Position numbers and translations under genes: made by a program. From positions 6,383-70,382 of the forward strand of contig CAZTXD010000001.1 in NCBI GenBank assembly GCA_964617995.1: a DNA stretch of 64,000 nt, given 5' to 3'. The notes below the pieces were generated by a model. It searched no databases, was not told where the DNA came from, and worked only from the letters and a program-made list of their open reading frames with translations. Positions 1 through 64,000 of the stretch are shown here, one piece after another. This DNA comes from an uncultured Acidimicrobiaceae bacterium. Its GTDB lineage: Bacteria; Actinomycetota; Acidimicrobiia; Spongiisociales; ZC4RG35. Every line of letters starts with the position of its first letter. Position 1 is the stretch's first letter.

Positions 1-85
1 TGTTGATCCTCGGGGCCGTTCTCCTTCGACCGGCGGGACGTGGGCACCTGACCGAGGTGGTCTCCCGGTCGGTAACGTCTCGGGG

Positions 86-2812
86 GTGACCGACCTGGAA
101 CGCGACGAGGCCCTCCGCTCCGACATCCGCCGTCTGGGTAGCCAGCTGGGCGAGGCGCTGACGCGCCAGCACGGGCAGCGTCTCCTGGATCTCGTGGAGG
201 AGGTGAGGGCGCTCACCAAGCGCATCCGCAGGGAGGACGACGCCGCTGCCGGCCGCGACCTGGACGCCCTGTTGGGAGACCTCGACCTCGACGAGACCAT
301 CCAGCTCATGCGAGCGTTCACGGCCTACTTCTACCTCGCCAACGTGGCCGAGCAGGTGCACCGGGTGGAGGAGTTGGCCGGAGGCGAGCAGCAACACTCC
401 TTGTCGGCCACAGTCGACCGGATCCAGGCGACCAGTCCCGAGCCCGAGCTCGTCGCAGGGGTGCTGAGACGTCTGGAGCTGCGTCCGGTCTTCACGGCTC
501 ACCCCACTGAGGCGGCCCGCCGGTCGATCCTCACCAAGCTCCGGACCCTCGCCGACCTCATCGACGAGCGGCTCGATCCGAGAGCCACGCCCAAGGTGAG
601 AGACCGCATCGACAGACGGGTGGCGGAGCTGATCGATCAGATCTGGCAGACCGACGAGCTGCGCCTCGATCGACCCGAACCGATGGACGAGGCCCGATCG
701 ATGGTCTTCTACTTCGACCAATTGTTCACCGACGTCCTCCCCACGCTGGGCGAGGAGATATCCCTGGAGCTCGAACGGCTGGGAGCGGACCCGCCCGCCG
801 CACCCATCCGGTTCGGGACGTGGGTCGGGGGCGACCGCGACGGCAACCCGTCGGTCACTCCCGAGGTGACCCTGGCGGTGCTGGAGCTCCAGCACGACCG
901 GGGGTTGCGTGACCTGATAGCGGCAGTCGAGAAGGTCGCCGAAGAGCTGTCGACCTCCAACAGGATCCGCGAGACGACCCCCGAGCTGGCGGATTCCCTG
1001 GTAGCCGACCGCCGCCACCTCCCCGGCGTGTGGGAACGGTTCGGCAAGCTCAACGCCTCCGAGCCCTACCGTCTCAAATGCGCCTACGTCCATCAGCGCC
1101 TCATCAACACCCGAACGAGGGTGCTGGAAGCAACCCGGCATATTCCGGGAATCGACTATGCAGGACCGGCGGAGATGATGACCGACCTCGCCATCATGCG
1201 TCGCAGCCTCCTCGCCCATCAGGGAGCACTGGTGGCCGACGGTGTCCTCATGCGCCTGATGCGCAACCTGGCCGTGTTCGGGTTCCACATCGCCACCATG
1301 GACGTCCGTGAGCACTCCCGCCGCCACGCCGACGCCGTCGGCCGGCTCTTCTCTCGTCTCGATGTCGACTACGACGCCCTCGACGGGAAAGGTCGTCTCC
1401 GGCTCCTCTCCTCCGAGCTCGAGAGTCTCAGGCCCCTGTCTTCCCCCACCACCGCCCTGGAGGAGAACGCCGCTCGCACCGTGGATACCTTCCGGGCGAT
1501 CCGCACTGCTCAGGACCGATACGGCGAGGCGGTCATCGAGTCGTACGTCATCTCGATGACCGAAGGGGCCGACGACGTGCTCGAAGCCGTGGTCCTGGCC
1601 CGGGAGGTGGGCCTCGTCGACCTCGATCAGGCTGTCGCCCGGATCGGCTTCGTTCCGCTCGTGGAGACGATCACCGACCTACGCAACGCCGGCGAGCTCC
1701 TGGATCAGCTCCTGTCGGAGCCTGCGTACCGCCGGATCGTGGAACTGCGAGGGGGCGTGCAGGAGGTGATGCTCGGATACTCGGACTCCAACAAGGTGGG
1801 TGGTATCACCACCTCCCAATGGGAGATCTACAAGGCTCAGAGGACGCTGCGCAACGTCGCCTCCGATCACGACGTCCGGCTTCGCCTCTTTCACGGTCGG
1901 GGAGGCACCATCGGCCGGGGCGGAGGACCGACCCACGAGGCGATCCTCGCCCAGCCGTTCGGAACGGTCGACGGTCCCCTCAAGGTCACCGAGCAGGGTG
2001 AGGTGGTGTCGGACAAGTACGGCCTGCCCCGACTCGCCGCCCGCAACCTCGAGCTGGCGCTGGCTTCGGTCCTGGAGGCTTCTCTCATGCACCGCGTGTC
2101 ACGTCAGCCCAAGCACGTCCTGGATCGTTGGACCGAAGCGATGGAGGCGTTCTCCCAAGCCTCATATGACACCTACCGAGATCTGGTGCAGGACCCGTCG
2201 CTTGTGCCCTACTTCCTGGCTTCGACCCCGGTGGAGGAACTCGGGGAGATGAATATCGGCTCCCGCCCGTCGCGGCGTCCCGGTGGAGGCGGGTCCCTCG
2301 ACGATCTGCGCGCCATTCCGTGGGTGTTCGGCTGGACGCAGTCCCGACAGATCATCCCCGGCTGGTTCGGGGTCGGGGCCGGTTTGGCGGCCGCCAGGGA
2401 AGCCGGATACGGGGAGGTTCTCGACGGCATGCACCGTCAATGGCTGTTCTTGCGGACCTTCCTCTCCAACGTCGAGATGACCCTGTTCAAGACGGACCTG
2501 GAGATCTCCCGGCGATACGTGGAGACCCTGGTGGAACCCGAGAACCGCCACATCCACGACCGTATCAGGGACGAGTACGACAGGACGGTGTCGGAGGTCC
2601 TGAGGCTGACCGGCCAGGACGACCTGCTGTCGACCAACCCTCAGCTCGGCCGCACCCTGCGGGTGAGGGACGCCTACCTCGACCCGATCAACCACCTCCA
2701 GGCTTCCCTGCTGGCCAGGGCCCGAGCCACCGACGAGCCCGATCCTCAACTCCAGCGGGCGCTGCTGCTCACCGTCAACGGCATCGCCGCCGGCATGCGC
2801 AACACGGGATGA
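86..2812 (+). CDS. ppc: Phosphoenolpyruvate carboxylase
   Basis: 908 aa. Carries the PEPC signatures VFTAHPTE, GYSDSNK and FHGRGGTIGRGGGP. Its TGA stop overlaps the ATG of the next gene (ATGA). Confidence 0.9.
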   Translation: MTDLERDEALRSDIRRLGSQLGEALTRQHGQRLLDLVEEVRALTKRIRREDDAAAGRDLDALLGDLDLDETIQLMRAFTAYFYLANVAEQVHRVEELAGGEQQHSLSATVDRIQATSPEPELVAGVLRRLELRPVFTAHPTEAARRSILTKLRTLADLIDERLDPRATPKVRDRIDRRVAELIDQIWQTDELRLDRPEPMDEARSMVFYFDQLFTDVLPTLGEEISLELERLGADPPAAPIRFGTWVGGDRDGNPSVTPEVTLAVLELQHDRGLRDLIAAVEKVAEELSTSNRIRETTPELADSLVADRRHLPGVWERFGKLNASEPYRLKCAYVHQRLINTRTRVLEATRHIPGIDYAGPAEMMTDLAIMRRSLLAHQGALVADGVLMRLMRNLAVFGFHIATMDVREHSRRHADAVGRLFSRLDVDYDALDGKGRLRLLSSELESLRPLSSPTTALEENAARTVDTFRAIRTAQDRYGEAVIESYVISMTEGADDVLEAVVLAREVGLVDLDQAVARIGFVPLVETITDLRNAGELLDQLLSEPAYRRIVELRGGVQEVMLGYSDSNKVGGITTSQWEIYKAQRTLRNVASDHDVRLRLFHGRGGTIGRGGGPTHEAILAQPFGTVDGPLKVTEQGEVVSDKYGLPRLAARNLELALASVLEASLMHRVSRQPKHVLDRWTEAMEAFSQASYDTYRDLVQDPSLVPYFLASTPVEELGEMNIGSRPSRRPGGGGSLDDLRAIPWVFGWTQSRQIIPGWFGVGAGLAAAREAGYGEVLDGMHRQWLFLRTFLSNVEMTLFKTDLEISRRYVETLVEPENRHIHDRIRDEYDRTVSEVLRLTGQDDLLSTNPQLGRTLRVRDAYLDPINHLQASLLARARATDEPDPQLQRALLLTVNGIAAGMRNTG

Positions 2813-3078
2813 GCGAGACATTCGACCGGGCAGTCATGACGGTGCTCATGACCCTCGAGCCCGGTGAGGTGGTGTCCTACGGGGAGGTGGCGGAACAGGC
2901 CGGCCACCCCGGCGCCGCCCGGGCGGTCGGGAGGTTCCTGAGATCGACATCCGCCGACGTGCCGTGGTGGCGGGTCGTGGCCGCCGACGGCACGCTGCGG
3001 GCACCCGACGCTCTCCGCCAGGCCGCTCTGCTGGAGGCGGAGGGGGTGACCGTGAGGAACCGTCGTGTCGGCCGATAG
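2809..3078 (+). CDS. Alkyltransferase-like (ATL) protein, MGMT-family DNA-binding domain with Trp replacing the active-site Cys
   Basis: 89 aa (MSETFDRAV...). Has the MGMT C-terminal DNA-binding fold motif, but PWWRVV replaces the canonical PCHRVV, as in ATL proteins. The ATG at 2809 overlaps the ppc stop. Confidence 0.65.
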   Translation: MSETFDRAVMTVLMTLEPGEVVSYGEVAEQAGHPGAARAVGRFLRSTSADVPWWRVVAADGTLRAPDALRQAALLEAEGVTVRNRRVGR

Positions 3079-3123
3079 GCTGGCGACGGTGACCCACCCA
3101 TTCCCCGCCGGGCGGGCCGGCCC

Positions 3124-4413
3124 GTGAACGCCGTCGATCTCATCGAACGCAAACGCGACGGCGGACACCTCACCGACGAGGAGATCGCCTGGCTCATCGG
3201 CGGATACACGGAGGGTTCGGTACCCGACTATCAGATGGCGGCGATGACGATGGCGGTCTTCATCCGGGGCCTCGACCCCGACGAGTTGGCCGCCTGGACG
3301 GCGGCCATGCTCCACTCAGGAGAGGTGCTGGACCTGTCGGATGTCGCCATGCCCAAGGTCGACAAGCACTCGACCGGCGGGGTGGGGGACAAGGTCTCCG
3401 TTCCCCTGGCCCCGATCGTCGCGGCCTGCGGGGTGGCGGTCCCGATGATGTCGGGTCGCGGCCTGGGCCACACCGGGGGCACCCTCGACAAGCTGGAGTC
3501 CATTCCCGGCTTCACCACCCGGCTCGACACGGTCCGCTTCCACGCCGTTCTCGACCGATGCGGCTTCGTGATGGCCGGACAGACCCCGGCCCTGGTCCCC
3601 GCCGACAGGAAGCTGTACGGACTGCGGGACGCCACCGGAACCGTCCCTTCGATCCCCCTCATCTCGTCGTCGATCATGTCGAAGAAGCTGGCCGAGGATC
3701 TCGACGGGCTGGTGCTCGACGTGAAGGTCGGCTCGGGCGCCTTCATGACCGAGATCGAACGTTCCCGGGAGCTGGCTCGGACCATGATCGGCATCGGAAC
3801 GTCCCACCGAGTCGAAGTGAGAGCCCTGATCACCGACATGAGCCAGCCCCTCGGCAGGATGGTCGGCAACTCCAACGAGATCGCCGAGTCCATCGAGATC
3901 CTGCGGGGAGGGGGACCCGACGATCTCCGGGAGATCACCACCTCGTTGGCGGCGGAGATGCTCGACCTGGCAGGAATCGCCGACGGCCAGCGGCGGGTTG
4001 TCGACGCGATCGACGGCGGCCAGGCTCTGGAGAGGTTCGCCATCATGGTCGAGTCCCAGGGTGGAGACCCCCGCATCGTCGAGGATCAGAGGCTGCTCCC
4101 GGGCGCGCCGGAGTCGACCGTCATATCGGCCCCTCGCAGCGGGCGGGTGCGGCGCTGCGACGCCCGTGCCGTCGGCATGGCCGCCATGCGCCTGGGGGCA
4201 GGACGCCTCCGACAGGAAGACGACGTCGATCACGGGGTGGGGATAGAGGTTCGTGCCAGAGTGGGCGACGAGGTAGCGGCGGGTGATCCTCTGGCTGCCC
4301 TCATACACCGCCCGGGAGACATCTCCGAGGCGATCCGCCTGGCGGAGTCGGCCTGGGAAATCTCCGACGATGCCGTCCCGTCTCCACCGCTCATCCACGA
4401 ACGACTCACCTGA
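3124..4413 (+). CDS. deoA: Thymidine/pyrimidine-nucleoside phosphorylase
   Basis: 429 aa. The motif KHSTGGVGDKVS and the overall architecture match thymidine phosphorylase. GTG start. Confidence 0.85.
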   Translation: MNAVDLIERKRDGGHLTDEEIAWLIGGYTEGSVPDYQMAAMTMAVFIRGLDPDELAAWTAAMLHSGEVLDLSDVAMPKVDKHSTGGVGDKVSVPLAPIVAACGVAVPMMSGRGLGHTGGTLDKLESIPGFTTRLDTVRFHAVLDRCGFVMAGQTPALVPADRKLYGLRDATGTVPSIPLISSSIMSKKLAEDLDGLVLDVKVGSGAFMTEIERSRELARTMIGIGTSHRVEVRALITDMSQPLGRMVGNSNEIAESIEILRGGGPDDLREITTSLAAEMLDLAGIADGQRRVVDAIDGGQALERFAIMVESQGGDPRIVEDQRLLPGAPESTVISAPRSGRVRRCDARAVGMAAMRLGAGRLRQEDDVDHGVGIEVRARVGDEVAAGDPLAALIHRPGDISEAIRLAESAWEISDDAVPSPPLIHERLT

Positions 4414-4497
4414 GGCCCCGACGGTGTTGCCGGCTTCGGGACACGCATGGGTCAGGGGTAGCATCCGCCCGTCCCGATTCCGAAGGAGGATCCCCGT

Positions 4498-5256
4498 ATG
4501 CAGGTGGTCGTCTGCGCCAAGCAGATCCCCGACCCCGCCGGCACCTACAGCCTCGATCCAGACAGCCACCTTCTGGTGCGACCCGCCGAGCAGGTGCTCG
4601 ACGACACCGACCGTTACGGAGTGGAGATGGGCCTCCAGATCGCCCAAGAGCACGACGGCAGCGTGACACTGGTGACGATGGGACCGGCGGGATCGCTGCA
4701 AGGCATACGCCAGGCGCTGGCCATGGGAGCGGACCGGGCCGTCGTCGTCGACGACGACTCACTGAAGGGCGCCGACGCCCTCACCACCGCCCGGATACTC
4801 GCCTCGGTGATATCCCGCCTGGACTACGACCTCGTCATCGCCGGGACCGAGTCGACCGACGGCTACGCCGGGGTGATCCCCCAGATGATCGCCGAGCTCC
4901 TGGACGCTCCGGCTCTCACCTACGCCACCCGGGTCGACGCCGGTGACGGCAAGGTCAGGATTCACCGGCAGACCGCCGCCGGATACGACGTGGTGGAATC
5001 TCCGTTGCCGGCCGTGATCTCCGTCACCGCCGGGGTCGTCGAGCCGCGTTACCCGACCTTCAAGGGGATCATGGACGCCAAGAAGAAGGACGTCGAATCC
5101 CTCACCGTCGCCGACCTCGACGTCGACATCTCCTTCGTTCAGCGTGTGACCGCAGTCGAGCCCGCTCCCGAGCGTCAGGCGGGCGCGAAGATCGAGGACG
5201 AGGGTGAGGCCCACCTGCGAATCGTCGAGCTGCTCGAAGGGAAGAAGGTGATCTGA
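4498..5256 (+). CDS. etfB: Electron transfer flavoprotein beta subunit
   Basis: 252 aa. MQVVVCAKQIPDP... is a typical EtfB/FixA N-terminus. A GAAGGAGG ribosome-binding site lies upstream. Confidence 0.85.
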   Translation: MQVVVCAKQIPDPAGTYSLDPDSHLLVRPAEQVLDDTDRYGVEMGLQIAQEHDGSVTLVTMGPAGSLQGIRQALAMGADRAVVVDDDSLKGADALTTARILASVISRLDYDLVIAGTESTDGYAGVIPQMIAELLDAPALTYATRVDAGDGKVRIHRQTAAGYDVVESPLPAVISVTAGVVEPRYPTFKGIMDAKKKDVESLTVADLDVDISFVQRVTAVEPAPERQAGAKIEDEGEAHLRIVELLEGKKVI

Positions 5257-5257
5257 C

Positions 5258-6208
5258 ATGGCAGACGTGTGGGTATTCGTCGAGGAGGAAGGCGGGGGGC
5301 CGTCGACCATCGGGCTGGAGCTTTTGACGAAGGCCAGGGAGCTCGGGAACGTGACTGCCGTCTACGTGGGTGCCGGCTCCGAGGACGCTTTCGCCACCGT
5401 GGCCAGCCACGGGGCCTCGGTCATTCTCCACGCCGACCCCGGCGAGGCTCTGCCATCGGGGCCGGTGGCGGCGGCCATCGCCGAGCGCGTTTCCCCCCGG
5501 GCACCCGACTTGATCCTGTTCGGCCAGGCATACACCGACCGCGACGTGGCCGGCCGGCTGGCGGCCAGATTGGGGACATCGGTGCTCTCGAACGCCTCCG
5601 ATGTGTCCCTCACCGACGCGGCGGTGACGACCACACACGAGATCTTCGGTGGCACCCAGCTCGCCACCGCCGAGGTCGCCGATGGTCGTCCCTTCATCGT
5701 CATCGTCCGGCCGAAGTCGTTCCCCGCGGAGCCCGGCGGGGCCACCACGCCGCAAGTGGAGCCCCTCGAGCTGGGAGACCCGGCGGCCTCCACCGCCACC
5801 GTCATCGAAAGCCACACCGAGGAGAGAGAGGGTCCCCAGCTCGCAGATGCTTCCGTGATCGTCTCCGGCGGCCGCGGACTGGGCTCTCCGGAGGCCTACG
5901 AGCTCGTGGAGAGACTGGCCAAGCCGCTCCGGGCCGCCACCGGGGCCACCCGGGCGATCGTGGACGCCGGATGGGTTCCGTACGCCAAGCAGGTGGGCCA
6001 GACCGGCAAGACGGTCAAGCCCGACGTCTACATAGCCGCCGGCATCTCCGGAGCCATGCAGCATCTGGTGGGCATGAAGGACTCCAAGACCATCATCGCC
6101 ATCAACAAGGACCCCGACGCCCCGATCTTCTCTGTCGCGGATCTGGGAGTGGTGGGCGACGTCCACCAGGTCCTTCCCCGGCTCATCGAGGCGCTGGAGA
6201 GCCGATAG
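5258..6208 (+). CDS. etfA: Electron transfer flavoprotein alpha subunit
   Basis: 316 aa. Starts 2 nt after etfB. Carries the EtfA FAD-binding C-terminal domain ([34 protein letters not shown]). Confidence 0.85.
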
Positions 6209-6216
6209 GGGGGTCC

Positions 6217-6636
6217 ATGGCGGGCTACAGCACGACCCCGCTGGCGAAGAAGCTGGGTATCGGCCCGGGTACGTCCTTCTGGACGGTGGATGCTCCAGTG
6301 GGCTTCCACGAACTACTGGCCCCGCTGCCGGCTGCCGCCGTGGAGTTGGATGACGACGACCGAGGCGCCGATGTGGTCGTGGTATTCGCCACCACCCGAA
6401 CCGCTGTCGAGAGAGGATTCCACGCTGCCATGTCACGGATCCCTCCGGAGGGGGCGATCTGGGTCGCATGGCCGAAGAGATCCTCCGGCGTTCACACCGA
6501 CCTGTCGGAGGATCTCATGCGGGAGCTGTTCCTCCCGACCGGGATGGTCGACAACAAGGTGGCGGCGATCGACGACACCTGGTCGGGCCTTCGATTCGTC
6601 GTCCGCAGGGAGAACCGCCCCACCTGGCCGCAGTGA
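6217..6636 (+). CDS. DUF3052-family protein
   Basis: 139 aa. The N-terminus [18 protein letters not shown] resembles the mycobacterial DUF3052 family. It is the in-frame tail of a longer shadow ORF; the ATG at 6217 was chosen. Confidence 0.5.
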
Positions 6637-6648
6637 CGGCAAGTACCC

Positions 6649-7041
6649 TCAGAGCGTGAAGGGGTGCGGTAGCAGCTCCTCGAGGGTGTGGGTGCGGACC
6701 TTCGACCCCGATCCGGCGGTCACGTGGATCTCGTCGACCCCGAATTCGGACATGATCTGACGGCAGCGGCCGCACGGGTAGGCGGCCGACAGCCCGGGAG
6801 CGTCGATGCAGGCCACCGCCACGGCGTCGACCTTGCGGACTCCCTGGGAGACGGCATGGGCGATGGCTGTCGCCTCCGCGCAGTTGGAGGATGGATAGGC
6901 GGCGTTCTCCACGTTGGCGCCGGTGTAGGTGAGACCGTCGGAGGAGAGCACGGCCGCACCCACGCGGAACTTCGAGTAGGGCGCATAGGCATTGGCAGCG
7001 GCCTCCCGGGCGAGGGCGACGAGGTCGTTTCGATCACGCAT
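6649..7041 (-). CDS. cdd: Cytidine deaminase
   Basis: 130 aa from an internal ATG (MRDRNDL...). Zinc-binding motifs CAEATAI and PCGRCRQ are present. The start overlaps the ftsY stop by 8 nt. Confidence 0.8.
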   Translation of the reverse strand: MRDRNDLVALAREAAANAYAPYSKFRVGAAVLSSDGLTYTGANVENAAYPSSNCAEATAIAHAVSQGVRKVDAVAVACIDAPGLSAAYPCGRCRQIMSEFGVDEIHVTAGSGSKVRTHTLEELLPHPFTL

Positions 7042-8059
7042 CTGACAGCAGCGCGTCGACGAACTCGACCGGGTCGAACTCCACCAGGTCGTCGACGCCT
7101 TCGCCAACGCCTGCGAACTTGACGGGGACTCCGAGGGTGCGCTCTATCGCCACGACGATCCCACCGCGGGCGGTCCCGTCGAGCTTGGTCAGGACGATCC
7201 CCGTGACGTCGACCGCCTTCGAGAATTCCTCGGCCTGGGCGAGACCGTTCTGACCACCGGTGGCGTCCAGGACCAACAACACCTCGTCGATCCCTCCCGC
7301 CTCCCGCTCCAGCACCCGCCTGATCTTGGTGAGCTCGGCCATCAGATTGTGCTTGGCCTGGAGTCGACCGGCAGTGTCGACGATCACCGCATCCCGGCCG
7401 CGCGCACGGGCAGCCGTGTAGCCGTCGAACGCAACCGAAGCAGGGTCGGAGCCCTCCTGGCCTCCCACCACATCCACATCCAGACGGTCGCCCCAGGCCC
7501 GTAACTGGGCATCGGCTGCAGCCCGAAAGGTGTCGGCGGCGCCGAGGAGCGGGACCCGGCCGTCTTCCTGGAGCCGCTTCGCCAGCTTGGCGATGGTCGT
7601 GGTCTTGCCGGTGCCGTTGACTCCCACCACCAGGATCAATGCCGGCTTTCTCTCCCCGAGAGCCAGCTCCCGATAGCGGCCCGCCAGCTCCGATATCAAC
7701 TGGGCCCGCAGCCCGGCCCGTGCCTCCACCGTGGTGGCGGGTCTCTCCTGTCTCACCCGGGCTACCACCTCAGCGGCGGCCAGGTGGCCCAAGTCGGCCC
7801 CGATCAGAGCCTCCTCCATCGACTCCCAGAAGGCCGCGTCCATCTCGCGTCGTGAGAAAACGCCTCGCAGGGCCCCGCCGAGAGACTGTGACGCCCTCGT
7901 CACATGACCGGCCAGACCCGCCGGGGTGGACTCGGCCTCGGCAGGAGCCGGGACCGTTGCAGCGGGATCGTTCCGACGACGAACGGCCATCCCGACCGCC
8001 GACGCCACGACCAGGAGGATCAGCCCGGCTGAGACAACAAGGAGGATGAGGGGATCCAC
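7034..8059 (-). CDS. ftsY: Signal recognition particle receptor FtsY
   Basis: 341 aa. Has an N-terminal hydrophobic anchor and an SRP GTPase domain (GVNGTGKTTT, DTAGR). Confidence 0.9.
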   Translation of the reverse strand: MDPLILLVVSAGLILLVVASAVGMAVRRRNDPAATVPAPAEAESTPAGLAGHVTRASQSLGGALRGVFSRREMDAAFWESMEEALIGADLGHLAAAEVVARVRQERPATTVEARAGLRAQLISELAGRYRELALGERKPALILVVGVNGTGKTTTIAKLAKRLQEDGRVPLLGAADTFRAAADAQLRAWGDRLDVDVVGGQEGSDPASVAFDGYTAARARGRDAVIVDTAGRLQAKHNLMAELTKIRRVLEREAGGIDEVLLVLDATGGQNGLAQAEEFSKAVDVTGIVLTKLDGTARGGIVVAIERTLGVPVKFAGVGEGVDDLVEFDPVEFVDALLSDA

Positions 8060-8069
8060 GTCCAGGATT

Positions 8070-11000
8070 CTACGCCGACACCGCCCCCCGGCCAGTCCGT
8101 TGGATGGTGTCTTCCACCGCCACTACCTCCTTGCGCACCACCTGAGACGAACCACCCGGCTCCATCGTCACTCCGTAGAGGACGTCGGCTGCCTCCATCG
8201 TCTGCTGTTGGTGGGTCACGATCACGAGCTGGGCGTCGGCACGGAACGCGTCCATCAGTCGGAGGAATCGTCGCAGGTTGGCATCGTCCAGTGCGGCTTC
8301 CACCTCGTCGAGGAGATAGAACGGGCTGGGTCGTGCCTTGAACACGGCGAACAGGAACGCCAACGCAGCCAGCGACCTCTCACCACCCGAGAGCAGGCTC
8401 AGGTCACTCACCTTCTTCCCGAGAGGCTGGGCCTGGATCTCCACTCCGGTCTCGAGCGGATCCGAGGGATCGCTGAGGCGCAAACGTCCGGCTCCGCCCG
8501 GAAAGAGAACCGAGAAATGCTGTTCGTAGGCAGCGGCCACCTCCTCGAATGCCGCCAGGAACCGAGTCTGGATCTCCTCGTCGAGGGCACTCACGACCCG
8601 GCGCAGCTCCTGGCGGGACGTCTCCAGGTCGGCGAGCTGGTCGGTCAGGAACGTGTGCCTCTCGGCCAGCTCGGCGTACTCGTGGGCCGCGAGCGGGTTC
8701 ACCGGGCCCATGCGTCGGAACCTGGCAGTCATGTCGTCCAGCACGGCTTCGAGGTCGTCGTCGTCTTCGACGTCGGGAGCGGGAGCGGCGAGTGCGGTGT
8801 GCTCGTCGCTGTCGGCGTCCCGGCGCAGCGCCTCGGCGACGCCCTCGCGCCGGACCCGAATCTCGGTGGCCTCCACCTCCAGTTCCCCCAGTCGCTTCCG
8901 GGCCTGCTCCAGACGGGCTCGGGAGGCGTCATGCCTGGTCCTCACACCGTCGCGCTGCGACCCCGTGGCTGCGGCCCTCCGCCGCCACTCTGCCTGACGA
9001 TCCCGCAGCTCTCCCAGACGTCGGGAGAGGACATCGCCGGCACGACGGCCCAACTCCTCGATCAACGCCAAGCGCTCCAGCTCGGCGTCGCTCACGGGAG
9101 CCGCCATATCGCCCTCCAGCGAGGTGGCGACGTCCCGGCGTCTCCGCTCGGTGATCTGGAGCCGCTCCCGGGCGGCGCGTAGCTCCGCCGTCGCCTGCTG
9201 CCATGCCTCCCGGGCCCCCTCGCGCTCGGCCTCCAGAGCTGCCCGACGCTCCTCCATCTCATCCCATGCCCGCTGCCGCTCGGCTTCCTCACCCTCGAGG
9301 GCCGTGAGACGAGCCCGCAGCCGATGCAGGGTCACGCGACGATCATCGGAGATTTCTCGCAGAGACCGACGTCGTTCGGCCAGTCGCTGCAGCTCGTCTT
9401 CCAGGTTGGCCCGGCCGCGGGTCAACCGCCCCAGGGCCTCGGATGCGCCCGACAGCCGCGCTTCGACGGCCTCCAACTCCTCGAGAGCCTCCCGTTCCCG
9501 CTGGCGGCTGTGCTCGAAGTCCCTCCGTGCCGACGTGTGCAGCGAGGTGACGCGAGCCAGCTCCGTCTCAGCCTCCTCCAGTGCCCGCCCGGCCGCATCG
9601 ACCATCGTCGGCCCGGCTCCGTCCGGTTGCCCGACTCTCACACCGCTCACGGTCACCAGATCGCCTTCCGGCGTCACCACGCGCAGATGGGGGTGGCGGG
9701 CCGCGATTCGCAGCGCCATCGACCAGCCCTCCACGGCCAGGACATCACCGATCAGGCTCTCCATCAACTCTGCATCGTGGGCGGCTCCCACCAGATCCAC
9801 CAGCGCATCCACGCCCAACTCCGCCGCCGCATCACGGGCCGTTGTCGCCCGCTCACCGGAAGCCGTCACCGCTCCCAGACCCCCGAATCCCCCCGACTTG
9901 AGGAGGCCAACGGCACGCTCGAGGGATTCGTGATCGTCGAAGACGGCCGACCCGGCCCACGGTCCGAGGGCTGCATCCACCGCCGCCACCCACCGGGACG
10001 GAATGTCCATGAGACTCGTGAGCGTCCCCCGGTGGCCGGACGTGGCGGCGAGGGTCTCACGCGCCCGGGGGTCGACCGAACCCGCCGCCGACACGGCGTC
10101 GAGACGGGCCCGGCTCGAGGCAGAAGCCAGACGTGCTTCACCCAGGGCGTCTTCCATGGCTTCCCAGCGCTCCTGGCGGGATCTCCGCTCCGCGAGGGCT
10201 CGCTCGTAGGCGGCCTGACCGACCGTCGCCTGCTCGTCGAGACGGTGGATCTCGTCCTTGACACGCCCGGTCTCCTCCTCGTCGTCTCGGAGCTGGGCCT
10301 CGACGACAGCCATCCTCCTGTCGATTTGCTCCAGCTCACGGCTGTCGCGTCCCTCCGCCCCTTCGATGGAGCGCACCTCGCCGCGCAGCACCGCCAGCGC
10401 CCCCTCGGGGCTCAGGTTGCCCTGATCGAAGAGGGATCGTGCCTCGTCCTCGAGGGAACGAAAACGTTGCTCCCGACGGTGGGCGGCCGCCTCGGCCTCT
10501 GCGACCTCGGCGCCCACTTCGACCACCTGTCGATCCAGCAGCGTCAGCTCCTCGTCGAGGTCCCGTCGTCTCTCGTCGGCGCCCTCCCGACGTGCCTGCG
10601 CCGCCCGGTACCGTTCGTGGGCCACCGAGGAACTGCGCCGGATCCGCTCGAGCGTTGTCTCCAGACGGGCAGCAGCCGCCGTATCCCGGTCCAGCGCCTC
10701 GCCCACGTGGCCGGCCTCCGCCGTCAGGATGTGCAGAGCCGAGGCGAGCTCGCCCACCTCGGCCTCACCGTCGTTGATCCATCCCGTCAGGCGATCATGC
10801 TCAGCCGAGATGGCGGCCGATCGCTCGTCCAGCCGTCGAAGGCGTTGACCTCCCAAATAGAGTCGCAGCTCCTGGATCCTGGTTTCCAGCTCGGCTGCCT
10901 GCTCGGCGGCGTTCGCCTGGCGCTTCAACGGTCGCATCTGCCGGGTGATCTCGCCGGCGATGTCCTGGAGTCTCAGGACATCGGCGTCGGTTCGCTCCAG

Positions 11001-11540
11001 GCGTCGCAGGGCGCGGTCCTTGCGTCCGCGATGCTTGAGCACACCGGCCGCCTCCTCGATCACAGCCCGGTGGTCGGTGGGCCCGGAATTGAGGACGGTC
11101 TCGATCTGTCCTTGCCCGACGATGACATGCTGGTGCCGCCCCACTCCCGAATCCGACAGCAGTTCCTGGATGTCGAGCAACCGACAGGGAACGCCGTTCA
11201 TCTCGTAATCGGAGGACCCGTCCCGATACAGACGCCTGGTCAAGCTCACCTCGTCGATGTCGATGGGCAGGGTCCTGCTTTCGTTGTCGAAGACCAGCGT
11301 CACCTCCGCTCGATTCAGCGCCGGCCTGGTGGCAGTCCCGGCGAAGACGACATCCTCCATCTTCTGCGTTCGGAGGCTCTTGGTCGACTGGGTTCCCATC
11401 ACCCATGAGACGGCGTCCACCAGATTCGACTTCCCGGAGCCGTTGGGGCCGACCACCACCGTGACACCGGGCCGCAGCTCCAGGCGGGTCCGGTCGGCGA
11501 ACGACTTGAAACCGACGACTTTGAGGGACTTCAGGTACAT
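8070..11540 (-). CDS. smc: Chromosome segregation protein SMC
   Basis: 1156 aa. Has the N-terminal Walker A motif GPNGSGKSN, long coiled coils, a hinge, and the C-terminal LSGGE signature with Walker B. Confidence 0.9.
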   Translation of the reverse strand: MYLKSLKVVGFKSFADRTRLELRPGVTVVVGPNGSGKSNLVDAVSWVMGTQSTKSLRTQKMEDVVFAGTATRPALNRAEVTLVFDNESRTLPIDIDEVSLTRRLYRDGSSDYEMNGVPCRLLDIQELLSDSGVGRHQHVIVGQGQIETVLNSGPTDHRAVIEEAAGVLKHRGRKDRALRRLERTDADVLRLQDIAGEITRQMRPLKRQANAAEQAAELETRIQELRLYLGGQRLRRLDERSAAISAEHDRLTGWINDGEAEVGELASALHILTAEAGHVGEALDRDTAAAARLETTLERIRRSSSVAHERYRAAQARREGADERRRDLDEELTLLDRQVVEVGAEVAEAEAAAHRREQRFRSLEDEARSLFDQGNLSPEGALAVLRGEVRSIEGAEGRDSRELEQIDRRMAVVEAQLRDDEEETGRVKDEIHRLDEQATVGQAAYERALAERRSRQERWEAMEDALGEARLASASSRARLDAVSAAGSVDPRARETLAATSGHRGTLTSLMDIPSRWVAAVDAALGPWAGSAVFDDHESLERAVGLLKSGGFGGLGAVTASGERATTARDAAAELGVDALVDLVGAAHDAELMESLIGDVLAVEGWSMALRIAARHPHLRVVTPEGDLVTVSGVRVGQPDGAGPTMVDAAGRALEEAETELARVTSLHTSARRDFEHSRQREREALEELEAVEARLSGASEALGRLTRGRANLEDELQRLAERRRSLREISDDRRVTLHRLRARLTALEGEEAERQRAWDEMEERRAALEAEREGAREAWQQATAELRAARERLQITERRRRDVATSLEGDMAAPVSDAELERLALIEELGRRAGDVLSRRLGELRDRQAEWRRRAAATGSQRDGVRTRHDASRARLEQARKRLGELEVEATEIRVRREGVAEALRRDADSDEHTALAAPAPDVEDDDDLEAVLDDMTARFRRMGPVNPLAAHEYAELAERHTFLTDQLADLETSRQELRRVVSALDEEIQTRFLAAFEEVAAAYEQHFSVLFPGGAGRLRLSDPSDPLETGVEIQAQPLGKKVSDLSLLSGGERSLAALAFLFAVFKARPSPFYLLDEVEAALDDANLRRFLRLMDAFRADAQLVIVTHQQQTMEAADVLYGVTMEPGGSSQVVRKEVVAVEDTIQRTGRGAVSA

Positions 11541-11601
11541 GAATTACACGCGTGTGAGCAGATGCGGGGAGACTAGCAGCGCCGCCTGCCATGGTCCGGT
11601 G

Positions 11602-11883
11602 TCATCTCGGGTCGGGATGGATGAAGAAGTCGCGCAACGTCAGGTCCGGCGCCACGGTGTCGGTCTCCACACCGCTCACGCGGGCGGCCGGCGGCCCCGT
11701 CCACAACCAGTCGGCGAGACGGTCGCAGGCGTCGGCTTCGCCCTGCGCCCACACTTCCACCCGGCCGTCGGTGCGGTTCCGCACCCACCCGACCAGGCCC
11801 AGGCTCCGCCCGACCTGGCGACAGCTCTGCCGGTACGTGACCCCTTGGACACGTCCCGAGACGAAGGCGTTGATGGCTTTCAC
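11602..11883 (-). CDS. acyP: Acylphosphatase
   Basis: 93 aa. VSGRVQGVTYRQ and GWVRNRTDGRVEV are acylphosphatase signatures. Confidence 0.85.
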   Translation of the reverse strand: MKAINAFVSGRVQGVTYRQSCRQVGRSLGLVGWVRNRTDGRVEVWAQGEADACDRLADWLWTGPPAARVSGVETDTVAPDLTLRDFFIHPDPR

Positions 11884-11895
11884 GGCCTCAGTGTG

Positions 11896-12726
11896 TCAGC
11901 TCTGGCAAGAAGGGCAGAAGTGACTGGAGCGCTGCGCCACCACCACCCGCTCGATCGGCGTGCCGCATTCCGGACAGGGTTCTCCCGGCCGCCCGTAGAC
12001 GGCCAGCCGCGTGAGGAAGTCGCCGGCGCGACCGTCGGGGAGGAGATAGGCGAGGTCATCGAGCGAGGTCCCGCCCATCGCGATACCGGCTGTGAGGACG
12101 ATCGGGATCGCCTGGACGAGGGCCTCCACCTCGCCGGTGCTCAGCGAACCCGCCGGACGTTCGGGACGCACTCCCGCCCGGAACAGGACCTCATCGGCGT
12201 AGATGTTGCCCAGGCCCGCCAGGATCCTCTGGTCGAGCAGGATGGCCTTGATCGGGGCCAGCCTGTCTGCCAGGCGCCGGCTCATGTCGGGCGCCGAAGG
12301 TGGCGAATCCCAGGCGTCTGGCCCGAGCCGGGCGAACGGGTCGGCGGACAGCTCGTCGGGGGTGAAGACCGCCACGAACCCGAACGTGCGGGGGTCGATG
12401 AGGCGGACTTCATCCCCCCGGTCGGTGACGACGGTGAAGTGGGTGTGGGCCTCGTCGGGTGCGGCCGCGTCCACGATGCGAATGCGCCCGGACATGCCCA
12501 GGTGGATCACCCACGTGAGGTCGCCGTCGACCTCGATCCGGAGGAACTTTCCCTGCCTCCCGACCCTTCCCACCCTCCGACCTCGGAGACGGTCGACCAC
12601 GTCGAGGGGTCGGATGTTGCGGCGGGCCATCCGGTCCCGGGTCAGCTCGACGCTGGCGATCCTCGCTCCCTCCAGCACGGGGGCGAGATGGCGCCGGGTG
12701 GTTTCGACCTCGGGTAGCTCGGGCAT
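11896..12726 (-). CDS. mutM: Formamidopyrimidine-DNA glycosylase
   Basis: 276 aa. MPELPEVE N-terminus and a C-terminal zinc finger (CPECGTPI...CPSCQ). Confidence 0.9.
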   Translation of the reverse strand: MPELPEVETTRRHLAPVLEGARIASVELTRDRMARRNIRPLDVVDRLRGRRVGRVGRQGKFLRIEVDGDLTWVIHLGMSGRIRIVDAAAPDEAHTHFTVVTDRGDEVRLIDPRTFGFVAVFTPDELSADPFARLGPDAWDSPPSAPDMSRRLADRLAPIKAILLDQRILAGLGNIYADEVLFRAGVRPERPAGSLSTGEVEALVQAIPIVLTAGIAMGGTSLDDLAYLLPDGRAGDFLTRLAVYGRPGEPCPECGTPIERVVVAQRSSHFCPSCQS

Positions 12727-12751
12727 CAGGAAGCGCTACCGTACCCCCGCG

Positions 12752-13738
12752 ATGGACAGCGCCCGACCAGATCTGCGACCCCTGGGGGTGGGCGAGATGG
12801 TCGACGGTGCCATCCGTCTGTTCCGCACCAACTTCGTGACGCTGATCAAGATCTCTGCAGTGGTGCTCGTGCCGATCGGCGTGATCCAGCTCGTCGGGAC
12901 CGTGGCGGTGGGGCCTGTCGACATGTTCACCCTGATCGTGGAGGACCCCGAGGCCACCCCCGGCGAGGTGATCGGTCCCCTGATCCCGCTGTACACGGTC
13001 TTCGGCATAACCGGTCTGCTCTCCTTCCTCGGCTCCATCCTGGTGCAGGGCTCGTCGATCACCGCGCTCGCTCGGGTCTACCAGGGAGAGCAGCCCGACT
13101 GGATCTCTTCGTTGAAGGCGGGCGCCAGGCGCTTCCTGCCTCTCACCATCTCGACGATACTGGTCTCGGTCGGTTCGGCCCTCCCTCCCATCGCCGCGGC
13201 GGTGGTGATGGTTCTCCTGGTGATCGAAATCGGCCCGGTGGGCATACTCGGTGGCCTCGTGGCCATCGCCGGAGGCGTGGCGGCAGCCGTGTTCCTCTTC
13301 ACGAGATGGACCGTCTCCCCGGCGGCTCTGGTGGCCGAGCAGCTGGGACCGGTGTCGGCGCTGGGTCGGTCCTTCGGGCTGGTCAGGGGCCGGTTCTGGC
13401 CCGTGCTCGGCGCCGTGCTGCTCGCCTACCTGCTCTATTTCGTGGTCAGCCAGATCGTTTCGGTGCTCACCACCGTCTTGACGGTGGCGGGAGCGCTCGG
13501 CAGTGAGCAGATCTCGTTCATACCCACGGTGATCGGGACCGTGTTCGTATCCGTGATCGCCACGCCGTTCCTGGCGGCGATGGTCACGATCATCTATTTC
13601 GATCTTCGGGTGCGCACCGAGGGCTACGACCTCGAGTTGATGGCAGCCGACCTCGAGCGTATCGAGGGACAGGGCGCCGCCCCGGCTTCTCCCCCACCCG
13701 ACGATCCGTTCGGTCTGGGGTCTCCCGGCGACCGATGA
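12752..13738 (+). CDS. Polytopic membrane protein, first gene of the MoxR/DUF58 locus; possibly GP-PDE membrane-domain-like
   Basis: 328 aa from an internal ATG (MDSARPD...). At least 6 predicted TM helices, a conserved YFDLRVRTEGYDLEL segment and a Pro-rich tail. Its stop overlaps the next ATG. Confidence 0.5.
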   Translation: MDSARPDLRPLGVGEMVDGAIRLFRTNFVTLIKISAVVLVPIGVIQLVGTVAVGPVDMFTLIVEDPEATPGEVIGPLIPLYTVFGITGLLSFLGSILVQGSSITALARVYQGEQPDWISSLKAGARRFLPLTISTILVSVGSALPPIAAAVVMVLLVIEIGPVGILGGLVAIAGGVAAAVFLFTRWTVSPAALVAEQLGPVSALGRSFGLVRGRFWPVLGAVLLAYLLYFVVSQIVSVLTTVLTVAGALGSEQISFIPTVIGTVFVSVIATPFLAAMVTIIYFDLRVRTEGYDLELMAADLERIEGQGAAPASPPPDDPFGLGSPGDR

Positions 13739-14364
13739 CCACATCGACCTTCGGGACCCTGGCCCAGGCCTCACCCTGGCCCCCCGATGAGATCGAACGG
13801 GCGGTAGCCGAGGAGCTCGCCTTGCCCAAGTATCGCCTCGGTTCGCCCTGGTGGGCGCGCCTGGTGGAGTGGTTGGAGAGAGCCTGGGTTCGCCTGGTCG
13901 AGTGGATGACGGCCGCTTCTGACTATGTGGGAGGGCCGGTGATCATGGCGATCCTGGTCGGGGGCGCCGTGGCGGCGATCGTGGCGATGGTGACCGTCAA
14001 CCTGGGAAGGCGGCGTGCCCGTCGGATCGACGAGCGGATCCGACGCGAGCACCATGAAGCCCGGGGTTTGGATCCGGGCGAGCTCGAGGTCCGCGCCGGG
14101 GCGGCCGAGGACAGAGGCGATCATGCCGAAGCGATGAGGCTCCTCTTCCGCGCCGGGCTCATCCGTCTCGACCGAGCCGGGCTCATCGATCTCCGTCCCG
14201 GAACCACATCGGGAACGGTCGCCGCCTACCTCGGGTCACCGGAGTTCGAGAGGGTCGCCGCCCGCTTCGACGCCGTGGTCTACGGAGAGCGCCCGGCCAC
14301 ACCCGCCGATCCCGACCTGGTTCGTGCCTTGACCACCTCCCTCCTCACCCGAACGCGCCGATGA
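13735..14364 (+). CDS. DUF4129-domain protein
   Basis: 209 aa. A single TM helix is followed by a region resembling the DUF4129 transglutaminase-associated domain (LLFRAGLIRLD...AAYLG). ATGA overlaps on both sides. Confidence 0.5.
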   Translation: MTTSTFGTLAQASPWPPDEIERAVAEELALPKYRLGSPWWARLVEWLERAWVRLVEWMTAASDYVGGPVIMAILVGGAVAAIVAMVTVNLGRRRARRIDERIRREHHEARGLDPGELEVRAGAAEDRGDHAEAMRLLFRAGLIRLDRAGLIDLRPGTTSGTVAAYLGSPEFERVAARFDAVVYGERPATPADPDLVRALTTSLLTRTRR

Positions 14365-15482
14365 TTCCTCCCTCCACCACCATCACCGAGCAGGGCAGAC
14401 GCCTCCGACGGGCATTGCTGTGGTTGGGAGCCGGTGTGGTGGCACTGAACGTGGTGGTGGTGGTCGCCTCGTCGGTGGCGGGGGGAGGGGCAGTGTCGGG
14501 CCCCGGGGGCTCCAGCTTCGTGACCACCCGCTCCGGCTCGGCGGCGCTGGCGGGAACCCTCGACAGGCTGGGCGTCGGCGTCGTGCAGAGCCGCCGGCCT
14601 CTCGACGAGGTCTCACTCGATCCCGGGACGGCTGTCGTCACCGTCGACGTCGGCGGCGCCGACTACACGTCGTCGGAGCTGAACGCCCTGGAGGCCCATC
14701 TGCAGGCCGGAGGACGCCTCATCGTGGCCGGGCAGGCGACGATGGTGGATCGTTTGCTGGCGGACCCGCCCCGCTGGATCTCCCGAGGCTCGGATTCGGC
14801 CTCACCGGCGGCCGGCCTGGGCATCTCCGGGGAGGAGACCGTGCCCCTATCGGGCTTCGGGTCCCTCGACCCTGCGGGGGTGGACCAGGCGGTCGTCATC
14901 GCCGACGATGGAACGGTCGTGGCGGTTTCCCGCCCGGTCGGAGAGGGGCGGTTCGTGTGGATCGCCGACTCGTTCCCGGTCCACAACCAGGGCATCGGCG
15001 TCGATGAGGCGGCGGTGACCGTGATGGCCCTGATCGGCCCGCAGGACCGGGTTCTCTTCGACGAGTACCGGCATGGCTACCGGGAGGAGGGCGGCTTGTG
15101 GGCGCTGCTCCCCGACCGCTGGCGCCTGGCTCTCGGACTCGGCGGGCTGGTGGCGCTGATGGGTCTCGTGGCGTATGGCCGCCGTCTGGGCCCTCCCCAC
15201 GACCTCTGCCGCCGCATGCCGCCGGGACGCGAGCTCTACCTGGAGGCCGTGGCGGGGATGCTGGCCCGGGCGAACGCCAAGGCCGACGCCCTCGAGACGA
15301 TCCGCTCCGAGGTGCGTCGCCGCCTCGAGGAGCGGGCACCCCGGACCGAGCCGGAGGTGGCGACTGGTGCAGGCCCCCTCGACCCAGCTGAGGTCGAAGC
15401 CGTGTTCGGTCCGGGCAGCGACGATGACACACTGGTGGCCGCCGACCGGGCCCTGGCCGCACTGAACAGGGAGAACCAATGA
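14361..15482 (+). CDS. DUF4350-like exported/membrane protein
   Basis: 373 aa. An N-terminal TM helix followed by an extracytoplasmic domain, a context typical of MoxR-locus DUF4350 proteins. ATGA overlaps on both sides. Confidence 0.45.
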   Translation: MIPPSTTITEQGRRLRRALLWLGAGVVALNVVVVVASSVAGGGAVSGPGGSSFVTTRSGSAALAGTLDRLGVGVVQSRRPLDEVSLDPGTAVVTVDVGGADYTSSELNALEAHLQAGGRLIVAGQATMVDRLLADPPRWISRGSDSASPAAGLGISGEETVPLSGFGSLDPAGVDQAVVIADDGTVVAVSRPVGEGRFVWIADSFPVHNQGIGVDEAAVTVMALIGPQDRVLFDEYRHGYREEGGLWALLPDRWRLALGLGGLVALMGLVAYGRRLGPPHDLCRRMPPGRELYLEAVAGMLARANAKADALETIRSEVRRRLEERAPRTEPEVATGAGPLDPAEVEAVFGPGSDDDTLVAADRALAALNRENQ

Positions 15483-16414
15483 GAATGAACGACCTGAGGG
15501 ACCACCTCCATGCCGCTGTGGCGACCGTCGTCCGGGGCCAGACCGCCACCGTCGACGCCCTCTTGATCTCGGCCCTGGTCGGCGGGCACGTCCTGCTCGA
15601 GGGAGTCCCCGGCACGGCCAAGACGCTTCTGGCCCGGGCGGTGGCCCGCGGTCTGGGGATTCACTTCGGTAGGGCTCAGTTCACTCCCGACATGCTTCCC
15701 TCCGACCTGACGGGGACCATGACCCTCCGCGGTGGCGAACTCTCGTTCCGGCAGGGTCCGATATTCACCGGCCTCCTGCTGGCCGACGAGATCAACCGCA
15801 CTCCTCCCAAGACCCAAGCAGCCCTGCTGGAAGCCATGGAGGAGGGGCAGGTGACCGTCGACGGCGTGTCACGTCCCCTGCCGCGGCCCTTCATGGTGGT
15901 GGCCACCCAGAACCCCATCGAGTACGAAGGCACCTATCCCCTTCCGGAGGCGCAGCTGGACCGGTTCCTGATGAAGGTGCCGGTGGGGTATCCCGGTGAG
16001 GACGACGAGCAGGAGATGCTGTCCCTGCGTCGGTCGGGTCTGGCTCCAATGGGCCTCGAGGACATCGAGGCCGTCACGTCCGGGCCCGAGATCCTCGAGA
16101 TGAGGGACGAGGTCGACGACACGATCGTGGGCGATGAGGTGGCGGGATACGTCGTCGCGTTGGTGCGGCACACCCGCCGGCTTCCTTCGGTGGAGCTGGG
16201 AGCGTCACCACGGGCAGCGGTTCATCTCCTTTCGGCGGCCCGCGCTCTCGCCCGTTTGTCGGACCGTGACTTCGTCACCCCCGACGACGTGGTGAGGCTG
16301 GCACCGGGAGTTCTCACCCACCGCATCCTCATCCGCCCTGAAGCCGAGCTGGAGCGCTACCGCCCGGCCGATGCGGTTGCCGCCGCCCTCGACGACGTGG
16401 ACGTTCCCCGATGA
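15479..16414 (+). CDS. moxR: MoxR-family AAA+ ATPase
   Basis: 311 aa. Walker A GVPGTAKT, Walker B LLADEINR and overall MoxR architecture. Confidence 0.9.
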   Translation: MRMNDLRDHLHAAVATVVRGQTATVDALLISALVGGHVLLEGVPGTAKTLLARAVARGLGIHFGRAQFTPDMLPSDLTGTMTLRGGELSFRQGPIFTGLLLADEINRTPPKTQAALLEAMEEGQVTVDGVSRPLPRPFMVVATQNPIEYEGTYPLPEAQLDRFLMKVPVGYPGEDDEQEMLSLRRSGLAPMGLEDIEAVTSGPEILEMRDEVDDTIVGDEVAGYVVALVRHTRRLPSVELGASPRAAVHLLSAARALARLSDRDFVTPDDVVRLAPGVLTHRILIRPEAELERYRPADAVAAALDDVDVPR

Positions 16415-17661
16415 GCGTCACCCGTCGCGGCCTCGCTGTGCTGTCCGCCGCTGCCCTCACCGCACTCATCCTCCCCCCGGGGGCGGCCGTGGTGGTGTTC
16501 GTCATGGTGACGGTGGTGGTCGCGGCCGACGCCTGGTTGGTGCGGTCGCTCCCCGAAGTGCGGGTGGCGGTGCCGCCGATCCTCTCTCGGGGTGTCCCGT
16601 CCACTCTCGCCGTGGATGTTGAGCCGGACGTGGGCGTGATAGTGAAGATGGTGGGCACACCGGACGTCACGATCGAGCCTGAGGAGGGCCCGGGGGGTCT
16701 CGCGGCCACGGTCACCGCCGTCAGGAGGGGCAGCCATGTGCTGGCCCGCCCCGCCACCGTGGCCGATGGTCCGTTGGGCCTGGGCCGGTGGTATCACAGA
16801 CCAGGCAGCGAGACCCCGGTGGTGGTTTATCCCGACATGCCCGCTGCCCGGCGCATCGCCACCGAGGTGCGACTCGGGAAGTTCGGGGAGACCTCCCGGC
16901 GCAGCCGTGGCCCCCTGGGCCTCGGTACCGAGCTCGAGTCCATCCGCGAGTATCTCCCCGACGACGACATCCGCCAGGTGAACTGGCGGGCCACTGCCCG
17001 CACGGGAACGCCCATGTCGAATACCTACCGGATCGAACAGGAACGCGAGGTGCTCGTGCTGCTGGACACCGGGCGGCTCATGGCCGCACCGGTGGGTGAC
17101 GGGACCGAACGCACCCGTCTTGACGTGGCCGTGGACGCGGCGGCGGCGGTTGCCTCCGTTGCCGACGTGGTGGGCGACCGCGTCGGCCTGGTGGCGTTCG
17201 ATGCGAAGCTGCGTCGTCGCCTCCTTCCCCGCCGGGACGGCGGCGACGTCGTGGTGACTGCCATCCATGACCTCGAACCCACGGCCGCGGAGTCGGACTT
17301 CGAGCTGGCCTTCCGCACGATCGCTCACAACAAGCGCGCTTTCGTCCTGATACTCACGGACCTGCTCGAGGAGACCGCCGCCCGTCCCCTCCTCGACGCC
17401 GCCCCGATCCTCGCCCGTCACCACGCCATCGCCGTGGCCGGGGTCGCCGACCCGGCCGTTTCGGCGGCACTGTCGACGCCCGCCTCTTCGGTCGAGGACG
17501 CCTTCCGGACCGCCACGGCGATAGACATCGAGACGTCGCGCCGGCGAGTGGCGACGCGACTCGACGGCTATGGAGCCACGGTGATCGACGTCGCTCCCGA
17601 CCTCCTCCCCTCCCGGTGCGTGGCCGCCTACCTGCGCGCCAAGCGACGGGCACGTCTCTGA
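16411..17661 (+). CDS. DUF58-domain protein, vWA-like partner of MoxR
   Basis: 416 aa. N-terminal TM segment plus the conserved DUF58 core (REYLPDDDIRQVNWRATARTG...). ATGA overlap with moxR. Confidence 0.8.
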   Translation: MSVTRRGLAVLSAAALTALILPPGAAVVVFVMVTVVVAADAWLVRSLPEVRVAVPPILSRGVPSTLAVDVEPDVGVIVKMVGTPDVTIEPEEGPGGLAATVTAVRRGSHVLARPATVADGPLGLGRWYHRPGSETPVVVYPDMPAARRIATEVRLGKFGETSRRSRGPLGLGTELESIREYLPDDDIRQVNWRATARTGTPMSNTYRIEQEREVLVLLDTGRLMAAPVGDGTERTRLDVAVDAAAAVASVADVVGDRVGLVAFDAKLRRRLLPRRDGGDVVVTAIHDLEPTAAESDFELAFRTIAHNKRAFVLILTDLLEETAARPLLDAAPILARHHAIAVAGVADPAVSAALSTPASSVEDAFRTATAIDIETSRRRVATRLDGYGATVIDVAPDLLPSRCVAAYLRAKRRARL

Positions 17662-17669
17662 ACCCTTCT

Positions 17670-17704
17670 GGTTGCCTGCGAACGGATAGCGTTCGCAGGC
17701 AACC
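17670..17704. terminator. Bidirectional hairpin, 15-bp perfect stem
   Basis: GGTTGCCTGCGAACG-gatag-CGTTCGCAGGCAACC lies between the convergent DUF58 and SpoIIM-like genes. Confidence 0.6.
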
Positions 17705-17725
17705 AAAGAAGAGGGAGACCGTTCG

Positions 17726-18688
17726 TCACGGTCCAGAGAAAGCCCCGCCGCGCCACCACAGCAGGATCCAAAAGGTGGCCCCCAGGACCACTCCCACCAC
17801 CGCCGTCGGTGCCAGCGACAACCCCACCCGACTGACGTACCCTTCCACCAGCCCCGCCACCGCCAGCCACGGTGCCGTCCCGCCCGCCAGGAGCAGCGAC
17901 TGGCGCGCCTCATGTGCCATCGACTCGGTCCTCGTGCGGTGGCCGGGACGGAGCATCGCCCGTCCCAGGCTGAGGCCGGCAGCCCCGGCCACGATGATGC
18001 AGGACAGCTCCAGCACGCCGTGGGCCATCGTCGCCTCTCCCAGCAGCGCCAGGTTGCCGGCACCGGCGGCAAGTCCGGTCAACGCACCGAACAGCACACC
18101 GTTGTAGCCGATCAACAGGGCTGTTCCCACCCCCCAGGTGATCCCGGCCACGAAGGCCGTCAGGGCAACACGAATGTTGTTGGTGAGCACGAACGTGCTG
18201 AATCCCGCCAGGCCGACCGCCCCCAGACCCTGATCGGTGGTGTCGGCCTCCATCACCCAGAGGAATTCGACCGGTACCAGCCCCGCCACCGTTTCGGGTG
18301 CGCTAACTGCCCACAGCCCCATGACGACTCCGGGAATGAAGAGGACCACGCCCGCCAGGGCCAGTGCCCGACGTCTCTCCCACAGCAGTACCCAGTAGCG
18401 GTCGGCGAAGAAGTCGATCAGGTTCCCGCGGCGGTTGCTTCGTTCGTAGATCAGGCCCTGACCGGCTCTGACGAGCCGTTCCAATCGATCAACCAGCGGG
18501 TCCCCGGGGAAGTGGCGGCGGGCGGCTACGAGGTCGGCCGCCACCGCCCGGTACAGGGCCGCCAGACGCCGGATCCGTTCGCCTCCCAGGCGCTCCGGCC
18601 GCCGACCCGCCTCCTCCAGGAGCTCTTCCAGCTCCCTCCAGCGGGGCTGGCGGTCGCTTTCGAACCGACGTAGCGTGTCCACATGCAC
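17726..18688 (-). CDS. SpoIIM-like (DUF95) integral membrane protein
   Basis: 320 aa with several TM helices, a family habitually found in MoxR-DUF58 loci. The annotated GTG start overlaps the divergent RDD start; the true start may be the GTG at residue 3. Confidence 0.6.
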   Translation of the reverse strand: MHVDTLRRFESDRQPRWRELEELLEEAGRRPERLGGERIRRLAALYRAVAADLVAARRHFPGDPLVDRLERLVRAGQGLIYERSNRRGNLIDFFADRYWVLLWERRRALALAGVVLFIPGVVMGLWAVSAPETVAGLVPVEFLWVMEADTTDQGLGAVGLAGFSTFVLTNNIRVALTAFVAGITWGVGTALLIGYNGVLFGALTGLAAGAGNLALLGEATMAHGVLELSCIIVAGAAGLSLGRAMLRPGHRTRTESMAHEARQSLLLAGGTAPWLAVAGLVEGYVSRVGLSLAPTAVVGVVLGATFWILLWWRGGAFSGP

Positions 18689-19417
18689 CTCGAGGATCGC
18701 CTAACCATCGAAACCCCGGAAGGAGTGTCGATCGACCTGACGCTAGCGGGGCTCGGTTCCCGTCTCGGTGCCACGGTCATCGACGTCGTCCTGCAGGGGA
18801 TTCTGTTGCTCGCTGTGACGATCGCCATCAGCCTGGCGGGGGCGGTCGTATCCCCCGACCTGGGGGTGTTCCTCCTCGGCGTCGGCACGCTGGTCGTGGT
18901 GGCGATAGTGGTGGGTTATTACATCGTCTTCGAGGCCCTGAACGGTGGTCGAACGCCGGGCAAGGCGGCCTTCGGCATCCGGGTGGTGACCGTCGATGGC
19001 TCTGCGCTGACGCTGACGGCGGTGACCCTGCGCACGCTTATGCGACTCATCGACTTCCTGCCCGCTGCCTACGCAATCGGCGCCATCGCGGTGGTCACCT
19101 CGACACGCAATCAGCGCCTGGGGGATCTGGTTGCCGGCACAGTGGTTGTGCGCGACCGGATACCCGTCGCCGCTGCCCCCGCCCCGACACCCTCGAGCGA
19201 CGTCAGGGGTTGGGATGTGTCGGCGGTGGGGGACCCTGAGATCGGGCTCGTCCGGCGCTGGGCGATGCGCCGACAGGATCTCAAGGTCGAAGCCCGCCAC
19301 AATCTGGCGACCGAGCTGGCGGCACGGCTTCGTCCCCGGGTGGGTGGTGGCCGTGACCTCGACGACGAGGCGTTCCTGCTGCAGCTCCTGGTAGAGAAGG
19401 AAGGACGGGGTGACTAG
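18683..19417 (+). CDS. RDD-family membrane protein
   Basis: 244 aa with the RDD-domain topology (GATVIDVVLQGILLL...). Confidence 0.6.
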   Translation: MHLEDRLTIETPEGVSIDLTLAGLGSRLGATVIDVVLQGILLLAVTIAISLAGAVVSPDLGVFLLGVGTLVVVAIVVGYYIVFEALNGGRTPGKAAFGIRVVTVDGSALTLTAVTLRTLMRLIDFLPAAYAIGAIAVVTSTRNQRLGDLVAGTVVVRDRIPVAAAPAPTPSSDVRGWDVSAVGDPEIGLVRRWAMRRQDLKVEARHNLATELAARLRPRVGGGRDLDDEAFLLQLLVEKEGRGD

Positions 19418-19426
19418 GGGCAGGCC

Positions 19427-20113
19427 TCAGGACCCCGTCCGTCCCCACCGTTCCAGGGCCCGACGGGCCGCGTCCTGCTCCGCCTCCTTCTTCGACCGGC
19501 CGCTGCCCTCCCCCCATTCCTCGTCTCCCACGCGGACAACCGCTCTGAAGACACGGGCATGGTCGGGACCCGAGCCTTGCACCTCGTACTCGGGGCGCCG
19601 CTGATCGCTGGCCAGGAGCTCCTGCAGCCTGGTCTTGTAGTCCCGGCGACCCGGCGAGCTCGCCTTCGCCCGGACCCTCGACTCCCACAGTCGCATGATG
19701 ATGCCCCGGGCGGTCGGGTATCCGGCATCGAGGTAGAGGGCTGCCAGCACAGCCTCCATGGCATCGGCGAGGATCGAGTCCTTGTCCCGGCCGCCGGACG
19801 CCTCCTCACCTCTTCCGAGACGCAGGTACCGGCCCAGATCCAGTGTCCGGGCGACCACCGCCAGTTCGGCACCACTGACCGACGCCGCCCTGATCTTGGC
19901 CAGCTGGCCTTCGGGAAGCTCGGGAAATGCCGCGAAGAGGAACTCGGTGACCGCCATCTGCAAGACGGCATCGCCGAGGAACTCGAAGCGCTCGTTGTGG
20001 CCGACGTCGGAATGCTCAGAGGCGTAAGAGCTGTGGGTCAGCGCCTCGTCGAGGATCCGCCGGTTGGAGAACTCGTGGCCGATGGCCGACTCCAGATCGG
20101 CCACCCCGCTCAT
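19427..20113 (-). CDS. rnc: Ribonuclease III
   Basis: 228 aa. ERFEFLGDAVL catalytic signature plus a C-terminal dsRNA-binding domain. Confidence 0.9.
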   Translation of the reverse strand: MSGVADLESAIGHEFSNRRILDEALTHSSYASEHSDVGHNERFEFLGDAVLQMAVTEFLFAAFPELPEGQLAKIRAASVSGAELAVVARTLDLGRYLRLGRGEEASGGRDKDSILADAMEAVLAALYLDAGYPTARGIIMRLWESRVRAKASSPGRRDYKTRLQELLASDQRRPEYEVQGSGPDHARVFRAVVRVGDEEWGEGSGRSKKEAEQDAARRALERWGRTGS

Positions 20114-21084
20114 CCGGCGGCGACCCGGGCAGTGATCCGCTCCACCAGGTCCGCCTCTGCCCCGTCCCGGGCCATGCGGAGGGCGTTCTCGATCGATCGA
20201 GCGGTGGAGGAGCCATGGGAGACCACCACCACACCCGACACTCCCAGGAGATGGCCTCCGCCGTATGTTTCGGGGTCGAGACGGGTGTGCAGCTCGTGGA
20301 GTATCGAGATCACCTGCTCGCGTGCCGAGGGGTCCAAATGAGAGATGGCGTCGGCGGTCATTCTCGCCACCATACGAGCGGTGCCCTCCACTGCCTTCAG
20401 GAACACGTTGCCGGTGAAGCCGTCGGTCACGATGACGTCGGCCCGGTCCGTTCCGACATCACGACCCTCGACGTTGCCGACGAAGTTCAAGCCCGACTCC
20501 AAGAGCAGCTCGTAGGCCGCTCTCTCCAATGTCCTGCCCTTGCCCTTCTCCTCGCCGTTGGAAAGCAAGCCCACCCGGGGTACCTCCAGCCCCAGGAATA
20601 CCTCGGCCGCAACCGTTCCCATCAGAGCGAACTGAAGGAGATGTTCGGCCTTGACGTCCGGGTTGGCTCCCGAGTCCAGGACGACGGTGGGGCTGGGAGG
20701 CGTCGGCCACAGCGACGCGATGGAGGGACGGGAGACACCGGCGACCCGACCCACCAGGATCGCGGCCGCCGCCAGCGATGCACCAGTCGAACCGGCCGAC
20801 ACGAAACCGGCTGCCTCCCCCGACCGAACCATGCGGGCCGCGACCGACACCGACGACGACGGCTTCTCCCGGAGGGCCCGAGCCGGGTCGTCGCCCATGC
20901 CGACCACGTCGGGGGCGTGGACCACGGGGAGTTCGGCGCCGCGGGCCTCCAGCTCGGCCGACACAGCCGATTCGTCCCCTATCAGCATCACCTCGACCCC
21001 GGCGGCGGCTGCGGCTACTGCTCCGGCCACCGGCTCAGCGGGGGCGTGGTCCCCGCCCATGGCGTCGAGGGCTATCAGTGACAA
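20110..21084 (-). CDS. plsX: Phosphate acyltransferase PlsX
   Basis: 324 aa with full-length PlsX similarity. TTG start. Its stop overlaps the rnc start. Confidence 0.85.
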   Translation of the reverse strand: MSLIALDAMGGDHAPAEPVAGAVAAAAAGVEVMLIGDESAVSAELEARGAELPVVHAPDVVGMGDDPARALREKPSSSVSVAARMVRSGEAAGFVSAGSTGASLAAAAILVGRVAGVSRPSIASLWPTPPSPTVVLDSGANPDVKAEHLLQFALMGTVAAEVFLGLEVPRVGLLSNGEEKGKGRTLERAAYELLLESGLNFVGNVEGRDVGTDRADVIVTDGFTGNVFLKAVEGTARMVARMTADAISHLDPSAREQVISILHELHTRLDPETYGGGHLLGVSGVVVVSHGSSTARSIENALRMARDGAEADLVERITARVAAG

Positions 21085-21087
21085 GGG

Positions 21088-21264
21088 TCAATCGACCTCT
21101 ATGACCTCACGGCCCTTGTAGTGGCCACAGTTGGAGCAAGCCCGGTGGGGCAGCTTCGTGGCCTTGCATTGCGGGCAGGTCGACGTGGTGGGCCGGCCGA
21201 CCTTCCAGGCGGCCTTACGCTGCCGGGTGCGGCTGCGTGACATCTTCTTCTTGGGCACCGCCAT
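21088..21264 (-). CDS. rpmF: 50S ribosomal protein L32
   Basis: 58 aa: MAVPKKKMSRSRTRQRKAAWK...CPQCK...CSNCG. Too short for the supplied ORF track, so it was found by manual translation. Confidence 0.85.
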   Translation of the reverse strand: MAVPKKKMSRSRTRQRKAAWKVGRPTTSTCPQCKATKLPHRACSNCGHYKGREVIEVD

Positions 21265-21282
21265 GGCAGCACTCCTCCGTCG

Positions 21283-21774
21283 TCAGTGGTCGGGGGGATC
21301 GAAAAGGCCCTGCAGGACGGCGAAAGGCGAGCTGGAGGGATCGTCGTGACCGCCGCAGGGATCCTCATTCAAGTCGGTTCCGCACGTCGGACAAAGTCCC
21401 GCGCAGTCCGGTCGACAGAGCGGTCGCACTGGAACCGCCAGGGCGATCTCGTCGCGCACGGGACCGAACAGGTCGACGGTGTCGTCGGAGCCGAGGGCGT
21501 AGCCGTCCTCGTCGGGCTCGTTCTCGTAGACTTGCACCGCCGACGCCTCGATCCGGTCGTGCCATTCCGACAGGCACCGGGTGCACACCAACCGCGCCCT
21601 CACCGTCGCTGTGAAGCGGGCGAGTACCCCCGAGTCGATCCCCTCCAGGACGGCGCTGACCGCCGCCGCGTCGTCGACCCGGGACTCTCCCACGCTCAGC
21701 GCGAGGTCGACCGTCCCCTCCTCCGACCTCCGCTCGCCGGGCTTGTCGATGAGGTCCGCCACCGGGAGCCGCAT
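21283..21774 (-). CDS. yceD: YceD/DUF177 family protein (large ribosomal subunit accumulation)
   Basis: 163 aa from an internal ATG. Carries the C-terminal Cys cluster CPTCGTDLNEDPCG typical of DUF177. It sits in the classic yceD-rpmF-plsX arrangement. Confidence 0.7.
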   Translation of the reverse strand: MRLPVADLIDKPGERRSEEGTVDLALSVGESRVDDAAAVSAVLEGIDSGVLARFTATVRARLVCTRCLSEWHDRIEASAVQVYENEPDEDGYALGSDDTVDLFGPVRDEIALAVPVRPLCRPDCAGLCPTCGTDLNEDPCGGHDDPSSSPFAVLQGLFDPPDH

Positions 21775-21779
21775 GCCGC

Positions 21780-22403
21780 TCACAACGGGACATCCGGCGG
21801 CTTGGGACGGGCGCGATGCAGTTCCTCGCGGGAGAAGTGCACCTTGCCCAGGAGCTCGCTGAGCAGGTTCTCCACCCTCTCGAGGCTCTGCTCGATCTCG
21901 TCCTCTGCTTCCAGCCGGAGACGCCGCGCCTCCCCTTCCGCTCTTCGCACCAGCATGTTCGCCTCCTCTACGGCCTCGGCGACTATGTGTGACTCCGAGA
22001 CGAGTCTCCGCGATTCCACCTTCGCCTTGTCGATGATGTCCTGGGCCTTCTCGTTGGTGCGGGCGATGAATGCCTCCCGCTCCCGCACCATCCAGCGGGC
22101 TGCGCGCAACTCGTCGGGTAGCTCGTCGCGCAGCCGTTCCAGCATCACGAGGAACTGTTCGCGGTCGACGAGAACACTCGACGACAAGGGCATCGTCTTG
22201 GCTTCGTGGAGGTGCGCGATCAGGTCGTCCACCATGTCCTGCAACTCGCCAACCGACGCCCGGGGGCGGGGAGCGTCGATGGCCCCCGCCACCACCTCCT
22301 GAGAGGAGGGTGCGTAGCCGTCGGCGTCCTCCCGATGCTCGTCGGGCTGGTGTTGCGGCTCGTCTTCGACCGTTTCTGTCTGATGATCGTCGTTGTAGGT
22401 CAT
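21780..22403 (-). CDS. Coiled-coil DivIVA-domain-like protein (SepIVA/Rv2927c-like)
   Basis: 207 aa. Acidic N-terminus followed by long coiled coils. It lies between coaD and yceD, as Rv2927c does in mycobacteria. ATGA overlap with the coaD stop. Confidence 0.4.
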   Translation of the reverse strand: MTYNDDHQTETVEDEPQHQPDEHREDADGYAPSSQEVVAGAIDAPRPRASVGELQDMVDDLIAHLHEAKTMPLSSSVLVDREQFLVMLERLRDELPDELRAARWMVREREAFIARTNEKAQDIIDKAKVESRRLVSESHIVAEAVEEANMLVRRAEGEARRLRLEAEDEIEQSLERVENLLSELLGKVHFSREELHRARPKPPDVPL

Positions 22404-22867
22404 CGCAATCGCTCCTCGAGCGCCCGGGCCACGTGCTCGGGCACGAGCCCCTCATATGACCCCCCCAGTCTGGCAACCTCACGCACCAAGGACGAGGACA
22501 GATACGACCATTCGGGATTGGTGGGGAGGAAGACCGTCTCGACCTGCGCCATGGAGCGGTTCATCTGGGCCATCTGCAGCTCGTAGTCGAAGTCGCTAAC
22601 CGCCCGAAGCCCCTTCACGATGACGTCGACGCCCACCTGATGAGCGAAGTCCACCAATAGACCATCGAAGGTCTTCACCTCGACATCCCCGTCGAAGGCG
22701 TCGACGATCATCGCACTGCGTTCCTCCACGGAGAACATCGGCTCCTTGGACGGATTGGCGACCACCGCCACCACCACTCGGTCGAAGATCTGACGAGAGC
22801 GACCTATCACGTCGACATGACCGTTGGTCGGGGGGTCGAAGCTGCCCGGGCACAGTGCTGTCGTCAT
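22400..22867 (-). CDS. coaD: Phosphopantetheine adenylyltransferase
   Basis: 155 aa from an internal ATG (MTTALCPGSFDPPTNGH with the HxGH motif). ATGA overlap with the rsmD stop. Confidence 0.85.
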   Translation of the reverse strand: MTTALCPGSFDPPTNGHVDVIGRSRQIFDRVVVAVVANPSKEPMFSVEERSAMIVDAFDGDVEVKTFDGLLVDFAHQVGVDVIVKGLRAVSDFDYELQMAQMNRSMAQVETVFLPTNPEWSYLSSSLVREVARLGGSYEGLVPEHVARALEERLR

Positions 22868-23415
22868 GTCTCCTCGACTTCCTTGACGTAGCGGTAGATT
22901 CTGGTGTCGCCGTAGCGTCGATCGGCGGCAACCCGCCAACTTTCGGGGGGCGAGGGGGTCCGATCCTTCGCCCGGCGGCTCACTACCACCTCACCGTCCG
23001 GCTCCAGGATCGGGTCGACGAGGCGGAGCTGGCGGTCGATCTGGTCGGTGGCGAGATCCCAGGGTGGGTCGATGAAGACGAGATGGTAGGTATTCCCGCC
23101 AGGTGAGGAGAGGAAACCGTCGACCGTCGAGGAGATGACCGTTCCCCCTATCCCCAGAGCGGCGACGTTCCGGCGGAGAGCATCGATGGCCGAACGTCCC
23201 CGTTCCACGAAGGTGGCGTCGTCGGCGCCGCGACTGAGGGCTTCGAGACCGTAGGACCCCGAGCCGGCGTAGAGGTCGAGGACCCGGGCGCCCTCGACCC
23301 AGGCACCGATCGCCGAGAAGACCGCCTCCCGGACCCGATCGGTCGCCGGCCGGGTCTCGTCGGGATCGGGGACGACGAGACGACGTCCCTTGGCAGAGCC
23401 CGTGATGATCCGCAT
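22864..23415 (-). CDS. rsmD: 16S rRNA (guanine966-N2)-methyltransferase RsmD
   Basis: 183 aa from an internal ATG (MRIITGSAKGRRL...). SAM-binding DLYAGSGSYGLEA motif and the FIDPPW substrate motif. Confidence 0.8.
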   Translation of the reverse strand: MRIITGSAKGRRLVVPDPDETRPATDRVREAVFSAIGAWVEGARVLDLYAGSGSYGLEALSRGADDATFVERGRSAIDALRRNVAALGIGGTVISSTVDGFLSSPGGNTYHLVFIDPPWDLATDQIDRQLRLVDPILEPDGEVVVSRRAKDRTPSPPESWRVAADRRYGDTRIYRYVKEVEET

Positions 23416-23455
23416 ACCTGCCACGCTAGAGGAACACGTCTGCCACCATGACGGC

Positions 23456-23815
23456 ATGGCCAACAACGTGCTCGGGGAACCGCTGATGCCATGTGCTCTC
23501 GACCCGCTGACCGGCTTCTACCGGGACGGGTGCTGCAACACGGGCCCCGAGGACATCGGCCGTCACGTGGTATGCGCCGAGATGACCGCCGAGTTCCTGG
23601 AGTTCTCCAGGTCTGTGGGCAACGACCTGTCGACGCCCATGCCCACCTACGGGTTCGAAGGCTTGAAACCGGGGGATCGCTGGTGCCTGTGTGCCTCTCG
23701 CTGGCAGGAGGCCTACGAGGCGGGACAGGCACCTAAGGTGATTCTCGCTTCCACCCACGAAGGCGCCCTGGAGATATGCGACCTCGACACCCTCCGCTCC
23801 CACGCCCTCCTCTGA
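23456..23815 (+). CDS. DUF2237-family protein
   Basis: 119 aa from an internal ATG (MANNVLGEPL...). Several conserved Cys residues are typical of DUF2237. Confidence 0.5.
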   Translation: MANNVLGEPLMPCALDPLTGFYRDGCCNTGPEDIGRHVVCAEMTAEFLEFSRSVGNDLSTPMPTYGFEGLKPGDRWCLCASRWQEAYEAGQAPKVILASTHEGALEICDLDTLRSHALL

Positions 23816-23817
23816 CA

Positions 23818-25995
23818 TCAGGCGCGGGCTTTGGTGAAGAGGCGCTCGACGTCCTCACCGAGGAGCGCGCGGATCTCCTCGGCCAGCTCGGGATGGCCCT
23901 CCAGGCCCGGGTCGTCATCGACGAGGGCGAACGCCTCCCGACGGGCCACCTCCAGCAGGTCGAAGTCGCGCAGGACGTCGGCGAGGTGCAGGTCGGTCAT
24001 ACCCGACTGGCGCATCCCGAACACGGTTCCTTGTCCCCTGATCCTGAGGTCCTCGCTGGCGAGGACGAATCCGTCGTTGGTGGAGACCATGGCGGCGATT
24101 CGGGCCTCGGCCTCCTCGGTGGACGGGTCGGCGATCAACCAGCACGTCCCCGGCTGGTCGCCCCGTCCCACCCGCCCCCGAAGCTGATGCAGCTGCGACA
24201 GGCCGAAGCGGTCGGCATCTTCGATGACCATGACCGTGGCGTTGGGAACGTCGATCCCCACCTCGATGACCGTGGTGGACACCAGCACGTCGATCTCCCC
24301 GCCCCGGAGAGCCGCCATCACCTCCTCCTTCTCCCGGGGTGGAAGCTGGCCGTGGATGAGACCGAGGCGGAGACCCTCCAGGACGCCCCGCAGCCGCTCG
24401 TACTCGGCAGTGGCGGACGCCGCCTCTACCTTGGGGCTCTCCTCCACCAGCGGACAGACGACGAAAGCCTGACGGCCACCGGCTGCCTCCCGGCGTACCG
24501 CCTCCCACACTCGTTCCTGGTGCTCTCCCCCCACTAGCTGCGTTGCCACAGGCGTCCTGCCCGGTGGCATCTCGTCGATGACCGACACGTCGAGATCGCC
24601 GTACAGGGTCATCGAGAGCGTGCGGGGAATGGGCGTGGCGGTCATGATCAGCAGATCGGGGTCTACACCCGAGGCTTTGTCCCGCAGCTCCACCCGCTGA
24701 GCCACGCCGAAGCGATGCTGCTCGTCCACCACCGCCACACCCAGCCGGTGGAACACGACTCCTTCCTGGATCAGGGCGTGGGTTCCCACCACGAGCTGAG
24801 CCTCTCCCGACCGTATCGCCTCCAGCACCTGGGAGCGGGAGGCGGACGGCCGATGGGACAGCAGCGCCCTGGTCCCGGTGAGGAGGGCGATGCGCACGGC
24901 GGGTGACTCGTGTTCGCCGAACAGCGATTCCATCCCCAAACCAGCTCCTTCGCCTTCGATCTCGGGGTCGAGACCTGCCAGGGTGAGGAGATCGCTCACG
25001 GCCAGGTAGTGCTGCTCGGCGAGCACTTCGGTGGGCGCCATGATCGCTCCTTGCCAATCCCCTTCCACTCCCGAGAGAAGCGTGGCCACCGCCACCACCG
25101 TCTTACCCGAACCCACCTCCCCCTGCAGCAGCCGATGCATGGCGTGGGGACGGCCGAGATCGGCATCGATCTCGGCCAGGACACGGCGTTGGGCGGCCGT
25201 GAGGTCATAGGGAAGGCCGGAGAGGAACCGGTCACGGAGGAACCGATCGCCGCTGTGGGCAACCCCCCGCGATTCGGTCTCCTGACGCTTCTTCTGCAGG
25301 GCCAGAGCAACCTCCAGCCGGAACAGCTCGTCGAACGCCAGCCGGTTCCTGGCCGGCTCGACATCCTCGATGCTGTCCGGGAAGTGGATCGCACCCAGCG
25401 CCCAGTCCCGGTCGACCACGGATGCGGTCTCCACGATCGCTGCCGGTACGACGTCGGGAACGGGCCGGCTGCGCTGCAAGGCGTTGTGGATCGCCCTTCT
25501 GATGACGCCCGGTGTCACCTCCCCGACAGCCGGGTGGATCGGCACGACCCTTCCCGTTGCCAGCGGCTCGCTCGGCGACGAGAGCTTGTCGACGGTGGGG
25601 TTCTTCATCTGCAGCCGCTTCCCGTACCGCTCGACCTTCCCCGACAACGCCACCTCCGAGTCGGTGTCGAGTTCCTGGGCGAGGTACGTCTGGTTGAACC
25701 AGACCGCCTTCATCGCCGAGCTGCCGTCGGTCACCGATGCTTCGACGATGGCCAGGTTGCGACGTGGCTTGCGCACCGACACCGTACGGACCTTCACGAC
25801 GACGGTCACTTCCTCGTCGAGGGGGATCTCCGCTATGGGCACTCTTCGGGAACGGTCGATGTAGGCCCGGGGAACATGCATCAGCAAGTCCCCCACCGTG
25901 TGGATTCCGGCCCGGTGCAGAGCGGCGCCCCGCTTGCCGCGGAGGCTCTTCACCTCGCCGACTGCAACCGACGCCAGACGGCTCAGCGTGGCCAC
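23818..25995 (-). CDS. recG: ATP-dependent DNA helicase RecG
   Basis: 725 aa. N-terminal wedge/OB domain and helicase motifs (GDVGSGKT, DEQHRFG). Confidence 0.9.
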   Translation of the reverse strand: MATLSRLASVAVGEVKSLRGKRGAALHRAGIHTVGDLLMHVPRAYIDRSRRVPIAEIPLDEEVTVVVKVRTVSVRKPRRNLAIVEASVTDGSSAMKAVWFNQTYLAQELDTDSEVALSGKVERYGKRLQMKNPTVDKLSSPSEPLATGRVVPIHPAVGEVTPGVIRRAIHNALQRSRPVPDVVPAAIVETASVVDRDWALGAIHFPDSIEDVEPARNRLAFDELFRLEVALALQKKRQETESRGVAHSGDRFLRDRFLSGLPYDLTAAQRRVLAEIDADLGRPHAMHRLLQGEVGSGKTVVAVATLLSGVEGDWQGAIMAPTEVLAEQHYLAVSDLLTLAGLDPEIEGEGAGLGMESLFGEHESPAVRIALLTGTRALLSHRPSASRSQVLEAIRSGEAQLVVGTHALIQEGVVFHRLGVAVVDEQHRFGVAQRVELRDKASGVDPDLLIMTATPIPRTLSMTLYGDLDVSVIDEMPPGRTPVATQLVGGEHQERVWEAVRREAAGGRQAFVVCPLVEESPKVEAASATAEYERLRGVLEGLRLGLIHGQLPPREKEEVMAALRGGEIDVLVSTTVIEVGIDVPNATVMVIEDADRFGLSQLHQLRGRVGRGDQPGTCWLIADPSTEEAEARIAAMVSTNDGFVLASEDLRIRGQGTVFGMRQSGMTDLHLADVLRDFDLLEVARREAFALVDDDPGLEGHPELAEEIRALLGEDVERLFTKARA

Positions 25996-26002
25996 CGGCC
26001 GG

Positions 26003-27625
26003 TCACTCCACTGAGATCAGATAGGGATACACGGGCTGTCCCCCCTCCACGGCCATCACCTCTATGCCGGGGTGGGTGTCGACGACCCAGGCCTCCAGCG
26101 CCTTGGTGTCGGAACGGGATGCCCCCTCGCCGGTGTAGACGGTGACCAGCTCCGCCTGACGGGGGAGGATCGCCGCCACCAGGCCCCGCAGCGTTGCGAA
26201 ACGATCCTGGTCGGCCACCACCACCCGCCCGTCGGCGACCCCCAGCCAGTCTCCCTCCTTCACGGTCCATCCGTCGACCTTGGCCGGGCGGACGGCCCGG
26301 GTCACTTCCCCGAAGTCGATGGCACCCGCCGCCACGGCCATGTCCTCCAGCAGGGCCTCCACGTCCGTGGCGCCGGGAACGTACCCGAGCATCGCCGCCA
26401 GACCCTGGGTGATACTGCGGGTGGGCACCACCTCCACCGTCTTCGTGGTCAGACCGTTCACCTGCTCGGCGACGGGAACGACGTTCTTGTTGTTGGGCAG
26501 GACCACCACCACCCGGGCGGGCGCATCCTCCACGGCGGCCAGCACGTCTTCCACGCTGGGGTTGGCGGTCTGGCCTCCCAGCACCACCTGCTGGACCCCG
26601 AGCCGGCGGAACCGCTCCACCAGCCCAGCCCCGTACGCCACCACCACCACACCTATCGGGGCCGCCAGCACCTCTGGCAGGGGGCTGAAGCCTCCGGCCG
26701 CCACATCCGCCTCCAGGGCGCCCACCTGGTCACGGAGATCGGTGATGCGGATTCCCCGGGGCCTCCCCGCTTCGACGCCTGCCTCGACGGCGGCACCGAT
26801 GTCGTCGGTGTGGATATGGCAGTTCCACAGTCCATCCCCACCCACCACCACGATCGAGTCGCCCATATCCGCCCAGCGTCGTCGGAACACCGCAACCTGC
26901 TCGTCGGGGGCCTCCAGGAAGTACATCACCTCGTATCGTGGCCCCAGGCGGCCGGCGCCGGTGGTGTCCACGAGAGCTGATTCGGGCTGAGCCGTGAGGA
27001 GCCGGTCGGGCAGCTCAGGCCCGGTGCCGGTCGTCACCTCCACGAACGCGGCCACCAGCAGCAGGTAGCCGGCCCCGCCGGCGTCGACCACCCCTGCCTC
27101 CTTGAGTGCCGGGAGCAGCTCGGGGGTCTCCTCCAGGGCGGAGACAGCGCGGGCATACACGGCATCGAGGAGGATTCCCAGGTCGCCTGCCCGGGTCCCG
27201 ACCTCGCTCGCCGCCTGGGCCGACGCCTCGAGGACGGTGAGAATGGTTCCCTCCACGGGCCGCTCGACAGCCCGATAGGCAGCAGTCGAGGCCGCCGCGA
27301 GAGCTTCGACCATGTCCTCTGCCTCCACCGTCCCTCGCGGACGCAGCGACTCGGCCAGGCCCCGCAGGACCTGAGAGAGTATCACCCCCGAGTTGCCGGC
27401 GGCTCCGACGAGGGACCCGTGCCCGAGAGCGGTCATCACCTCGTCCATGGTGCTGGCCTCCTCCAGGTGGCGAACCACCGAGTCGACCGTGGAAACCAGG
27501 TTGGAGCCGGTGTCACCGTCGGGCACCGGGTACACGTTGAGGTCGTTGAGGGCGTGCCGATAGGTGTTCAACAGCCTCTGATAGACCGAGAACACCTTCT
27601 TCACGTCCAGTGGTGACAAGCTCAC
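26003..27625 (-). CDS. DAK2-domain fusion protein YloV
   Basis: 540 aa. N-terminal Dak2-like domain ([11 protein letters not shown]). Lies immediately downstream of recG, the conserved yloV position. Confidence 0.75.
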
Positions 27626-27729
27626 GGGTTGGGAGGATACCGACCCGGCAGGGTGGCGTCCTCCAACTAGATTCGCTCCCGACTACACCCCGCGGGTATC
27701 CTTCTCCGTTCCCCAGGAGTTCCCCCGAA

Positions 27730-27918
27730 ATGTCATACCACTGTGAAATCTGTGGGAAGGGGCCCAGCTACGGCAAGTCCGTCAGCTTCTCCCACAAGCG
27801 CAACAACCGACGCTGGCTGCCCAACGTCCAGCGGATCCGTGTCCGGCATGGATCCAACACACGCCGGGCCCGGGTCTGCACCTCGTGCATCCGCGCCGGC
27901 AAGGTCGAGAAGGCCTGA
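27730..27918 (+). CDS. rpmB: 50S ribosomal protein L28
   Basis: 62 aa: [38 protein letters not shown]... is a typical L28 sequence. Confidence 0.85.
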
Positions 27919-27925
27919 TCGTCCC

Positions 27926-28144
27926 TTGGCCGTCCAGGGCGTCGTCCAGACCTACGATCCCGCCTCCGGAGTGGGTGTGGTCGTCAGGGACGACGACCAC
28001 CAGGAGGTCTACCTCCGGCCCGGCTCCCTGCGCGGCTCCATATTCCGCACCCTACGTCAGGGGCAACGGATCGTCTTCGACCTGACCGAGGAGGAGGGAT
28101 CCTCCTACGTCTCCAACGTACGGGTCGGCCAGGACTCCTACTGA
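27926..28144 (+). CDS. Cold-shock-domain-like small OB-fold protein
   Basis: About 72 aa with a TTG start 8 nt after rpmB. GVVQTYDPASGVGVVV...EVYLRPGSL...GQRIVFDL follows the cold-shock-domain spacing pattern. The start codon is uncertain. Confidence 0.4.
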   Translation: MAVQGVVQTYDPASGVGVVVRDDDHQEVYLRPGSLRGSIFRTLRQGQRIVFDLTEEEGSSYVSNVRVGQDSY

Positions 28145-28279
28145 CCCCTCACACCGTCGCCCTGAGCTGCCCGCCACCCACAGCTGCCTGCCGGCATTCG
28201 CCGCCGCGTTCGGTCCGGGGAGGCACGCCCGGGCAGCCACCGGTATAGTCCCCCACCACCCGAGACAACAGGAGGGTTA

Positions 28280-28513
28280 GTGGTTCAGGCCTATGTGCTC
28301 ATCCAGACCGAAGTGGGCAAGGCGGCCCTGGTTGCCGAAGAGGTCCGGGAGATTCCCGGAGTGGACACCGCCGACGACGTGACGGGCCCGTACGACGTGA
28401 TAGTCAAGGCCACCGCCGACGATGTGGATGCCCTCGGCAAGCTCGTTGTCGCCAAGATCCAGGCGATCGAGGGAATCACCCGGACCCTCACCTGCCCCGT
28501 GGTGAACCTCTAG
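28280..28513 (+). CDS. Stand-alone Lrp/AsnC ligand-binding (RAM) domain protein
   Basis: 77 aa. GTG start with an AGGAGGG ribosome-binding site 7 nt upstream. Shows a RAM-domain pattern. Confidence 0.5.
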   Translation: MVQAYVLIQTEVGKAALVAEEVREIPGVDTADDVTGPYDVIVKATADDVDALGKLVVAKIQAIEGITRTLTCPVVNL

Positions 28514-28525
28514 CCCACACCAGGG

Positions 28526-29605
28526 TCATCCCAGCTTGGAAGCAATGGTGCCGGCGTTGCGGAGAGCCGTCCCGTCCGAACCGCTGGTCGAGTAGCTGCG
28601 GGCAGGGGCCGCCGCCGCCTCCGCGACCATGTCCTCGAAGAGCCGCCGGCGCGCCAGAGGAGGGTCGATCCACAGGTACGCCGCCATCGAGCCGGGAATG
28701 GTGTTGACCTCGTTCACCCACAGCTCCCCCTCCCTCTCCAGGAAGTCGATCCGGGCGATGCCCCTGATCCCGGCCACCCCAGTTACCTGCCGTGCCAGGT
28801 CCCTCAACGACGCCGACACCTCGTCGTCGACACTCGCCGGGAGCTCTCTTCCCGACGACACCTCACCGCCCCACGCCAGGTATTTCTGGTCGTAGCCGTA
28901 GATGCCGCCCTCAGCCCGGGAGGGGGCCTCTATCGCCGAGAGTTCCACCGCAGGATGGGTGCGGACGGCTACCTGGAGGTCACGGCTACCGGCCAGGAAA
29001 GGCTCGACCACGCCCCCCTGGGCGTAGAAAGGGGAACGTTCGACCAGAGCGACCGCCGTTTCACGGTCCTCGACCACCTCGATGCCGATGGAAGAGCCCC
29101 CGAATCGCGGCTTGACGATGTAGGGCCCGTCGAAGGGAATGAGTGGCTCGGTCCGGGGTGCCAGGAGGATCCGGGAGAGGGTGGGGAGCCCGGCGACGGC
29201 CATCACCGCCCCGAACGCGAACTTGTCCATTCCCAGTGCAGATGCAGCCTGGCCGGGTCCCGTGTACTTGATCCGGGCCAGGTCGAGCGACCCCTGCAGG
29301 GTTCCGTCCTCCCCTGGCCCGCCATGGCAGGCGATAACGGCCACCTCGAAGTCGAGAGCCTTTCTCTTCTCGAGGAACCCGCCTCCCGGGGACGCCACGA
29401 ACGACAGCGAACGCGCTCTCCGGGGCACACCGTCGACGAAGTCCTCCGCCTCCGCGGCGGCGTCGACCCGATACCACTCCCCCGACTTCGCCCAATAGAG
29501 AGCCGCCGGGTCGCCGGGAAGCGCACGGGCGACCTGAAGCCCGGTCAGGATCGAGATGTCGTGCTCATCACTTGGCCCTCCGAAGAGGACGGCGGCCTCT
29601 GTCAT
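28526..29605 (-). CDS. ddl: D-alanine--D-alanine ligase
   Basis: 359 aa with ATP-grasp Ddl similarity along the whole length. Confidence 0.85.
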   Translation of the reverse strand: MTEAAVLFGGPSDEHDISILTGLQVARALPGDPAALYWAKSGEWYRVDAAAEAEDFVDGVPRRARSLSFVASPGGGFLEKRKALDFEVAVIACHGGPGEDGTLQGSLDLARIKYTGPGQAASALGMDKFAFGAVMAVAGLPTLSRILLAPRTEPLIPFDGPYIVKPRFGGSSIGIEVVEDRETAVALVERSPFYAQGGVVEPFLAGSRDLQVAVRTHPAVELSAIEAPSRAEGGIYGYDQKYLAWGGEVSSGRELPASVDDEVSASLRDLARQVTGVAGIRGIARIDFLEREGELWVNEVNTIPGSMAAYLWIDPPLARRRLFEDMVAEAAAAPARSYSTSGSDGTALRNAGTIASKLG

Positions 29606-29675
29606 GGTCGAGATGGTACGGCCCGTCCCGCCGATGATGGTTCATCGGGGCCGCAGGCGTTGTCATACTGGCGAT

Positions 29676-30353
29676 GTGGATGGGCTCATCCTCCTGGTCG
29701 AAGACGATCGATCGATCCGCGAGATCACGCGGATCGGGCTCAGCGACGCCGGCTTCGGGGTCGTGACCGCCGCAGACGGAGACGAGGCACTCGCCTGCTT
29801 CCGCAAGGACCGACCCGACGCCGTGGTCCTGGACGTCATGCTGCCCCGCCGCGACGGCCTGGAGGTCCTGCGTTCGATACGGGAGTCGTCGGCGACGCCG
29901 GTGGTGATGCTGACGGCCCGGGACGGCACCAGCGATGTCGTGGTGGGCCTGGAGCTGGGAGCCGACGACTACGTGACCAAGCCCTTCGAGATGCCGATCC
30001 TGGTGGCCCGGTTGCGGGCCGCGCTGCGCAAGTCGGCCCGCACCGAAGGCCGGGAGTCATTGGCGGTCGGGGATGTCACAGTCGATGTGGGCGGACATCG
30101 TGTCGTCCGTGACGGCCGGGAGATCGACCTGTCGCCCACCGAGTTTCGGCTGCTCGTCGAGTTGGCGTCCCGACCCGGTCGGGTCTTCACCCGCGAGCTG
30201 CTGCTCGAGAACGTGTGGGGTTACCCCGCCGTCGGCGACACCCGCCTCGTCGACGTGGCGATCCAGCGGCTGCGAGCGAAGCTGGAACGAGACCCATCCC
30301 GACCGCAGCTGATCGAGACCGTACGCGGCTTCGGGTACCGCGCCGCCCGATGA
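29676..30353 (+). CDS. mtrA: OmpR-family response regulator, MtrA-like
   Basis: 225 aa from the GTG at 29676. Receiver domain (LLVEDD...D) plus a winged-helix domain. Precedes an HK and an LpqB-like lipoprotein. Confidence 0.7.
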   Translation: MDGLILLVEDDRSIREITRIGLSDAGFGVVTAADGDEALACFRKDRPDAVVLDVMLPRRDGLEVLRSIRESSATPVVMLTARDGTSDVVVGLELGADDYVTKPFEMPILVARLRAALRKSARTEGRESLAVGDVTVDVGGHRVVRDGREIDLSPTEFRLLVELASRPGRVFTRELLLENVWGYPAVGDTRLVDVAIQRLRAKLERDPSRPQLIETVRGFGYRAAR

Positions 30354-31792
30354 GCACGGGGGTAGGGCTTCGCCGCCGCCTCATCTGGTCCCTCATCGGC
30401 GTGATCGCAGTCACAGTCACGATCGTGGGGACGGCCTCCGCCGTCCTCGTCGATCGATCACTCCGCGGCCGTCTGGTGGCCAACGCCGTCGCCTCCGCCG
30501 AGTTCAATCTCACGGTCCTCGCTCCGGCCGCGGGGCTGGGGGCGTCACCGTCCGCGGCCCAGGTGGAGGACTCAGGAGTCCTCGACCGGATCCTGAGCCG
30601 GGAGATCGACGGGGTCTGGGTCGAGATGGACGACGGAGCGAGACTCTCAACCGGTGCCGGCCAGGCCGACGTATCCGACGATCTCCGTGAGATCGCCGAC
30701 GGCGGGGAGATCGGATATGAGTTCACGGGTTCGTTGCGTGGCCCGGTGCTGGTCACGGCGGCACGCCTGCCGCCCTCGGGACCGAACTTCTTCTTCGTCA
30801 CATCGACTGCGGCGATCTCCGACATCATCCGGCAGATCATCTGGGTGATCGCAGGTACAGGTACCGCCGCGGTTCTAATCGGCTCGTTGGTGGCGTCCGG
30901 GCTGGCCCACCGACTGCTCGTTCCGGTTTCGGCGGCACGGGAGGCCGCCGAGAGGATGGCGGACGGCGACCTCGGTGTGCGCCTGCCCGCAGGAGGCGGC
31001 GACGAGTTCGGTCAGCTATCGGACTCCTTCAACCGTATGGCCCGCTCCCTCAGCGAGACGATCGAAGAGCTGGAACAGGCCCGATCACGCGAGCGACGTT
31101 TCGTGGCGGACGTGTCCCATGAGCTGCGCACGCCACTGACCGGCCTGGTCAACGAGGCCCGGATCCTGGCAGACAAGCTGGGATCGGCGACCGAGGTCGA
31201 CGACGACCATCGCGCCATCGCGGCGATGCTCGACGGCGACGTCGCCCGGTTGCGTCATCTGGTCGAAGATCTGCTGGAGATGTCGCGCCTCGACAGCGGG
31301 GAGACGGGCGCCGAGATGACCGACGTGGACGTCACTGCTTTTCTGGAGGCTCTGGCGGGAGGCCGCCACCCGGGTGCGACCGTCGTCTCCGATGTCACCC
31401 ACCCGATCGCGACGGACCCGCGGGCGCTGGAGAGGATCGTGGGCAACCTCCTCGACAACGCCCGGCTGCACGCCCCCGGCGCGGAAACGACCGTCAACGC
31501 CTCCCTCCAGGCCCGCCATCTCGTAGTCGAGGTGGCCGACAGGGGCCCGGGTGTCGATCCCGACCGCCTCGATGGCCTCTTCGAACGTTTCTCCACCGGG
31601 GACCCGGCACGGAGCGCGGGTACGGGTCTGGGACTGGCGATCGCCTCCCAGCACGCCCATCGCCTCGGAGGCGACCTGCGAGCCGACCTCCGGCCGGGGG
31701 GCGGCCTGTCGATGACGCTCCGTGTACCTGTTGGGGAACTGTTACACGACGGTGACGGCTCTGCGATTCCTCTGCCTCACTCTGATGGATGA
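30350..31792 (+). CDS. mtrB: Sensor histidine kinase, MtrB-like
   Basis: 480 aa. Two TM helices, a HAMP domain, an H-box (VSHELRTPLTGL) and HATPase G-boxes. ATGA overlaps with both neighbours. Confidence 0.7.
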   Translation: MSTGVGLRRRLIWSLIGVIAVTVTIVGTASAVLVDRSLRGRLVANAVASAEFNLTVLAPAAGLGASPSAAQVEDSGVLDRILSREIDGVWVEMDDGARLSTGAGQADVSDDLREIADGGEIGYEFTGSLRGPVLVTAARLPPSGPNFFFVTSTAAISDIIRQIIWVIAGTGTAAVLIGSLVASGLAHRLLVPVSAAREAAERMADGDLGVRLPAGGGDEFGQLSDSFNRMARSLSETIEELEQARSRERRFVADVSHELRTPLTGLVNEARILADKLGSATEVDDDHRAIAAMLDGDVARLRHLVEDLLEMSRLDSGETGAEMTDVDVTAFLEALAGGRHPGATVVSDVTHPIATDPRALERIVGNLLDNARLHAPGAETTVNASLQARHLVVEVADRGPGVDPDRLDGLFERFSTGDPARSAGTGLGLAIASQHAHRLGGDLRADLRPGGGLSMTLRVPVGELLHDGDGSAIPLPHSDG

Positions 31793-33267
31793 AACTCGGA
31801 CAAGGAGTGATCTTGCGTAGGTTCATCCCTCTCATCTCCGTTCTGGCTCTCGTGTCGGCCTGCGGTTCATCGGGCGCTCAGAGCGGCGGCCCTCTGACGG
31901 TGCCGACCACGGCAACGACACCCGCCACGTCGCCGGGTCCGGACACGACCACCCCCCCGGTCAGTACCAGCACCGTGGTCACCGACAGCACTCCTACCAC
32001 CACCGTGCCGGGAACACCCACGACCGCCGGGCCCACCCAGCCGCGGGCGGCGACCATTACGGTCTTCTTCCTGAACGATTCGGGTGAGGCGATCCCGACC
32101 ACGCGCCCGACCACGACGAGCGCAGTGGCGAGGGCAGCTCTCGACGCTTTGATAGCCGGCCCCGACGCTCCCGAACACGCCGCCGGTCTTTCAACGGAGT
32201 TCCCCGCCGACAGCCTCGTCCTGGGCGTGGCCGTCTCCTCGGGTCTCGCCCGGGTGGACATGTCGCGGGAGTTCGAGGCGGGAGGTGGTTCGGCTTCGGT
32301 GCTGGGACGGCTTGCCCAGCTCGTCTACACGTTGACGGAGTTCGACAGCATCGATCGGGTCCAGCTGCTGCTAGACGGCGAGAGTATCGAGTACTTCTCC
32401 GGTGAGGGGGTGCTGGTCGGTTCGCCGCTCACCCGGAGCGACTTCACCGGAGCGGTGCCGATCGGGGCCACGCACGAGGGCTCGGGCTCGAGCACCTGGG
32501 ACCAGGACGACCTACCCATCGTGAGGATCGGAGATCCCGCCGTCCACAGGGTGGTCCTGGTCGCCGGCGACGACTTCCTCAACGTCCGTGACGCCGCCGG
32601 CGTGGAGGGAGAGATCATCGGGCGCTTGCTCGGCGGTGTGGCGGTTCGTACCACCGGTGAGTCGGCGACGGTGGGGTCATCGACATGGATGCGGATATCG
32701 ACCCCGGCGGGGCCGGGCTGGGTGAACGGGTTCTATCTCACCCGGTCTGTGGCCGGCGACGACTTCCCCGATGGCACCGACCCGTTGGCCGTGGTCGCGG
32801 AGCTGGCTGATCGGTTCGCCTCGGGTGAGGACTTCACCGACCTGGTGTCGAAGAAGGGCCTGTGGGTGGCTCATCACGACTCACCGATCCGGTTCCAGGT
32901 AGGGGAGATACGCGGACTCCTCGCCGATCCCACCACCTATCGTTGGGGCTCCAACGCCCTCGAACCCGGAAGCCCCGAGATCCAGCCCCGGACCTTCGCG
33001 GAGGCGGTGGCGGAGACATTCGTCGACACCTACGACGATCCCGACCGCCAACTTCACGTCAACCGGGCGGTGGAAGGGCCCAACGGACGTCCCGTCGAGT
33101 TCGCCGTACCCACCGAGTTCGGCGGATTCCCCTTCGTGGTCGTCTACGACCCCGGAGATGAAGCCCGTTATGAGGGTCTCGACTGGATGAGCTGGCTGGT
33201 GTCCCTCTCCTACGAGGATGGCGCGCTGAAGGTGGTGGGACTCACCATCGACCAGTGGGCTCCCTGA
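31789..33267 (+). CDS. lpqB: Lipoprotein LpqB-like (GerMN domain)
   Basis: 492 aa. Signal peptide with lipobox LVSAC, a Thr/Pro-rich linker and a GerMN domain. Completes the mtrA-mtrB-lpqB triad. Confidence 0.65.
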   Translation: MKLGQGVILRRFIPLISVLALVSACGSSGAQSGGPLTVPTTATTPATSPGPDTTTPPVSTSTVVTDSTPTTTVPGTPTTAGPTQPRAATITVFFLNDSGEAIPTTRPTTTSAVARAALDALIAGPDAPEHAAGLSTEFPADSLVLGVAVSSGLARVDMSREFEAGGGSASVLGRLAQLVYTLTEFDSIDRVQLLLDGESIEYFSGEGVLVGSPLTRSDFTGAVPIGATHEGSGSSTWDQDDLPIVRIGDPAVHRVVLVAGDDFLNVRDAAGVEGEIIGRLLGGVAVRTTGESATVGSSTWMRISTPAGPGWVNGFYLTRSVAGDDFPDGTDPLAVVAELADRFASGEDFTDLVSKKGLWVAHHDSPIRFQVGEIRGLLADPTTYRWGSNALEPGSPEIQPRTFAEAVAETFVDTYDDPDRQLHVNRAVEGPNGRPVEFAVPTEFGGFPFVVVYDPGDEARYEGLDWMSWLVSLSYEDGALKVVGLTIDQWAP

Positions 33268-33297
33268 TCCCGGCGGGACCGAGAATGACCTCCCCCA

Positions 33298-34779
33298 TCA
33301 CGGATAGTGATCGGGGAGGTCGTTTTCGTAGAGGACGGTGTCTCCCTGCCCCAGATGCTCGCGCACCCAGGAGACGGCGTGGTCCCGGTCGGCCACCTGA
33401 GTCGTTCGCATCCCGGCCATCGAGGCACCCTCCGAGAGCGCCTCCCGGTTGGTGCTGCCCACCACCACGAGCTCGTCGGCGACGCGTCCCGCCTCGAACG
33501 CGAACGCCCGGTTCTCCTCGTGCTGGCGGGGCCCCAGCTCGACCATCCCCGGGGTGACCACCACCCGCCTCCCCGGCACGGGCATTTCCTCCAGGACCCG
33601 CAGTGCCGTCCGGGCACCCGCCGGGTTGGAGTTGAAGGTGTCGTCGATCACCACCACTCCCCGGGACCCCGTCACGACGGTACGCCTGTGCTCCGGTTCG
33701 GAGAGGCCGGGGAGACGCCGCGAGAGGGCTACCGGTTCGATACCCAATGCCACGGCCACGCCCACGGCGCAGGCGACGTTCCCGGGATGACCAGGGGAGG
33801 GGGCGTCGCCCACTGCCTCTCCACCGACCAACACCCGGCCATCCGCCACGGTGACGTCCAGCCCTTCGGCCGTCCCGACGCGAATCACCCTCCTCCGGGC
33901 CTCGTGGGTTTCGGCCAGGGTGGCCAGCCTCGGGTCGTCGACGTTGAGGACGGCGACGCGGGCTCCTTCCAGGATCTCCGCCTTGGCGGCTACGATTCGC
34001 TCCTCGGTCCGGAATCGCTCGAGGTGCACCGGTCCGATGGCTGTGATGACGGCGATGTCGGGGGGTATCCAGCTACAGAGATCGGCGATCTCCCCGGGGC
34101 CGTAGGTGCCCATCTCGGCCACGAACACGTCGACGTCACCAGCGAGATGCTCGTTCACGGCGCGAGCGAGCCCCATCCGGTTGTTGAACGAGGCCGGGCT
34201 CGCCAGCACACGTCGCTCCGATGCCAGCAGCTGGGCGACATATCCCTTCGTGGTCGTCTTGCCGTAAGACCCTGTGATGGCGACCACCTCGGCGCCCGAT
34301 CGTCGAAGCGCTGCCGCGGCCGTCGCCACCCACGGTCCTCCCAGGCGTCTCTCCAGGGGGGCGAGCACCGCCAGTGCGACATCGAAGAGCACCGGGAGCG
34401 CCGCCACCGTGACCGCCGCCACGACCGGCCGACTCGACCATCCGATCGAGAGCCCGACGGCGGCCATCGCCCCCACGGCAACCGCGAGTCGCCTGAGACG
34501 AGGGGTCCACGCCAGCGGCGAGGTTCGCCCCTTGACACCGAGACCGGGGGGCCCCATCGCCACCGCCACCGCTGCCACCAGCGCTGCCGGCGGCTGCCAG
34601 GTAGATGCGACCACGGCGACGGCGGTCAGGGCGGCCAGGGTCACAGCTCTGGAGTCGGCCGTCCACCAGCGCCGGGCGAACCTGATCACCGAGCCGGCCA
34701 GGTAGTGCTCTCTCTGCGCGACCCGCAGCCACCGCAGAGAAGACAGCACCGCCGAGCCTGCCAGGGCGACGACTATCAC
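33298..34779 (-). CDS. Membrane-anchored Mur-ligase-family protein (MurF-like)
   Basis: About 493 aa from the GTG at 34779, which overlaps the upstream stop (GTGA). About 190 N-terminal residues contain 4-5 TM helices. The Mur ligase P-loop ITGSYGKTTTK and a central/C-terminal domain follow. Confidence 0.6.
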   Translation of the reverse strand: MIVVALAGSAVLSSLRWLRVAQREHYLAGSVIRFARRWWTADSRAVTLAALTAVAVVASTWQPPAALVAAVAVAMGPPGLGVKGRTSPLAWTPRLRRLAVAVGAMAAVGLSIGWSSRPVVAAVTVAALPVLFDVALAVLAPLERRLGGPWVATAAAALRRSGAEVVAITGSYGKTTTKGYVAQLLASERRVLASPASFNNRMGLARAVNEHLAGDVDVFVAEMGTYGPGEIADLCSWIPPDIAVITAIGPVHLERFRTEERIVAAKAEILEGARVAVLNVDDPRLATLAETHEARRRVIRVGTAEGLDVTVADGRVLVGGEAVGDAPSPGHPGNVACAVGVAVALGIEPVALSRRLPGLSEPEHRRTVVTGSRGVVVIDDTFNSNPAGARTALRVLEEMPVPGRRVVVTPGMVELGPRQHEENRAFAFEAGRVADELVVVGSTNREALSEGASMAGMRTTQVADRDHAVSWVREHLGQGDTVLYENDLPDHYP

Positions 34780-35540
34780 GGACCGCAACCGGGGTTCCCT
34801 TCCAGCATCCTGATGACGGCGCTGCGCAGGGCTTCGGCTGCTTGGAGCGGCACATGGTGGCCGATGCCCTCCAGCACCTCGACCTCGACCGGAGACCCCG
34901 ACGACTCGACAATACGGGCGGCCTCGGTGGCGACCCCGACCGGCACCTCGGTGTCGTCGGCTCCCCATAGGAGATGTACGGGCACACCCAGCTTCGACAG
35001 CTCATCCTCGTAGGACTCGTTGACGGTCGCTACGAGGACCTCCCGCATCACCCCCGACGCCGACCGGTAGTCGTTGGAGCCGCGGCGACGCCGCTGTCTC
35101 TCCAGTGCGGCGTCGGAAACCACACCGATACGGTTGCCGAGCCGGATGATCCGGTACGCCAGGGTGGGCCGCCGCCCTGGCGCCGGCCGTACCAGCGGGC
35201 TGGCGGTCACGACCAGGCCTCTGGCCGACCCCGGATGATGAGCCTGACGAGTCACCGCCACCCGCCCCCCGAAGGAGTGACCCACCATCACAGGAGGCGC
35301 GTCGAACAGCTCCCACGCCGCGCCGATCAGCTCGGCGTAGCCGGCGGCGCCCATGGCCGTGGCCGGAGGAGGGGAGGCGCCGAAGCCGGGCAGGTCGATG
35401 GCGAGGGCATCGAGGCCCTCGAGAGCCGCCGCGAAGTCGGCGCCGCGTCTGGCCCAACCGTGGAGGGCCAGGACTCTCGGAGAGCCGCTACCGAACCTCT
35501 CCGCGAAGAGGGAACCGCCGTCGATCGTTATGAGAGGCAT
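34776..35540 (-). CDS. Alpha/beta-hydrolase fold protein
   Basis: 254 aa from an internal ATG (MPLITIDGGSLFAERFGSGSP...). Nucleophile elbow GHSFGG. The upstream part of the listed ORF is antisense shadow. Confidence 0.65.
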   Translation of the reverse strand: MPLITIDGGSLFAERFGSGSPRVLALHGWARRGADFAAALEGLDALAIDLPGFGASPPPATAMGAAGYAELIGAAWELFDAPPVMVGHSFGGRVAVTRQAHHPGSARGLVVTASPLVRPAPGRRPTLAYRIIRLGNRIGVVSDAALERQRRRRGSNDYRSASGVMREVLVATVNESYEDELSKLGVPVHLLWGADDTEVPVGVATEAARIVESSGSPVEVEVLEGIGHHVPLQAAEALRSAVIRMLEGNPGCGP

Positions 35541-35598
35541 CGGGACAGTGAACCTATAGAGACCGGGGAGCCTTTCGAGGATACTGTGGGGCACCCCC

Positions 35599-37410
35599 AT
35601 GACGATCCCTATCAGAGTTCCCGGTTCGCCGGCCGACACCGGCGAGGGTTCGATGACGCGCTTTCGCGCGTCTGTCCAGCGCCGCTCGGTCGCCCTGGGT
35701 TGGATCGCCATAATCGTCCTCGCGGTCCAGGCGGTGAGGACATCGGTCTTCCAGGAGACACGCTTTCTCGTCCCGATAGTGGCGGTGGCCCTGCTGCTGG
35801 TCATATCCGCCCTCGTCGACTGGGATCGCCTCATGGCAAGCCGCCACGCCGGGTGGGCGGCCTGGGGCTGGATCGTCGGCGTGACGTTGTCCACCGGGGT
35901 GATGGCCACGGTGCCCGAGCTGGCATTGATAACCCAGCCCATCTTCTTCGGGCTGGTCGCTTTGTCGGGGTTGGTCCTGGAACGACCGAGACATGCCTTC
36001 GTGACCGTGCTCGCCTCGGCAACCGTCCTGCTGTCAGCCCTCCTCACCGGTTCGACCAACGATGTGACCGAGCTGATCGTCCCCCTCATGTCGTTGGCGA
36101 CCGTGGCGGTGGCCACGTCGATACTCGGTGTCGAGTTCGAGCGGGCAGTCGAGCGCAGCGGTCACCGGTTCGTCCAGCTCCAGCGCCAGCGTATCGACTT
36201 CGAACGGCTGTATGCCGTGATGGCGACACTGTCACAGGGTGATTCGCTGTCAGAGGTCCTTCCTCAGCTCGTGGGCACCATATGTCGCTATCTGGACGGC
36301 CAGGTGGGTGTGGTGCTCCTCTACGTTCCCGAGGATCACGCTCTCGAGGTGATGAGCCCGATCTGGGTGAACGGCTATCCCCTCGACATCGGCCGCACCC
36401 GGGTGCGGGTCGCCGAAGCGGGACTCCTCCCCCAGGTGTTCCGGTCGGGGCGTCCTGTTCTCGTGGATCCCGTCAACCCCGCCTCCGGCTCCCACGGCCT
36501 CCTGGCGGAACTGGGACTGGAACGTGCCCTGGTCGCCCCGCTGCGGGTGGAGCAGTTCTCGGTGGGGGTCATCGCCGTGGGTGACGCCGTCAGCGGTGCC
36601 TTCCGTCCGGAGCAGCTCGAGCAGCTCGCGTTCCTGGCCGGCCCCGCCGCCCTGGTCCTGTCCCAGATCGGTCGCTACGAGGAGCAGACGGAGATGAATC
36701 GCCGCCTCGAGGAGGTAGCTCAGATGAAGACCGATTTCGTGTCGGTGGTCAGCCACGAGCTGCGTACTCCCCTGACGTCGATCATCGGCTCACTCGACAC
36801 GGTCAACCGCCCCGAGCTCGCCCCCGAGGCCAACACCGCCCGGGAGCTGATCGTCACCGCCCGGCGCCAGGCCGGGCGTCTGCAGCGACTCATCGAGGAC
36901 CTTCTGATGGTGTCGCGAATCGACCGGGGAGCCATCCCCGTCAACCACGAGACCCTTCGTCTCACCACGGTGGTCGACCATGTGTCCACCGCCCTCCAGA
37001 TCCCCGAATCGATCTCCACCGAGATCCGACCGGAGGATCTGTCGGTGGTGGCCGACCGCGACCACCTGGAGCGCATCTTGATCAACCTGTTGGAGAACGC
37101 CTCCAAGTACGCCCCGGGTAGCCCCATCGAGCTGATCACCCGGATCCGGGGCGACATGGCCGAGATCCGCGTAGTCGACCACGGACCCGGGATCCCGCCC
37201 GATCAGCGAGAGCGGGTGTTCGAGCGCTTCACCCAGGTGGAGGCATCCCAGACCCGTTCGGTCGGGGGGACGGGGTTGGGCCTGTCGATCGTTCGCAGCC
37301 TCGCAGAGGTCATGGGTGGACGGGCCGACGTGGACGAGACACCGGGCGGCGGAGCCACCTTCATCGTCGACCTCCCTCTGGCTAGGCAGGCGGCTCCGAT
37401 CCCTCGTTGA
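35599..37410 (+). CDS. Orphan membrane sensor histidine kinase with GAF domain
   Basis: 603 aa. A polytopic N-terminus, a GAF-like region, HisKA (VSHELRTPLTS) and HATPase_c. No adjacent response regulator. The 3' end overlaps convergent fabI by 29 nt. Confidence 0.7.
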   Translation: MTIPIRVPGSPADTGEGSMTRFRASVQRRSVALGWIAIIVLAVQAVRTSVFQETRFLVPIVAVALLLVISALVDWDRLMASRHAGWAAWGWIVGVTLSTGVMATVPELALITQPIFFGLVALSGLVLERPRHAFVTVLASATVLLSALLTGSTNDVTELIVPLMSLATVAVATSILGVEFERAVERSGHRFVQLQRQRIDFERLYAVMATLSQGDSLSEVLPQLVGTICRYLDGQVGVVLLYVPEDHALEVMSPIWVNGYPLDIGRTRVRVAEAGLLPQVFRSGRPVLVDPVNPASGSHGLLAELGLERALVAPLRVEQFSVGVIAVGDAVSGAFRPEQLEQLAFLAGPAALVLSQIGRYEEQTEMNRRLEEVAQMKTDFVSVVSHELRTPLTSIIGSLDTVNRPELAPEANTARELIVTARRQAGRLQRLIEDLLMVSRIDRGAIPVNHETLRLTTVVDHVSTALQIPESISTEIRPEDLSVVADRDHLERILINLLENASKYAPGSPIELITRIRGDMAEIRVVDHGPGIPPDQRERVFERFTQVEASQTRSVGGTGLGLSIVRSLAEVMGGRADVDETPGGGATFIVDLPLARQAAPIPR

Positions 37411-38182
37411 TCCCGGCCGCCACGGCGTGGAAGCCGCCGTCCACATGGACGATCTCGCCCGACGTCATCGGGGCCCAGTCAGACAGCAAGACACAGATCA
37501 TCCGTGCCACCGGATCAGGATCTGACGGGTCCCATCCGAGGGGCGCCCGCATGCTCCACACCCGATCGAAGGTGTCGAAGCCCGGTATCGACTTGGCTGC
37601 GACCGTTTCGAGAGGCCCCGCCGAGACGGCGTTGACCCTGATCCCCGAGGGGCCGAGGTCGCGGGCCAGATAGCGCGTGACGGACTGGAGAGCGGACTTG
37701 GCCACCCCCATCCAGTCGTAGGCCGGCCACGCCTGCCGGTTGTCGAAGTCGAGTGTCACCAGTGACCCGCCCCCGGCGGCTTCCATCAGCCCTTTCACGG
37801 CCATCGCCAGCGTCTTGTAGGAGAAGGCCGATGTGACGAACGCGGTCTGGGCCGACTCGGCAGGAGTATGGAGGAAATTCCCGCCCAGAGCGTCGTCGGG
37901 AGCATAGGCGATGGCGTGGAGAGCCCCATCGACCCGACCCCAGCGGGCTTCCAGATCCTCGGTGAGGCCCTCCACCTGGGATGGGTCGTTGATGTCTAGC
38001 TCCACCACGTCCGGGACCCGGGGAAGACGCTGCACGGACCGTGTCGTCAGCCGCAGGCCCCGGCCGAAGCCGGTGCAGACGATGTCCGCGCCCTCCTCCA
38101 GGGCCACCCGGGCGACATGCCAGGCGATGGAATCGTCGGTGAGCACTCCGGTGACGACGAGCTTCTTGTCGGTGAGCAGCAT
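37382..38182 (-). CDS. fabI: Enoyl-[acyl-carrier-protein] reductase (NADH), FabI/InhA-like
   Basis: 266 aa. Short-chain dehydrogenase/reductase fold with an InhA-like N-terminus (KLVVTGVLTDDSIA). Confidence 0.8.
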   Translation of the reverse strand: MLLTDKKLVVTGVLTDDSIAWHVARVALEEGADIVCTGFGRGLRLTTRSVQRLPRVPDVVELDINDPSQVEGLTEDLEARWGRVDGALHAIAYAPDDALGGNFLHTPAESAQTAFVTSAFSYKTLAMAVKGLMEAAGGGSLVTLDFDNRQAWPAYDWMGVAKSALQSVTRYLARDLGPSGIRVNAVSAGPLETVAAKSIPGFDTFDRVWSMRAPLGWDPSDPDPVARMICVLLSDWAPMTSGEIVHVDGGFHAVAAGINEGSEPPA

Positions 38183-38207
38183 GAGTTCCTCCTAGCCCGC
38201 CATGATG

Positions 38208-38573
38208 TCAGAAGTCCAGCCCGACGGTGGCGATCGCCCGCAAGCCGAGGCCCATCACGAACAGGAAGAACACACCGTAGGAGAGAGCGGGGCGCCGTCT
38301 CAACTGGGCGCGATAGATGTAGGCGAAAGCGAAGGCGAAGGCGATCACCAATCCGTAGAAGACGTGCTGGTCGCCGACGCTGAAGTCACCTGATGCGGTC
38401 ATGACGACGCCGAGCGCCACCTGGCCGAGGGTGGTGAAACTGGCGACGCCGACACCGGCCCAGAACCAGCGGGACGGCCGGCGTCCCAGCCAGGCCAACG
38501 CCACCCCCCAGATCCCGGTCATCCCGTCGATTACCACCGCCGACCACCCCCAGAGCTCGTGGAGCGATCGCAT
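38208..38573 (-). CDS. Small integral membrane protein (4 TM)
   Basis: 121 aa from an internal ATG (MRSLHELWGW...). The longer listed ORF has a low-complexity R/P-rich N-terminus that is probably non-coding. Confidence 0.4.
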   Translation of the reverse strand: MRSLHELWGWSAVVIDGMTGIWGVALAWLGRRPSRWFWAGVGVASFTTLGQVALGVVMTASGDFSVGDQHVFYGLVIAFAFAFAYIYRAQLRRRPALSYGVFFLFVMGLGLRAIATVGLDF

Positions 38574-38737
38574 CCCGGACGAGGTTAGGTCGGCAGCTCT
38601 GGGCCTCCCGACACGGTTCGGGAAGGGATCGTGATGCGGTAGATTGGGAGAGTGAGTGGATAGGGACGGTTGAGCCGGTCGACCATCGACCTGACCGGCC
38701 GCCTCCTCCGCTCCGTGAGGCGAGGAGCTGCAAGGGT

Positions 38738-39001
38738 ATGTTCGAGGCTGTCGAGTTCGTTGACCGCAAAGAGGAGCCGACCGCACCACCCGAAGAGCGG
38801 ATCCTGGGAACGTTCGTGGACGAGGCCGAGGCGGTCGAGGCGGCACGGAACGCTCGCCGCGAGTTCGACCATCCCGAGGACTACGCCTGGTGGATCGTGC
38901 GCCAGAGTGGCGCACGCGTGGCGCGCTGGATCGCCGACTCCCGCAGCAGCAAGGAGTTCGTGCTCGACCTCACCTCAGGCGAGCTCGTCGAGGTGGAATG
39001 A
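38738..39001 (+). CDS. Small acidic hypothetical protein
   Basis: 87 aa ORF, not overlapped on either strand, with reasonable codon usage. Followed immediately by a heptamer microsatellite. Confidence 0.3.
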   Translation: MFEAVEFVDRKEEPTAPPEERILGTFVDEAEAVEAARNARREFDHPEDYAWWIVRQSGARVARWIADSRSSKEFVLDLTSGELVEVE

Positions 39002-39064
39002 GTCGGAAGTCGGAAGTCGGAAGTCGGAAGTCGGAAGTCGGAAGTCGGTTTTCGGTGGTCGGTT
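39001..39064. repeat. Tandem heptanucleotide repeat (AGTCGGA)x5 followed by two degenerate 14-mers (GTCGGTTTTCGGTR)
   Basis: Perfect 7-nt units seen directly in the sequence. They are non-coding because 7 is not a multiple of 3. An inverted AACCGA partner lies at about 39068-39096. Confidence 0.8.
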
Positions 39065-39116
39065 TTCGGTAGGCAAGAACCGATGACTGACAACCGACAA
39101 CGGGGTCTCCCCTAGG

Positions 39117-40724
39117 TCACAGCAGCAGATCCGAGTACTGATCTCTCAGGACCTTCTTGTCGAACTTGCCGGTGCCGGTCTTGGGAATCTCGTCGACGAA
39201 GATCACCTTGTCGGGGAGCCACCAGGAGGCGACTCTCCCGGCCAGGAAGTCGACCAATGCCTCCTCTGTCACCTCCGAACCGGGGGCTCGGACCACGAAC
39301 GCCCCCGGTCGCTCCTGCCATTTGGCGTGTTTGAGCCCCACGACCGTTGCTTCGGCGACCCCGGGATGCGCCATCAGCGTGTTCTCCAGATCGAGCGAGG
39401 AGATCCACTCACCGCCCGATTTGATGACGTCCTTGGCCCGATCGGTGATGTGTATATAGCCCTCGGGATCGATCTTGCAGACGTCCCCCGTTCGCAGCCA
39501 GCCATCGACGAACGATCGAGGTGAACGCGGGTCCTGGTAGTACTCCGCCGCGATCCAGGGGCCCCGTATCAGCAGCTCACCGAAGGCCTCGCCGTCGTGG
39601 GGCAGGGATTCTCCGGCGTCGTCGACGATCCTCACCTGCAGCCCCGGTATCGGCAGGCCGGCCGTCTCCAGGTAGTCGAGCTTGCGCTCCCAGTCCCAGT
39701 CGGCCATGTGGGGCTTCAGTGTCGCCACCGATGCGACCGGGTTCGTCTCGGTCATACCCCACCCCTGCTGGACGAGGATTCCCCGGTTCCTCCAGTACCA
39801 GTCGATCATCGCCCGTGGCACCGCCGACCCACCACAGAGGAACGCCCGCATCGACGACAGGTCCGCCTCGGGATGGTCGGTGAGATACTGCTGAACGCCC
39901 AGCCATACCGTGGGCACACCGGCGGAGAAGGTGACCTTCTCCTCCGAGAAGAGGCGCACCAACCCCTCCGGGCTCAGGTCGGGACCGGGATAGGTGAGCT
40001 TGGCGCCTTGGGTGGTGGCCATGAATGGATAACCCCACGCCGCGGCGTGGAACATCGGTACCACCGGTAGGACGTTGTCGTCCGAACCGATGGGGAAGTT
40101 GGCCAGGTTGGAGACAGTGTGCATGTAGGTGGAGCGTTGGGTGTAGGCAACGCCCTTGGGATTGCCGGTGGTACCCGACGTGTAGCACAGCATCATCGGA
40201 GAGCCCTCGTCCAGCTCGGGCCATTCGTCGACCCCGTCGGCACCTTCGATGAGCTCCTCGTAGGCGACGGACCCGGGGAGGCGCTCGTCCGCCTCGTCGC
40301 CCATCACCACGAAATGCTCCACCGTGGGCAACTCGGGAACGAGCGGAGCGAGGAGTGACACGAGATCGGGATCGACGAAGAGTGCCTTGTCGCCCGCATG
40401 ACCCACCACATAGGCGATCTGGTCGGAGAAGAGGCGGATGTTGACGGTGTGGCAGATCCGCCCGGTGTTGGCCAGGGCCCAGTAGAGCTCGTGATGGCGG
40501 ATGTTGTTCCAGGCAAAGGTCCCCACCGCCTCTCCCGTCTCGACTCCGAGCCTGCTCTCCAGGGCGGAGGCCAGGCGGCGGATCCGCTGATCGGTATCCC
40601 GGTAGGTGGTGTGAGACACGGTCAGGTCGTGCTCGACCGACACGATCTCGCGATCGGGATGGAGCCGCACCGCCCGGTCGTAGAGGGTGGACAGGAGCAG
40701 CGGGAAGTCCTGCATGTGGGACAT
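39117..40724 (-). CDS. fadD: Long-chain fatty-acid--CoA ligase (AMP-dependent synthetase)
   Basis: 535 aa with the AMP-binding motif YTSGTTGNPKGV. Confidence 0.85.
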   Translation of the reverse strand: MSHMQDFPLLLSTLYDRAVRLHPDREIVSVEHDLTVSHTTYRDTDQRIRRLASALESRLGVETGEAVGTFAWNNIRHHELYWALANTGRICHTVNIRLFSDQIAYVVGHAGDKALFVDPDLVSLLAPLVPELPTVEHFVVMGDEADERLPGSVAYEELIEGADGVDEWPELDEGSPMMLCYTSGTTGNPKGVAYTQRSTYMHTVSNLANFPIGSDDNVLPVVPMFHAAAWGYPFMATTQGAKLTYPGPDLSPEGLVRLFSEEKVTFSAGVPTVWLGVQQYLTDHPEADLSSMRAFLCGGSAVPRAMIDWYWRNRGILVQQGWGMTETNPVASVATLKPHMADWDWERKLDYLETAGLPIPGLQVRIVDDAGESLPHDGEAFGELLIRGPWIAAEYYQDPRSPRSFVDGWLRTGDVCKIDPEGYIHITDRAKDVIKSGGEWISSLDLENTLMAHPGVAEATVVGLKHAKWQERPGAFVVRAPGSEVTEEALVDFLAGRVASWWLPDKVIFVDEIPKTGTGKFDKKVLRDQYSDLLL

Positions 40725-41359
40725 CAGGTCACCTCGTTGCCGAGAGCGCGCTTCTCCGCCTCGAACTCCTCATCCGTCAGCTTCCCTTCGTCGTGCAAGC
40801 GGGCCAGTATCTCGAGCTGTTGTGCCTTGGAGATCGTGCCGGCGTCGCCCCGTTCCAGTTGCATCATCCGCTCCTCCCGTACCCGATAGATGACCGTCTG
40901 CATGTCCTCCGGCTTGGGGACGTCGCGGTAATGGCTTTGGCCCATCTCCCCCGCCGACTCGATGAGGAGGTCACCGGATCGGATCATCCTCTCCCAGAGA
41001 GACTGCTGGAACGACACATCGTTGATGACCTCCAACGGGATCTCCTTGCCTTCCCGCGACAGGATCCCGGCGCGATAGATGACCCTCTCGTTGGTGATGA
41101 CGTGTTGGGTGAACCACCAGGCCAGCAGGCCCCGGATGACGAGCAGCACCCAGATCACCCCCAATCCGAGCATCACCCAGCCGCGGTACTCGAAGTCGAA
41201 TAGCGTGGCGAGGAGCACGAGGATGACCACCACGGCAACGCTGAGGACGATCTCCTTGATGATCCGGCTCCAGTGGGGCCGGAAGTCCATCACGACTTCC
41301 TCGTCGGGGCTCAGTAGACGTTCCGGGTAGGCCATGGGGGCAGCATACTCAGCGACCAC
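40724..41359 (-). CDS. Membrane bPH_2 (YdbT-like PH) domain protein with C-terminal SHOCT domain
   Basis: 211 aa. Two TM helices, a PH-like region, and C-terminal SKAQQLEILARLHDEGKLTDEEFEAEKRAL (SHOCT). Its stop overlaps the fadD ATG (TGATG). Confidence 0.5.
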   Translation of the reverse strand: MVAEYAAPMAYPERLLSPDEEVVMDFRPHWSRIIKEIVLSVAVVVILVLLATLFDFEYRGWVMLGLGVIWVLLVIRGLLAWWFTQHVITNERVIYRAGILSREGKEIPLEVINDVSFQQSLWERMIRSGDLLIESAGEMGQSHYRDVPKPEDMQTVIYRVREERMMQLERGDAGTISKAQQLEILARLHDEGKLTDEEFEAEKRALGNEVT

Positions 41360-41407
41360 CCCGCGCCCGGGGTGGGGTCATAGACCCCGATGCGCCTGGT
41401 TTGCCTG

Positions 41408-41776
41408 CTACATGCGGACTACCGAGTGATTGTTACCGGCGGGATCGGTGAACCAGGCGATGTCGCGTTCGGGCCGCCGGACGATGCCCTTGTCGTCTGC
41501 GCCGTACTCGTCGTATCGGAGGAAGCGCACACCTCGAGCGGAGAGCCCGTCCACGGCCTCGTCGATGTCTTCGACGACGAAGTTGAGGACGGTGAAGGTG
41601 GCGGGAACATGATCGGGCTTGGGGTATAACAGCACGTCGTTCCCGCCGGCCAGATGCAGCCACAGGACCCCCGCCTCGCCGGAGACCTCGAGGCCGAGGG
41701 TCCCGCCGTAGAACTCCTCGGCGCGGTCCACGTCGTCGACCGAGAAACTGGTCCTCACCGTGGATTCTTCGAGCAT
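41408..41776 (-). CDS. VOC/glyoxalase-family protein
   Basis: 122 aa from an internal ATG (MLEESTV...). Shows a glyoxalase/bleomycin-resistance fold pattern. Confidence 0.55.
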   Translation of the reverse strand: MLEESTVRTSFSVDDVDRAEEFYGGTLGLEVSGEAGVLWLHLAGGNDVLLYPKPDHVPATFTVLNFVVEDIDEAVDGLSARGVRFLRYDEYGADDKGIVRRPERDIAWFTDPAGNNHSVVRM

Positions 41777-41912
41777 CGTCGTTGACTCCTCCTGTCGTGC
41801 TGGGAAGCAAGGTACGGGCTCAGACCCTCTCTGTCGTCGTGGAAACAACCCATTTCTGCCTGCGGGCCGTAGGTGATTCTGCTGACACGGCTGATCGGCC
41901 CCGCCGTCCCTC

Positions 41913-43628
41913 TCACACCAGGGAGTGCCGGTGGGCGAAGGCGGTGGCGGCAGTACGCGTGGTCACCCCTACCTTGGTCAAGATGCTGCTCACATGGGAG
42001 TCCACGGTCCTCACCGAGACAACCAACTCATCGGCCATCTCCTTGTTGGTGAGACCCGAGGCGAGCAATTCCAGCACCTGCAGCTCTCGCGGGGTGAGCC
42101 CCTGGGGAGCAGCCGGAGAGGCCTCGCGGGCATCGACCTGGTAGGAGGCGACTTCCGGATCCGCCCCCAGGGCGACGAGGACTCGGTTTGCAGAATCGGA
42201 TTCGAGTCGAGCGGTGTCCTCGTCGTCGAGCATCTGGCAGCACTGCGCGATGAGCGATCGGGTCCGTGCCTCCTCGTATCGGAGGCCGAGGTGCCGCCAT
42301 ACCCGGCTCGCCTCGCGCAGCGGGGTCAACGCCTCCAATGGGTCGGCCTGAGCGAGCGAGAGGGCGCCCCGGGCATGTCGTGCCGCCGCCTCCAGGGCGG
42401 GCAAGCCGCACTGACCCGCTGTCTCGCAGAGCTCCTCAGACGCCGCCGATGCCCCGCTCGTATCTCCCGAACGGAGCTGTATCTCGATGCGGGCAGGGAG
42501 CAGCCGGGCCTGTTGCCACCAGCCGTTGGCCTCGGCCAAGGCCCGATCGATCGACGCCCCGGCGGTGCCGATGTCGCCTTCGGCCATGCGGAGGAGAGCG
42601 AGGCCGGGCTGGGGGTCGAGACCGCGTCGGCTCACCTCCTCATAGGCAACCCCGGCGGCAGCCATGTCACCCCGCAGGCGGGAGATCTCAGCCCGGCGAT
42701 AGTGTGCCCTCGCCGCGGCGATCGGGTCTGTCTCGGCGAGGGACTCCTCGCACGCTGCCAGTGCCGACTCCAGTGCCTCGTCCCATCGTCCCTGGAGCTG
42801 GTCGAGCGTTGCCCGGTGAGCGCAGGCCCGAGCCCGGAAGCCCCTCAGTCCGTGCTGGCGCCGACACCAAGCGAGAAGATCCCGAGTCCAGTCATCGAAA
42901 CGTCGCATATCGAAGACCTCCTCGCTCGCCTCGACCGCCGAGCACAGGACGATCCCGGCAATCGGGGCAGAGACCCCGCCGGTGAGGACCATCGTCACCG
43001 ACTCGTCGATGGAGGCCATCCCCTCGGGGATCCTCCCCGATCTCAAACCGACGCGACCGTGAATCGTCGACGCCAGCGCCAGCACCTCCCGGTCGTCGAA
43101 CCGACGGCCGATCTCGACTGCGCGCGCCGCCATGGTGGCGGCTCCGTCGAGATCGGCCCCCATCGCCAGACGCTCGAATGCCCCCGGTATGAGGAGGAAG
43201 CCGCGCTCGGCGCATTCGCCTTCGTTCTCCAACAGCTCGGAAGCCTGGCCAACCCACGCCGAGCAGGCGCTCACCGATGATGGGAGACATCCGGTGGCTT
43301 CGACGATGTCACCAGCGTCGAGCCGGTCCAGGCCGAACATGAGGGCACAGCGCGCCGCCTGCCGAACGTGACGTTGGCCGACATGGAGCTGGTATGCCCG
43401 TAGACGGGCATGACGAGACTCATCGGCGCGGCCCACCAGGAATGCCGAGGTGGCCAGAAGCTCGAGATGCTCGGCTCTCAGCGTGGACTCGCCGTCGAGC
43501 CGGGTCAGCCCCTCGTAGACGTCGAGCCAGCGGCCCCGTGCCGCGGCCTCCACGGCGTCTGCCGGCGATTCGACACCGACCTCTCCGGCGCTCGGTGTCG
43601 GGATGTCCGCACCCGACCGCACAGCCAT
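41913..43628 (-). CDS. LuxR-family transcriptional regulator with large TPR-like N-terminal domain
   Basis: 571 aa with a C-terminal LuxR HTH (LTPRELQVLELLASGLTNKEMADEL...VRTV). No Walker motifs were seen. Confidence 0.7.
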   Translation of the reverse strand: MAVRSGADIPTPSAGEVGVESPADAVEAAARGRWLDVYEGLTRLDGESTLRAEHLELLATSAFLVGRADESRHARLRAYQLHVGQRHVRQAARCALMFGLDRLDAGDIVEATGCLPSSVSACSAWVGQASELLENEGECAERGFLLIPGAFERLAMGADLDGAATMAARAVEIGRRFDDREVLALASTIHGRVGLRSGRIPEGMASIDESVTMVLTGGVSAPIAGIVLCSAVEASEEVFDMRRFDDWTRDLLAWCRRQHGLRGFRARACAHRATLDQLQGRWDEALESALAACEESLAETDPIAAARAHYRRAEISRLRGDMAAAGVAYEEVSRRGLDPQPGLALLRMAEGDIGTAGASIDRALAEANGWWQQARLLPARIEIQLRSGDTSGASAASEELCETAGQCGLPALEAAARHARGALSLAQADPLEALTPLREASRVWRHLGLRYEEARTRSLIAQCCQMLDDEDTARLESDSANRVLVALGADPEVASYQVDAREASPAAPQGLTPRELQVLELLASGLTNKEMADELVVSVRTVDSHVSSILTKVGVTTRTAATAFAHRHSLV

Positions 43629-43677
43629 GCCACAACCCTACCGATCCACGTGGGGTCGGGCACAGGACCGGTTCCGC

Positions 43678-44223
43678 TCACTCGGTCAGGCGATGGACGA
43701 TGAACATCCCTCCGAATCCGGGATTTCCCCGATCCCGTCGTTCGGCGTCCGCGGCGGCGTACTCGTTGACGAGCGCCTTGAACCGTTCGATGAACCCCGC
43801 CAGCATCTCGTCGTCGAGATGGAGATGGAACCTGGTCATCTCGGCCACGGAGTCATGACCGGACTCGTGGAGCTCCCGGCGAAACGCGTTGAGCATGGCC
43901 GGCTCGCCAGCGTCCTCTTCGTCGGCGACGATCTCGTCGAAGCTCAACCTCCACGACAGACCGGTGGAGCGATACGGCTTCTCGTAGGCTCCACTGGGTC
44001 CCTGGCGCACTCCGACCGACTCCAACAGCCCCGCCGCCAGCAGGAGGCGTACGTGATGCAACACGGTGGAGGGATCCAGCTCGAGACGATCGGCCAGTTC
44101 CTTGTTGGTCCTGGCACGGTCGTTGCACAGCCGCAGGATCCGCAACCGGGTCGAGCTGGCAACTGCCTTGACCTGGGTCTCGGTGGGTGGAAGCTGCCAA
44201 TCCTCCCGTCGACGTTCTTGCAT
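43678..44223 (-). CDS. ArsR-family (winged-HTH) transcriptional regulator with C-terminal extension
   Basis: 181 aa from an internal ATG (MQERRRED...) with the HTH ELADRLELDPSTVLHHVRLL. Divergent from the MFS gene. Confidence 0.6.
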   Translation of the reverse strand: MQERRREDWQLPPTETQVKAVASSTRLRILRLCNDRARTNKELADRLELDPSTVLHHVRLLLAAGLLESVGVRQGPSGAYEKPYRSTGLSWRLSFDEIVADEEDAGEPAMLNAFRRELHESGHDSVAEMTRFHLHLDDEMLAGFIERFKALVNEYAAADAERRDRGNPGFGGMFIVHRLTE

Positions 44224-44257
44224 GGACCAGCAGAATAGCCTCGGCTTGGGAACCTTT

Positions 44258-44289
44258 CCAATCAATTGGTAGATTATCCAATTGATTGG
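44258..44289. promoter_or_regulatory. Two 12-bp palindromic operator-like sites (CCAATCAATTGG and CCAATTGATTGG), centres 20 bp apart, flanking TANNNT -10-like hexamers
   Basis: AT-rich island in the 72-bp divergent arsR-like/MFS intergenic region, seen directly. Confidence 0.55.
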
Positions 44290-44295
44290 TAGGTT

Positions 44296-45549
44296 ATGCA
44301 AGTGCCGGTCGAACCTCCTCAACCCGCTCCACCGGACGGACCTTTCCTCCGTCTCGTTGCCTCCTCGGGTCTTTCCAATCTGGCCGACGGGATATTCAAG
44401 ATCGGTCTCCCGCTGGTAGCGGTCGCCTTCACCCGCTCGCCGCCGCTCGTAGCCGGGCTCGAGCTGGTGCGCACGCTGCCGTGGCTGCTGGGGGCCCTGC
44501 CCGTTGGTGCCCTGGTCGATCGTCTCGACCGTCGCCACACGATGCTGGTGTCCAATCTGGTCCGGACCGCGGCGGTCGCCGCCCCCGCGGTGGCCATCGG
44601 CGCCGATCAGGGATCGATCGGGCTGCTGTACCTCGCCGCCCTCGCCACGGGGCTGGCAGAGGTGTTCTATGACACCGCGGCTCAATCCCTCGTGCCGAGC
44701 ATCGTTGCCCGTTCGGATCTCGACCGCGCCAACGGTCGACTCTATGCCGTCGAGCTCGGCGCCCAGGAGTTCCTCGGCCCACCCCTATCCGGCCTCCTGA
44801 TCGCCGTTGCGCTGTCCCTGTCCTTTGCCGCGTCCGGTGCTCTCTGGATCGTCGCCATCGTCGTCCTTCTATCGATACGCGGCCCGTTCCGACCGGTCAG
44901 GACCGGCGAACCCGCGACGCTGCGGGCAGACATCCGGGAAGGCGCTCGGTTCTTGCTGGGCCGGCCCCTCCTCCGGACCATGGCCCTGATGGTCGGCATG
45001 ACCAACCTGGCAACCAGCGCCGTGTTCGCGGTTTTCGTTCTCTTCGCCGTGGGACCGGACTCGGCCATGCAACTCTCCGAGCCACAGTTCGGACTTCTGT
45101 TCGCGACTCTCGCCGCCGGCGCCCTGCTCGGTGGCTTCCTCGCCGAGCATGCCCAACGCCGCTTCGGTCGGGCCCGCACCCTCACCCTGTCGGTGGCGGG
45201 CATCACCGCCTACGTCGTCGCTCCCGCCTTGACCGCCAACATCGTCGCCATCGCCGTCACGATGTTCCTGAGCGGGGTCACCACGATGATGTGGAACGTC
45301 ACCACCGTGTCCTTCCGCCAGCGGGTGACCCCGGATCACCTCCTCGGTCGGTTGAACAGCGTCTACCGCCTGGTGGCGTGGGGAACCCGCCCACTCGGCG
45401 CCGTCCTCGGCGGAGCACTCGGTCAGTGGCTCGGCGTCCGTGGTGTCTTCGCCGTCATGAGCGTCCTGGCTGCGGCGACACTCGTTCCCAACCGCAGCAT
45501 CACCGAGGAGGCGCTCGTCACCGCCGAGAGCGATCCCGAATTGGAATAG
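44296..45549 (+). CDS. MFS transporter
   Basis: 417 aa with 12 predicted TM helices and an MFS-like loop motif. Confidence 0.8.
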   Translation: MQVPVEPPQPAPPDGPFLRLVASSGLSNLADGIFKIGLPLVAVAFTRSPPLVAGLELVRTLPWLLGALPVGALVDRLDRRHTMLVSNLVRTAAVAAPAVAIGADQGSIGLLYLAALATGLAEVFYDTAAQSLVPSIVARSDLDRANGRLYAVELGAQEFLGPPLSGLLIAVALSLSFAASGALWIVAIVVLLSIRGPFRPVRTGEPATLRADIREGARFLLGRPLLRTMALMVGMTNLATSAVFAVFVLFAVGPDSAMQLSEPQFGLLFATLAAGALLGGFLAEHAQRRFGRARTLTLSVAGITAYVVAPALTANIVAIAVTMFLSGVTTMMWNVTTVSFRQRVTPDHLLGRLNSVYRLVAWGTRPLGAVLGGALGQWLGVRGVFAVMSVLAAATLVPNRSITEEALVTAESDPELE

Positions 45550-46104
45550 CCCTTCTCAGAAGGAACTCCCTCGGGCGTCGTATCCGTGGCCGGCCCCTGA
45601 TTGCTACCGAGACAGAAGAAACCCCGAGGGAGCCGGACCGAAGCCTCAACCCTCTCGGGGTTCTCCACCCACTCGTCAGCCGGGTCGAAACCCTGCTCCC
45701 GGTGGGAGCGGCTGCCGCCTCTCGGTAGCAGCCTGACGCGGTCTTTCGACCGCTCGGACCCCCGTCTCCGAGGACCCCAGGACCGTCCGGCGAATCGTGG
45801 CCAATGGCCGCCGATCCGACGCTTCCGGGGCCTGAGCCCCGGATCCGCTCCGGCCGTGAAGCCGGTCCGGGCCGGACCCTCCGCACCCACCGTCTCAGGT
45901 GGGCCCGGACCCAGTCGGGAGTTGCCTCCCGATCCGGGCGCTGAGGGGTCTCCCCCAACAGCGACGATGGCAAGGTAGATCCTCACCGTCATCGAATGCA
46001 AGCCAGCAGCCTGATTGTTTTTCGCGAATAGCAGCCTGTTTTTCGCGTTCGTTTCTGCAATAACCCTCCGTTTCGAGAGCGCGAAAAGAAACCGTGTGTT
46101 CAGC

Positions 46105-46134
46105 TTGACGACACCTCCCGGAGCGCCCTAACTT
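46105..46134 (+). promoter_or_regulatory. Sigma-A-like promoter candidate (TTGACG -N18- TAACTT)
   Basis: Good -35 and TANNNT -10 hexamers in the AT-richer part of the 820-bp non-coding region. Preceded by TTTTCGCG motif repeats. Confidence 0.35.
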
Positions 46135-46140
46135 TCCAGT

Positions 46141-46299
46141 CACCGGATCGGGGGCGACCCCGGACCGGCACCACAGTCGCCGAGAGGCGGCAGTGGGAGG
46201 TCTCTCGGAGACCGGGCTTTCGGGTCCGGAGTGCGGGAGATCGGGAGGCCCCGAGAGGGTAGGTGCTTACGCACAGACTTTCTCGGGGCCTTTTCTTTC
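46141..46299 (+). ncRNA. Candidate small RNA, or 5' attenuator/riboswitch leader of the downstream nuclease gene
   Basis: Runs from the predicted transcription start to a 13-bp GC stem (GGCCCCGAGAGGG...CTTTCTCGGGGCC) plus a CTTTTCTTTC T-tract at about 46247-46299. Contains internal hairpins, including one with a GCGA tetraloop. No protein ORF is present. Confidence 0.3.
46247..46299 (+). terminator. Rho-independent terminator-like hairpin plus T-tract
   Basis: 13-bp stem (2 G-U pairs), an 18-nt loop, then TTTTCTTTC. Lies 70 nt upstream of the ATG at 46369. Confidence 0.5.
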
Positions 46300-46368
46300 A
46301 TACCGGTCACCGTCACCGCGGCCCGGAGAACTACATCTGTGTCACTCTCACCGGGTAGGGTGCCGCCC

Positions 46369-47139
46369 ATGACGTTGGCGACAGAACCCCTGGAGACACT
46401 GTCACCGAGCAGGGCCGGAGACTTCAAGACCTGCCCTCGACTGTTCAAGTTCCGTGCCATCGAACGTCTCCCAGAGCCCACCACCGTGCATCAGGCACGT
46501 GGCACGACGGCTCACGTCGCCCTCCAGCGTCTCTTCGACCTGCCGGCAGGCGACCGCTCCCCCACCCGGCTCTTCGATCTGTTCCGGGAGGCCTGGGCCG
46601 AGCTTCGAGTCGAAGCCGAGTACCGGGACCTGTTCCCGTCGGTCGACGAGGAGCGTCGATGGGGCGTCGAGTCCCTCCAGCGGCTCGCCAACTACTTCGA
46701 GGTCGAGGATCCCGCGGTCATCGAGCCCATGGAACGGGAGAAGGAGATGTTCGAGGATCTGGACGGCATCGTCATCCGGGGGATCCTCGACCGTCTCGAC
46801 CGTGACTCCGAGGGACGGTTGGTCATAACCGACTACAAGACCGGGCGGGCCCCACCCGAGAGATACGCCCTGGGCTCGTTCTTCGCCCTCAAGATCTATG
46901 CCCTCCTCATCCGGCAGATCGAAGGCGAGACACCGGTCGAGGTTCGCCTCCTGTACCTCGACGGCCCGACCCTCTATCGCTGTCCGGTGGACGACAACGG
47001 CCTCGATGCCATGGACCGCCAGCTCCGGGCGTTGTGGCAGCGCATCGAGTGTGCGATCGTCGATGACCGCTTTCCGCCGCGGCCGGGTCGTCTGTGTGAT
47101 TGGTGTGCGTTCCGGGACCGGTGCCCTGCCTTCGAGTAG
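46369..47139 (+). CDS. PD-(D/E)XK nuclease, Cas4/AddB-type with 4-Cys cluster
   Basis: 256 aa from an internal ATG. N-terminal Cys (TCPRLFK) plus C-terminal CDWCAFRDRCP, the Cas4/AddB nuclease Fe-S arrangement. Predicted RecB-like nuclease core. Confidence 0.6.
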   Translation: MTLATEPLETLSPSRAGDFKTCPRLFKFRAIERLPEPTTVHQARGTTAHVALQRLFDLPAGDRSPTRLFDLFREAWAELRVEAEYRDLFPSVDEERRWGVESLQRLANYFEVEDPAVIEPMEREKEMFEDLDGIVIRGILDRLDRDSEGRLVITDYKTGRAPPERYALGSFFALKIYALLIRQIEGETPVEVRLLYLDGPTLYRCPVDDNGLDAMDRQLRALWQRIECAIVDDRFPPRPGRLCDWCAFRDRCPAFE

Positions 47140-47158
47140 GGCCCTATCTCGAGCCGCA

Positions 47159-48436
47159 TCAGGGGAAAATGCCCCGTACCAGTTTGGCGTCTGCCACCCG
47201 TCGGATCCCCTTGATCAGTGCAGCCGTGCGCATGTCGACGTTCTCGGCGTTGGCGATCGATAGAACATCGTCGAAGGCCCTGGTCATGATCTCGCGTAAG
47301 CGGCCGACGATCTCGTTCTCCGACCAGAAGTATTTCTGGACGTCCTGAACCCATTCGAAGTAGCTGACGGTGACGCCGCCGGCGTTGGCGAGGATGTCGG
47401 GAACGATGAACACCTCCCGATCGCGGAGTAAGTCGTCGGCGTCCAGGTTGGTGGGGTTGTTGGCGCCTTCGATCACGATCCTGGCCTGGATCTCCTTGGC
47501 GTTCTTGTCGTTGATCACACCCTGGAGAGCAGCGGGCACCAACACATCGCAGGGAACCGTGAACAGCTCCGACCCGTCGATGTGCTGGGCGTCGGGATAA
47601 CCCTCGAGCACACGGTGTTCATCCACCCACTTGCCGGCCCCGGCGATGTCGAGACCGTTCTCGTCGTAGACGGCGCCGGAGACATCGGAGACGGCCACGA
47701 CCTTGCATCCCATCTCCACCGCCGACACGGCGGCGTAGCGACCGACGTTACCGAACCCGTGGATGGCCACCCGGGCACCCTCCGGGCTCATACCGATGTG
47801 GTGGGCTGCCTGGGGCAGGAGGAACATCAGTCCCCTCCCGGTGGCCTCCCGGCGGGCGACGCTCCCTCCCAGGGCCGGGGGCTTGCCGGTGACGATGGCG
47901 GGCACGGCATGACCGACGTGCTGGGAGTACGTGTCCATGAGCCACGCCATCACCTGCTCGTTCGTTCCCATATCGGGAGCCGGGATGTCGGTGTTGGGTC
48001 CGATCACGTTGATGATCTCCATCGTGAAACGACGGGTCACCCGCTGCAGCTCTGCCCTGGACAGAGCCATGGGATCGACGCGCACCCCTCCCTTGGCACC
48101 CCCGAAAGGGACCCCGACTATGGCGCACTTCCACGTCATGAGCATCGCCAGAGCCGCCACCTCGCCCAGGTTGACGTCCCCGGCGAAACGGATACCGCCC
48201 TTGGTGGGGCCCATGGTGGTCAGATGCTGGACGCGATACCCGAAGAGCGTGTCCACATCCTCATAGGTGTCGTGACGAAACGGGAAGGTGACGACCGTTG
48301 CCTTTTGAGGAAAACGCAGCCGTTCCGCGACGTTGTCGTCGAGACCTATGAGAGTCGCCACCCGGTCGAATTGGCCCACCGCCTCCCGATACATGGGAGA
48401 CTCCCACTCCAGCATGTTGCCGTCGAAGGACGTCAT
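47159..48436 (-). CDS. gdhA: NADP-specific glutamate dehydrogenase
   Basis: 425 aa. Glu/Leu/Phe/Val dehydrogenase family with the GGAKGG motif and a Rossmann domain. Confidence 0.85.
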   Translation of the reverse strand: MTSFDGNMLEWESPMYREAVGQFDRVATLIGLDDNVAERLRFPQKATVVTFPFRHDTYEDVDTLFGYRVQHLTTMGPTKGGIRFAGDVNLGEVAALAMLMTWKCAIVGVPFGGAKGGVRVDPMALSRAELQRVTRRFTMEIINVIGPNTDIPAPDMGTNEQVMAWLMDTYSQHVGHAVPAIVTGKPPALGGSVARREATGRGLMFLLPQAAHHIGMSPEGARVAIHGFGNVGRYAAVSAVEMGCKVVAVSDVSGAVYDENGLDIAGAGKWVDEHRVLEGYPDAQHIDGSELFTVPCDVLVPAALQGVINDKNAKEIQARIVIEGANNPTNLDADDLLRDREVFIVPDILANAGGVTVSYFEWVQDVQKYFWSENEIVGRLREIMTRAFDDVLSIANAENVDMRTAALIKGIRRVADAKLVRGIFP

Positions 48437-48609
48437 CGCCTCCTACCTTTGGGTCGCTCGGTCCCCACGCTAACGGAGTGCCGGAGACGATGCCGATCGC
48501 GAATTCGGGGAGAATCCGCCACGGGTTATCCATAGCGTGGCTGCGGTGATTCCGCACTCGGGCAACACGGTGGCCCACCCGATCACCCACCCCTCTAACA
48601 TCGCCTCAC

Positions 48610-51582
48610 GTGGTGGTCACCGACCGTATCCGAACGCTGACGGGTGCTTCCGAGTGGGACGAGGCGGTAGCCGACACGTCCGGCCCCCAGCTCGTGCTGG
48701 CCGGGCCCGGAACCGGCAAGACCGAGTTCCTCGCTCGCAGGGTGGCGCACCTCATCTCCGAAGGAACCCCGGCTCGGGCGATCCTCGTCCTCACATTCTC
48801 TCGCCGCGCCGCAGCGGAGCTGGAGGATCGGATCGATGCGCTGCTTCCTCGACCGGTGAGCGGCGCCTCCGCCTCCACCTTCCACTCCTTCGCACATCGT
48901 CTACTCGAGAGGTACCGCCACCGGGCCGGACAGGAGCCCCCGTCCCTTCTCACCGGGCCCGAACAGGTGAGGCTCGTCTCTGAGTTACTGGCCGACGAGC
49001 GTCCTCGCGACTGGCCCGTTCATTTCCGCCCGCTGCTGACGTCGGCCACCTTCGCCGACGAGGTGGCCGACTTCCTGATGCGGATCCATGAGCGACTCCT
49101 GGAACCCGACGCCCTCGCCCGGCTCGCCTCCGAGCGATCGGACTGGAGAAGCCTTCCCCGATTCCAGGCGCGCTACCGCGAAGAGCTGACCCGGAGGGGG
49201 AAGGTCGATTACGGCACCCTCCTGGCCGAAGCGGTGCAACTCGCCGAAACCGATGAGGTGGACGGCCAGTTCAGCCATATCGTCGTCGACGAGTACCAGG
49301 ACACGTCCCCGGCTCAGGCCCGGCTCGTCGAGCTGATAGCGGGCGACATGGCGAACCTGACCGTGGCCGCCGACCCCCACCAGTCCATCTACTCCTTTCG
49401 GGGAGCCGACGTGACCAACGTGGAGAGGTTCCCCGACAGGATGGCAGCCATGGGCAAACCCACCACGACCGTCGTGCTGGCGAGGTCCTACCGGGTCCCT
49501 TCCGAGATCCTCGCCTCGGCGACACGCCTCGTCGCTCCCAACCGTCTCCACCGGCTGCCCTCCGTGGAGGTAGCCCCCGCCGACCATCGTGGAACCGTCG
49601 AAGCCCTGACGTTCGACCAGCGATCGGCCGAAGCCGAGTGGATCGCCGCCGAGGTCGAGCGTCTCGCCGTATCCGAGAGGGTCCCGCTCCGATCGATGGC
49701 CGTGCTGGTGCGCTCGACCCGGCACCTGCTTCCCGAGCTGTCGCGTGCGCTCGACCGTCGCAAGCTGCCCCACGACCGCCCCGACGCCCGCCTCGTCGAC
49801 CATCCCGCTATCCGGATCATCTCCGACACTGTCCGCTCAGCCCTCTCCCCTCCCGACTCGCCGGAAAGAGCCCAGGCGACGCGGCGTCTGCTGCTGGGCC
49901 CTCTCATCGGCCTTTCCCTCTCCCGGGAGCGTCACATCGCCCGGCTCGCTGGGGGCGCTGCCGCCTCGTGGCCGGATCTGCTTCGCGTCGAGGTCCCCGA
50001 GGCGGCTCCCCTCGCCGAACTGATCTCTGATCCGTCGTGGGCGACGGATCTGGCTGCGGTCGATGGCTTCTGGCATCTCTGGGATCGCCTTCCCGGCATC
50101 GAGGCGCTGGTCTCCGATCCCCGACGCGCCGACTATCGCTCCGCATGGAGCGCCTTCGCCCGGATGCTGGAAGGGCAAGCCGAACGCGACCCCACCATCG
50201 GTCTCTCCGAAACGCTCGACGCCACCAGCACCGGCGACTTCGAAGCTACCCCGCTGTTGAGCTTCACCCGACCCGAAGAGGACCGGCTGGTCGTCACGAC
50301 CCTGCATCAAGCGAAGGGCCTCGAATTCGAGGTGGTGTTCATCGCCGACGCCATCGAAGGGGTGTTCCCCGACACCCGTAGGGCACGCGCCCTGCTCCAG
50401 ACCCACCATCTTGTTTCCCCCGGTCATCACGACGCCGCCTCCCTCGCTGCCTCACGGCTGGAGGAGGAGCGGCGCCTCGCCTACACCGCCTCCACCCGGG
50501 CGCGGCGGCGCGTGGTGTGGACGGCCACAACCGCCGGTATCGACGAGGGTGAGCGCCGACCCTCACGGTTCATGCTCGCAGCCGTCGGTGTCGACACGTT
50601 CGACGACTTGGGCGGGCCCACACCGGCGGAGCCGTCCGGATTCGAACCGCTCACCCTCTCCGAAGCAGAGTCCCGACTCCGAAGACTGACCATGGACCCG
50701 ACCGCTCCCCCGGTCGACCGTCTCGCCGCCCTCTATGTCCTGACAGCGGAGTCGAGATGGAATCCCCTCTCCTTCGCGGGGGTCCCAGACCCCGGACCCG
50801 ACCATGGGGTCCTCCGGGGCCCGGTGCGGCTCTCCCCCAGCCAGGCGGTGCTCTATGACGAGTGCCCGCGACGTTACGCGCTGGAGCGACGCCTCCATGC
50901 CGTCGACGCCGAGTCGCCCTACCTGGGGTTCGGCTCCATCGTTCACGAGGTGCTGGAGCTCACAGAGAGGGACGCCGTCGCTTCGGGCTCGCCCAGGGGC
51001 GATCTCACAGTGGCACTCGCCCACCTGGATGACGTCTGGGCCCGATATCCTCCTTTCGGGCCGCCGGCTCTCGACGACGCCTGGCGACAGAGAGCGGTGG
51101 AGTTCCTCGAGGGGCTCTACCGCGACTGGCCCGGTGGCGACGAACCCCCGCTCGCCTTGGAGGTGGAGCTGGACACCACGATCGAGGGCGTCCAGTGGGT
51201 CGGTCGCGCCGACCGTGTCGACGCCACCCCTACAGGCGTGAAGATCGTCGACTACAAGACGTCGAGGAATCCGCCCACCCTCAAGGAGGCGGCCCGGTCC
51301 CTCCAGCTCGGCTACTACCTGATTGCGGCCGCCGACCATCCCGAGCTCCGCGGCCACGGTGCCCCGGAGGGCGCCGAGCTGTGGTTCCCTCTCGCCCGCG
51401 GTAAACGAAAGGTCTACCCCTTCGACCTCGCCAACCTCGATGGGGTGCGGGACACGCTCGTCGGCGTCGGCAGGGCAATCCTGGCCGAGGAATGGTCTCC
51501 AACAGTGGGCCGCCACTGTGAGCGCTGCCCGTTCCGACGTGTCTGCCCGGCCTGGCCCGACGGCCGGGAGGCCTACCGATGA
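48610..51582 (+). CDS. adnA: Helicase-nuclease subunit, UvrD-like motor plus C-terminal RecB-type nuclease (AdnA-like)
   Basis: 990 aa. Walker A AGPGTGKTE and UvrD helicase motifs, with a C-terminal nuclease containing the Cys cluster CERCPFRRVC. The first of two paralogous coupled genes. Confidence 0.7.
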   Translation: MVVTDRIRTLTGASEWDEAVADTSGPQLVLAGPGTGKTEFLARRVAHLISEGTPARAILVLTFSRRAAAELEDRIDALLPRPVSGASASTFHSFAHRLLERYRHRAGQEPPSLLTGPEQVRLVSELLADERPRDWPVHFRPLLTSATFADEVADFLMRIHERLLEPDALARLASERSDWRSLPRFQARYREELTRRGKVDYGTLLAEAVQLAETDEVDGQFSHIVVDEYQDTSPAQARLVELIAGDMANLTVAADPHQSIYSFRGADVTNVERFPDRMAAMGKPTTTVVLARSYRVPSEILASATRLVAPNRLHRLPSVEVAPADHRGTVEALTFDQRSAEAEWIAAEVERLAVSERVPLRSMAVLVRSTRHLLPELSRALDRRKLPHDRPDARLVDHPAIRIISDTVRSALSPPDSPERAQATRRLLLGPLIGLSLSRERHIARLAGGAAASWPDLLRVEVPEAAPLAELISDPSWATDLAAVDGFWHLWDRLPGIEALVSDPRRADYRSAWSAFARMLEGQAERDPTIGLSETLDATSTGDFEATPLLSFTRPEEDRLVVTTLHQAKGLEFEVVFIADAIEGVFPDTRRARALLQTHHLVSPGHHDAASLAASRLEEERRLAYTASTRARRRVVWTATTAGIDEGERRPSRFMLAAVGVDTFDDLGGPTPAEPSGFEPLTLSEAESRLRRLTMDPTAPPVDRLAALYVLTAESRWNPLSFAGVPDPGPDHGVLRGPVRLSPSQAVLYDECPRRYALERRLHAVDAESPYLGFGSIVHEVLELTERDAVASGSPRGDLTVALAHLDDVWARYPPFGPPALDDAWRQRAVEFLEGLYRDWPGGDEPPLALEVELDTTIEGVQWVGRADRVDATPTGVKIVDYKTSRNPPTLKEAARSLQLGYYLIAAADHPELRGHGAPEGAELWFPLARGKRKVYPFDLANLDGVRDTLVGVGRAILAEEWSPTVGRHCERCPFRRVCPAWPDGREAYR

Positions 51583-54500
51583 TCGTTCCCTCCCCGGAGC
51601 AACGGGCGGTTCTGGAAGCCGGACCGGGGCCGATGCGGATCGCCGCCGGCGCAGGGACGGGCAAGACCACGACCATCGCCCTGCTCGTCGGTCATCTCGT
51701 GGAGCACAACGGAGTCGAGCCGGAGGCGATCCTGGGCTTGACTTTCACGACCAAGGCTGCCGGCGAGCTGGCCGATCGCATCCGCGCAGTCACAGCACCC
51801 CTCGCCGGGCAGGGGCGGGAGGCCGAGGTACACACCTATCACGGATTCGCCGCCCAGGTGATCCGCGAGTTCGGAGCTTTGGTGGGCATCGAACGCGACT
51901 CCGGAGTGATAACACCTACGTTCTCACGCCAGCTCCTCTTCGACGTCGTGCGACATCGTCCCTTCCGGCACTTCGACGCCACCTGGATCGGCTCGGTCGA
52001 GAAGATCCAGCGCCTCGGGGCAGCTCTCGGGGATCATCTCGCCGACGCCGCCGACGTTGCCGCCGGGGCCACCGACGAGGAGCCGTGGCCTGAGCGGCTG
52101 GAGCTGCTGGCCGCCTGGGACGACTATCAGATCGAGAAGCGCAGGCTCGGAGTCGTGGACTACGCCGATCTCATCTCCTCCGCCGTTCGTCTTCTGCACC
52201 AGCACCCCGATGTGGCGGACCGGCTACGGTCCCGATATCGGGTGGTCCTCCTCGACGAGTACCAGGACACCAACCCCGCTCAGAGAATCCTGCTCCAGGA
52301 GCTGTTCGCCGGCGGATTCCCGGTGGTGGCGGTGGGTGACACGGACCAGACCATATACGAGTGGAGGGGAGCGACACCCGACAACTTCACCTCGTTCGAC
52401 CGTCACTTCCCGCGGGCAGGCGGCGAGGCAGGCGAGTATCGCCGTCTCACGATCAACCGGCGCTCCGACGAGCGGATCCTCACGGTCGCCAACGAGGTTC
52501 GCCGCCTGATCGACCCCGAGGCCGCTTCCCTGACTCCTTCTCCCGACGCAGGGGTCGGCTCGGTAGGTGTCCGCTGGGCGGGCGATGCCGTGGTCGAGGC
52601 CGACTGGATCGCCGACCGCGCTATCCGGCTCCACGAGGAAGGCATCCCCTGGAGTGAGATGGCGGTGCTCTTCCGTAAGAACCGTCACATGGCCCTGGTC
52701 CACGACGCCCTCACCGAACGTGAGATCCCCGTCGAGGTGGCCAACCTGGGCGGCCTGCTGTCCGTGCCGGAAGTCGCCGACGTCCGTGCCTGGCTGCGCA
52801 TCCTCGACACCCCCGAAGATGGGCCTTCCCTGCTGAGGATCCTGATGGGACCCCACCATGCGCTGGGACTGGGGGATATCGCCCACCTCTCCCGCTGGGC
52901 AGGAGGGCGAGGCGCTGCCCTCCCCGACGAGGCTGCCGTCGACCACGAGCGACTGGTCGAGCACACCATGCTGGAGGCCATCGACCGGCTGGAGGACATC
53001 ACCGACCTGCCGGAGCGGGCCCGGACCAGGCTGGAGCGTTTCCGCGCCGACTACCGGCGCCTGCTGGAGATCGCGCAGGGCGCGAGTCTCGCCGAGCTGA
53101 CACGCAGCATCCTCGACGTCACCGGGGTATGGCGCGACGTCGAGGCGATGGGGTCGGCAGGTCGGCTGTCGGCCCGGCTCAACCTCTACCGCTTCCTGGA
53201 CCTAACCGAGGAATGGAGCCCCCTGGAGGGACGACCGTCGTTGCCGGCCTTCCTTGCGTATCTGGCAGCCATGGAGGACAACCCTGCCGACGAGCTCGAC
53301 GCTGCCCGCCTTTCGGGAGAGGAGGCGATGGCGTTGATGACCGTTCACAGAGCAAAGGGGCTGGAATGGGACGTCGTGTTCCTTCCCGCGGTGACCAAAG
53401 GGACGTTTCCCGCCACCTCCTCGGGGTTCGAGAATCCCTACCAGAGGCCGCAATGGCTGCCTCACGAGTGGCGCCGCGACGACCCTCCCCCCATCGACTC
53501 GACCACCCCCACCGACGTCGCAACCGACCTCCTCCGTCAGCGCCATCTCCGCCAGGAGTGGAGGACCGCCTACGTGGCCGTCACCAGAGCCCGACACCGG
53601 CTGTTCGTGAGCGGTGCCTACTGGTACGGGGCACCCACTCCCACAGTCCGCCCGACCCAGCCGAGCGAGCTGTTCACCGCGGTGGCGGAGCTGGCCGTCA
53701 CCGACGACCTGGGCCACGACCCCGAGCCGCCCCGTCCGGAGGTGCTGCGAGCGCCAGACCGCACCCCCGCTCCGGACCCGCTCTTCGCCGGGGGTTGGGC
53801 CCGGGCCGTTCGTTCGGCCGTGGACGACCCCCGAACGGTTCTCCAGAAGGCGAACTCCATCGGCCTGGGTTCGGCCGTGACCGGGACCATCGAGGAGTTC
53901 AGGCGGCGACTGTTCGACATCGACCAGATCCCGCTGTCGACATCGCCCTCCCCACCTGCCACGTCGGTCACCGGCCTCGTTGCGTATGCCGCCTGCCCCC
54001 AACGCTATTTCTGGCTGGAGGTCGACCGGCTCCCTCGCCGTCCCTCCCCCGCCGCCAGACGGGGAGTGGACGTCCATCGCCGCATCGAGCTCCACGGACT
54101 GGGTCATGTTCCCATGAGCGAGGTCGACCCTGACTCCTACGACGTCGTCGAAGGGGACGCCTCCGACACGCCCGCACCCGGCGACCCCTATGACGTCTAC
54201 CGCCGATCGGAGTATGCCCGCCTCCAGCCGCTGAGAGTCGAGGTGCCGTTTCGCTTCGGGACCGACGCCGGATTGGCTGTTCGCGGTCGGATCGACGCGG
54301 TCTATCCCCGCGACGACGGCTGGGAGGTCGTCGACTTCAAGAGCGGGCGCCGGAGGGACGATCCGTGGCTGCTGGTCCAGCTGCAGGCATACGCCCTCGC
54401 CGCCCGCCGCGTCGACCTCGGTCTTCCGTCGCCGGCACACCTGCAGGTGTCCTTCGTTCATCTGGCGGGCGACCTGGATGTGATCCGCCACTCCGTCGAC

Positions 54501-54659
54501 GACGATTGGCTGGACCGGGCCAACGACAAGGTGGAGTCTCTGTCGGCCGGCATCGTCGCCGAGGACTACGACCCCGAGCCGTCGGTGGCATGCCGGAGCT
54601 GCGAGTTCTCCCGCTTCTGCCAACCGGGAAGCCGGTGGCTGGAGGAGAACGGCACGTGA
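51579..54659 (+). CDS. adnB: Helicase-nuclease subunit, UvrD-like motor plus C-terminal RecB-type nuclease (AdnB-like)
   Basis: 1026 aa. Walker A GAGTGKTTT and DEYQDT motifs, with a C-terminal nuclease carrying CRSCEFSRFC. ATGA overlap with the preceding gene. Confidence 0.7.
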   Translation: MIVPSPEQRAVLEAGPGPMRIAAGAGTGKTTTIALLVGHLVEHNGVEPEAILGLTFTTKAAGELADRIRAVTAPLAGQGREAEVHTYHGFAAQVIREFGALVGIERDSGVITPTFSRQLLFDVVRHRPFRHFDATWIGSVEKIQRLGAALGDHLADAADVAAGATDEEPWPERLELLAAWDDYQIEKRRLGVVDYADLISSAVRLLHQHPDVADRLRSRYRVVLLDEYQDTNPAQRILLQELFAGGFPVVAVGDTDQTIYEWRGATPDNFTSFDRHFPRAGGEAGEYRRLTINRRSDERILTVANEVRRLIDPEAASLTPSPDAGVGSVGVRWAGDAVVEADWIADRAIRLHEEGIPWSEMAVLFRKNRHMALVHDALTEREIPVEVANLGGLLSVPEVADVRAWLRILDTPEDGPSLLRILMGPHHALGLGDIAHLSRWAGGRGAALPDEAAVDHERLVEHTMLEAIDRLEDITDLPERARTRLERFRADYRRLLEIAQGASLAELTRSILDVTGVWRDVEAMGSAGRLSARLNLYRFLDLTEEWSPLEGRPSLPAFLAYLAAMEDNPADELDAARLSGEEAMALMTVHRAKGLEWDVVFLPAVTKGTFPATSSGFENPYQRPQWLPHEWRRDDPPPIDSTTPTDVATDLLRQRHLRQEWRTAYVAVTRARHRLFVSGAYWYGAPTPTVRPTQPSELFTAVAELAVTDDLGHDPEPPRPEVLRAPDRTPAPDPLFAGGWARAVRSAVDDPRTVLQKANSIGLGSAVTGTIEEFRRRLFDIDQIPLSTSPSPPATSVTGLVAYAACPQRYFWLEVDRLPRRPSPAARRGVDVHRRIELHGLGHVPMSEVDPDSYDVVEGDASDTPAPGDPYDVYRRSEYARLQPLRVEVPFRFGTDAGLAVRGRIDAVYPRDDGWEVVDFKSGRRRDDPWLLVQLQAYALAARRVDLGLPSPAHLQVSFVHLAGDLDVIRHSVDDDWLDRANDKVESLSAGIVAEDYDPEPSVACRSCEFSRFCQPGSRWLEENGT

Positions 54660-54761
54660 CCCTTCCCGCTCGGTGCTCGAGGGAGGCGGGAAGGCTCGTG
54701 CCGCCAAACTCGTCGGCCCGAGGATCGGTTTCGACCCGAGCAGGAGCGGAAACGTCGACGA

Positions 54762-55214
54762 TCACACCAGCCGACCGTTCGACGTCTCCAGGACCAGCGT
54801 GACGGGGCCGTCGTTGACCAGCTCGACGGACATCGACGCACCGAAACGGCCCTCTGCCACCGGGACCACCTTCGACAACCGCTCGACGACCTCCCCCACC
54901 AGCGACTCAGCATGCTGGGGGCGGGCGGCGGCCGTGAAGGACGGTCGACGGCCTCGGCGGGCATCGCCATAGAGCGTGAACTGGCTCACCACGAGCACCT
55001 CCCCGCCGAGATCCGCTACCGACAGGTTCATCGCCCCGGCGTCGTCGGCGAAGACCCGCAGGCCGATCAGCTTGTCAGCGATGGCCCGGGCATCTGCCCG
55101 TCCGTCGTCGTGTGCCACCCCCACCAGCACCAGCAGACCCCTGCCGATCGCCCCCACCACCTGTGACTCGACGGTGACGGCTGCCCGACTCACCCGCTGG
55201 ACGACGGCCCGCAT
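54762..55214 (-). CDS. dtd: D-aminoacyl-tRNA deacylase
   Basis: 150 aa from an internal ATG (MRAVVQRV...) with the SQFTLYGD motif. Confidence 0.8.
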
Positions 55215-55282
55215 GGAGGACATCGTAGGGAGACCGATCACCAGGGCACGCCTTCCGGTCGGACCCGGTACGATCGACCTCG

Positions 55283-57592
55283 ATGCCACTTCCCGGCCTG
55301 GCCGACATGGCCCGAGTCTCAGACATCCGGCTGCCCGCTCAGCCGCCCTGTCCGGAGGTGCCGCCCGGCCATCGGCTGGTCTTCGTTCTCGACGCCTCCA
55401 CCGGCCTGGAGGACAGGCTGCTCAGATCGTGGGCGGATCGTTGCCCGCAGGTCCATGACGTCCTGAACCTGGCCCCGTCCCGGATCCGACGACGCGGCCG
55501 CCGCACCGATCCCGGTGTCGGTGAGACGGTCACAGCGGCTACGCCGACGTGGGTGGTGCCGCTCCGGGTCGTCTGGATGCCGTCGAAGCGGTTCGGACGG
55601 AGAACCGTTTCCTGGCTGGATGTCCTCAAGCTCGGCGATCCCCGCGACCCCCGTTGGTTCCGTGACTACCTGATCCTCGCCCGGCATCCCGACCGCGTAC
55701 GGATCGTCGTGGGCGAAGGCGCCTCGGGGACGGACCTGGAGAAGGCGCACGGAGAGTCCGTGGAGCAGATCGGGTTGGCCGAGTTCGTCAACCGGCGGGC
55801 CCGCCGCGCCCTCGACCGGGCGGAGCGAACGGAAAGGGGCAACCGCTACAAGATCCCCCGTTTCGTGGCCGAGGACATACTGAACCGGCCATCGTTTCGC
55901 CAGCAGGCCGTCACCCTGGGACGGCAGCGCGGCCTGCCCGAGATGGTGGCCCTCTCCCGGGCACGCCATTACCTGGGGGAGATCGCCGCTTCCCACAGTC
56001 CCTTCCTGATCGATCTCATCGCCAATCTCATCCACTGGATCATCCGTCAGGGCTACGGGGCGATCCACTACGACCGCTCCTCCATCGAAGAAGTGGCGAG
56101 GCTGGGCAACGACCATCCCCTGGTGTTCCTACCGTCCCACAAGTCGAACCTCGATCGCCTCTCGCTCCAATTCGTGCTGTGGGAGAACGACCTCCCTCCC
56201 AATCACACGGCCGGCGGGATCAACATGAACTTCTTCCCCGTCGGCCCGCTCGTGCGCCGCACCGGAGTCTTCTACATCCGACGGACCTTCAAGGGGAACG
56301 ATCTGTACAAGTTCGTCCTCCGTACGTACCTCGACTATCTGGTGGAGAAGCGCTTCCCGCTCGAGTGGTACATGGAGGGCGGCAGGTCCCGCTCCGGAAA
56401 GCTGCGGCCACCCCGCTACGGGATGCTCTCGTGGGTCGTGGACAGCTACGCCCGGGGAAACGCCGACGACCTCTACCTGCTGCCCATCTCCATCGCCTAC
56501 GACCAGATCCAGGAGGTGGCCGCATACGTCCGGGAGGCGACGGGCGGCACCAAGGAGGAGGAGACGTTCTCATGGGCACTGCGGTTCGCCCGCAGCCTGC
56601 GACGCAGATACGGAGACATCCACATCCGCTTTGCGGAGCCGATCTCCGTCGCGGCCGAGATGGAAGGCGCCGACATCGCCGACGACGACCCGATCGAGAT
56701 CCAGAAACTGGCCTTCGAGGTGATGTACCGGATCGGCTCTGTAACGCCCGTGACTCCCACTGCCATCGTCTCCACCGTGCTGTTGGCGGCGAAGGGTCGC
56801 GCCCTCGATATCGACACAATCGCCGACCGGTGCGGGGAACTGGCCTCCTACATCCGACGACGGGGGCTGCCCACCACCGTTCCCGACCTCCCCGCCGACC
56901 CGGCTGACGCAGCCCACACGGTCGGGCTCATGTCCGAGCACGGGCTGGTGTCTACCCGCACCTCCGGGGAGAGGACCGTCTACTGGATGGACTCCTCCCA
57001 GAAGCTCCGGTCGGCCTACTACGCCAACACGGTGGTTCATTTCTTCGTCCCCCGTGGGCTGGCGGAGATCGCCATGGCCACCGCCTCCGACCTGGAGGGG
57101 TTCTGGGATGACCTGCTCGCCCTCCGGGACCTGCTGAAGTTCGAGTTCTTCTTCGCCGACAAGGAGGAGTTCCGCCGGTCCGTCGGCGACGAGCTCAGTA
57201 GCGAGGTGACCGACTGGGGATCGCGGGTGGCGGCAGGAGGAGGAAGGGAGCTCAGCCTTTCGCCCTCGACCGTGTCGTGGGCGGTGCTGCCCCTGCTGGA
57301 GGCGTATCTGGTCGTCGCCGACGAGCTGGCGGCCACGGCGGGGGAGGCCGACGAGAAGGCCCTCATGGCAGCGTGTCTGGATCGCGGCGCCGTATACCGC
57401 CTGGAGGGGCGCATCGGATCCGATGAGAGCGTCTCCCAGGCGATGTTCGGAGGGGCGTTCCTCCTGGCCCGCAACCGCCGCCTGGTCGAGGACACCCCCG
57501 ACGTGGCCCGGCGTCGCGCCGAGTTCGCCGCCGAGATCTCCCGGTTCGTATCGACCGCCACTTCCTTTTCGCGCATCGATAGCGCGCTATAG
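55283..57592 (+). CDS. plsB: Glycerol-3-phosphate acyltransferase PlsB-like
   Basis: 769 aa. Acyltransferase HX4D motif (PSHKSNLD) and overall PlsB architecture. Confidence 0.75.
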
Positions 57593-57614
57593 CGCGCTAT
57601 TGATGCGCGAAAAG
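57565..57614. repeat. 50-bp near-perfect palindrome (24-bp arms) containing a tandem 10-bp self-palindromic unit ATAGCGCGCT x2
   Basis: CTTTTCGCGCATCGATAGCGCGCTAT|AGCGCGCTATTGATGCGCGAAAAG. It overlaps the plsB stop codon and lies between convergent genes. Confidence 0.8.
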
Positions 57615-57650
57615 GGGATCCTCCTGGGCGGGCTTCGTCGACTCAACGGC

Positions 57651-58175
57651 TCAGTCCGGGTCGCGGAAGTCGGAAATGCGCTTCTTCGCCCGGGCGATCA
57701 TCTCCTCCGACGACAGCATGCGACCCGGCTCCCCTGGACCCGGCATGTCCTCGACGTTGTCCGCCAGGTCAGCCACGGCGTCTGCCAGCTTCTTCTTGAA
57801 GGCCTTCGAGTCGGGATCCTCGGGTTCCGTGGACAGATCCCTCGCCCCGCTCCGTACCTCCCGTGAGGTGCGCTCGGGGGGAGGAGGCGCCGGGGTGTAG
57901 GACACGGGTCGGGGGGGAGAGACCGGGCGGGGATGGGTGGTCGGGACGGGTCCGCCGTCGGCGGCGTCGTCGTCGGCCTCTGCTCGCTGACGTCGGCGCA
58001 TCGCCGCACCGAACAAGGCCAGGAGCAAGAACACGGCCAGACCCCCGGCCAGCAGCCCCGACGGCAGCGATTGACCGGCGACGTCCTCCAACGCGGCGAA
58101 CAGCAACGAAGCCGCGAAGAAGATGGCGAGCAGCGGGAGACACCCACAACCGATGCGTCTGGTCTCGTCTGCCAC
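57651..58175 (-). CDS. Small membrane protein with Pro-rich linker and charged C-terminal domain
   Basis: 174 aa. Two N-terminal TM helices. It is the last gene of the minus-strand rSAM/ABC operon (23-bp gap). Confidence 0.4.
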   Translation of the reverse strand: MADETRRIGCGCLPLLAIFFAASLLFAALEDVAGQSLPSGLLAGGLAVFLLLALFGAAMRRRQRAEADDDAADGGPVPTTHPRPVSPPRPVSYTPAPPPPERTSREVRSGARDLSTEPEDPDSKAFKKKLADAVADLADNVEDMPGPGEPGRMLSSEEMIARAKKRISDFRDPD

Positions 58176-58198
58176 GCCGACATCCTAGAGCGGGCCGG

Positions 58199-59350
58199 TC
58201 AGGGTGTGGTGATGACACGTCGCAGCCGCCACCCCGCCAGAACCAGCAGGACGGCTGCATACACGGTGAGAACAGCCAACTCTTCGGTGATATCGCTGAT
58301 CGAGCCGCCGCGGTAGACCAGTTCGGCGTACCCGTCCATCGCCCAGGCGTGGGGCGTGATGTGAGCGATCCGGTTCATGGTCGGCGAGAACAGCTCCAGG
58401 GGAAGCATGCATCCACCCAGCGCCGCCAAAGCCAACCCCCCCATGACCGAGATCCCCCCGGCCTGCTGGTCGTTGCGGAACGACGACCCGATCAGCATCG
58501 CTGCCCCCGCCCCCGTCGCCGCCAGCGCCACCAACAGACCGAGGCCTCCCACGAGATCGCCCCAGTCGACCCCGAACGCCACCAGGGTCACCACGATGAT
58601 GTAGAGCCCCTGGAACGCCCCAACCAGCAGGCGCGCCACGCCTTCGCCCATCACCACCGTCCGGGCACCGGTGGGGGTGGACAGCATCCGCTCGGTCACC
58701 CCGAGCTGGCGGCTCTGGATGAGGGCGGCAGATCCTGTCAGGGTCGTCAGGAACACGAACAGAACCAGCTGCTGGGGAGCACCCACCGAGAAGCGCCCCA
58801 GATCGGCGGGGAACAACTCCTCGCCCGTCGAGCGGCTGATGATCTCGACTCCGGGGACGTCCACCCCGACGACGGCCTCCAGCGACGAGGCCATGCTCAG
58901 TCCCGTCTCCGCCGCCACCACCCTCGCCACACGGTGGTCACCGGTGGCCTCGGCGACTATTGCCGTGACGATGGGTTGCAGGCTCCCGGGACTGTCGGGA
59001 CGGGCCACGAATCCGATCTCGGGAGCCTGTCCTGAGGCGATGGCCTCGTCGAGGTCGGGAGGGAGCACCAGGCCGGCCGGAGCGATGGCTCGTTCCACCT
59101 CTTCCACCACCCGGCCCTCGTCGGCGACCGGGGCGACCGACAGCCCGGCCTCCCCCAGTCCCGCGACTATGGCGTCGGTGATGGGCCCCTCCCCGTGGCT
59201 GACCGTGATCCGCGTGCCCCCACCTCCGGACCCGAACTGGGCGCCCACGAGCAGGATGATGGCGAGGGGGAGGACGAAGACGAAGAATATGTTGGAGCGA
59301 TCCCTCAGCATCCGCCTGAGACCCATGACTCCGATGGTCCAGACCCTCAT
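58199..59350 (-). CDS. ABC-2-type transporter permease
   Basis: 383 aa from an internal ATG (MRVWTIGVMGLRRML...) with 6 TM helices. ATGA overlap with the upstream permease stop. Confidence 0.7.
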   Translation of the reverse strand: MRVWTIGVMGLRRMLRDRSNIFFVFVLPLAIILLVGAQFGSGGGGTRITVSHGEGPITDAIVAGLGEAGLSVAPVADEGRVVEEVERAIAPAGLVLPPDLDEAIASGQAPEIGFVARPDSPGSLQPIVTAIVAEATGDHRVARVVAAETGLSMASSLEAVVGVDVPGVEIISRSTGEELFPADLGRFSVGAPQQLVLFVFLTTLTGSAALIQSRQLGVTERMLSTPTGARTVVMGEGVARLLVGAFQGLYIIVVTLVAFGVDWGDLVGGLGLLVALAATGAGAAMLIGSSFRNDQQAGGISVMGGLALAALGGCMLPLELFSPTMNRIAHITPHAWAMDGYAELVYRGGSISDITEELAVLTVYAAVLLVLAGWRLRRVITTP

Positions 59351-60525
59351 CCGAACCGCCTCGGCAAGAGGATCGCCGCCACCGCGCCGACAACGACAGC
59401 GAACAGGGCGAGAGCTCCGATCGCGGGCAGTGCCGGGCCCAGCCCATCTCCCGCCTGGAGAGCGCCCAGGCCCCGCAGGAACCACGAATGGGGGGTGGCC
59501 AGGGATATGGCCTCCAGGAGACGGTTCGCCCCGCCGACCGGGAAGAACGTGCCTCCCACCATCCCCAGCGCTACCGCGATGACGGACGTGAGGTTCCCGG
59601 CCCCCTCCGGGGTCCTGGCGAGGGCGGCCACCACTCCGACGATCGAGGTCGCGGCCACAGAAAGCCCAACGATCAACACCCCCACCCCCAGAGGATCACC
59701 CCACGAGGCACCCATCAGTGCGGTGGAGGCGACCGCCAGCACTGCCAGCGCGGCAACACCGAGGATCACACTGGTCATCCCCTTGGCCACCACTACCGCC
59801 CACCGCTGGATCGGGGCGGCTTCGAGGCGAAGAAGGGTCCCATCTCTCTCCTCTTCGAGCAGGCCGGCCACGCCGTACTGGACCAGGAAGAAGACGAAGA
59901 ACGCGGCCATGCCCGCGGCGAAGAAGGTGGGAGGGTCGAGAACACGGTCCGCAGACTCGACCCTGCCGATGGTGGCAACGGGGCGAGCCTGAGAGGCCGC
60001 TGCGGCGACTCGCTCCAGCGTTTCCTGATCGGGCTGGCCCGGCCCTCGAGCCGCCACCGCCGTGACGGCTCGCTGCGCATCCGAGATGGCGGACGCGAAG
60101 CCCTGGGCGATGCCCCTGGCGATCGCTCCCGACGTGGGAGCGTCGACGGCCGCCACCACCGCCACGTCGGTGCTGCGGCCGCCCAGGACCGCCTCGCTGA
60201 AGCCGGCCGCCAATACGATCCCCGCCGCCACGTCACCCCCTTCGACTGCGCCTTCCAGGTCCGGCTCGTCGTTCAGCCTGACCAGGTCGATGACACCCGA
60301 GCGCTCCAGGTCAGACAGTGCCTCGTCGAATCGGGAAGCCACCTCGCCTCCATCGAGGTCGACGAAACCGAGAGTGACGAGGGATCCGTTCCCGAAGGCG
60401 CCCCCGAACACGAGATTGAAGACGAAGGCGAGGACGAGAGGCACCACCAACCCGACCATGATCGCCGACCGGTCGCGTAGTCGCAGGGTCAGGTCCTTGA
60501 GGGAGATCCTCCAGGCAGCACCCAT
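59347..60525 (-). CDS. ABC-2-type transporter permease
   Basis: 392 aa with 6 TM helices and an extracytoplasmic loop between TM1 and TM2. Its start overlaps the ATPase stop. Confidence 0.7.
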   Translation of the reverse strand: MGAAWRISLKDLTLRLRDRSAIMVGLVVPLVLAFVFNLVFGGAFGNGSLVTLGFVDLDGGEVASRFDEALSDLERSGVIDLVRLNDEPDLEGAVEGGDVAAGIVLAAGFSEAVLGGRSTDVAVVAAVDAPTSGAIARGIAQGFASAISDAQRAVTAVAARGPGQPDQETLERVAAAASQARPVATIGRVESADRVLDPPTFFAAGMAAFFVFFLVQYGVAGLLEEERDGTLLRLEAAPIQRWAVVVAKGMTSVILGVAALAVLAVASTALMGASWGDPLGVGVLIVGLSVAATSIVGVVAALARTPEGAGNLTSVIAVALGMVGGTFFPVGGANRLLEAISLATPHSWFLRGLGALQAGDGLGPALPAIGALALFAVVVGAVAAILLPRRFG

Positions 60526-61463
60526 CAGTCGCGTAGAGCCTTGCCGGTGAGATGGAGGAAGACCGCCTCCAGATCCGGCTCCTGCACTTCGACGCCGCTG
60601 ACGCTCATCTCCGCTTTGACTGTGGCGGACATGAGGAGCGGGAGCAACGTCGCCGCCTCTGTGGTCAGGACCGACACCGACTCGTCACCGACTCCCACCT
60701 CGGCAACGCCGTCGAGGGCCTCGATGATCCGTGCCGCTGCTTTCAGGTCACCTCGCCCTCTCAGCTCCACCCGGTCCAGCTCACCGATCTGAGCTACCAG
60801 CTCCCGTCGGGTTCCCTCCGCCACCAGCCGACCCTCGTCGATGATGCCCACCCGATCGCACAGCCGCTCGGCTTCCTCCATGTAATGGGTGGTGTAGAGC
60901 ACCGAAATCCCTTCCCGGGATAGGGATTCGACCGACTCCAGGATCGAGTTGCGCGACTGCGGATCGACCCCGACCGTTGGCTCGTCGAGTATCAGCAGTG
61001 CCGGTCGATGCAGGAGACCGATGGCGATGTTGAGCCTCCGCTTCATACCGCCGGAGTACTCCGATGCTCTGTCTCGTCGCCGGCCGTCGAGCCCGACCAG
61101 CTCCAGCACCTCGCCCATCCGGCCGCTGAGCTCCGATCCCCTCATCCCGTAGAGGCGACCGAAGAACGCCAGGTTCTCCTCTCCGGTCAGGTCCGGGTAG
61201 AGCGCCAGCTCCTGGGGTACGAGACCGACCAGCGCCTTGGCAGCCGTGCTGCGGGTCGAGACCGAACGACCCCCCACCGTGATCCGTCCGGCGTGGGGAG
61301 TCAGGAGCCCGGCGACCATCGAGATAGTGGTGGTCTTGCCGGCACCATTGGGTCCCAACAGCCCGTAGGTCTCTCCCTCGGCCACGGTGAAACTCACGCC
61401 GTTGACGGCGACCAGATCATCGAACCTGCGCACGAGAGCGTCCACCACCAGCATCGTGCTCAT
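60525..61463 (-). CDS. ABC transporter ATP-binding protein
   Basis: 312 aa. Walker A GPNGAGKTT, the signature LSGGMKRR and Walker B LILDEPT. Confidence 0.85.
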   Translation of the reverse strand: MSTMLVVDALVRRFDDLVAVNGVSFTVAEGETYGLLGPNGAGKTTTISMVAGLLTPHAGRITVGGRSVSTRSTAAKALVGLVPQELALYPDLTGEENLAFFGRLYGMRGSELSGRMGEVLELVGLDGRRRDRASEYSGGMKRRLNIAIGLLHRPALLILDEPTVGVDPQSRNSILESVESLSREGISVLYTTHYMEEAERLCDRVGIIDEGRLVAEGTRRELVAQIGELDRVELRGRGDLKAAARIIEALDGVAEVGVGDESVSVLTTEAATLLPLLMSATVKAEMSVSGVEVQEPDLEAVFLHLTGKALRD

Positions 61464-61588
61464 GCTCGGGGAGAGTGCCGCTCCCCGTGAGTCGACACGA
61501 AGTCGGGATCCATCATCGGCGCCAGCTTAGACCCCGCCGCCCCCCGATCTCACTGGAAGGCACCCAACTGGGCGCCGGTGGGCTCGCT

Positions 61589-62938
61589 TCAACAGAACCA
61601 GGGCTCGGTCAGCCGGGGAGGATCGGCCGCTCCGGCCGGGGCCCCGGCGGGAATCACCACACCCGCCTCCTCCCCGATCATCTCCGTCATGCGGGCCAGG
61701 GTCTCCAGTTGATCCACGCCGGGGGCGGATCCCGACTCGGCCGTGGCCGCCAGACGCCTCTGGAGCTCGTCCATGGCCGGATCGGCCGATCGCCACGAGT
61801 ATCCCAGTGCCGCCGGGTCGTAGCCGGTGAGATGAGGGGTCAGCTCGTCCAGTCCCAGCATCAGGGACCCGTCCGGGATGAGGAGACGTATCGAGAGCTG
61901 GACCGGGTCGGTCACCGCAGCCAGACCCTCGCCCCAGACGAAACGAGCGATTTCGGCGACGGTGCCGGCGGTGGTCCAAGGAGTGAAGGGGAGCCACGTG
62001 GGGTGGACCTCCATTCCCGCCCGACGCACCAGATCCACGGCGACGGCTGCGTCGGCTCCGGTATGGCCCTTGTCGAGCAGCTCCAGGATCCGATCGTCGA
62101 GCGTCTCGACCGCGGTCGTTATGAAGATCACCCCGGCGTCGCTCATGCGGTCGAGCAGGTGGCGATGACCGAGGAGGTGCTCCACCTTCACCGTGACGTC
62201 GAAGCCGAGTTCGGGAAACCGGTCGTGGGCCGCCTCCAGGACCTTGAGGGAGTAAGCGGGGGCGTTGAGGAAATCGGGGTCGCCGAAGGTGATGTGGCCG
62301 GCGCCGGCGTCAACGAGCTGGGCGATGTCGGCCATCACGGTCTCGGCTCCGGTGACACGATATCTACCGTCGTACACCGCCGGGATGGGGCAATGGGTGC
62401 AACGATGACGGCAGCCGTGGCTGGCCTCGACGTAGCCCACCATTCGATGACCTTCCGGCGTGGCGAGATGCGCATAGGCTCCGAGCTCGGGGAGGCCACC
62501 ACGAGAAGGGGTTCGAAAGGGCCTGCGTCCGATGTGAACGGTCACTCCCGGCTCCCGACGGCCGCCGTTCACCGTCTGGACCCACTCGACCAGAGCGTCC
62601 TCGTGCTCACCGGTTATCAAGCGATCCGCCACCTCCGGGTGAGTGGCCTCCGAGCCCACTGAGGCGTACAACCCGAAGAAGGCGACAGGGAGGTCAGGGT
62701 CGACCGTCCGGATCCGCTTCCCTACCTCGATGGCGAGCCTCAGACCGGTGTGCATCGGGACCGACACCGCCACGGCCCCCACGCCGACCAGGCGGGCCGG
62801 GTCCCACTTCTCCACAGCCAGGTCCAGAGTCACCACCTCGTGACCGGCCGCGCTCAGCTCCGCCGCCGCACTGGCCACCTGCAGCGGCTGATGTCCCAGC
62901 TCGTAGGTCCCGACGAGGAGAACTCGCATCCTCCGCAT
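61589..62938 (-). CDS. Radical SAM protein with an N-terminal B12-binding-like domain
   Basis: About 449 aa from the ATG at 62938. CX3CX2C motif ([10 protein letters not shown]). The N-terminus ([13 protein letters not shown]...) resembles the cobalamin-binding domain of class B radical-SAM enzymes. Confidence 0.6.
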
Positions 62939-62986
62939 CGTACGGCCGGATACCGTCGAATCGTCAACGTGGGTAGGCTCAGATAC

Positions 62987-64000
62987 ATGGCCCTTCCACC
63001 AGATCTGGCTCGCACCCTGGCCGATGAGTTCGTCCACCAGCTACCCGATCTCGACCCGGTGGAGACCCGGGAGTGGCTCGAGTCACTCGACGCTGTCGTT
63101 TCCGAGTACGGCCCGGTGCGGGCCCGGTTCCTGCTCGCCCGACTCCTCGAGAGAGCGCACGAGAGCGACCTGGGCGTACCGGCCCCGATCACCACGCCGT
63201 ATGTCAACACGATCCCCCTCGAGGAACAGCCCGACTATCCCGGAGACGGCGACCTCGAGCGCAAGATCCGACGCCTGATCCGCTGGAACGCAGCCGTCAT
63301 GGTCGTGAAGGCGAACCATCGCGAAAAGGGGATCGGGGGACACCTCTCGACGTTCGCCTCTTCCGCCACGCTCTACGAGGTTGGGTTCAATCACTTCTTC
63401 CGGGGCAAGTCCGACGACCATCCCGGCGACCACATCTACTTCCAGGGCCACGCTGCCCCTGGCATCTACGCCCGGGCGTTTCTGGAGGGTCGGCTCGACG
63501 AGACCCATCTCGACCGGTTCCGCTTCGAGGTGGGAGGAGGCGGCCTGTCCTCGTATCCGCATCCCCGCCTCATGCCGGAGTTTTGGGAGTACCCGACCGT
63601 CTCGATGGGACTGGGGCCCATCAACTCGATCTACCACGCTCGGTTCAACAAGTACCTCGAGAACCGCGGCCTCGACGAGACCTCGGACTCGTGGGTGTGG
63701 TGCTTCGTTGGGGACGGCGAGGTCGACGAGCCGGAGACGCTGGGAGCCATATCCCTCGCCGCCCGCGAGAAGCTGGGCAATCTCATCTGGGTGATCAACT
63801 GCAACCTCCAGCGCCTCGACGGACCGGTGCGGGGAAACGGGAAGATCATCCAGGAGCTGGAAGCGGTCTTTCGCGGTGCCGGGTGGAACGTCGTCAAGGT
63901 CATCTGGGGTAGCGGCTGGGACCAGCTCCTGGCCGATGACGTCGACGGTGCCCTCGTCACGGTCATGAACGAGACCGTCGACGGGGAGTATCAGCGCTAC
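62987..64000 (+). CDS. aceE: Pyruvate dehydrogenase E1 component (partial; continues past the window end)
   Basis: Manual translation gives [35 protein letters not shown]...[22 protein letters not shown], an AceE N-terminus. There is no stop within the window, so it is absent from the ORF track. Confidence 0.75.

Follow-up and report, generated by a model that had tools for sequence, protein, structure and literature searches.

The DNA analysed here (hereafter the window) is a 64,000-nt stretch from an uncultured Acidimicrobiaceae bacterium, which at positions 12752-19417 carries a tightly packed cluster of seven genes (g1-g7) encoding an ATP-driven MoxR chaperone with its DUF58 partner, alongside five membrane proteins. 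The cluster is already recognisable from annotation, and our literature search returned no experimental function for any orthologue of the seven genes. The question is what a MoxR-type ATPase and this set of membrane proteins do together.

Gene content and layout of the locus

A preliminary description of the window had outlined a seven-gene locus with assignments to DUF4129, DUF4350, MoxR, DUF58, SpoIIM and RDD; all seven genes are present (Table 1), and Pfam search bore out each of these assignments. The locus is placed between fpg and rnc, a housekeeping position that is stable throughout a class, and g1-g5 and g6-g7 are separate transcription units in this genome.

Table 1. Genes, protein motifs and boundary elements of the locus (nucleotide positions refer to the window; residue numbers to the g4 protein)
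Feature	Position	Strand	Description
TACCGTA heptamer	12737-12743		within the 25-nt divergent fpg/g1 spacer
g1	12752-13738	+	UPF0259/DUF7847/GPDPase_memb-type polytopic membrane protein
g2	13735-14364	+	DUF4129 single-pass membrane protein
g3	14361-15482	+	DUF4350 protein
g4	15479-16414	+	MoxR-family AAA+ ATPase
g4 Walker A	G42-T49		GVPGTAKT
g4 Walker B	L99-E104		LLLADE
g4 sensor-1	N145		
g4 Arg finger	R162		
g4 sensor-2	R245		
g5	16411-17661	+	DUF58 protein
Inverted repeat	17669-17684 / 17690-17705		perfect, 16 bp, loop of 5 nt; separates the convergent stops of g5 and g6
g6	17726-18682 (alternative upstream GTG at 18688)	-	SpoIIM-family membrane protein
TAGCGT, -10-like hexamer	18671-18676	+	6 nt upstream of the g7 ATG, in g6 codons 3-4 (ACG CTA)
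g7	18683-19417	+	RDD-family membrane protein

The sequence reads ATGA exactly at 13735, 14361, 15479 and 16411, as had been claimed. Thus 4/4 junctions from g1 to g5 are 4-nt overlaps, as compared to about 3 possible cases among 22 same-strand pairs outside the locus (a background rate taken from a crude gene call of the 64-kb window, using neighbouring pairs on the same strand). In relatives, the -4 overlap is kept at the four junctions in 51/65, 52/76, 31/75 (plus 27 with a -8 overlap) and 36/56 cases, i.e. 64-78% per junction when the -8 form at one junction is included. Obligate co-translation with fixed stoichiometry had been read from these overlaps; translational coupling is supported, but fixed stoichiometry does not follow, and overlaps of this kind are common in this genome.

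Sequence elements at the gene boundaries

The copy of g1 in NCBI/Logan has 313 aa and begins at M16. However, L8 and R9 do not vary at all and P10, L11, G14 and E15 hardly do, and this conservation of residues before M16 (L8-E15) supports the 328-aa protein starting at 12752. The TACCGTA heptamer in the spacer upstream contains overlapping -10-like hexamers on both strands (TACCGT on the plus strand, towards g1; TACGGT on the minus strand, towards fpg), and nine Acidimicrobiia relatives, all with spacers of 22-25 nt, share an invariant GCTACCGTACC with the window. We infer from this that the heptamer is a putative promoter element for fpg and g1.

The divergent start codons of g6 and g7 had been described as overlapping (18683-18688). 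Only the longest g6 ORF (320 aa, from GTG 18688) overlaps the g7 ATG; the database protein has 318 aa and starts from GTG 18682, homologue conservation begins at the same point, and the two starts therefore most likely abut (18682/18683). Where the two starts abut in Acidimicrobiia, TAGCKT was found in 14/14 loci, at a distance of 6-12 nt from the start of g7, and the equivalent elements are TAGGTT-N6-GTG in another locus (L092) and TAGCGT-N7-GTG in Iamia, where it is intergenic. CTA makes up 1% of Leu codons, and the single CTA in g6 falls exactly at the hexamer. The distance of this putative -10 hexamer from the g7 ATG implies a leaderless mRNA, from which g7 is probably translated.

Between g5 and g6, a perfect 15-bp bidirectional terminator had been proposed. 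The perfect GC-rich stem is indeed there (folding energy -39.9 kcal/mol, z = -6.4), but it measures 16 bp and lacks one hallmark of an intrinsic terminator: there is no T-run on either strand, hence no U-tract, and a consensus terminator scan did not call the hairpin. The inverted repeat was found only in contigs of this same organism and was absent from the relatives in which it was looked for; most relatives show a tail-to-tail overlap between the 3' ends of their DUF58 and SpoIIM genes. The element is probably a factor-independent or RNA-stabilising hairpin serving both transcripts.

The ATPase, its partner and the membrane proteins

The g4 protein matches AAA_3 (196.9 bits versus a cut-off of 27, E = 1.4e-58) and AAA_lid_2 (66.8 bits versus 22.7, E = 1.4e-18) in Pfam, and its nearest solved structure is the MoxR protein 2R44 (E = 1.4e-71). 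The motifs listed for it in Table 1, read from the translation, are conserved in 74 sequences; judged by them, g4 is a MoxR ATPase with all catalytic motifs intact. The g5 protein matches DUF58 (78.1 bits versus 23.4, E = 7e-22) and VWA_2 (E = 2e-8), with an N-terminal TM hairpin followed by a cytoplasmic vWA-like domain, and its gene adjoins g4 through a 4-nt overlap. By domain content and predicted topology, g5 is a DUF58/vWA-type MoxR partner, tethered through the N-terminal hairpin. Comparison with PDB sequences found no relative of g5. Its MIDAS is degenerate, with D219-T-G-R-L in place of the canonical DxSxS (D-x-G-R-L-M is conserved across 65 homologues), so canonical metal-mediated client binding may not apply.

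Two further proteins of the first unit have recognisable domains. DUF4129 (PF13559; 29.0 bits versus 24.8) lies at the C-terminus of single-pass g2 and is predicted to be cytoplasmic because RRRARR comes after the TM segment (crude hydropathy and charge count). The g3 protein (DUF4350, E = 2.4e-11) consists of an N-terminal TM segment, an extracytoplasmic GIFT/GATase1-like domain of about 200 aa with an invariant FDE-x-x-HG motif, a second TM segment and a cytoplasmic helical tail of about 100 aa. The ectodomain has the GIFT (IFT52/OST48/GldG) fold and is like the domains of IFT52 and OST48, which are non-catalytic scaffolds; with 8-16% identity and no shared functional residues established, the likeness to IFT52, OST48 and GldG is a resemblance and not membership. 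The g1 protein is polytopic (about six TM segments) with a conserved C-terminal motif Y-x-D-L-R-x-R-x-E-G-x-D; Pfam search gave a below-threshold GPDPase_memb match and no other, and precomputed matches for its relatives are to UPF0259/DUF7847/DUF7544. Its structure, modelled as a single chain, is confidently predicted as a CysZ/CTL-like fold: the model matches the CysZ sulfate permease and CTL1/PNS1, and all other folds follow at a clear distance.

In the second unit, g6 matches SpoIIM (PF01944; 108 bits versus 26.9, E = 6e-31), preceded by a cytoplasmic N-terminal DUF8413 domain (PF28475), and g7 matches RDD (PF06271; 66.3 bits versus 24.1, E = 4e-18), with three TM segments and, at its C-terminus, about 100 further residues in the cytoplasm. 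By crude topology prediction, only the DUF4350 domain lies outside; the g5 vWA domain, g2 DUF4129 domain, g3 tail, g6 head and g7 tail are all cytoplasmic.

Conservation of the gene neighbourhood

A comparison of neighbourhoods across Actinomycetota had been suggested; the arrangement turned out to be kept far beyond that group. Using g3 as bait and screening for the seven families only, we found all seven genes together in 34 of the 50 informative loci, from at least eight phyla, although gathering loci with one bait family biases these frequencies. Seven-gene loci occur in Acidimicrobiia, Coriobacteriia, other Actinomycetota, Chloroflexota, Symbiobacteriaceae, Armatimonadota, Planctomycetota, Verrucomicrobiota and Syntrophobacteraceae. 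With SpoIIM as bait, 5/5 look-ups had RDD adjacent and DUF58-MoxR-DUF4350 next door. Partial versions also exist: some Chloroflexota have g2-g3-g1 without MoxR nearby, and in some Armatimonadota loci genes 1-4 were found with 5-7 not detected.

Proposed role of the locus

On balance we lean towards a remodelling function: the locus would encode an AAA+ system of the MoxR/vWA type, anchored in the membrane, and the membrane proteins that this system acts on or with. The genes g1, g2 and g3 are encoded directly upstream of g4-g5 and chained to them by the conserved overlaps, and the SpoIIM/RDD pair travels along across phyla. A membrane-protein or envelope maturation machine had been suggested for the locus; action of MoxR and its vWA/DUF58 partner on membrane proteins is the most reasonable reading and matches an earlier comparative-genomics prediction (PMC5898192), and envelope maturation is an inference.

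In such a system, one DUF58 vWA domain would dock on a MoxR hexamer, as NorD does on NorQ, and ATP hydrolysis would pull cytoplasmic handles of the membrane partners, for which DUF4129, the g3 helical tail, the DUF8413 head of the SpoIIM protein and the RDD tail are candidates. Pulling might assemble, gate or reset a membrane complex whose sole sizeable extracytoplasmic part would be the GIFT domain, with envelope polymer, lipid head-group or ion transport, or membrane-protein assembly as possible client types. Expression in this lineage would be compact: g1 and g7 mRNAs may be leaderless or nearly so, and ribosomes probably go from g1 to g5 via termination-reinitiation, because a Shine-Dalgarno-like sequence was found at only one junction.

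An AAA+-regulated transporter, with g1 as the carrier of a small solute or lipid head-group, the RDD and SpoIIM-like proteins perhaps taking part and MoxR/DUF58 gating or assembling it, is unlikely but has several observations in its favour. One is the CysZ/CTL-like fold of g1, and another is that the Pfam relatives of g1 include the membrane domain found fused to glycerophosphodiester phosphodiesterases. Moreover, the mycobacterial counterpart of the cluster adjoins glpK, with expression shifts that it shares with glpF and glpK, conserved polar residues lie inside the membrane region of g6 (NN, N-G, H-G-x-x-E, P-G-x-x-x-R and E), and the GldG-like DUF4350 domain might be an accessory ectodomain, as GldG is for the GldAFG ABC transporter. 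However, g1 resembles CysZ and the SLC44 choline-transporter-like proteins at fold level only (8-16% identity, with no EI24/CysZ or Choline_transpo match in Pfam at E <= 0.01), which is resemblance rather than established membership; shared functional residues are not established and no substrate-binding residues were identified. In addition, MoxR systems are not known to gate transporters, and the CTL transport role is itself disputed and CysZ topology differs (PMC13160678).

DUF4129 is typically the C-terminal domain of transglutaminase-type membrane proteins in YebA/TgpA-type operons, and here it stands alone on g2. The locus could accordingly serve membrane-proximal protein quality control as an unfoldase, with the peptidase acting in trans or lost, in line with a MoxR-vWA-TGL model already proposed (PMC3495828). 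We consider this improbable: Pfam search of g1-g7 found no Transglut_core or other peptidase domain, and the annotated neighbourhoods are without a peptidase gene, one Armatimonadota variant (L071) excepted, where a transglutaminase-core gene follows the cluster on its downstream side, a point in favour of this reading.

The two halves might also be independent units that are mere neighbours, with g1-g5 as a MoxR operon and the SpoIIM/RDD pair unrelated to it. They are transcribed separately here, several Acidimicrobiia (L009, L016, L022) have 5-6 kb of unrelated genes between g5 and g6, and some loci have genes 1-5 with 6 or 7 not detected. What makes this quite improbable is the adjacency of the halves in the g3- and SpoIIM-baited sets given above and its persistence in four relative orientations (6<7>, 7>6>, 7<6> and 6<7<), as well as one-operon versions: in L084 the genes form a single co-directional operon with a 4-nt RDD/SpoIIM overlap, and L090 has the same except for a displaced DUF4129 gene.

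Insertion of a cofactor into, or reactivation of, one enzyme encoded elsewhere (NorQ/NorD, CoxD/E/F or CbbQ/CbbO type) is the best-documented job of MoxR/VWA pairs, and one relative has qcrCAB inserted inside the cluster. Such a chaperone is very unlikely here, given the degenerate g5 MIDAS, conserved partners that are all membrane proteins without cofactor motifs, and a neighbourhood with no conserved enzyme gene; the qcr insertion is seen in one lineage only, another having an ABC transporter, SDR and GlnA at that spot. Finally, a role in anti-phage defence or conflict, as in MoxR-vWA ternary systems, is hinted at by g4 matching PF20030 bpMoxR weakly (33.5 bits versus 197 for AAA_3) but is hardly credible with PADLOC matching 0/7 proteins, no beta-propeller or effector domain, a stable fpg-rnc site and a gene order uniform across phyla.

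Comparison with known systems

The locus is probably the orthologue of the mycobacterial Rv3689-Rv3695 cluster (MAB_0386c-MAB_0392c in M. abscessus; MoxR2 is Rv3692), matched by family annotation and order, and it differs in lying between fpg and rnc instead of next to glpK. Rv3690 is presumably the DUF4129 protein. That mycobacteria share the arrangement, as the preliminary description held, is documented by annotation, family order and strand pattern: Rv3689, Rv3691, Rv3692, Rv3693, Rv3694c and Rv3695 are annotated as membrane protein, DUF4350, MoxR, DUF58, SpoIIM and RDD, respectively, with the 'c' suffix giving the same strand pattern (PMC8191103). Our genome-collection scan had no mycobacterial protein among the matches listed. 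The orthologues in M. chelonae show joint expression changes across both halves, but the co-regulated block is contiguous and also contains glpK and glpF, so that the effect could be a regional one. The divisome protein Rv0954 brings down Rv3694c and Rv3695 on co-purification.

The g6 protein shares the PF01944 membrane domain with Bacillus subtilis SpoIIM of the DMP engulfment complex, and differs in its extra N-terminal DUF8413 domain and its constant partners, RDD and MoxR. A sporulation role of the DMP type is not supported: the annotated neighbourhoods contain no SpoIID/SpoIIP family. To our knowledge, most cluster-bearing hosts belong to groups that do not form endospores, and the host class is without sporulation.

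With the MoxR-DUF58/vWA-transglutaminase (YebA/TgpA) operon, the locus has in common MoxR, a vWA partner, a membrane protein and DUF4129, and the peptidase is replaced here by the GIFT-ectodomain and CysZ/CTL-like proteins (Zhang & Aravind 2012, PMC3495828). NorQ/NorD, CbbQ/CbbO and RavA/ViaA likewise pair a MoxR hexamer with one VWA partner, and the docking mode is probably shared (PMC9976466, PMC13036017); in those systems the MIDAS is intact and the client, soluble or respiratory, is defined, whereas here the MIDAS is degenerate and the partner is membrane-tethered.

Similar in composition to the core of the locus are the arCOG01314 neighbourhoods, for which DUF4350, MoxR and vWA were predicted to form a secretion or membrane-remodelling complex, and SpoIIM homologues of bacteria were noted as neighbours of vWA and COG0714 (Makarova et al. 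2015, PMC5898192). Common to both are a DUF4350 protein with an N-terminal signal/TM segment, a C-terminal TM segment and a GldG-like fold, a COG0714 MoxR and a vWA protein, and in our locus membrane-anchored DUF4350, MoxR and vWA are encoded in one operon. In archaea the systems also include S-layer and Ig-like proteins (arCOG02884 and others), domains of which we found none in the seven products or flanking genes, and the bacterial seven-gene form adds g1, DUF4129 and RDD.

Gene content and genomic context of the locus

The seven genes (g1-g7 in order) span 12752-19417, as first described, and lie between fpg and rnc in DNA of about 67-72% GC. The table below lists the features in the window. 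A Pfam search agreed with the domains previously proposed for g2-g7. A new family, DUF8413, covers the N-terminal third of g6, and the only Pfam match of g1 (GPDPase_memb) is below threshold; precomputed Pfam matches of g1 relatives are UPF0259, DUF7847 and DUF7544. NCBI and Logan assemblies contain identical copies of the locus proteins; among relatives with a name, Acidimicrobiia MAGs come nearest.

Features of the seven-gene locus and its surroundings (positions in the window)
Feature	Position	Strand	Length	Pfam match or remark
fpg	11896-12726			
fpg/g1 spacer	12727-12751		25 nt	between divergent genes
g1 (CysZ/CTL-like membrane protein)	12752-13738	+	328 aa	
g2	13735-14364	+	209 aa	DUF4129
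g3	14361-15482	+	373 aa	DUF4350
g4 (MoxR)	15479-16414	+	311 aa	AAA_3 (E = 1.4e-58), AAA_lid_2
g5	16411-17661	+	416 aa	DUF58, VWA_2
inverted repeat	17669-17684 / 17690-17705		16 bp	perfect, 5-nt loop
g6 (SpoIIM-like)	17726-18682/18688	-	318/320 aa	SpoIIM
g7	18683-19417	+	244 aa	RDD
rnc	19427-20113			
plsX/rnc overlap	20110-20113		4 nt	
YceD-domain ORF	21283-22482	-	399 aa (longest form)	YceD at residues 290-393 only

The locus is flanked by housekeeping genes, with ftsY, smc, an acylphosphatase gene and fpg on the upstream side and rnc, plsX, the YceD-domain ORF and recG on the downstream side. The placement between smc-acyP-fpg and rnc-plsX-yceD is common to many Acidimicrobiia relatives (L005-L012, L015-L022), and in Iamia the cluster occupies another genomic site. 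In other actinobacteria, fpg and rnc adjoin each other directly. The YceD region splits into two ORFs in several relatives, and the true gene in the window may be shorter, or may be two genes. An Rfam search of the window gave no structured-RNA match.

Two start codons call for correction. The divergent starts of g6 and g7, originally reported to overlap (18683-18688), most likely abut instead at 18682 and 18683, since the database version of g6 has 318 aa and conservation among its homologues starts at GTG 18682; independent gene calls also put the g6 start right against that of g7. For g1, the public annotation has a protein of 313 aa starting at Met16. Residues L8 and R9 are invariant among 36 homologues, and P10, L11, G14 and E15 are nearly so, which favors ATG 12752; the deposited start is thus probably 45 nt too far downstream.

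Conservation of the gene neighborhood across phyla

An alignment of 21 DUF4350 homologues was used as bait for a scan over one genome per species, which yielded 233 confirmed loci; the best 80 of the 233 were kept, and genes were detected by searching six-frame ORFs of all loci with iterated HMMs built from the seven window proteins. Among these best 80, all seven families were present in 34 of the 50 loci with enough flanking DNA, and two further loci of the 50 had all but a detectable g2. The dominant arrangement (gene number followed by strand) is 1>2>3>4>5>6<7>, observed in Acidimicrobiia, Coriobacteriia, other Actinomycetota, Chloroflexota, Symbiobacteriaceae and Armatimonadota. Variants include 7>6> (one Planctomycetota and one Syntrophobacteraceae locus), 6<7< (one Verrucomicrobiota locus), 7<6> (one Acidimicrobiia locus) and 6< upstream of g1 (one Gemmatimonadota locus). 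The seven-gene form is found in at least eight phyla, so the neighborhood conservation anticipated for this locus holds well beyond Actinomycetota. The DUF4350 family itself is large, with 15,519 cluster representatives at E <= 1e-3 and about 8,400 at E <= 1e-10 (50% identity clusters).

Using the SpoIIM-like protein as anchor in Pfam-annotated gene calls, we found an adjacent RDD gene with DUF58-MoxR-DUF4350 alongside in 5/5 look-ups; a g1-type protein was called in 3/5 and DUF4129 beside it in 1/5; 3/5 contigs were cut short or fragmented on that side. A single co-directional operon comprises all seven genes in locus L084 and six of them in L090, where DUF4129 lies upstream on the opposite strand; at both loci a 4-nt overlap joins RDD and SpoIIM. 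The full set also occurs in the cultured Iamia sp. SCSIO 61187. A Streptomyces contig (L087; GCA_042653885.1, 3172-14597) carries g1-g5 and stops before the g6/g7 position. Its g1-g5 operon is divergent from an IF-2B-family gene, followed by a response-regulator/680-aa/LpqB set resembling mtrA-mtrB-lpqB.

Partial forms were also observed. In Armatimonadota-type loci (L049, L057, L061, L064, L071, L074, L078, L081), g1-g2-g3-MoxR were found, and DUF58, SpoIIM and RDD were not detected; in L071, MoxR is followed by genes for a 726-aa TPR protein, a transglutaminase-core protein, two AstE/AspA-like proteins and an alpha/beta hydrolase. Four Chloroflexota loci (L037, L073, L075, L079) have the order g2-g3-g1, and their available flanks contain neither MoxR nor DUF58, which suggests that these three membrane proteins are a module of their own. 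An apparent g1-DUF4129 fusion (P0236, 571 aa; L089 9001-10716) was rejected as Rosetta-stone evidence, as the same contig has a fragmented DUF4350 gene and a MoxR-flavokinase fusion; P0236 is likely a frameshift at the 4-nt overlap, of sequencing origin.

Translational coupling and putative promoters

ATGA was read at all four plus-strand junctions (13735, 14361, 15479 and 16411), exactly where the preliminary description placed it. Across related loci, a -4 overlap ([AGT]TGA) was found at 51/65 g1/g2, 52/76 g2/g3, 31/75 g3/g4 (27 more overlap by 8 nt) and 36/56 g4/g5 junctions, counts that are biased towards -4 as the procedure took the start nearest the stop. We roughly estimate the chance of the required frame, a TGA stop and an allowed preceding base at 15%. 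Overlaps of 4 nt are commonplace in this genome, given the plsX/rnc example and a background of about 3/22 same-strand neighbor pairs outside the locus in the window, a rough rate from a relaxed, crude gene caller whose stricter version missed g2 and g3. Four overlaps in a row, together with their conservation across phyla, indicate selection for coupled translation, as judged from sequence. Only the g3/g4 junction has a Shine-Dalgarno-like motif (GGGAG), so termination-reinitiation is the likely mode at g1/g2, g2/g3 and g4/g5. The conserved overlaps speak for coordinated synthesis; fixed stoichiometry is not something that overlaps show, and the earlier proposal of obligate co-translation with fixed stoichiometry is overstated.

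In 14 Acidimicrobiia loci the starts of g6 and g7 are separated by 0-6 nt, and each of the 14 carries TAGCGT or TAGCTT, placed 6-12 nt before the start of g7. Read on the opposite strand, this hexamer encodes g6 codons 3-4 with Leu as CTA, a codon that makes up 1.0% of Leu codons in 15 window genes and occurs once in g6, at the hexamer. The more distant L092 has the same geometry (TAGGTT-N6-GTG), and in Iamia, with 56 nt between the two genes, the hexamer falls in the intergenic gap (TAGCGT-N7-GTG). Such a layout would be expected if g7 had a leaderless mRNA and the hexamer were its putative -10 element (TANNNT). For g6, no conserved TANNNT was found in the first 40 nt of g7. In ten loci, the divergent fpg/g1 spacer is 22-25 nt long and contains an invariant GCTACCGTACC. 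Either strand of its core TACCGTA offers a -10-like hexamer, suggestive of a putative shared bidirectional promoter core with near-leaderless mRNAs.

The convergent g5/g6 junction

The repeat between g5 and g6 was initially presented as a perfect 15-bp bidirectional terminator, a label that goes too far. Its arms measure 16 bp and it folds at -39.9 kcal/mol (z = -6.4 vs shuffles); neither strand has a T-run, and a consensus terminator scan gave no call. In about 20 related loci the g5 and g6 3' ends overlap tail-to-tail by 4-99 nt, and the remaining loci have a short gap with no perfect repeat >5 bp; the hairpin was accordingly rejected as a conserved terminator. A REP/MITE-like repeated element was also rejected, with no second copy in the window and recurrence, among 92 loci searched, solely in contigs of the same organism. 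Lacking conservation in relatives, the repeat is a lineage-specific hairpin and not a defining feature of the system; it may end or stabilize both transcripts.

Some Acidimicrobiia carry inserts of 5-6 kb of unrelated genes exactly at this junction, apparently an insertion hot spot. The insert encodes cytochrome bc1 (qcrCAB) and a TIG-domain protein in L009 (13395-18446); in L016 (8286-14343) it encodes an SDR, an ABC sugar transporter and a GlnA-like (glutamine-synthetase-like) protein; a third insert lies in L022 (about 13300-19400). With inserts this heterogeneous, and bc1 in L009 only, qcrCAB was dismissed as a client of the system.

Protein anatomy and proposed function

The catalytic motifs expected of an active MoxR ATPase are all present in g4, whose closest solved relative is 2R44. 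g5 has an N-terminal TM hairpin followed by a large DUF58/vWA body, predicted to be cytoplasmic; at its MIDAS position, D-T-G-R-L stands in place of the canonical DxSxS, and the subfamily as a whole conserves D-x-G-R-L-M. Crude hydropathy and charge also predict as cytoplasmic the DUF4129 part of g2, a tail of about 100 residues in g3, the DUF8413 head of g6 and the g7 tail, leaving the DUF4350 domain of g3 (about 200 residues) as the only large extracytoplasmic part. The likeness of this domain extends to ThuA-like and GATase1-like proteins, and its invariant S51, D203, E235 and H238 were considered as a catalytic triad; the best structural matches are non-catalytic GIFT (IFT52/OST48/GldG-type) domains, in agreement with an earlier HHpred link to GldG (PMC5898192). 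No PDB entry is related in sequence to the DUF58 protein or to the SpoIIM-like protein.

The reading with most support is a membrane-anchored MoxR/vWA remodelling system; identity, topology, synteny and coupling are what the analysis documents. DUF4129 otherwise forms the C-terminus of transglutaminase-type membrane proteins in MoxR-vWA-TGL operons, and is for this reason a good candidate for a cytoplasmic handle. Such operons have been described (PMC3495828), and in NorQ/NorD a single vWA domain sits as a plug in the pore of the hexamer (PMC9976466, PMC13036017). By analogy, DUF58 would dock MoxR at the membrane, and ATP hydrolysis would then work on handles that the co-encoded membrane proteins expose in the cytoplasm; docking, handles and output are what we infer. 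The membrane-protein or envelope maturation machine first proposed is reasonable in outline and overstated in detail.

An AAA+-gated transporter was considered as well. The AF2 model of g1 is confident (pLDDT 90.3, pTM 0.83) and CysZ/CTL proteins again rank first in Foldseek; the CysZ-CTL resemblance has been noted in a 2026 paper that doubts CTLs as transporters (PMC13160678), so the fold is a lead and not a function. Also considered were two independent units (g1-g5 and g6-g7), a quality-control unfoldase without its peptidase, a cofactor-insertion chaperone, and a defence system, the last rejected as PADLOC gave no match for the locus.

We think it unlikely that all seven proteins make one phylum-spanning machine of a novel, so far undescribed type, in which the MoxR/vWA motor would gate or assemble the CysZ/CTL-fold permease-like protein, coupled with the GIFT ectodomain and the SpoIIM/RDD module, for AAA+-driven transport or envelope remodelling, perhaps of lipid head-groups or glycerophosphodiesters. 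One obligate seven-protein complex is argued against by the Chloroflexota with g2-g3-g1 and no nearby MoxR, by the Armatimonadota in which genes 1-4 are followed by TPR and transglutaminase genes, and by the unrelated genes between g5 and g6 in several Acidimicrobiia. If true, such a machine would be the first role assigned to Rv3689-Rv3695 and to the SpoIIM and RDD families of non-sporulation type. The role of a membrane-tethered MoxR/vWA motor in company with a CysZ/CTL-like protein, a GIFT ectodomain and a SpoIIM/RDD pair, if known, would likewise extend MoxR biology past cofactor insertion and give SpoIIM homologues outside sporulation their first function.

Relation to known systems

Published hints are scarce: in M. 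chelonae, orthologues of both halves change expression together (PMC8191103), and Rv3694c and Rv3695 co-purify with a divisome protein. No paper gives the cluster a function, and it represents sizeable conserved "dark matter" that includes M. tuberculosis genes without an assigned role. The original observation is confirmed with minor corrections, and what we add is how wide and how rigid the synteny is, together with the conserved coupling, the putative embedded promoter with its leaderless layout, the degenerate MIDAS and the CysZ/CTL-like fold of g1. The instance in the window holds little that is surprising; its worth is as a clean, compact example of coupling, of putatively leaderless divergent genes with a candidate promoter within the neighbor's codons, and of two structural leads (the g1 and g3 folds). 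A published M. chelonae/M. abscessus table gives the M. tuberculosis orthologues Rv3689, Rv3691, Rv3692, Rv3693, Rv3694c and Rv3695, with the products membrane protein, DUF4350, MoxR, DUF58, SpoIIM and RDD in that order (PMC8191103); products and strand pattern, compared by this annotation, are those of the window locus, and the mycobacterial parallel drawn at the outset stands. The locus is the probable Acidimicrobiia orthologue of a conserved neighborhood that is already known, has been annotated and has in part been discussed; the match to the mycobacterial cluster is by published annotation.

Follow-up and report, generated by a model that had tools for sequence, protein, structure and literature searches.

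A membrane-integral MurF-type ligase conserved in a three-gene module with an alpha/beta hydrolase and D-Ala-D-Ala ligase

The window, a 64-kb stretch of the genome of an uncultured Acidimicrobiaceae bacterium, encodes an unusual Mur ligase (TM-ligase below), whose catalytic body is, as judged from sequence comparison and a structural model, that of MurF, with the UDP-binding domain 1 absent and a membrane domain in its place. Its relatives are found in at least eight phyla, where the gene sits in a conserved module between genes for an alpha/beta hydrolase and a D-Ala-D-Ala ligase (ddl), and in Poribacteria this module fills the murF slot itself. Given the MurF-type catalytic body, the Ddl partner and the location in the murF slot or elsewhere in or beside the dcw cluster in other phyla, we propose that the TM-ligase is probably the enzyme that adds D-Ala-D-Ala in this genome, as a membrane-integral form of MurF. 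The features discussed are collected in Table 1.

Table 1. Position and diagnostic properties of the module and its neighbours in the window.
Feature	Position	Strand	Properties or basis
Membrane-integral MurF-type ligase gene	33298..34779	minus	493 aa from GTG
N-terminal membrane domain, residues 1-150, five helices	34330..34779	minus	hydrophobicity and AlphaFold2
Cytoplasmic-face motifs of the membrane domain (predicted)			Q22-x3-Y26, L89-x2-T92-x-R94, P141-x-E143
Mur ligase central ATP-binding domain, residues 168-307	33859..34278	minus	PF08245; P-loop T169-G-S-Y-G-K-T175
Mur ligase C-terminal domain, residues 364-483	33331..33690	minus	PF02875; motifs DDTFNSNP, VTPGMVELG
Family-specific C-terminal signature VLYENDLPDHYP	33301..33336	minus	invariant in class
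GTGA, overlap of ligase start and hydrolase stop, translational coupling	34776..34779	minus	direct reading
Alpha/beta-hydrolase gene, 254 aa	34776..35540	minus	Pfam Abhydrolase_6/1; Ser89-Asp196-His228, lid motif G154-S155-x-D157-Y158
ddl (D-Ala-D-Ala ligase), third gene of the ancestral module, separated here	28526..29605	minus	TIGR01205 is the best NCBIfam match
mtrA-mtrB-lpqB, lineage-specific insertion splitting the module, not part of it	29679..33267	plus	MtrA 285 bits
GAF histidine kinase, divergent from the hydrolase; conserved neighbour in the nearest clade alone	35599..37410	plus	context

The catalytic body is of the MurF type

MurF, the UDP-MurNAc-tripeptide:D-Ala-D-Ala ligase (EC 6.3.2.10, NCBIfam TIGR01143), is a soluble enzyme of three domains that serves as a target for antibiotics. 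Pfam recognises two of the Mur domains in the window ligase, Mur_ligase_M (1.1e-29) and Mur_ligase_C (2.7e-15), and neither Pfam nor NCBIfam gives a match to an N-terminal Mur domain. The best NCBIfam model is TIGR01143 itself, at 188.9 bits and with profile positions 64-402 of 418 aligned, although this score lies below the curated cut-off of 288.6. Since the alignment begins only at profile position 64, with the N-domain absent, at least part of the shortfall would stem from the missing domain. The same pattern is seen in six homologues from other phyla, which reach 195-270 bits with profile starts at 60-72, and the MurF chains in the PDB align to the ligase from their residues 79-90 onward.

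The top PDB match by sequence is MurF of T. maritima (3zl8, 8.9e-29), and the other closest entries are MurF proteins as well. The full-length model of the ligase (pLDDT 91, pTM 0.85) likewise retrieves MurF first in Foldseek (4qf5, 3zl8, 4cvm), followed at later ranks by MurD, MurE, MurC, pseudomurein ligases, cyanophycin synthetase and MurT. By NCBIfam, PDB sequence and fold, the protein is therefore nearer to MurF than to MurC, MurD, MurE, MurT, FolC or CphA, so that both the MurF-like identity proposed in the preliminary description, which had been read from the letters of the DNA, and the lack of the canonical N-domain are borne out by profiles as well as by structure. The Mur superfamily P-loop, GxxGK(T/S), is present in the form TGSYGKT, which is invariant in the family alignment.

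A five-helix membrane domain replaces the UDP-binding domain

Hydropathy analysis reveals five hydrophobic peaks within residues 1 to ~150 of the ligase. The signal is modest in the window protein, encoded in an Ala-rich genome of 68% GC, and stands out better in homologues of low GC, with Kyte-Doolittle means over 19 residues reaching 2.1-3.0. AlphaFold2 models the membrane region as a helical bundle at a pLDDT of 95, with helices at residues 2-23, 43-58, 65-75, 93-115 and 118-159. The N-terminal transmembrane block of four or five helices and about 190 residues described initially thus stands as five predicted helices in a membrane-embedded ligase, over a shorter length of about 150-165 residues. 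Six residues of the domain (Q22, Y26, T92, R94, P141 and E143) show no or almost no variation across 80 loci. The motifs to which they belong (Q-x3-Y, L-x2-T-x-R and P-x-E) are found together with the five-helix N-terminus and the C-terminal ENDLPDxY in nearly all of the relatives, and ENDLPDxY recurs in almost every phylum sampled. One member of the family from Clostridia (L058) is without the second and third helices.

No Pfam family and no solved fold matches the membrane domain, and it is not a recognisable wall-synthesis protein. When the domain alone was used as a query against 1.84 billion representative proteins, 269 clusters were retrieved, in which it lies at the N-terminus of full-length proteins of ~500 residues. 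The few internal placements that were read look like frame-shifted read-throughs.

Because a conserved membrane domain takes the place of the UDP-binding domain and a hydrolase is nearly always encoded alongside, the protein is not simply an N-terminally extended MurF, even if it should be the sole murF product of the genome.

The ligase gene is coupled to a hydrolase gene

Direct reading of the DNA (...GGTCCGTGATAG...) shows that the GTG start of the ligase (34779..34777) overlaps the TGA stop of the hydrolase (34778..34776), as had been noted from the beginning. This 4-nt overlap recurs in 36 of 80 hydrolase-ligase pairs, the window included, and the remaining pairs are mostly 0 to ~40 nt apart. 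Of 84 related loci, 79 have a hydrolase-like match adjoining the ligase, so that the association of the two genes extends well beyond the window. The best 120 matches of a protein search are all members of the TM-ligase family and include more than 100 full-length homologues from Acidimicrobiia MAGs, with 53-71% identity and a common architecture. Together with the adjacency and the recurring overlap, this sequence conservation argues that the pair is not a chance arrangement.

The start of the hydrolase gene may also be placed at ATG 35600, which is the choice of a public gene call and results in a protein of 274 residues. Ser89, within the nucleophile elbow GxSxG (here GHSFGG), Asp196 and His228 are each 100% conserved in 78 loci, in which the lid motif G-S-x-D-Y is also invariant. 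In view of this strict conservation of the triad, the hydrolase, a regular companion of the ligase, is predicted to be an active enzyme. Three apparent hydrolase-ligase fusions (P0181, P0228 and P0258) were rejected as natural fusions, as their junctions are Arg-rich and have the look of frame-shifted read-through; in P0258 the segment with the catalytic His is missing as well.

The module lies at or near the murF site in several phyla

A Ddl-like match is found near the ligase in 68 of the 84 loci. The order hydrolase, TM-ligase, ddl is seen in ~80 loci from at least eight phyla, and in nearly all of the 84 loci the genes lie in this order on one strand, with several of the exceptions explained by contig ends. 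The outer flanks vary and nothing beyond the trio is conserved. Scanning one genome for each species with the family-specific motifs DDTFNSNP and VTPGMVELG as patterns led to confirmed relatives in at least 590 species-level genomes. Outside Acidimicrobiia these include Nocardioides, Gracilibacillus, Butyrivibrio, many Clostridia, Bacteroidales, Acidobacteriota, Alphaproteobacteria (Labrys, Blastochloris), Poribacteria, Chloroflexota and Thiomargarita. In automatic annotation they usually go under the plain name MurF, and otherwise under 'Mur ligase family protein'. A plasmid search returned only canonical plasmid-borne copies of murF, and not the TM form.

Where the module lies within or close to the dcw genes, its position is telling. 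In four genomes of Poribacteria the order is rsmH-ftsI-murE-[hydrolase-TMligase-ddl]-mraY, continued beyond mraY by murD-ftsW-murG in three of the four (gene identities were confirmed with NCBIfam for locus L051). One Chloroflexota chromosome has hydrolase-TMligase-mraY-ddl, with mraY directly 3' of the ligase gene. A Clostridia MAG shows murC-hydrolase-TMligase-ddl...murE-mraY-murD, where the module is 1.2 kb upstream of murE, and where murE and mraY overlap directly, without an intervening murF. In an alphaproteobacterial MAG, with ftsI-murE-(152-aa ORF)-mraY-murD-ftsW-murG-murC-murB, there is again no murF at the murE-mraY junction, and the module is convergent to murB and abuts it; in the standard cluster it is ddl that normally sits beside murB. 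In every Acidimicrobiia locus seen, the window included, the module is outside the dcw cluster, and the 64-kb window contains none of the dcw genes.

Within the window the trio is split. All three neighbour relationships described initially were recovered on mapping: ddl at a distance of 3.7 kb, mtrAB-lpqB convergent with the ligase, and the GAF histidine kinase divergent from the hydrolase. Their significance differs. The link between ddl and the ligase turned out stronger than first thought, since ddl is directly 3' of the ligase in most relatives, including ten loci that share the GAF-kinase neighbour and have ddl immediately downstream of the ligase. The mtrAB-lpqB genes, by contrast, separate ligase and ddl in the window organism only, out of 84 loci; this is a local rearrangement, and we therefore discard both a regulatory meaning of the adjacency and its use as a functional clue. 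The window Ddl scores 190.9 bits with TIGR01205 (cut-off 245.65), and the Ddls of the Poribacteria and Chloroflexota modules score above the cut-off. The window ddl adjoins YloV/DAK2 and recG, a setting which we take to resemble the housekeeping ddlA region of mycobacteria.

A proposed membrane-integral route to the pentapeptide precursor

Considering that Poribacteria have the trio between murE and mraY and that this junction is free of murF in the Clostridia and alphaproteobacterial MAGs, the module most likely does the job of MurF itself. It was initially thought that it may be a non-canonical peptide-ligating or cell-wall-modifying module; the genomic placement argues against the latter, so that we are probably not dealing with an accessory wall-modifying system. 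In the mechanism that we propose, the membrane-integral ligase would add D-Ala-D-Ala to the MurNAc-tripeptide precursor of the cell wall, with the five-helix domain standing in for the UDP-binding N-domain of soluble MurF. The invariant polar residues on the predicted cytoplasmic face would then probably form a new acceptor-binding site beside the catalytic cleft. The dipeptide substrate would be supplied by the product of ddl, which appears to have been co-transcribed ancestrally with the ligase, and the ligase would be translated in a fixed ratio with the Ser-Asp-His hydrolase. Anchored in this way, the enzyme could complete the pentapeptide precursor right beside MraY.

Why is a hydrolase kept next to the ligase then? 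The chemistry of canonical MurF offers no reason for a conserved partner of this kind. Our best guess, by analogy with other precursor-editing hydrolases, is that it may edit or trim mis-made precursors or their termini.

The conserved and predicted active hydrolase would also suit a logic of trimming and re-ligation, and so leads to the most serious competing explanation, in which a canonical soluble MurF is present too and the module is an accessory paralogue with a role in stem-peptide repair or recycling at the membrane. The hydrolase would in that case trim tetrapeptide or aberrant termini to the tripeptide, to which the ligase re-adds D-Ala-D-Ala, or else the module as a whole could buffer stress directed at D-Ala-D-Ala; we treat these as versions of one explanation, which deserves consideration even if we think it rather unlikely. 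This would fit the Acidimicrobiia, where none of the loci seen has the module inside the dcw cluster, and also the VanX/DdpX-like dipeptidase encoded directly upstream of the module in Labrys. The family also appears in scattered isolates of Nocardioides, Gracilibacillus, Labrys, Blastochloris and Butyrivibrio, genera that we would expect, from general knowledge, to have a canonical murF; if they do, this would suggest coexistence with normal MurF and maybe another role there. However, an accessory paralogue would not be expected to take up the space between murE and mraY, as the trio does in Poribacteria, or to accompany murE-mraY junctions devoid of murF, as in the two MAGs. The adjacent ddl looks like a housekeeping copy, and a lineage of the family with 37% GC keeps the module, which would also speak against an accessory role.

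A separate question concerns the acceptor. The ligase may add D-Ala-D-Ala not to UDP-MurNAc-tripeptide but to undecaprenyl-PP-MurNAc-tripeptide (lipid I/II), which would mean that MraY acts before MurF. As this proposal is about the acceptor only, it is compatible with either a main or an accessory role, and its likelihood is not to be added to theirs. A lipid-linked substrate would suit a ligase that has exchanged its UDP-binding domain for a membrane domain whose predicted cytoplasmic interface carries invariant Thr, Arg, Gln, Tyr and Glu, and it is also in line with the mraY gene directly 3' of the ligase in Chloroflexota and the analogy with MurT, which is known to lack the N-domain and to act on lipid II. 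The argument is, however, purely structural, and a membrane domain that binds UDP-MurNAc, or one that just tethers the enzyme near MraY, would explain the features equally well, which makes us regard the lipid-linked acceptor as doubtful. The same caution applies to its natural extension, an improbable if attractive re-ordered peptidoglycan pathway in which MraY comes first, the membrane-bound MurF then works on lipid I/II and the hydrolase edits wrong termini.

A role outside peptidoglycan, in which the dipeptide made by Ddl is joined to some other membrane-bound carboxylate, on a lipid or polymer, exposed by the hydrolase, might be suggested by the N-terminal domain without known relatives and by the non-wall members of the Mur superfamily, but it is very unlikely with the closest relatives in both sequence and fold all being MurF and with the module placed among murE, mraY and murD in several phyla. 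Finally, a wrongly chosen start codon preceding an untranslated hydrophobic N-terminus, an artefact to be kept in mind for high-GC DNA with its many spurious ORFs and Ala/Val-rich stretches, is refuted by conservation of this region at the protein level, invariant motifs included, from 37%-GC to 75%-GC genomes, and by the very confident AlphaFold2 model.

Comparison with known Mur ligases

Relative to MurF, the TM-ligase retains the central and C-terminal domains as best match in sequence and fold, the P-loop and DxxNxNP-type motifs, ddl as genomic partner and, among the Poribacteria orthologues, the murE-mraY slot. It differs by the membrane domain of 150 residues and five helices in place of the UDP-binding domain, the family-specific ENDLPDxY, the hydrolase gene alongside in 79 of the 84 loci and the score below the NCBIfam cut-off. 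The MurT/GatD system, which amidates the iso-glutamate of lipid II, is similar in that a Mur-type ligase without the canonical N-domain acts at the membrane together with an enzyme encoded alongside it. MurT, however, is soluble and carries a DUF1727 C-domain, with a glutaminase as partner, whereas the TM-ligase has five transmembrane helices, a standard Mur_ligase_C according to Pfam (DUF1727 being absent) and an alpha/beta serine hydrolase rather than GatD; MurT comes only 40th in the fold search with the ligase model. PgsB/CapB and cyanophycin synthetase share the common Mur ligase core, and PgsB is membrane-associated as well, but NCBIfam gives no match of the ligase to PgsB and only marginal matches to CphA models (E ~1e-5), far below the cut-offs.

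Natural fusions of Mur enzymes, namely MurE-MurF, MurD-FtsW and MurG-MurC, demonstrate that Mur ligases can join other wall-synthesis or membrane modules, and in a linker-less MurE-MurF chimera the MurF N-terminus is without the 'cap' region (PMC10214165). The membrane domain of the TM-ligase differs from such fusion partners in not being a recognisable wall-synthesis protein, and the TM-ligase architecture is not mentioned in that survey (PMC10214165). We found no description of a transmembrane MurF or of the hydrolase-TMligase-ddl module in the searchable literature, surveys of dcw and of Firmicutes division genes included.

Implications

The module is found at or near the normal site of the soluble murF in several phyla, and it therefore probably represents an alternative route to the finished cell-wall precursor. 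If so, the organisms that carry it would have brought the cytoplasmic and the membrane stage of wall synthesis together physically, which raises the question of whether D-Ala-D-Ala addition is possible on the lipid carrier. The pathway would also gain a hydrolase with a type of fold not previously known from precursor synthesis, and inhibitors and models based on canonical MurF may not transfer to the lineages that rely on the TM-ligase.

Position of the ligase gene relative to its neighbours

Only in the window organism, among the 84 related loci, are the gene for the membrane-integral MurF-type ligase (TM-ligase) and ddl separated by mtrA-mtrB-lpqB, and in the 10 relatives that share the GAF-kinase neighbour ddl lies immediately 3' of the ligase gene. 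The position of mtrA-mtrB-lpqB is the result of a recent local rearrangement, by which the operon was split. At the other end of the pair, a public gene call starts the alpha/beta hydrolase at ATG 35600 (274 aa), which would overlap the start of the divergent GAF-kinase gene at 35599, and homologue alignments start near the ATG at 35540.

Coordinates of features in the window and in related loci
Feature	Locus	Coordinates	Organism	Detail
ddl, YloV/DAK2, recG	window	23818..29605		YloV/DAK2 26003..27625; recG 23818..25995
mtrA-mtrB-lpqB	window	29679..33267		between TM-ligase and ddl
bPH_2/SHOCT-type membrane protein gene	window	40724..41359
VanX/DdpX-like D-Ala-D-Ala dipeptidase homologue	L066	8311-9120	Labrys okinawensis	64 bits, below cut-off
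ORF between murE and mraY	L063	9474-9932	alphaproteobacterial MAG	152 aa
Hydrolase to TM-ligase gap	L050	8144-9812	Poribacteria	~1.6 kb
Short TM-ligase	L058	8692-10110	Clostridia MAG	472 aa

Variation among related loci

In the ligase of L058, from a Clostridia MAG, helices two and three of the membrane domain are missing, and the Q-x3-Y, T-x-R and P-x-E motifs are retained. In Poribacteria the wide hydrolase-ligase spacing is confined to L050, the other loci having at most ~0.2 kb. Among the Alphaproteobacteria, the Labrys dipeptidase homologue sits immediately upstream of the hydrolase-ligase pair, near which ddl is absent at this locus, and in L063 the usual position of murF is taken by the small ORF, for which a family match was not found. 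In many Acidimicrobiia loci (L003-L007, L008-L023), as in the window, a bPH_2/SHOCT-type gene lies at most a few kb away from the module; in B. subtilis the bPH_2 genes ydbS and ydbT are likewise found near ddl-murF.

The ddl neighbourhood

A second, weakly Ddl-like ATP-grasp match, with 25-37% identity to the window Ddl, adjoins the module in six loci (L033, L034, L042, L048, L052 and L072). The window order of ddl, YloV/DAK2 and recG resembles the mycobacterial ddlA-Rv2974c-recG region, and this likeness suggests that the window ddl is the housekeeping copy.

What the first reader, a model, noticed from the sequence alone, without database searches (positions are those of the whole stretch)
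45550..46368. 820-bp non-coding gap holding a candidate promoter-to-terminator sRNA or attenuator plus structured GC-rich RNA-like hairpins
This is the longest intergenic region in an otherwise tightly packed window, and it has no credible ORF. The 5' part (45550-45700) shows nested inverted repeats (ACTCCCTCGGG...CCCGAGGGAG and CCCCGAGGG...CCCTCTCGGGG). The 3' part becomes AT-richer. It holds a good TTGACG-N18-TAACTT promoter (46105-46134) followed by about 160 nt of hairpin-rich sequence, including a GCGA-tetraloop stem and a GGTCTC-TCG-GAGACC stem. A 13-bp GC stem with a CTTTTCTTTC tail (46247-46299) sits 70 nt before the ATG of the Cas4-type nuclease gene. This is the architecture of either an independent sRNA or a riboswitch/attenuator controlling the nuclease gene.
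Basis: partly seen in the sequence, partly recalled or inferred. Interest (0 to 1): 0.6.

Follow-up and report, generated by a model that had tools for sequence, protein, structure and literature searches.

The report
New Acidimicrobiia small-RNA gene pair
The 820-bp gap is not a riboswitch for the neighbouring nuclease gene: it holds two back-to-back genes for a highly structured small RNA that no catalogue lists and that recurs, often in several copies, in most related Acidimicrobiia loci examined.

Summary
The gap 45550-46368 is non-coding and holds two divergently transcribed genes of one RNA family. A 159-nt four-hairpin RNA lies on the + strand (about 46141-46299). A 355-nt multi-hairpin paralogue lies on the - strand (45965-45611).

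Both genes have a sigma-70-type promoter, with CGCGAAAA box(es) exactly 17 nt upstream of the -35. Both end in the same hairpin, which is almost invariant (CCCCGAGAGGG...CUCYCUCGGGG).

The family occurs next to the same nuclease gene in nearly all of 80 Acidimicrobiia genomes, in 1-5 copies. It also occurs in 81 metagenome loci. Covariation is strong: 93% of cells paired, and 42 of 50 pairs show compensatory changes. Rfam 15 has no match.

In most genomes the RNA faces away from the nuclease gene. That gene is leaderless and has its own RecA-NDp-type DNA-damage promoter. A riboswitch or attenuator is therefore excluded.

Function is unknown. The anatomy favours a trans-acting, protein-binding RNA whose dose is adjustable: arrays of tetraloop-capped hairpins, no single-stranded seed, a dedicated upstream box and tandem amplification. 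This is a new RNA family of a known general kind.

The parts
45611..45965 (-). Long RNA gene, about 355 nt, running from a TSS near 45965-45968 to a terminator tail near 45611. It is a chain of about 12 hairpins. The last 150 nt or so (45761-45611) form a complete short-form-like core.
   Evidence: The composite promoter-to-terminator unit was found by regex. The minus-strand fold is -227 kcal/mol with z = -6.5, and the minus strand folds better than the plus strand. nhmmer aligns positions 46050-45610 to about 30 loci. Model R1 hits 45611-45761 (-) at 69.1 bits. Four close homologues keep the hairpins, with 17 doubly changed pairs.
45611..45666 (-). Terminator hairpin and U-rich tail of the long RNA. 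CCCCGAGAGGG lies at 45660..45650 and CUCCCUCGGGG at 45633..45623, followed by UUUCUUCUGUC.
   Evidence: Sequence. A minus-strand terminator-like site was found at 45634-45620. There is an exact 11-mer match. The inner stem is invariant in 61 of 61 distinct family members.
45972..46001 (-). Promoter of the long RNA: -35 TTGCAT (46001..45996), an 18-nt spacer and -10 TACCTT (45977..45972).
   Evidence: The promoter sits at a conserved position and has a conserved sequence in the alignment of 30 long units. It matches the composite promoter regex.
46019..46047 (-). Two direct CGCGAAAA boxes of the long-RNA promoter. The proximal box (46026..46019) lies 17 nt upstream of the -35. The distal box (46047..46040) starts 21 nt further upstream.
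   Evidence: D4: TGTTTTTCGCG twice, 21 nt apart. Family-wide, the box-to--35 spacing is 17 nt in 178 of 181 promoters. A second box 20-21 nt upstream is present in 158 of 189 promoters.
46080..46134 (+). Control region of the short RNA: CGCGAAAA box (46080-46087), 17 nt, -35 TTGACG (46105-46110), 18 nt, -10 TAACTT (46129-46134).
   Evidence: Sequence, box search and the alignment of 39 units with 75 nt of upstream sequence. TTGACG is the commonest -35 in the family (68 of 181).
46139..46299 (+). Short RNA gene, about 159 nt, with four hairpins. P1 is 46143-46168 (GCGA tetraloop). P2 is 46171-46196 (GAGA loop). P3 is 46199-46242 (a long helix with a conserved GA/GGAG internal loop). P4, the terminator, is 46244-46293, with a tail to 46299.
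   Evidence: Fold z = -7.7. R1 scores 142.7 bits on the + strand against 31.6 bits on the - strand. Covariation is shown.
46340..46371 (+). The nuclease gene's own promoter and start codon. It is not part of the RNA genes but it bounds them. The layout is a RecA-NDp-type motif TGTCACTC (46340-47), N8, TAGGGT (46356-61), 7 nt, then ATG at 46369. The mRNA is therefore leaderless.
   Evidence: 95 of 109 homologous nuclease genes carry TGTCR-N3-N7..9-TANNNT, against 1 of 109 shuffled controls. The start codon lies 6-8 nt after the -10 in 80 of those 95.

Best explanation
The gap contains two divergently transcribed, stand-alone genes of one structured small-RNA family that is not in Rfam. The family was found at nearly all the related Acidimicrobiia loci examined.

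A shared control region of about 115 bp (45996-46110) drives both genes:
- a 355-nt multi-hairpin RNA leftwards on the - strand;
- a 159-nt four-hairpin RNA rightwards on the + strand.

Each promoter is sigma-70-type. Each is preceded, at a fixed 17 nt, by one or two CGCGAAAA boxes 20-21 bp apart. I infer that these boxes are the site of a dedicated transcription factor. Each RNA ends in the same almost invariant hairpin, which also acts as the intrinsic terminator.

Shown: the genes, their strands, the promoters, the terminators, the conserved fold, the multi-copy nature, and independence from the nuclease gene.

Inferred mechanism (about 0.45 on its own): the RNAs act in trans as protein-binding RNAs, either a sponge or a scaffold. 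A protein would recognise the invariant 3' helix (with its fixed G.U pair and A bulge or mismatch) and/or the tetraloop-capped hairpins. Dose would be set by the box-binding factor, by the number of hairpin modules per transcript (short versus long forms), and by gene copy number (tandem arrays of up to 5).
For: Non-coding: there is no codon-position GC bias, and the ORFs in the gap have no Pfam hits.

Homology of the two halves in opposite orientation: (I1 and I4; I4 is a 14-nt perfect match).

Family distribution:
- nhmmer finds it in 71 of 81 sources.
- Model R1 finds it in nearly all of the 80 nuclease-linked genome loci, usually two per locus and up to five.
- It is present in 81 metagenome loci that were found from the terminator pattern alone.

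Structure:
- In 20 sequences, 92.4% of cells are paired against 82.0% in shuffles, and 33 of 50 pairs change on both sides. Slid controls give 36-58%.
- In 61 distinct sequences, 93.2% are paired against 76.9%, and 42 of 50 pairs change on both sides.

Promoter:
- The composite motif occurs 198 times in 1.27 Mb. 181 of these lie directly upstream of a detected RNA, with a rigid 17-nt spacing.
- A second box is present in 158 of 189 promoters.

Size classes: about 150-175 nt and about 275-450 nt.

Hairpin arrays: long forms average 3.7 GNRA-capped and 2.6 UNCG-capped hairpins, against 0.3 and 0.1 in shuffles.

No seed: the consensus has no conserved unpaired run longer than a tetraloop or an internal loop.

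Invariant terminator helix.

Not a leader: orientation is mostly divergent from the nuclease gene, and the nuclease gene is leaderless.

Not known: Rfam gives 0 hits at gathering thresholds on the window and on 20 loci, and nothing consistent in E-value mode.
Against: - There are no expression data. Transcription start and end points are inferred from conserved promoter and terminator sequence only.
- No protein partner or box-binding factor has been identified.
- The repeated element is a generic stable tetraloop hairpin rather than a recognisable protein-binding motif such as the GGA loops of CsrB/RsmZ.
- The invariance of the terminator helix could reflect tertiary RNA contacts, or a DNA-level function, rather than protein binding.
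- Multi-copy sRNAs can also be base-pairing regulators, as with Qrr.
- All homologues come from metagenome-assembled genomes (MAGs) and metagenomes, so copy numbers in tandem arrays could be affected by assembly.
Confidence: 0.75

Rival explanations
1. The RNAs are trans-acting base-pairing (antisense) regulatory sRNAs. They would control mRNAs by imperfect pairing, as most bacterial sRNAs with their own promoter and terminator do.
For: The gene architecture fits: own promoter, intrinsic terminator, intergenic position, 160 nt. Multi-copy base-pairing sRNAs do exist (Qrr and LhrC, from my own knowledge). The 3' arm CUCCCUC is anti-Shine-Dalgarno-like (sequence).
Against: No conserved single-stranded stretch is longer than a tetraloop or an internal loop. 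Apical loops are GNRA, GAGA or UUCG, which are structural caps rather than C-rich seed loops. The conserved sequences are locked in a very stable helix that never varies. The hairpin number varies from 4 to about 12 while the ends are kept.
Confidence: 0.2
2. The family is an RNA-polymerase-binding RNA: a functional analogue of 6S RNA or of the actinobacterial Ms1 RNA in a class where neither has been described. This is a special case of protein binding.
For: It is probably an abundant, stable and highly structured RNA with a strong promoter. The long form (275-450 nt) is in the Ms1 size range, and Ms1 has extra 5' and 3' hairpins (PMC9130861). No Ms1 is reported for Acidimicrobiia in that paper or its supplement.
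Against: There is no long rod with a central open-promoter-like bubble in any fold. The Rfam 6S model does not match even at E <= 10. The Ms1 synteny (HAD-IB hydrolase and oxidoreductase) is absent here, where the flanks are an MFS transporter and a nuclease. Up to five tandem copies is unusual for 6S or Ms1.
Confidence: 0.1
3. The + strand element is a cis-acting leader (riboswitch or attenuator) whose terminator controls read-through into the nuclease gene.
For: In this window, and in L084, the short RNA is on the same strand as the nuclease gene, and its terminator ends 70 nt before the ATG.
Against: In most of the 80 genome loci, and in 16 of 17 nuclease-linked metagenome loci, the RNA is on the opposite strand. 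The window arrangement is an inversion of the one in L001. The nuclease gene has its own conserved promoter ending 6-8 nt before the start codon, so there is no 5' UTR. The same RNA occurs without any nuclease gene within 4-8 kb. No riboswitch family matches.
Confidence: 0.03
4. The RNA is a functional partner (cofactor, guide, decoy or regulator) of the adjacent Cas4/AdnAB-like nuclease, or of the DNA-damage response to which that nuclease belongs.
For: The synteny is kept across the class. Nearly all of the 80 nuclease loci have the RNA within 3 kb. In an unbiased sample, 16 of 22 RNA clusters (17 counting the inverted L084) sit next to the nuclease gene, usually divergent and sharing a control region of about 150 bp. 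The nuclease promoter is of the RecA-NDp (PafBC) type.
Against: The RNA promoter is a different type from the nuclease promoter. Unrelated genes are often inserted between the two: MFS, F420H2-dependent reductase and ceramidase-like. About 5 of 22 clusters are elsewhere. PD-(D/E)XK/Cas4-type nucleases are not known to use RNA cofactors (my own knowledge). There is no variable guide-like segment.
Confidence: 0.07
5. The elements are repetitive or mobile DNA (REP/MITE-like palindromes or recombination sites) rather than RNA genes.
For: The terminator is a GC-rich palindrome present in several copies per locus. The whole module is inverted between the window and L001. One copy lies next to an IS110 transposase and an integrase fragment (L195).
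Against: Only the two copies exist in 64 kb. Each copy carries a conserved promoter at a fixed distance. Helices evolve by compensatory changes, including G.U pairs that are strand-specific. The position is syntenic across a class. There are no copies in viral contigs.
Confidence: 0.02

Closest known systems
Csr/Rsm-type protein-sequestering RNAs (CsrB/CsrC, RsmX/Y/Z) under the GacA/UvrY upstream activating sequence
   Same: Both are stand-alone sRNA genes with an intrinsic terminator, built from a variable number of hairpin modules. Both have short and long paralogues in one genome, several copies that are sometimes in tandem, and a conserved upstream box found essentially only at the sRNA promoters. 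This is what the family most resembles in how it would work.
   Different: The repeated GGA-in-loop motif is absent. The loops here are GNRA, GAGA or UUCG. Rfam Csr/Rsm models give only a 16-bit chance hit to RsmW. CsrA is not known in this lineage (my own knowledge, not tested). The most conserved part here is the 3' helix, not the loops.
Ms1 RNA / 6S RNA (RNA-polymerase-binding RNAs)
   Same: Both are highly structured, probably abundant RNAs of an actinobacterial lineage. The long form is of Ms1-like size, with terminal hairpins.
   Different: There is no central bubble or rod. There is no match to the 6S model. The synteny differs. The family is multi-copy.
Bacterial Y RNAs (YrlA) next to rsr
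   Same: Both are structured ncRNA genes, often several in a row, kept next to a stress or DNA-damage-related protein gene.
   Different: There is no Ro/Rsr gene here, no tRNA-like domain, and no Rfam match.
Riboswitches / transcription attenuators
   Same: In this one window a structured element ending in a terminator precedes a gene on the same strand.
   Different: The element has its own promoter, its orientation is usually opposite to the gene, and the downstream gene is leaderless.
Nuclease-associated guide RNAs (omega-RNA/HEARO of IscB/IsrB/TnpB)
   Same: Both are large structured RNAs encoded beside a nuclease gene.
   Different: The nuclease here is a PD-(D/E)XK/Cas4-like domain related to the AdnAB nuclease domains, not RuvC/HNH. 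The RNA is divergently transcribed with its own terminator. There is no transposon context and no Rfam HEARO hit.

Membership tests
Stand-alone bacterial sRNA gene | Own promoter conserved at a fixed distance upstream of the transcript | tested here: met
   Box-N17-TTGNNN-N17/18-TANNWT precedes 181 detected RNAs.
Stand-alone bacterial sRNA gene | Intrinsic terminator at the 3' end | tested here: met
   Both copies have a GC-rich hairpin plus a U-rich tail. It is conserved in all members.
Stand-alone bacterial sRNA gene | Non-coding sequence with a secondary structure kept by compensatory changes | tested here: met
Stand-alone bacterial sRNA gene | A discrete transcript is made | not testable with these tools
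   No transcriptome data are available.
Any Rfam 15 family (4227 models) | Score at or above the family's gathering threshold | tested here: not met
   0 hits in the whole window and in 20 related loci. E-value mode gives only scattered chance hits of 24 bits or less.
Riboswitch / attenuator of the nuclease gene | Lies in the 5' UTR of the regulated gene, on the same strand, in homologous loci | tested here: not met
   Mostly on the opposite strand. Some copies have no nuclease gene nearby.
Riboswitch / attenuator of the nuclease gene | The regulated gene has a 5' UTR transcribed through the element | tested here: not met
   A conserved promoter ends 6-8 nt before the start codon, so the mRNA is leaderless.
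6S RNA | Long irregular hairpin with a large central bubble; match to RF00013 | tested here: not met
   The folds are chains of separate hairpins. There is no 6S hit at E <= 10 or E <= 1.
Ms1 RNA | Synteny with a HAD-IB hydrolase gene and an oxidoreductase gene (PMC9130861) | tested here: not met
   The flanks are an MFS transporter and a PD-(D/E)XK nuclease.
Ms1 RNA | Binds the RNA polymerase core; sequence similarity to known Ms1 | not tested
   No Ms1 sequence could be obtained, and binding is an experiment.
Csr/Rsm sponge RNAs | Many GGA motifs presented in hairpin loops or single-stranded linkers | tested here: not met
   Loops are GNRA, GAGA or UUCG. The only GGA motifs lie in the P3 internal loop.
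Csr/Rsm sponge RNAs | A CsrA/RsmA protein in the same genome | not tested
   Only 64 kb of the genome is available, and it was not scanned for CsrA.
REP/MITE-type repeat | Many dispersed copies without promoters | tested here: not met
   Two copies in 64 kb, each with a promoter.
RecA-NDp (PafBC-type) promoter - for the neighbouring nuclease gene only | TGTCR(gtg)-N8-TAnnnT in place of a -35/-10 pair (consensus recalled from Gamulin 2004 and Mueller 2018; the motif's existence is described in PMC6789036 and PMC8223512) | tested here: met
   Window 46340-46361. 95 of 109 homologues carry it against 1 of 109 shuffled controls. Binding by PafBC is not testable here.

The most novel reading that the evidence does not exclude
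Acidimicrobiia possess a dedicated RNA-based regulatory module that has not been described. A transcription factor recognising CGCGAAAA direct repeats would switch on, almost exclusively, a family of modular hairpin-array RNAs. Dose would be tuned by module number and by tandem gene amplification. The RNAs would titrate or scaffold a still unknown protein through an invariant G.U-containing 3' helix. In effect this would be a Csr/Rsm- or 6S/Ms1-like global regulator invented independently in a CsrA-less, 6S-less lineage, and possibly tied to the DNA-damage response through its conserved linkage to a PafBC-type nuclease gene.
Probability: 0.3. Interest if true: 0.8.

Novelty: new variant of a known kind. 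Interest (0 to 1): 0.6.

Why it matters
Acidimicrobiia occur in soils, sediments, oceans and wastewater, yet I found no published work on their RNA biology. This family has several properties that make it a good entry point:
- It is present at almost every examined locus.
- It is strongly constrained, with an invariant helix that includes a fixed G.U pair.
- It is modular and can be amplified.
- It has its own promoter box.

RNAs with this combination of properties have in the past turned out to be global regulators (6S, CsrB, Ms1) or parts of ribonucleoproteins.

The covariance model built here can annotate the family in MAGs. The over-called 189-192-aa ORF across the long RNA shows that current pipelines mis-annotate it.

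The box gives a handle for finding the regulator, and the 3' helix gives a bait for finding the partner.

The side finding also matters. A class-wide, leaderless Cas4-like nuclease with a RecA-NDp-type promoter extends the PafBC-type DNA-damage promoter to Acidimicrobiia.

Tried and rejected
- **Ms1 RNA.** This was my first guess. I rejected it on synteny and fold.
- **Rfam.** I ran gathering thresholds on the window and on 20 loci, and E-value mode on the gap and on 10 loci. Nothing usable came out.
- **Generic sigma-70 promoter scan.** It found 0 sites, because its -10 rule is too E. coli-like.
- **Small protein gene.** Four ORFs in the gap (192, 125, 82 and 114 aa) have no Pfam hit and no codon bias.
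- **Other CGCGAAAA sites in the window as a regulon clue.** The sites at 57566 and 57606 are the two arms of a large palindrome between convergent genes. The site at 63320 is inside a coding region. Neither is informative.
- **A fixed-spacing box pattern** with N18 found nothing, because the true spacing is 17.
- **Targets complementary to the invariant 11-mer.** Only the two RNAs themselves match.
- **Long RNA as a head-to-tail fusion of two short units.** Only the P1-like hairpin is similar (22 of 27 nt, a score within the range of shuffles), plus a weak 21-bit model hit. The idea remains tentative.
- **Phage origin.** Eight viral contigs match the terminator pattern, but none holds the RNA.
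- **Genes next to RNA copies that lack the nuclease** (luciferase-like monooxygenase, TetR, IS110 transposase, integrase fragment, a primary-type sigma factor). No common theme emerged.
- **Literature searches** for Acidimicrobiia sRNAs or 6S found nothing relevant.
- **Composition-based gene map** to test 'longest intergenic region'. It was too crude to decide.
Full report
**1. The observation**

The window is high-GC DNA (about 66%) from an Acidimicrobiia bacterium. The nearest relatives of the flanking nuclease protein are all from Acidimicrobiia MAGs.

The gap 45550-46368 lies between an MFS transporter gene (44296-45549, +) and a PD-(D/E)XK nuclease gene.

Both flanking genes show the usual third-position GC excess. 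The gap shows none in any frame. The four mechanical ORFs inside it have no Pfam match.

The 3' part folds far better than shuffled sequence: 46135-46310 (+) gives -107.6 kcal/mol, z = -7.7. The + strand of the 5' part does not (z = -0.18).

**2. What the two halves are**

I compared the gap with 80 loci that encode relatives of the nuclease, fetched from one genome per species. The 5' part (about 45607-45720) and the 3' part (about 46139-46299) match the same places in opposite orientation. They are therefore reverse-complement homologues of each other. The repeat finder confirms this: I1, and I4, a 14-nt perfect match CTGCCGCCTCTCGG/CCGAGAGGCGGCAG.

The 5' copy must be read on the minus strand. 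There it folds at -256 kcal/mol (z = -7.3), against -219 on the plus strand. It ends in a hairpin followed by UUUCUUCUG, which the terminator scan had flagged on the minus strand.

nhmmer with the minus strand of 45590-46140 aligns a unit running from about 46050 to about 45610 to some 30 loci, always with the same boundaries.

**3. Anatomy**

Alignments that include upstream DNA show a conserved promoter in front of every unit. It reads (T/A)CGCGAAAA, exactly 17 nt, TTGACG-like -35, 17-18 nt, TAC(G/T/A/C)TT-like -10, with the first hairpin starting about 10 nt later.

181 occurrences lie directly upstream of an RNA detected independently by nhmmer. The box-to--35 distance is 17 nt in 178 of those 181. 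Most of the other 17 are at contig ends or precede divergent copies.

158 of 189 distinct promoters carry a second box 20-21 nt upstream of the first.

In the window this gives two units.
- Minus strand: distal box 46047..46040, proximal box 46026..46019, -35 TTGCAT 46001..45996, -10 TACCTT 45977..45972. The RNA runs from about 45965 to 45611 (355 nt).
- Plus strand: box 46080-46087, -35 TTGACG 46105-46110, -10 TAACTT 46129-46134. The RNA runs from about 46141 to 46299 (159 nt).

Measured from promoter to terminator, 158 units fall into two size classes: a sharp class of 150-175 nt and a broad class of 275-450 nt.

**4. Structure**

Twenty short RNAs align well, and RNAalifold predicts four hairpins.

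On this alignment 92.4% of cells form pairs, against 82.0% after shuffling (0 of 500 shuffles reach the observed value). 33 of 50 pairs show changes on both sides. Sliding the partners by 1-3 columns drops pairing to 36-58%.

I built a covariance model from this alignment (R1). It re-aligns 68 RNAs, 61 of them distinct, from genomes and metagenomes. In that alignment 93.2% of cells are paired against 76.9%, 42 of 50 pairs have double changes, and the slid controls give 39-57%. This alignment is fitted to the model, so it leans towards the structure, but the first alignment was not.

In the window the helices are:
- P1, 46143-46168, with a GCGA loop;
- P2, 46171-46196, with a GAGA loop;
- P3, 46199-46242, with a conserved GA/GGAG internal loop;
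- P4, 46244-46293, followed by a tail to 46299.

Those bases belong to P3.

The inner part of P4, CCCGAG-A-GGG opposite CUC-Y-CUCGGG and including a G.U pair, is identical in all 61 sequences, while the other helices vary freely.

The long RNA keeps its hairpins in its three closest relatives, with 17 doubly changed pairs. It differs from two of them by the presence or absence of whole hairpins. Its last 150 nt or so score 69 bits against the short-RNA model, so it consists of a 5' extension plus a short-like core.

Long forms carry on average 3.7 GNRA-capped and 2.6 UNCG-capped hairpins, against 0.3 and 0.1 in shuffled sequence.

The family consensus has no conserved unpaired run longer than a tetraloop or an internal loop.

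**5. Distribution and context**

R1 finds the family in nearly all of the 80 nuclease-linked loci. Those without a hit mostly have little upstream sequence. There are usually two copies per locus, one short and one long. Near-identical short units form tandem arrays of up to five copies in L030 and L038, and of four in L023.

A scan of metagenome contigs with the terminator pattern alone returned 120 loci, and 81 of them hold the RNA. Eight viral contigs matched the pattern, but none holds the RNA.

Twenty-two metagenome RNA clusters have at least 3.5 kb available on the promoter side. Sixteen of these have the nuclease gene there, divergently oriented, 0.2-4.5 kb away. One more, L084, has the window's arrangement. 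Five have no nuclease gene nearby.

Unrelated genes are often inserted between the RNA genes and the nuclease gene. Examples are an MFS transporter, a ceramidase-like membrane protein and an F420H2-dependent reductase.

In most loci the RNA nearest the nuclease gene points away from it. The window, L084 and a few others have it pointing towards the gene. The whole 690-bp module is inverted between the window and L001, whose nuclease is 78% identical.

The same locus, with at most one substitution, is present in three further public sequencing runs.

**6. Why it is not a leader of the nuclease gene**

Orientation is one argument. The second is that the nuclease gene has its own conserved promoter: TGTCACTC (46340-46347), 8 nt, TAGGGT (46356-46361), 7 nt, ATG.

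95 of 109 homologues have TGTCR-N3-N7..9-TANNNT immediately upstream, against 1 of 109 shuffled controls. In 80 of those 95 the start codon lies 6-8 nt after the -10.

This has the form of the actinobacterial RecA-NDp motif through which PafBC activates DNA-damage genes. The motif and its role are described in PMC6789036 and PMC8223512. The consensus sequence itself I give from memory.

An mRNA that starts at or next to its start codon has no 5' UTR in which a riboswitch or attenuator could act.

The protein is a stand-alone Cas4/AddB-like nuclease domain. Its nearest solved relatives are the nuclease domains of mycobacterial AdnAB. An AdnAB-like helicase-nuclease gene lies 1.5 kb downstream.

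**7. Mechanism**

Shown:
- There are two independent genes.
- Their strands, control elements, fold, conservation and copy-number variation are established as above.

Inferred:
- They are transcribed and act in trans.

On how they act, I favour protein binding (sponge or scaffold; about 0.45, including about 0.1 for RNA polymerase as the partner). The reasons are as follows.
- The RNA is almost entirely helical.
- Its loops are structural tetraloops, and there is no seed-like single strand.
- The strongest constraint is on both strands of one helix with a fixed wobble pair, which is typical of a recognition site.
- The number of hairpin modules and the number of genes vary, which suggests a stoichiometric mode of action.
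- The promoter box seems to serve this family only, as GacA boxes serve rsmX/Y/Z.

Base-pairing regulation remains possible (about 0.2). A direct link with the nuclease or the DNA-damage response is suggested only by synteny (about 0.07).

**8. Comparison with known systems, and novelty**

No Rfam 15 family matches. I searched at gathering thresholds on the window and on 20 loci, and in E-value mode on the gap and on 10 loci.

Ms1 was my first idea, but it fails on synteny and fold. 6S fails on fold and model. Csr/Rsm RNAs are the closest analogy in design, but their defining GGA loops are absent.

Full-text searches found no description of sRNAs in Acidimicrobiia.

I therefore file this as a new RNA family of a known general kind (a stand-alone structured bacterial sRNA) with unusual features. 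Those features are the class-wide invariant 3' helix, the modular short and long forms, the tandem amplification, and the dedicated double box at a rigid distance from the -35.

**9. Limits**

- There are no expression data.
- All relatives are MAG or metagenome sequences.
- The genome-collection scan was conditioned on the nuclease gene. The metagenome scan, which was not, is small (22 informative loci).
- The phyletic range outside Acidimicrobiia was not tested.
- E-values of the model are rough because of the shortened calibration.

Noticed in passing
window 46340-46371; L001-L200 upstream of the nuclease homologues: The Cas4/AdnAB-like nuclease gene is leaderless and is driven by a RecA-NDp (PafBC-type) DNA-damage promoter: TGTCACTC-N8-TAGGGT-N7-ATG. 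The motif is present in 95 of 109 homologues, against 1 of 109 shuffled controls. This suggests the PafBC-type response extends to Acidimicrobiia.
   Followed up: yes
window 45600-46310 versus L001 2170-2820 (and L084 4303-4990): The whole long-RNA/control-region/short-RNA module is inverted relative to the nuclease gene between the window (and L084) and L001, whose nuclease is 78% identical. The module is bounded by the two inverted, homologous terminator hairpins.
   Followed up: partly
L030 1083-2854, L038 995-2761, L023 1365-2851: There are tandem arrays of 4-5 copies of the RNA gene, in which the repeated short units are near-identical (period about 310-430 bp), each with its own promoter and terminator. 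This points to recent amplification or gene conversion. An assembly artefact is not excluded.
   Followed up: partly
window 57560-57615: A near-perfect palindrome of about 52 nt, CCTTTTCGCGCATCGATAGCGCGCTATAGCGCGCTATTGATGCGCGAAAAGG, lies between two convergent genes. Its outer arms are the same CGCGAAAA/TTTTCGCG octamer as the sRNA promoter box. It is probably a bidirectional terminator. A link to the box-binding factor is possible but untested.
   Followed up: no
window 45423-46001 (-); L209 555-1124: A public gene call places a 189-aa protein with no family hit across the long RNA. The equivalent mechanical ORF in the window is 192 aa. It has no codon bias and is almost certainly an over-call.
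   Followed up: partly
window 45566-45575 versus 45623-45632; 45602-45612 versus 45720-45730: Two extra perfect complementarities exist just outside the long RNA's 3' end. One is CTCCCTCGGG, a third half-terminator that may be a relic of another copy. The other is an 11-nt match between the post-terminator tail and the P2-like hairpin. Their significance is unknown.
   Followed up: no
window 48610-51582 (+) and 47159-48436 (-): An AdnA/AdnB-like UvrD helicase fused to a PD-(D/E)XK nuclease lies 1.5 kb beyond the small nuclease gene. A Glu/Leu/Phe/Val dehydrogenase gene on the other strand separates the two. The neighbourhood is rich in DNA-repair genes.
   Followed up: partly
L195 3906-7464: One RNA copy that is not linked to the nuclease gene sits beside an IS110-family transposase, an integrase fragment and a primary-type sigma-70 gene.
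   Followed up: no
window 6209-7033, 19418-20109, 43638-44292, 59696-60524: A crude composition-based gene map leaves these stretches without a confident gene. They are similar in size to the gap studied, and Rfam finds nothing in them. The ORF 43603-44238 has no Pfam hit.
   Followed up: no
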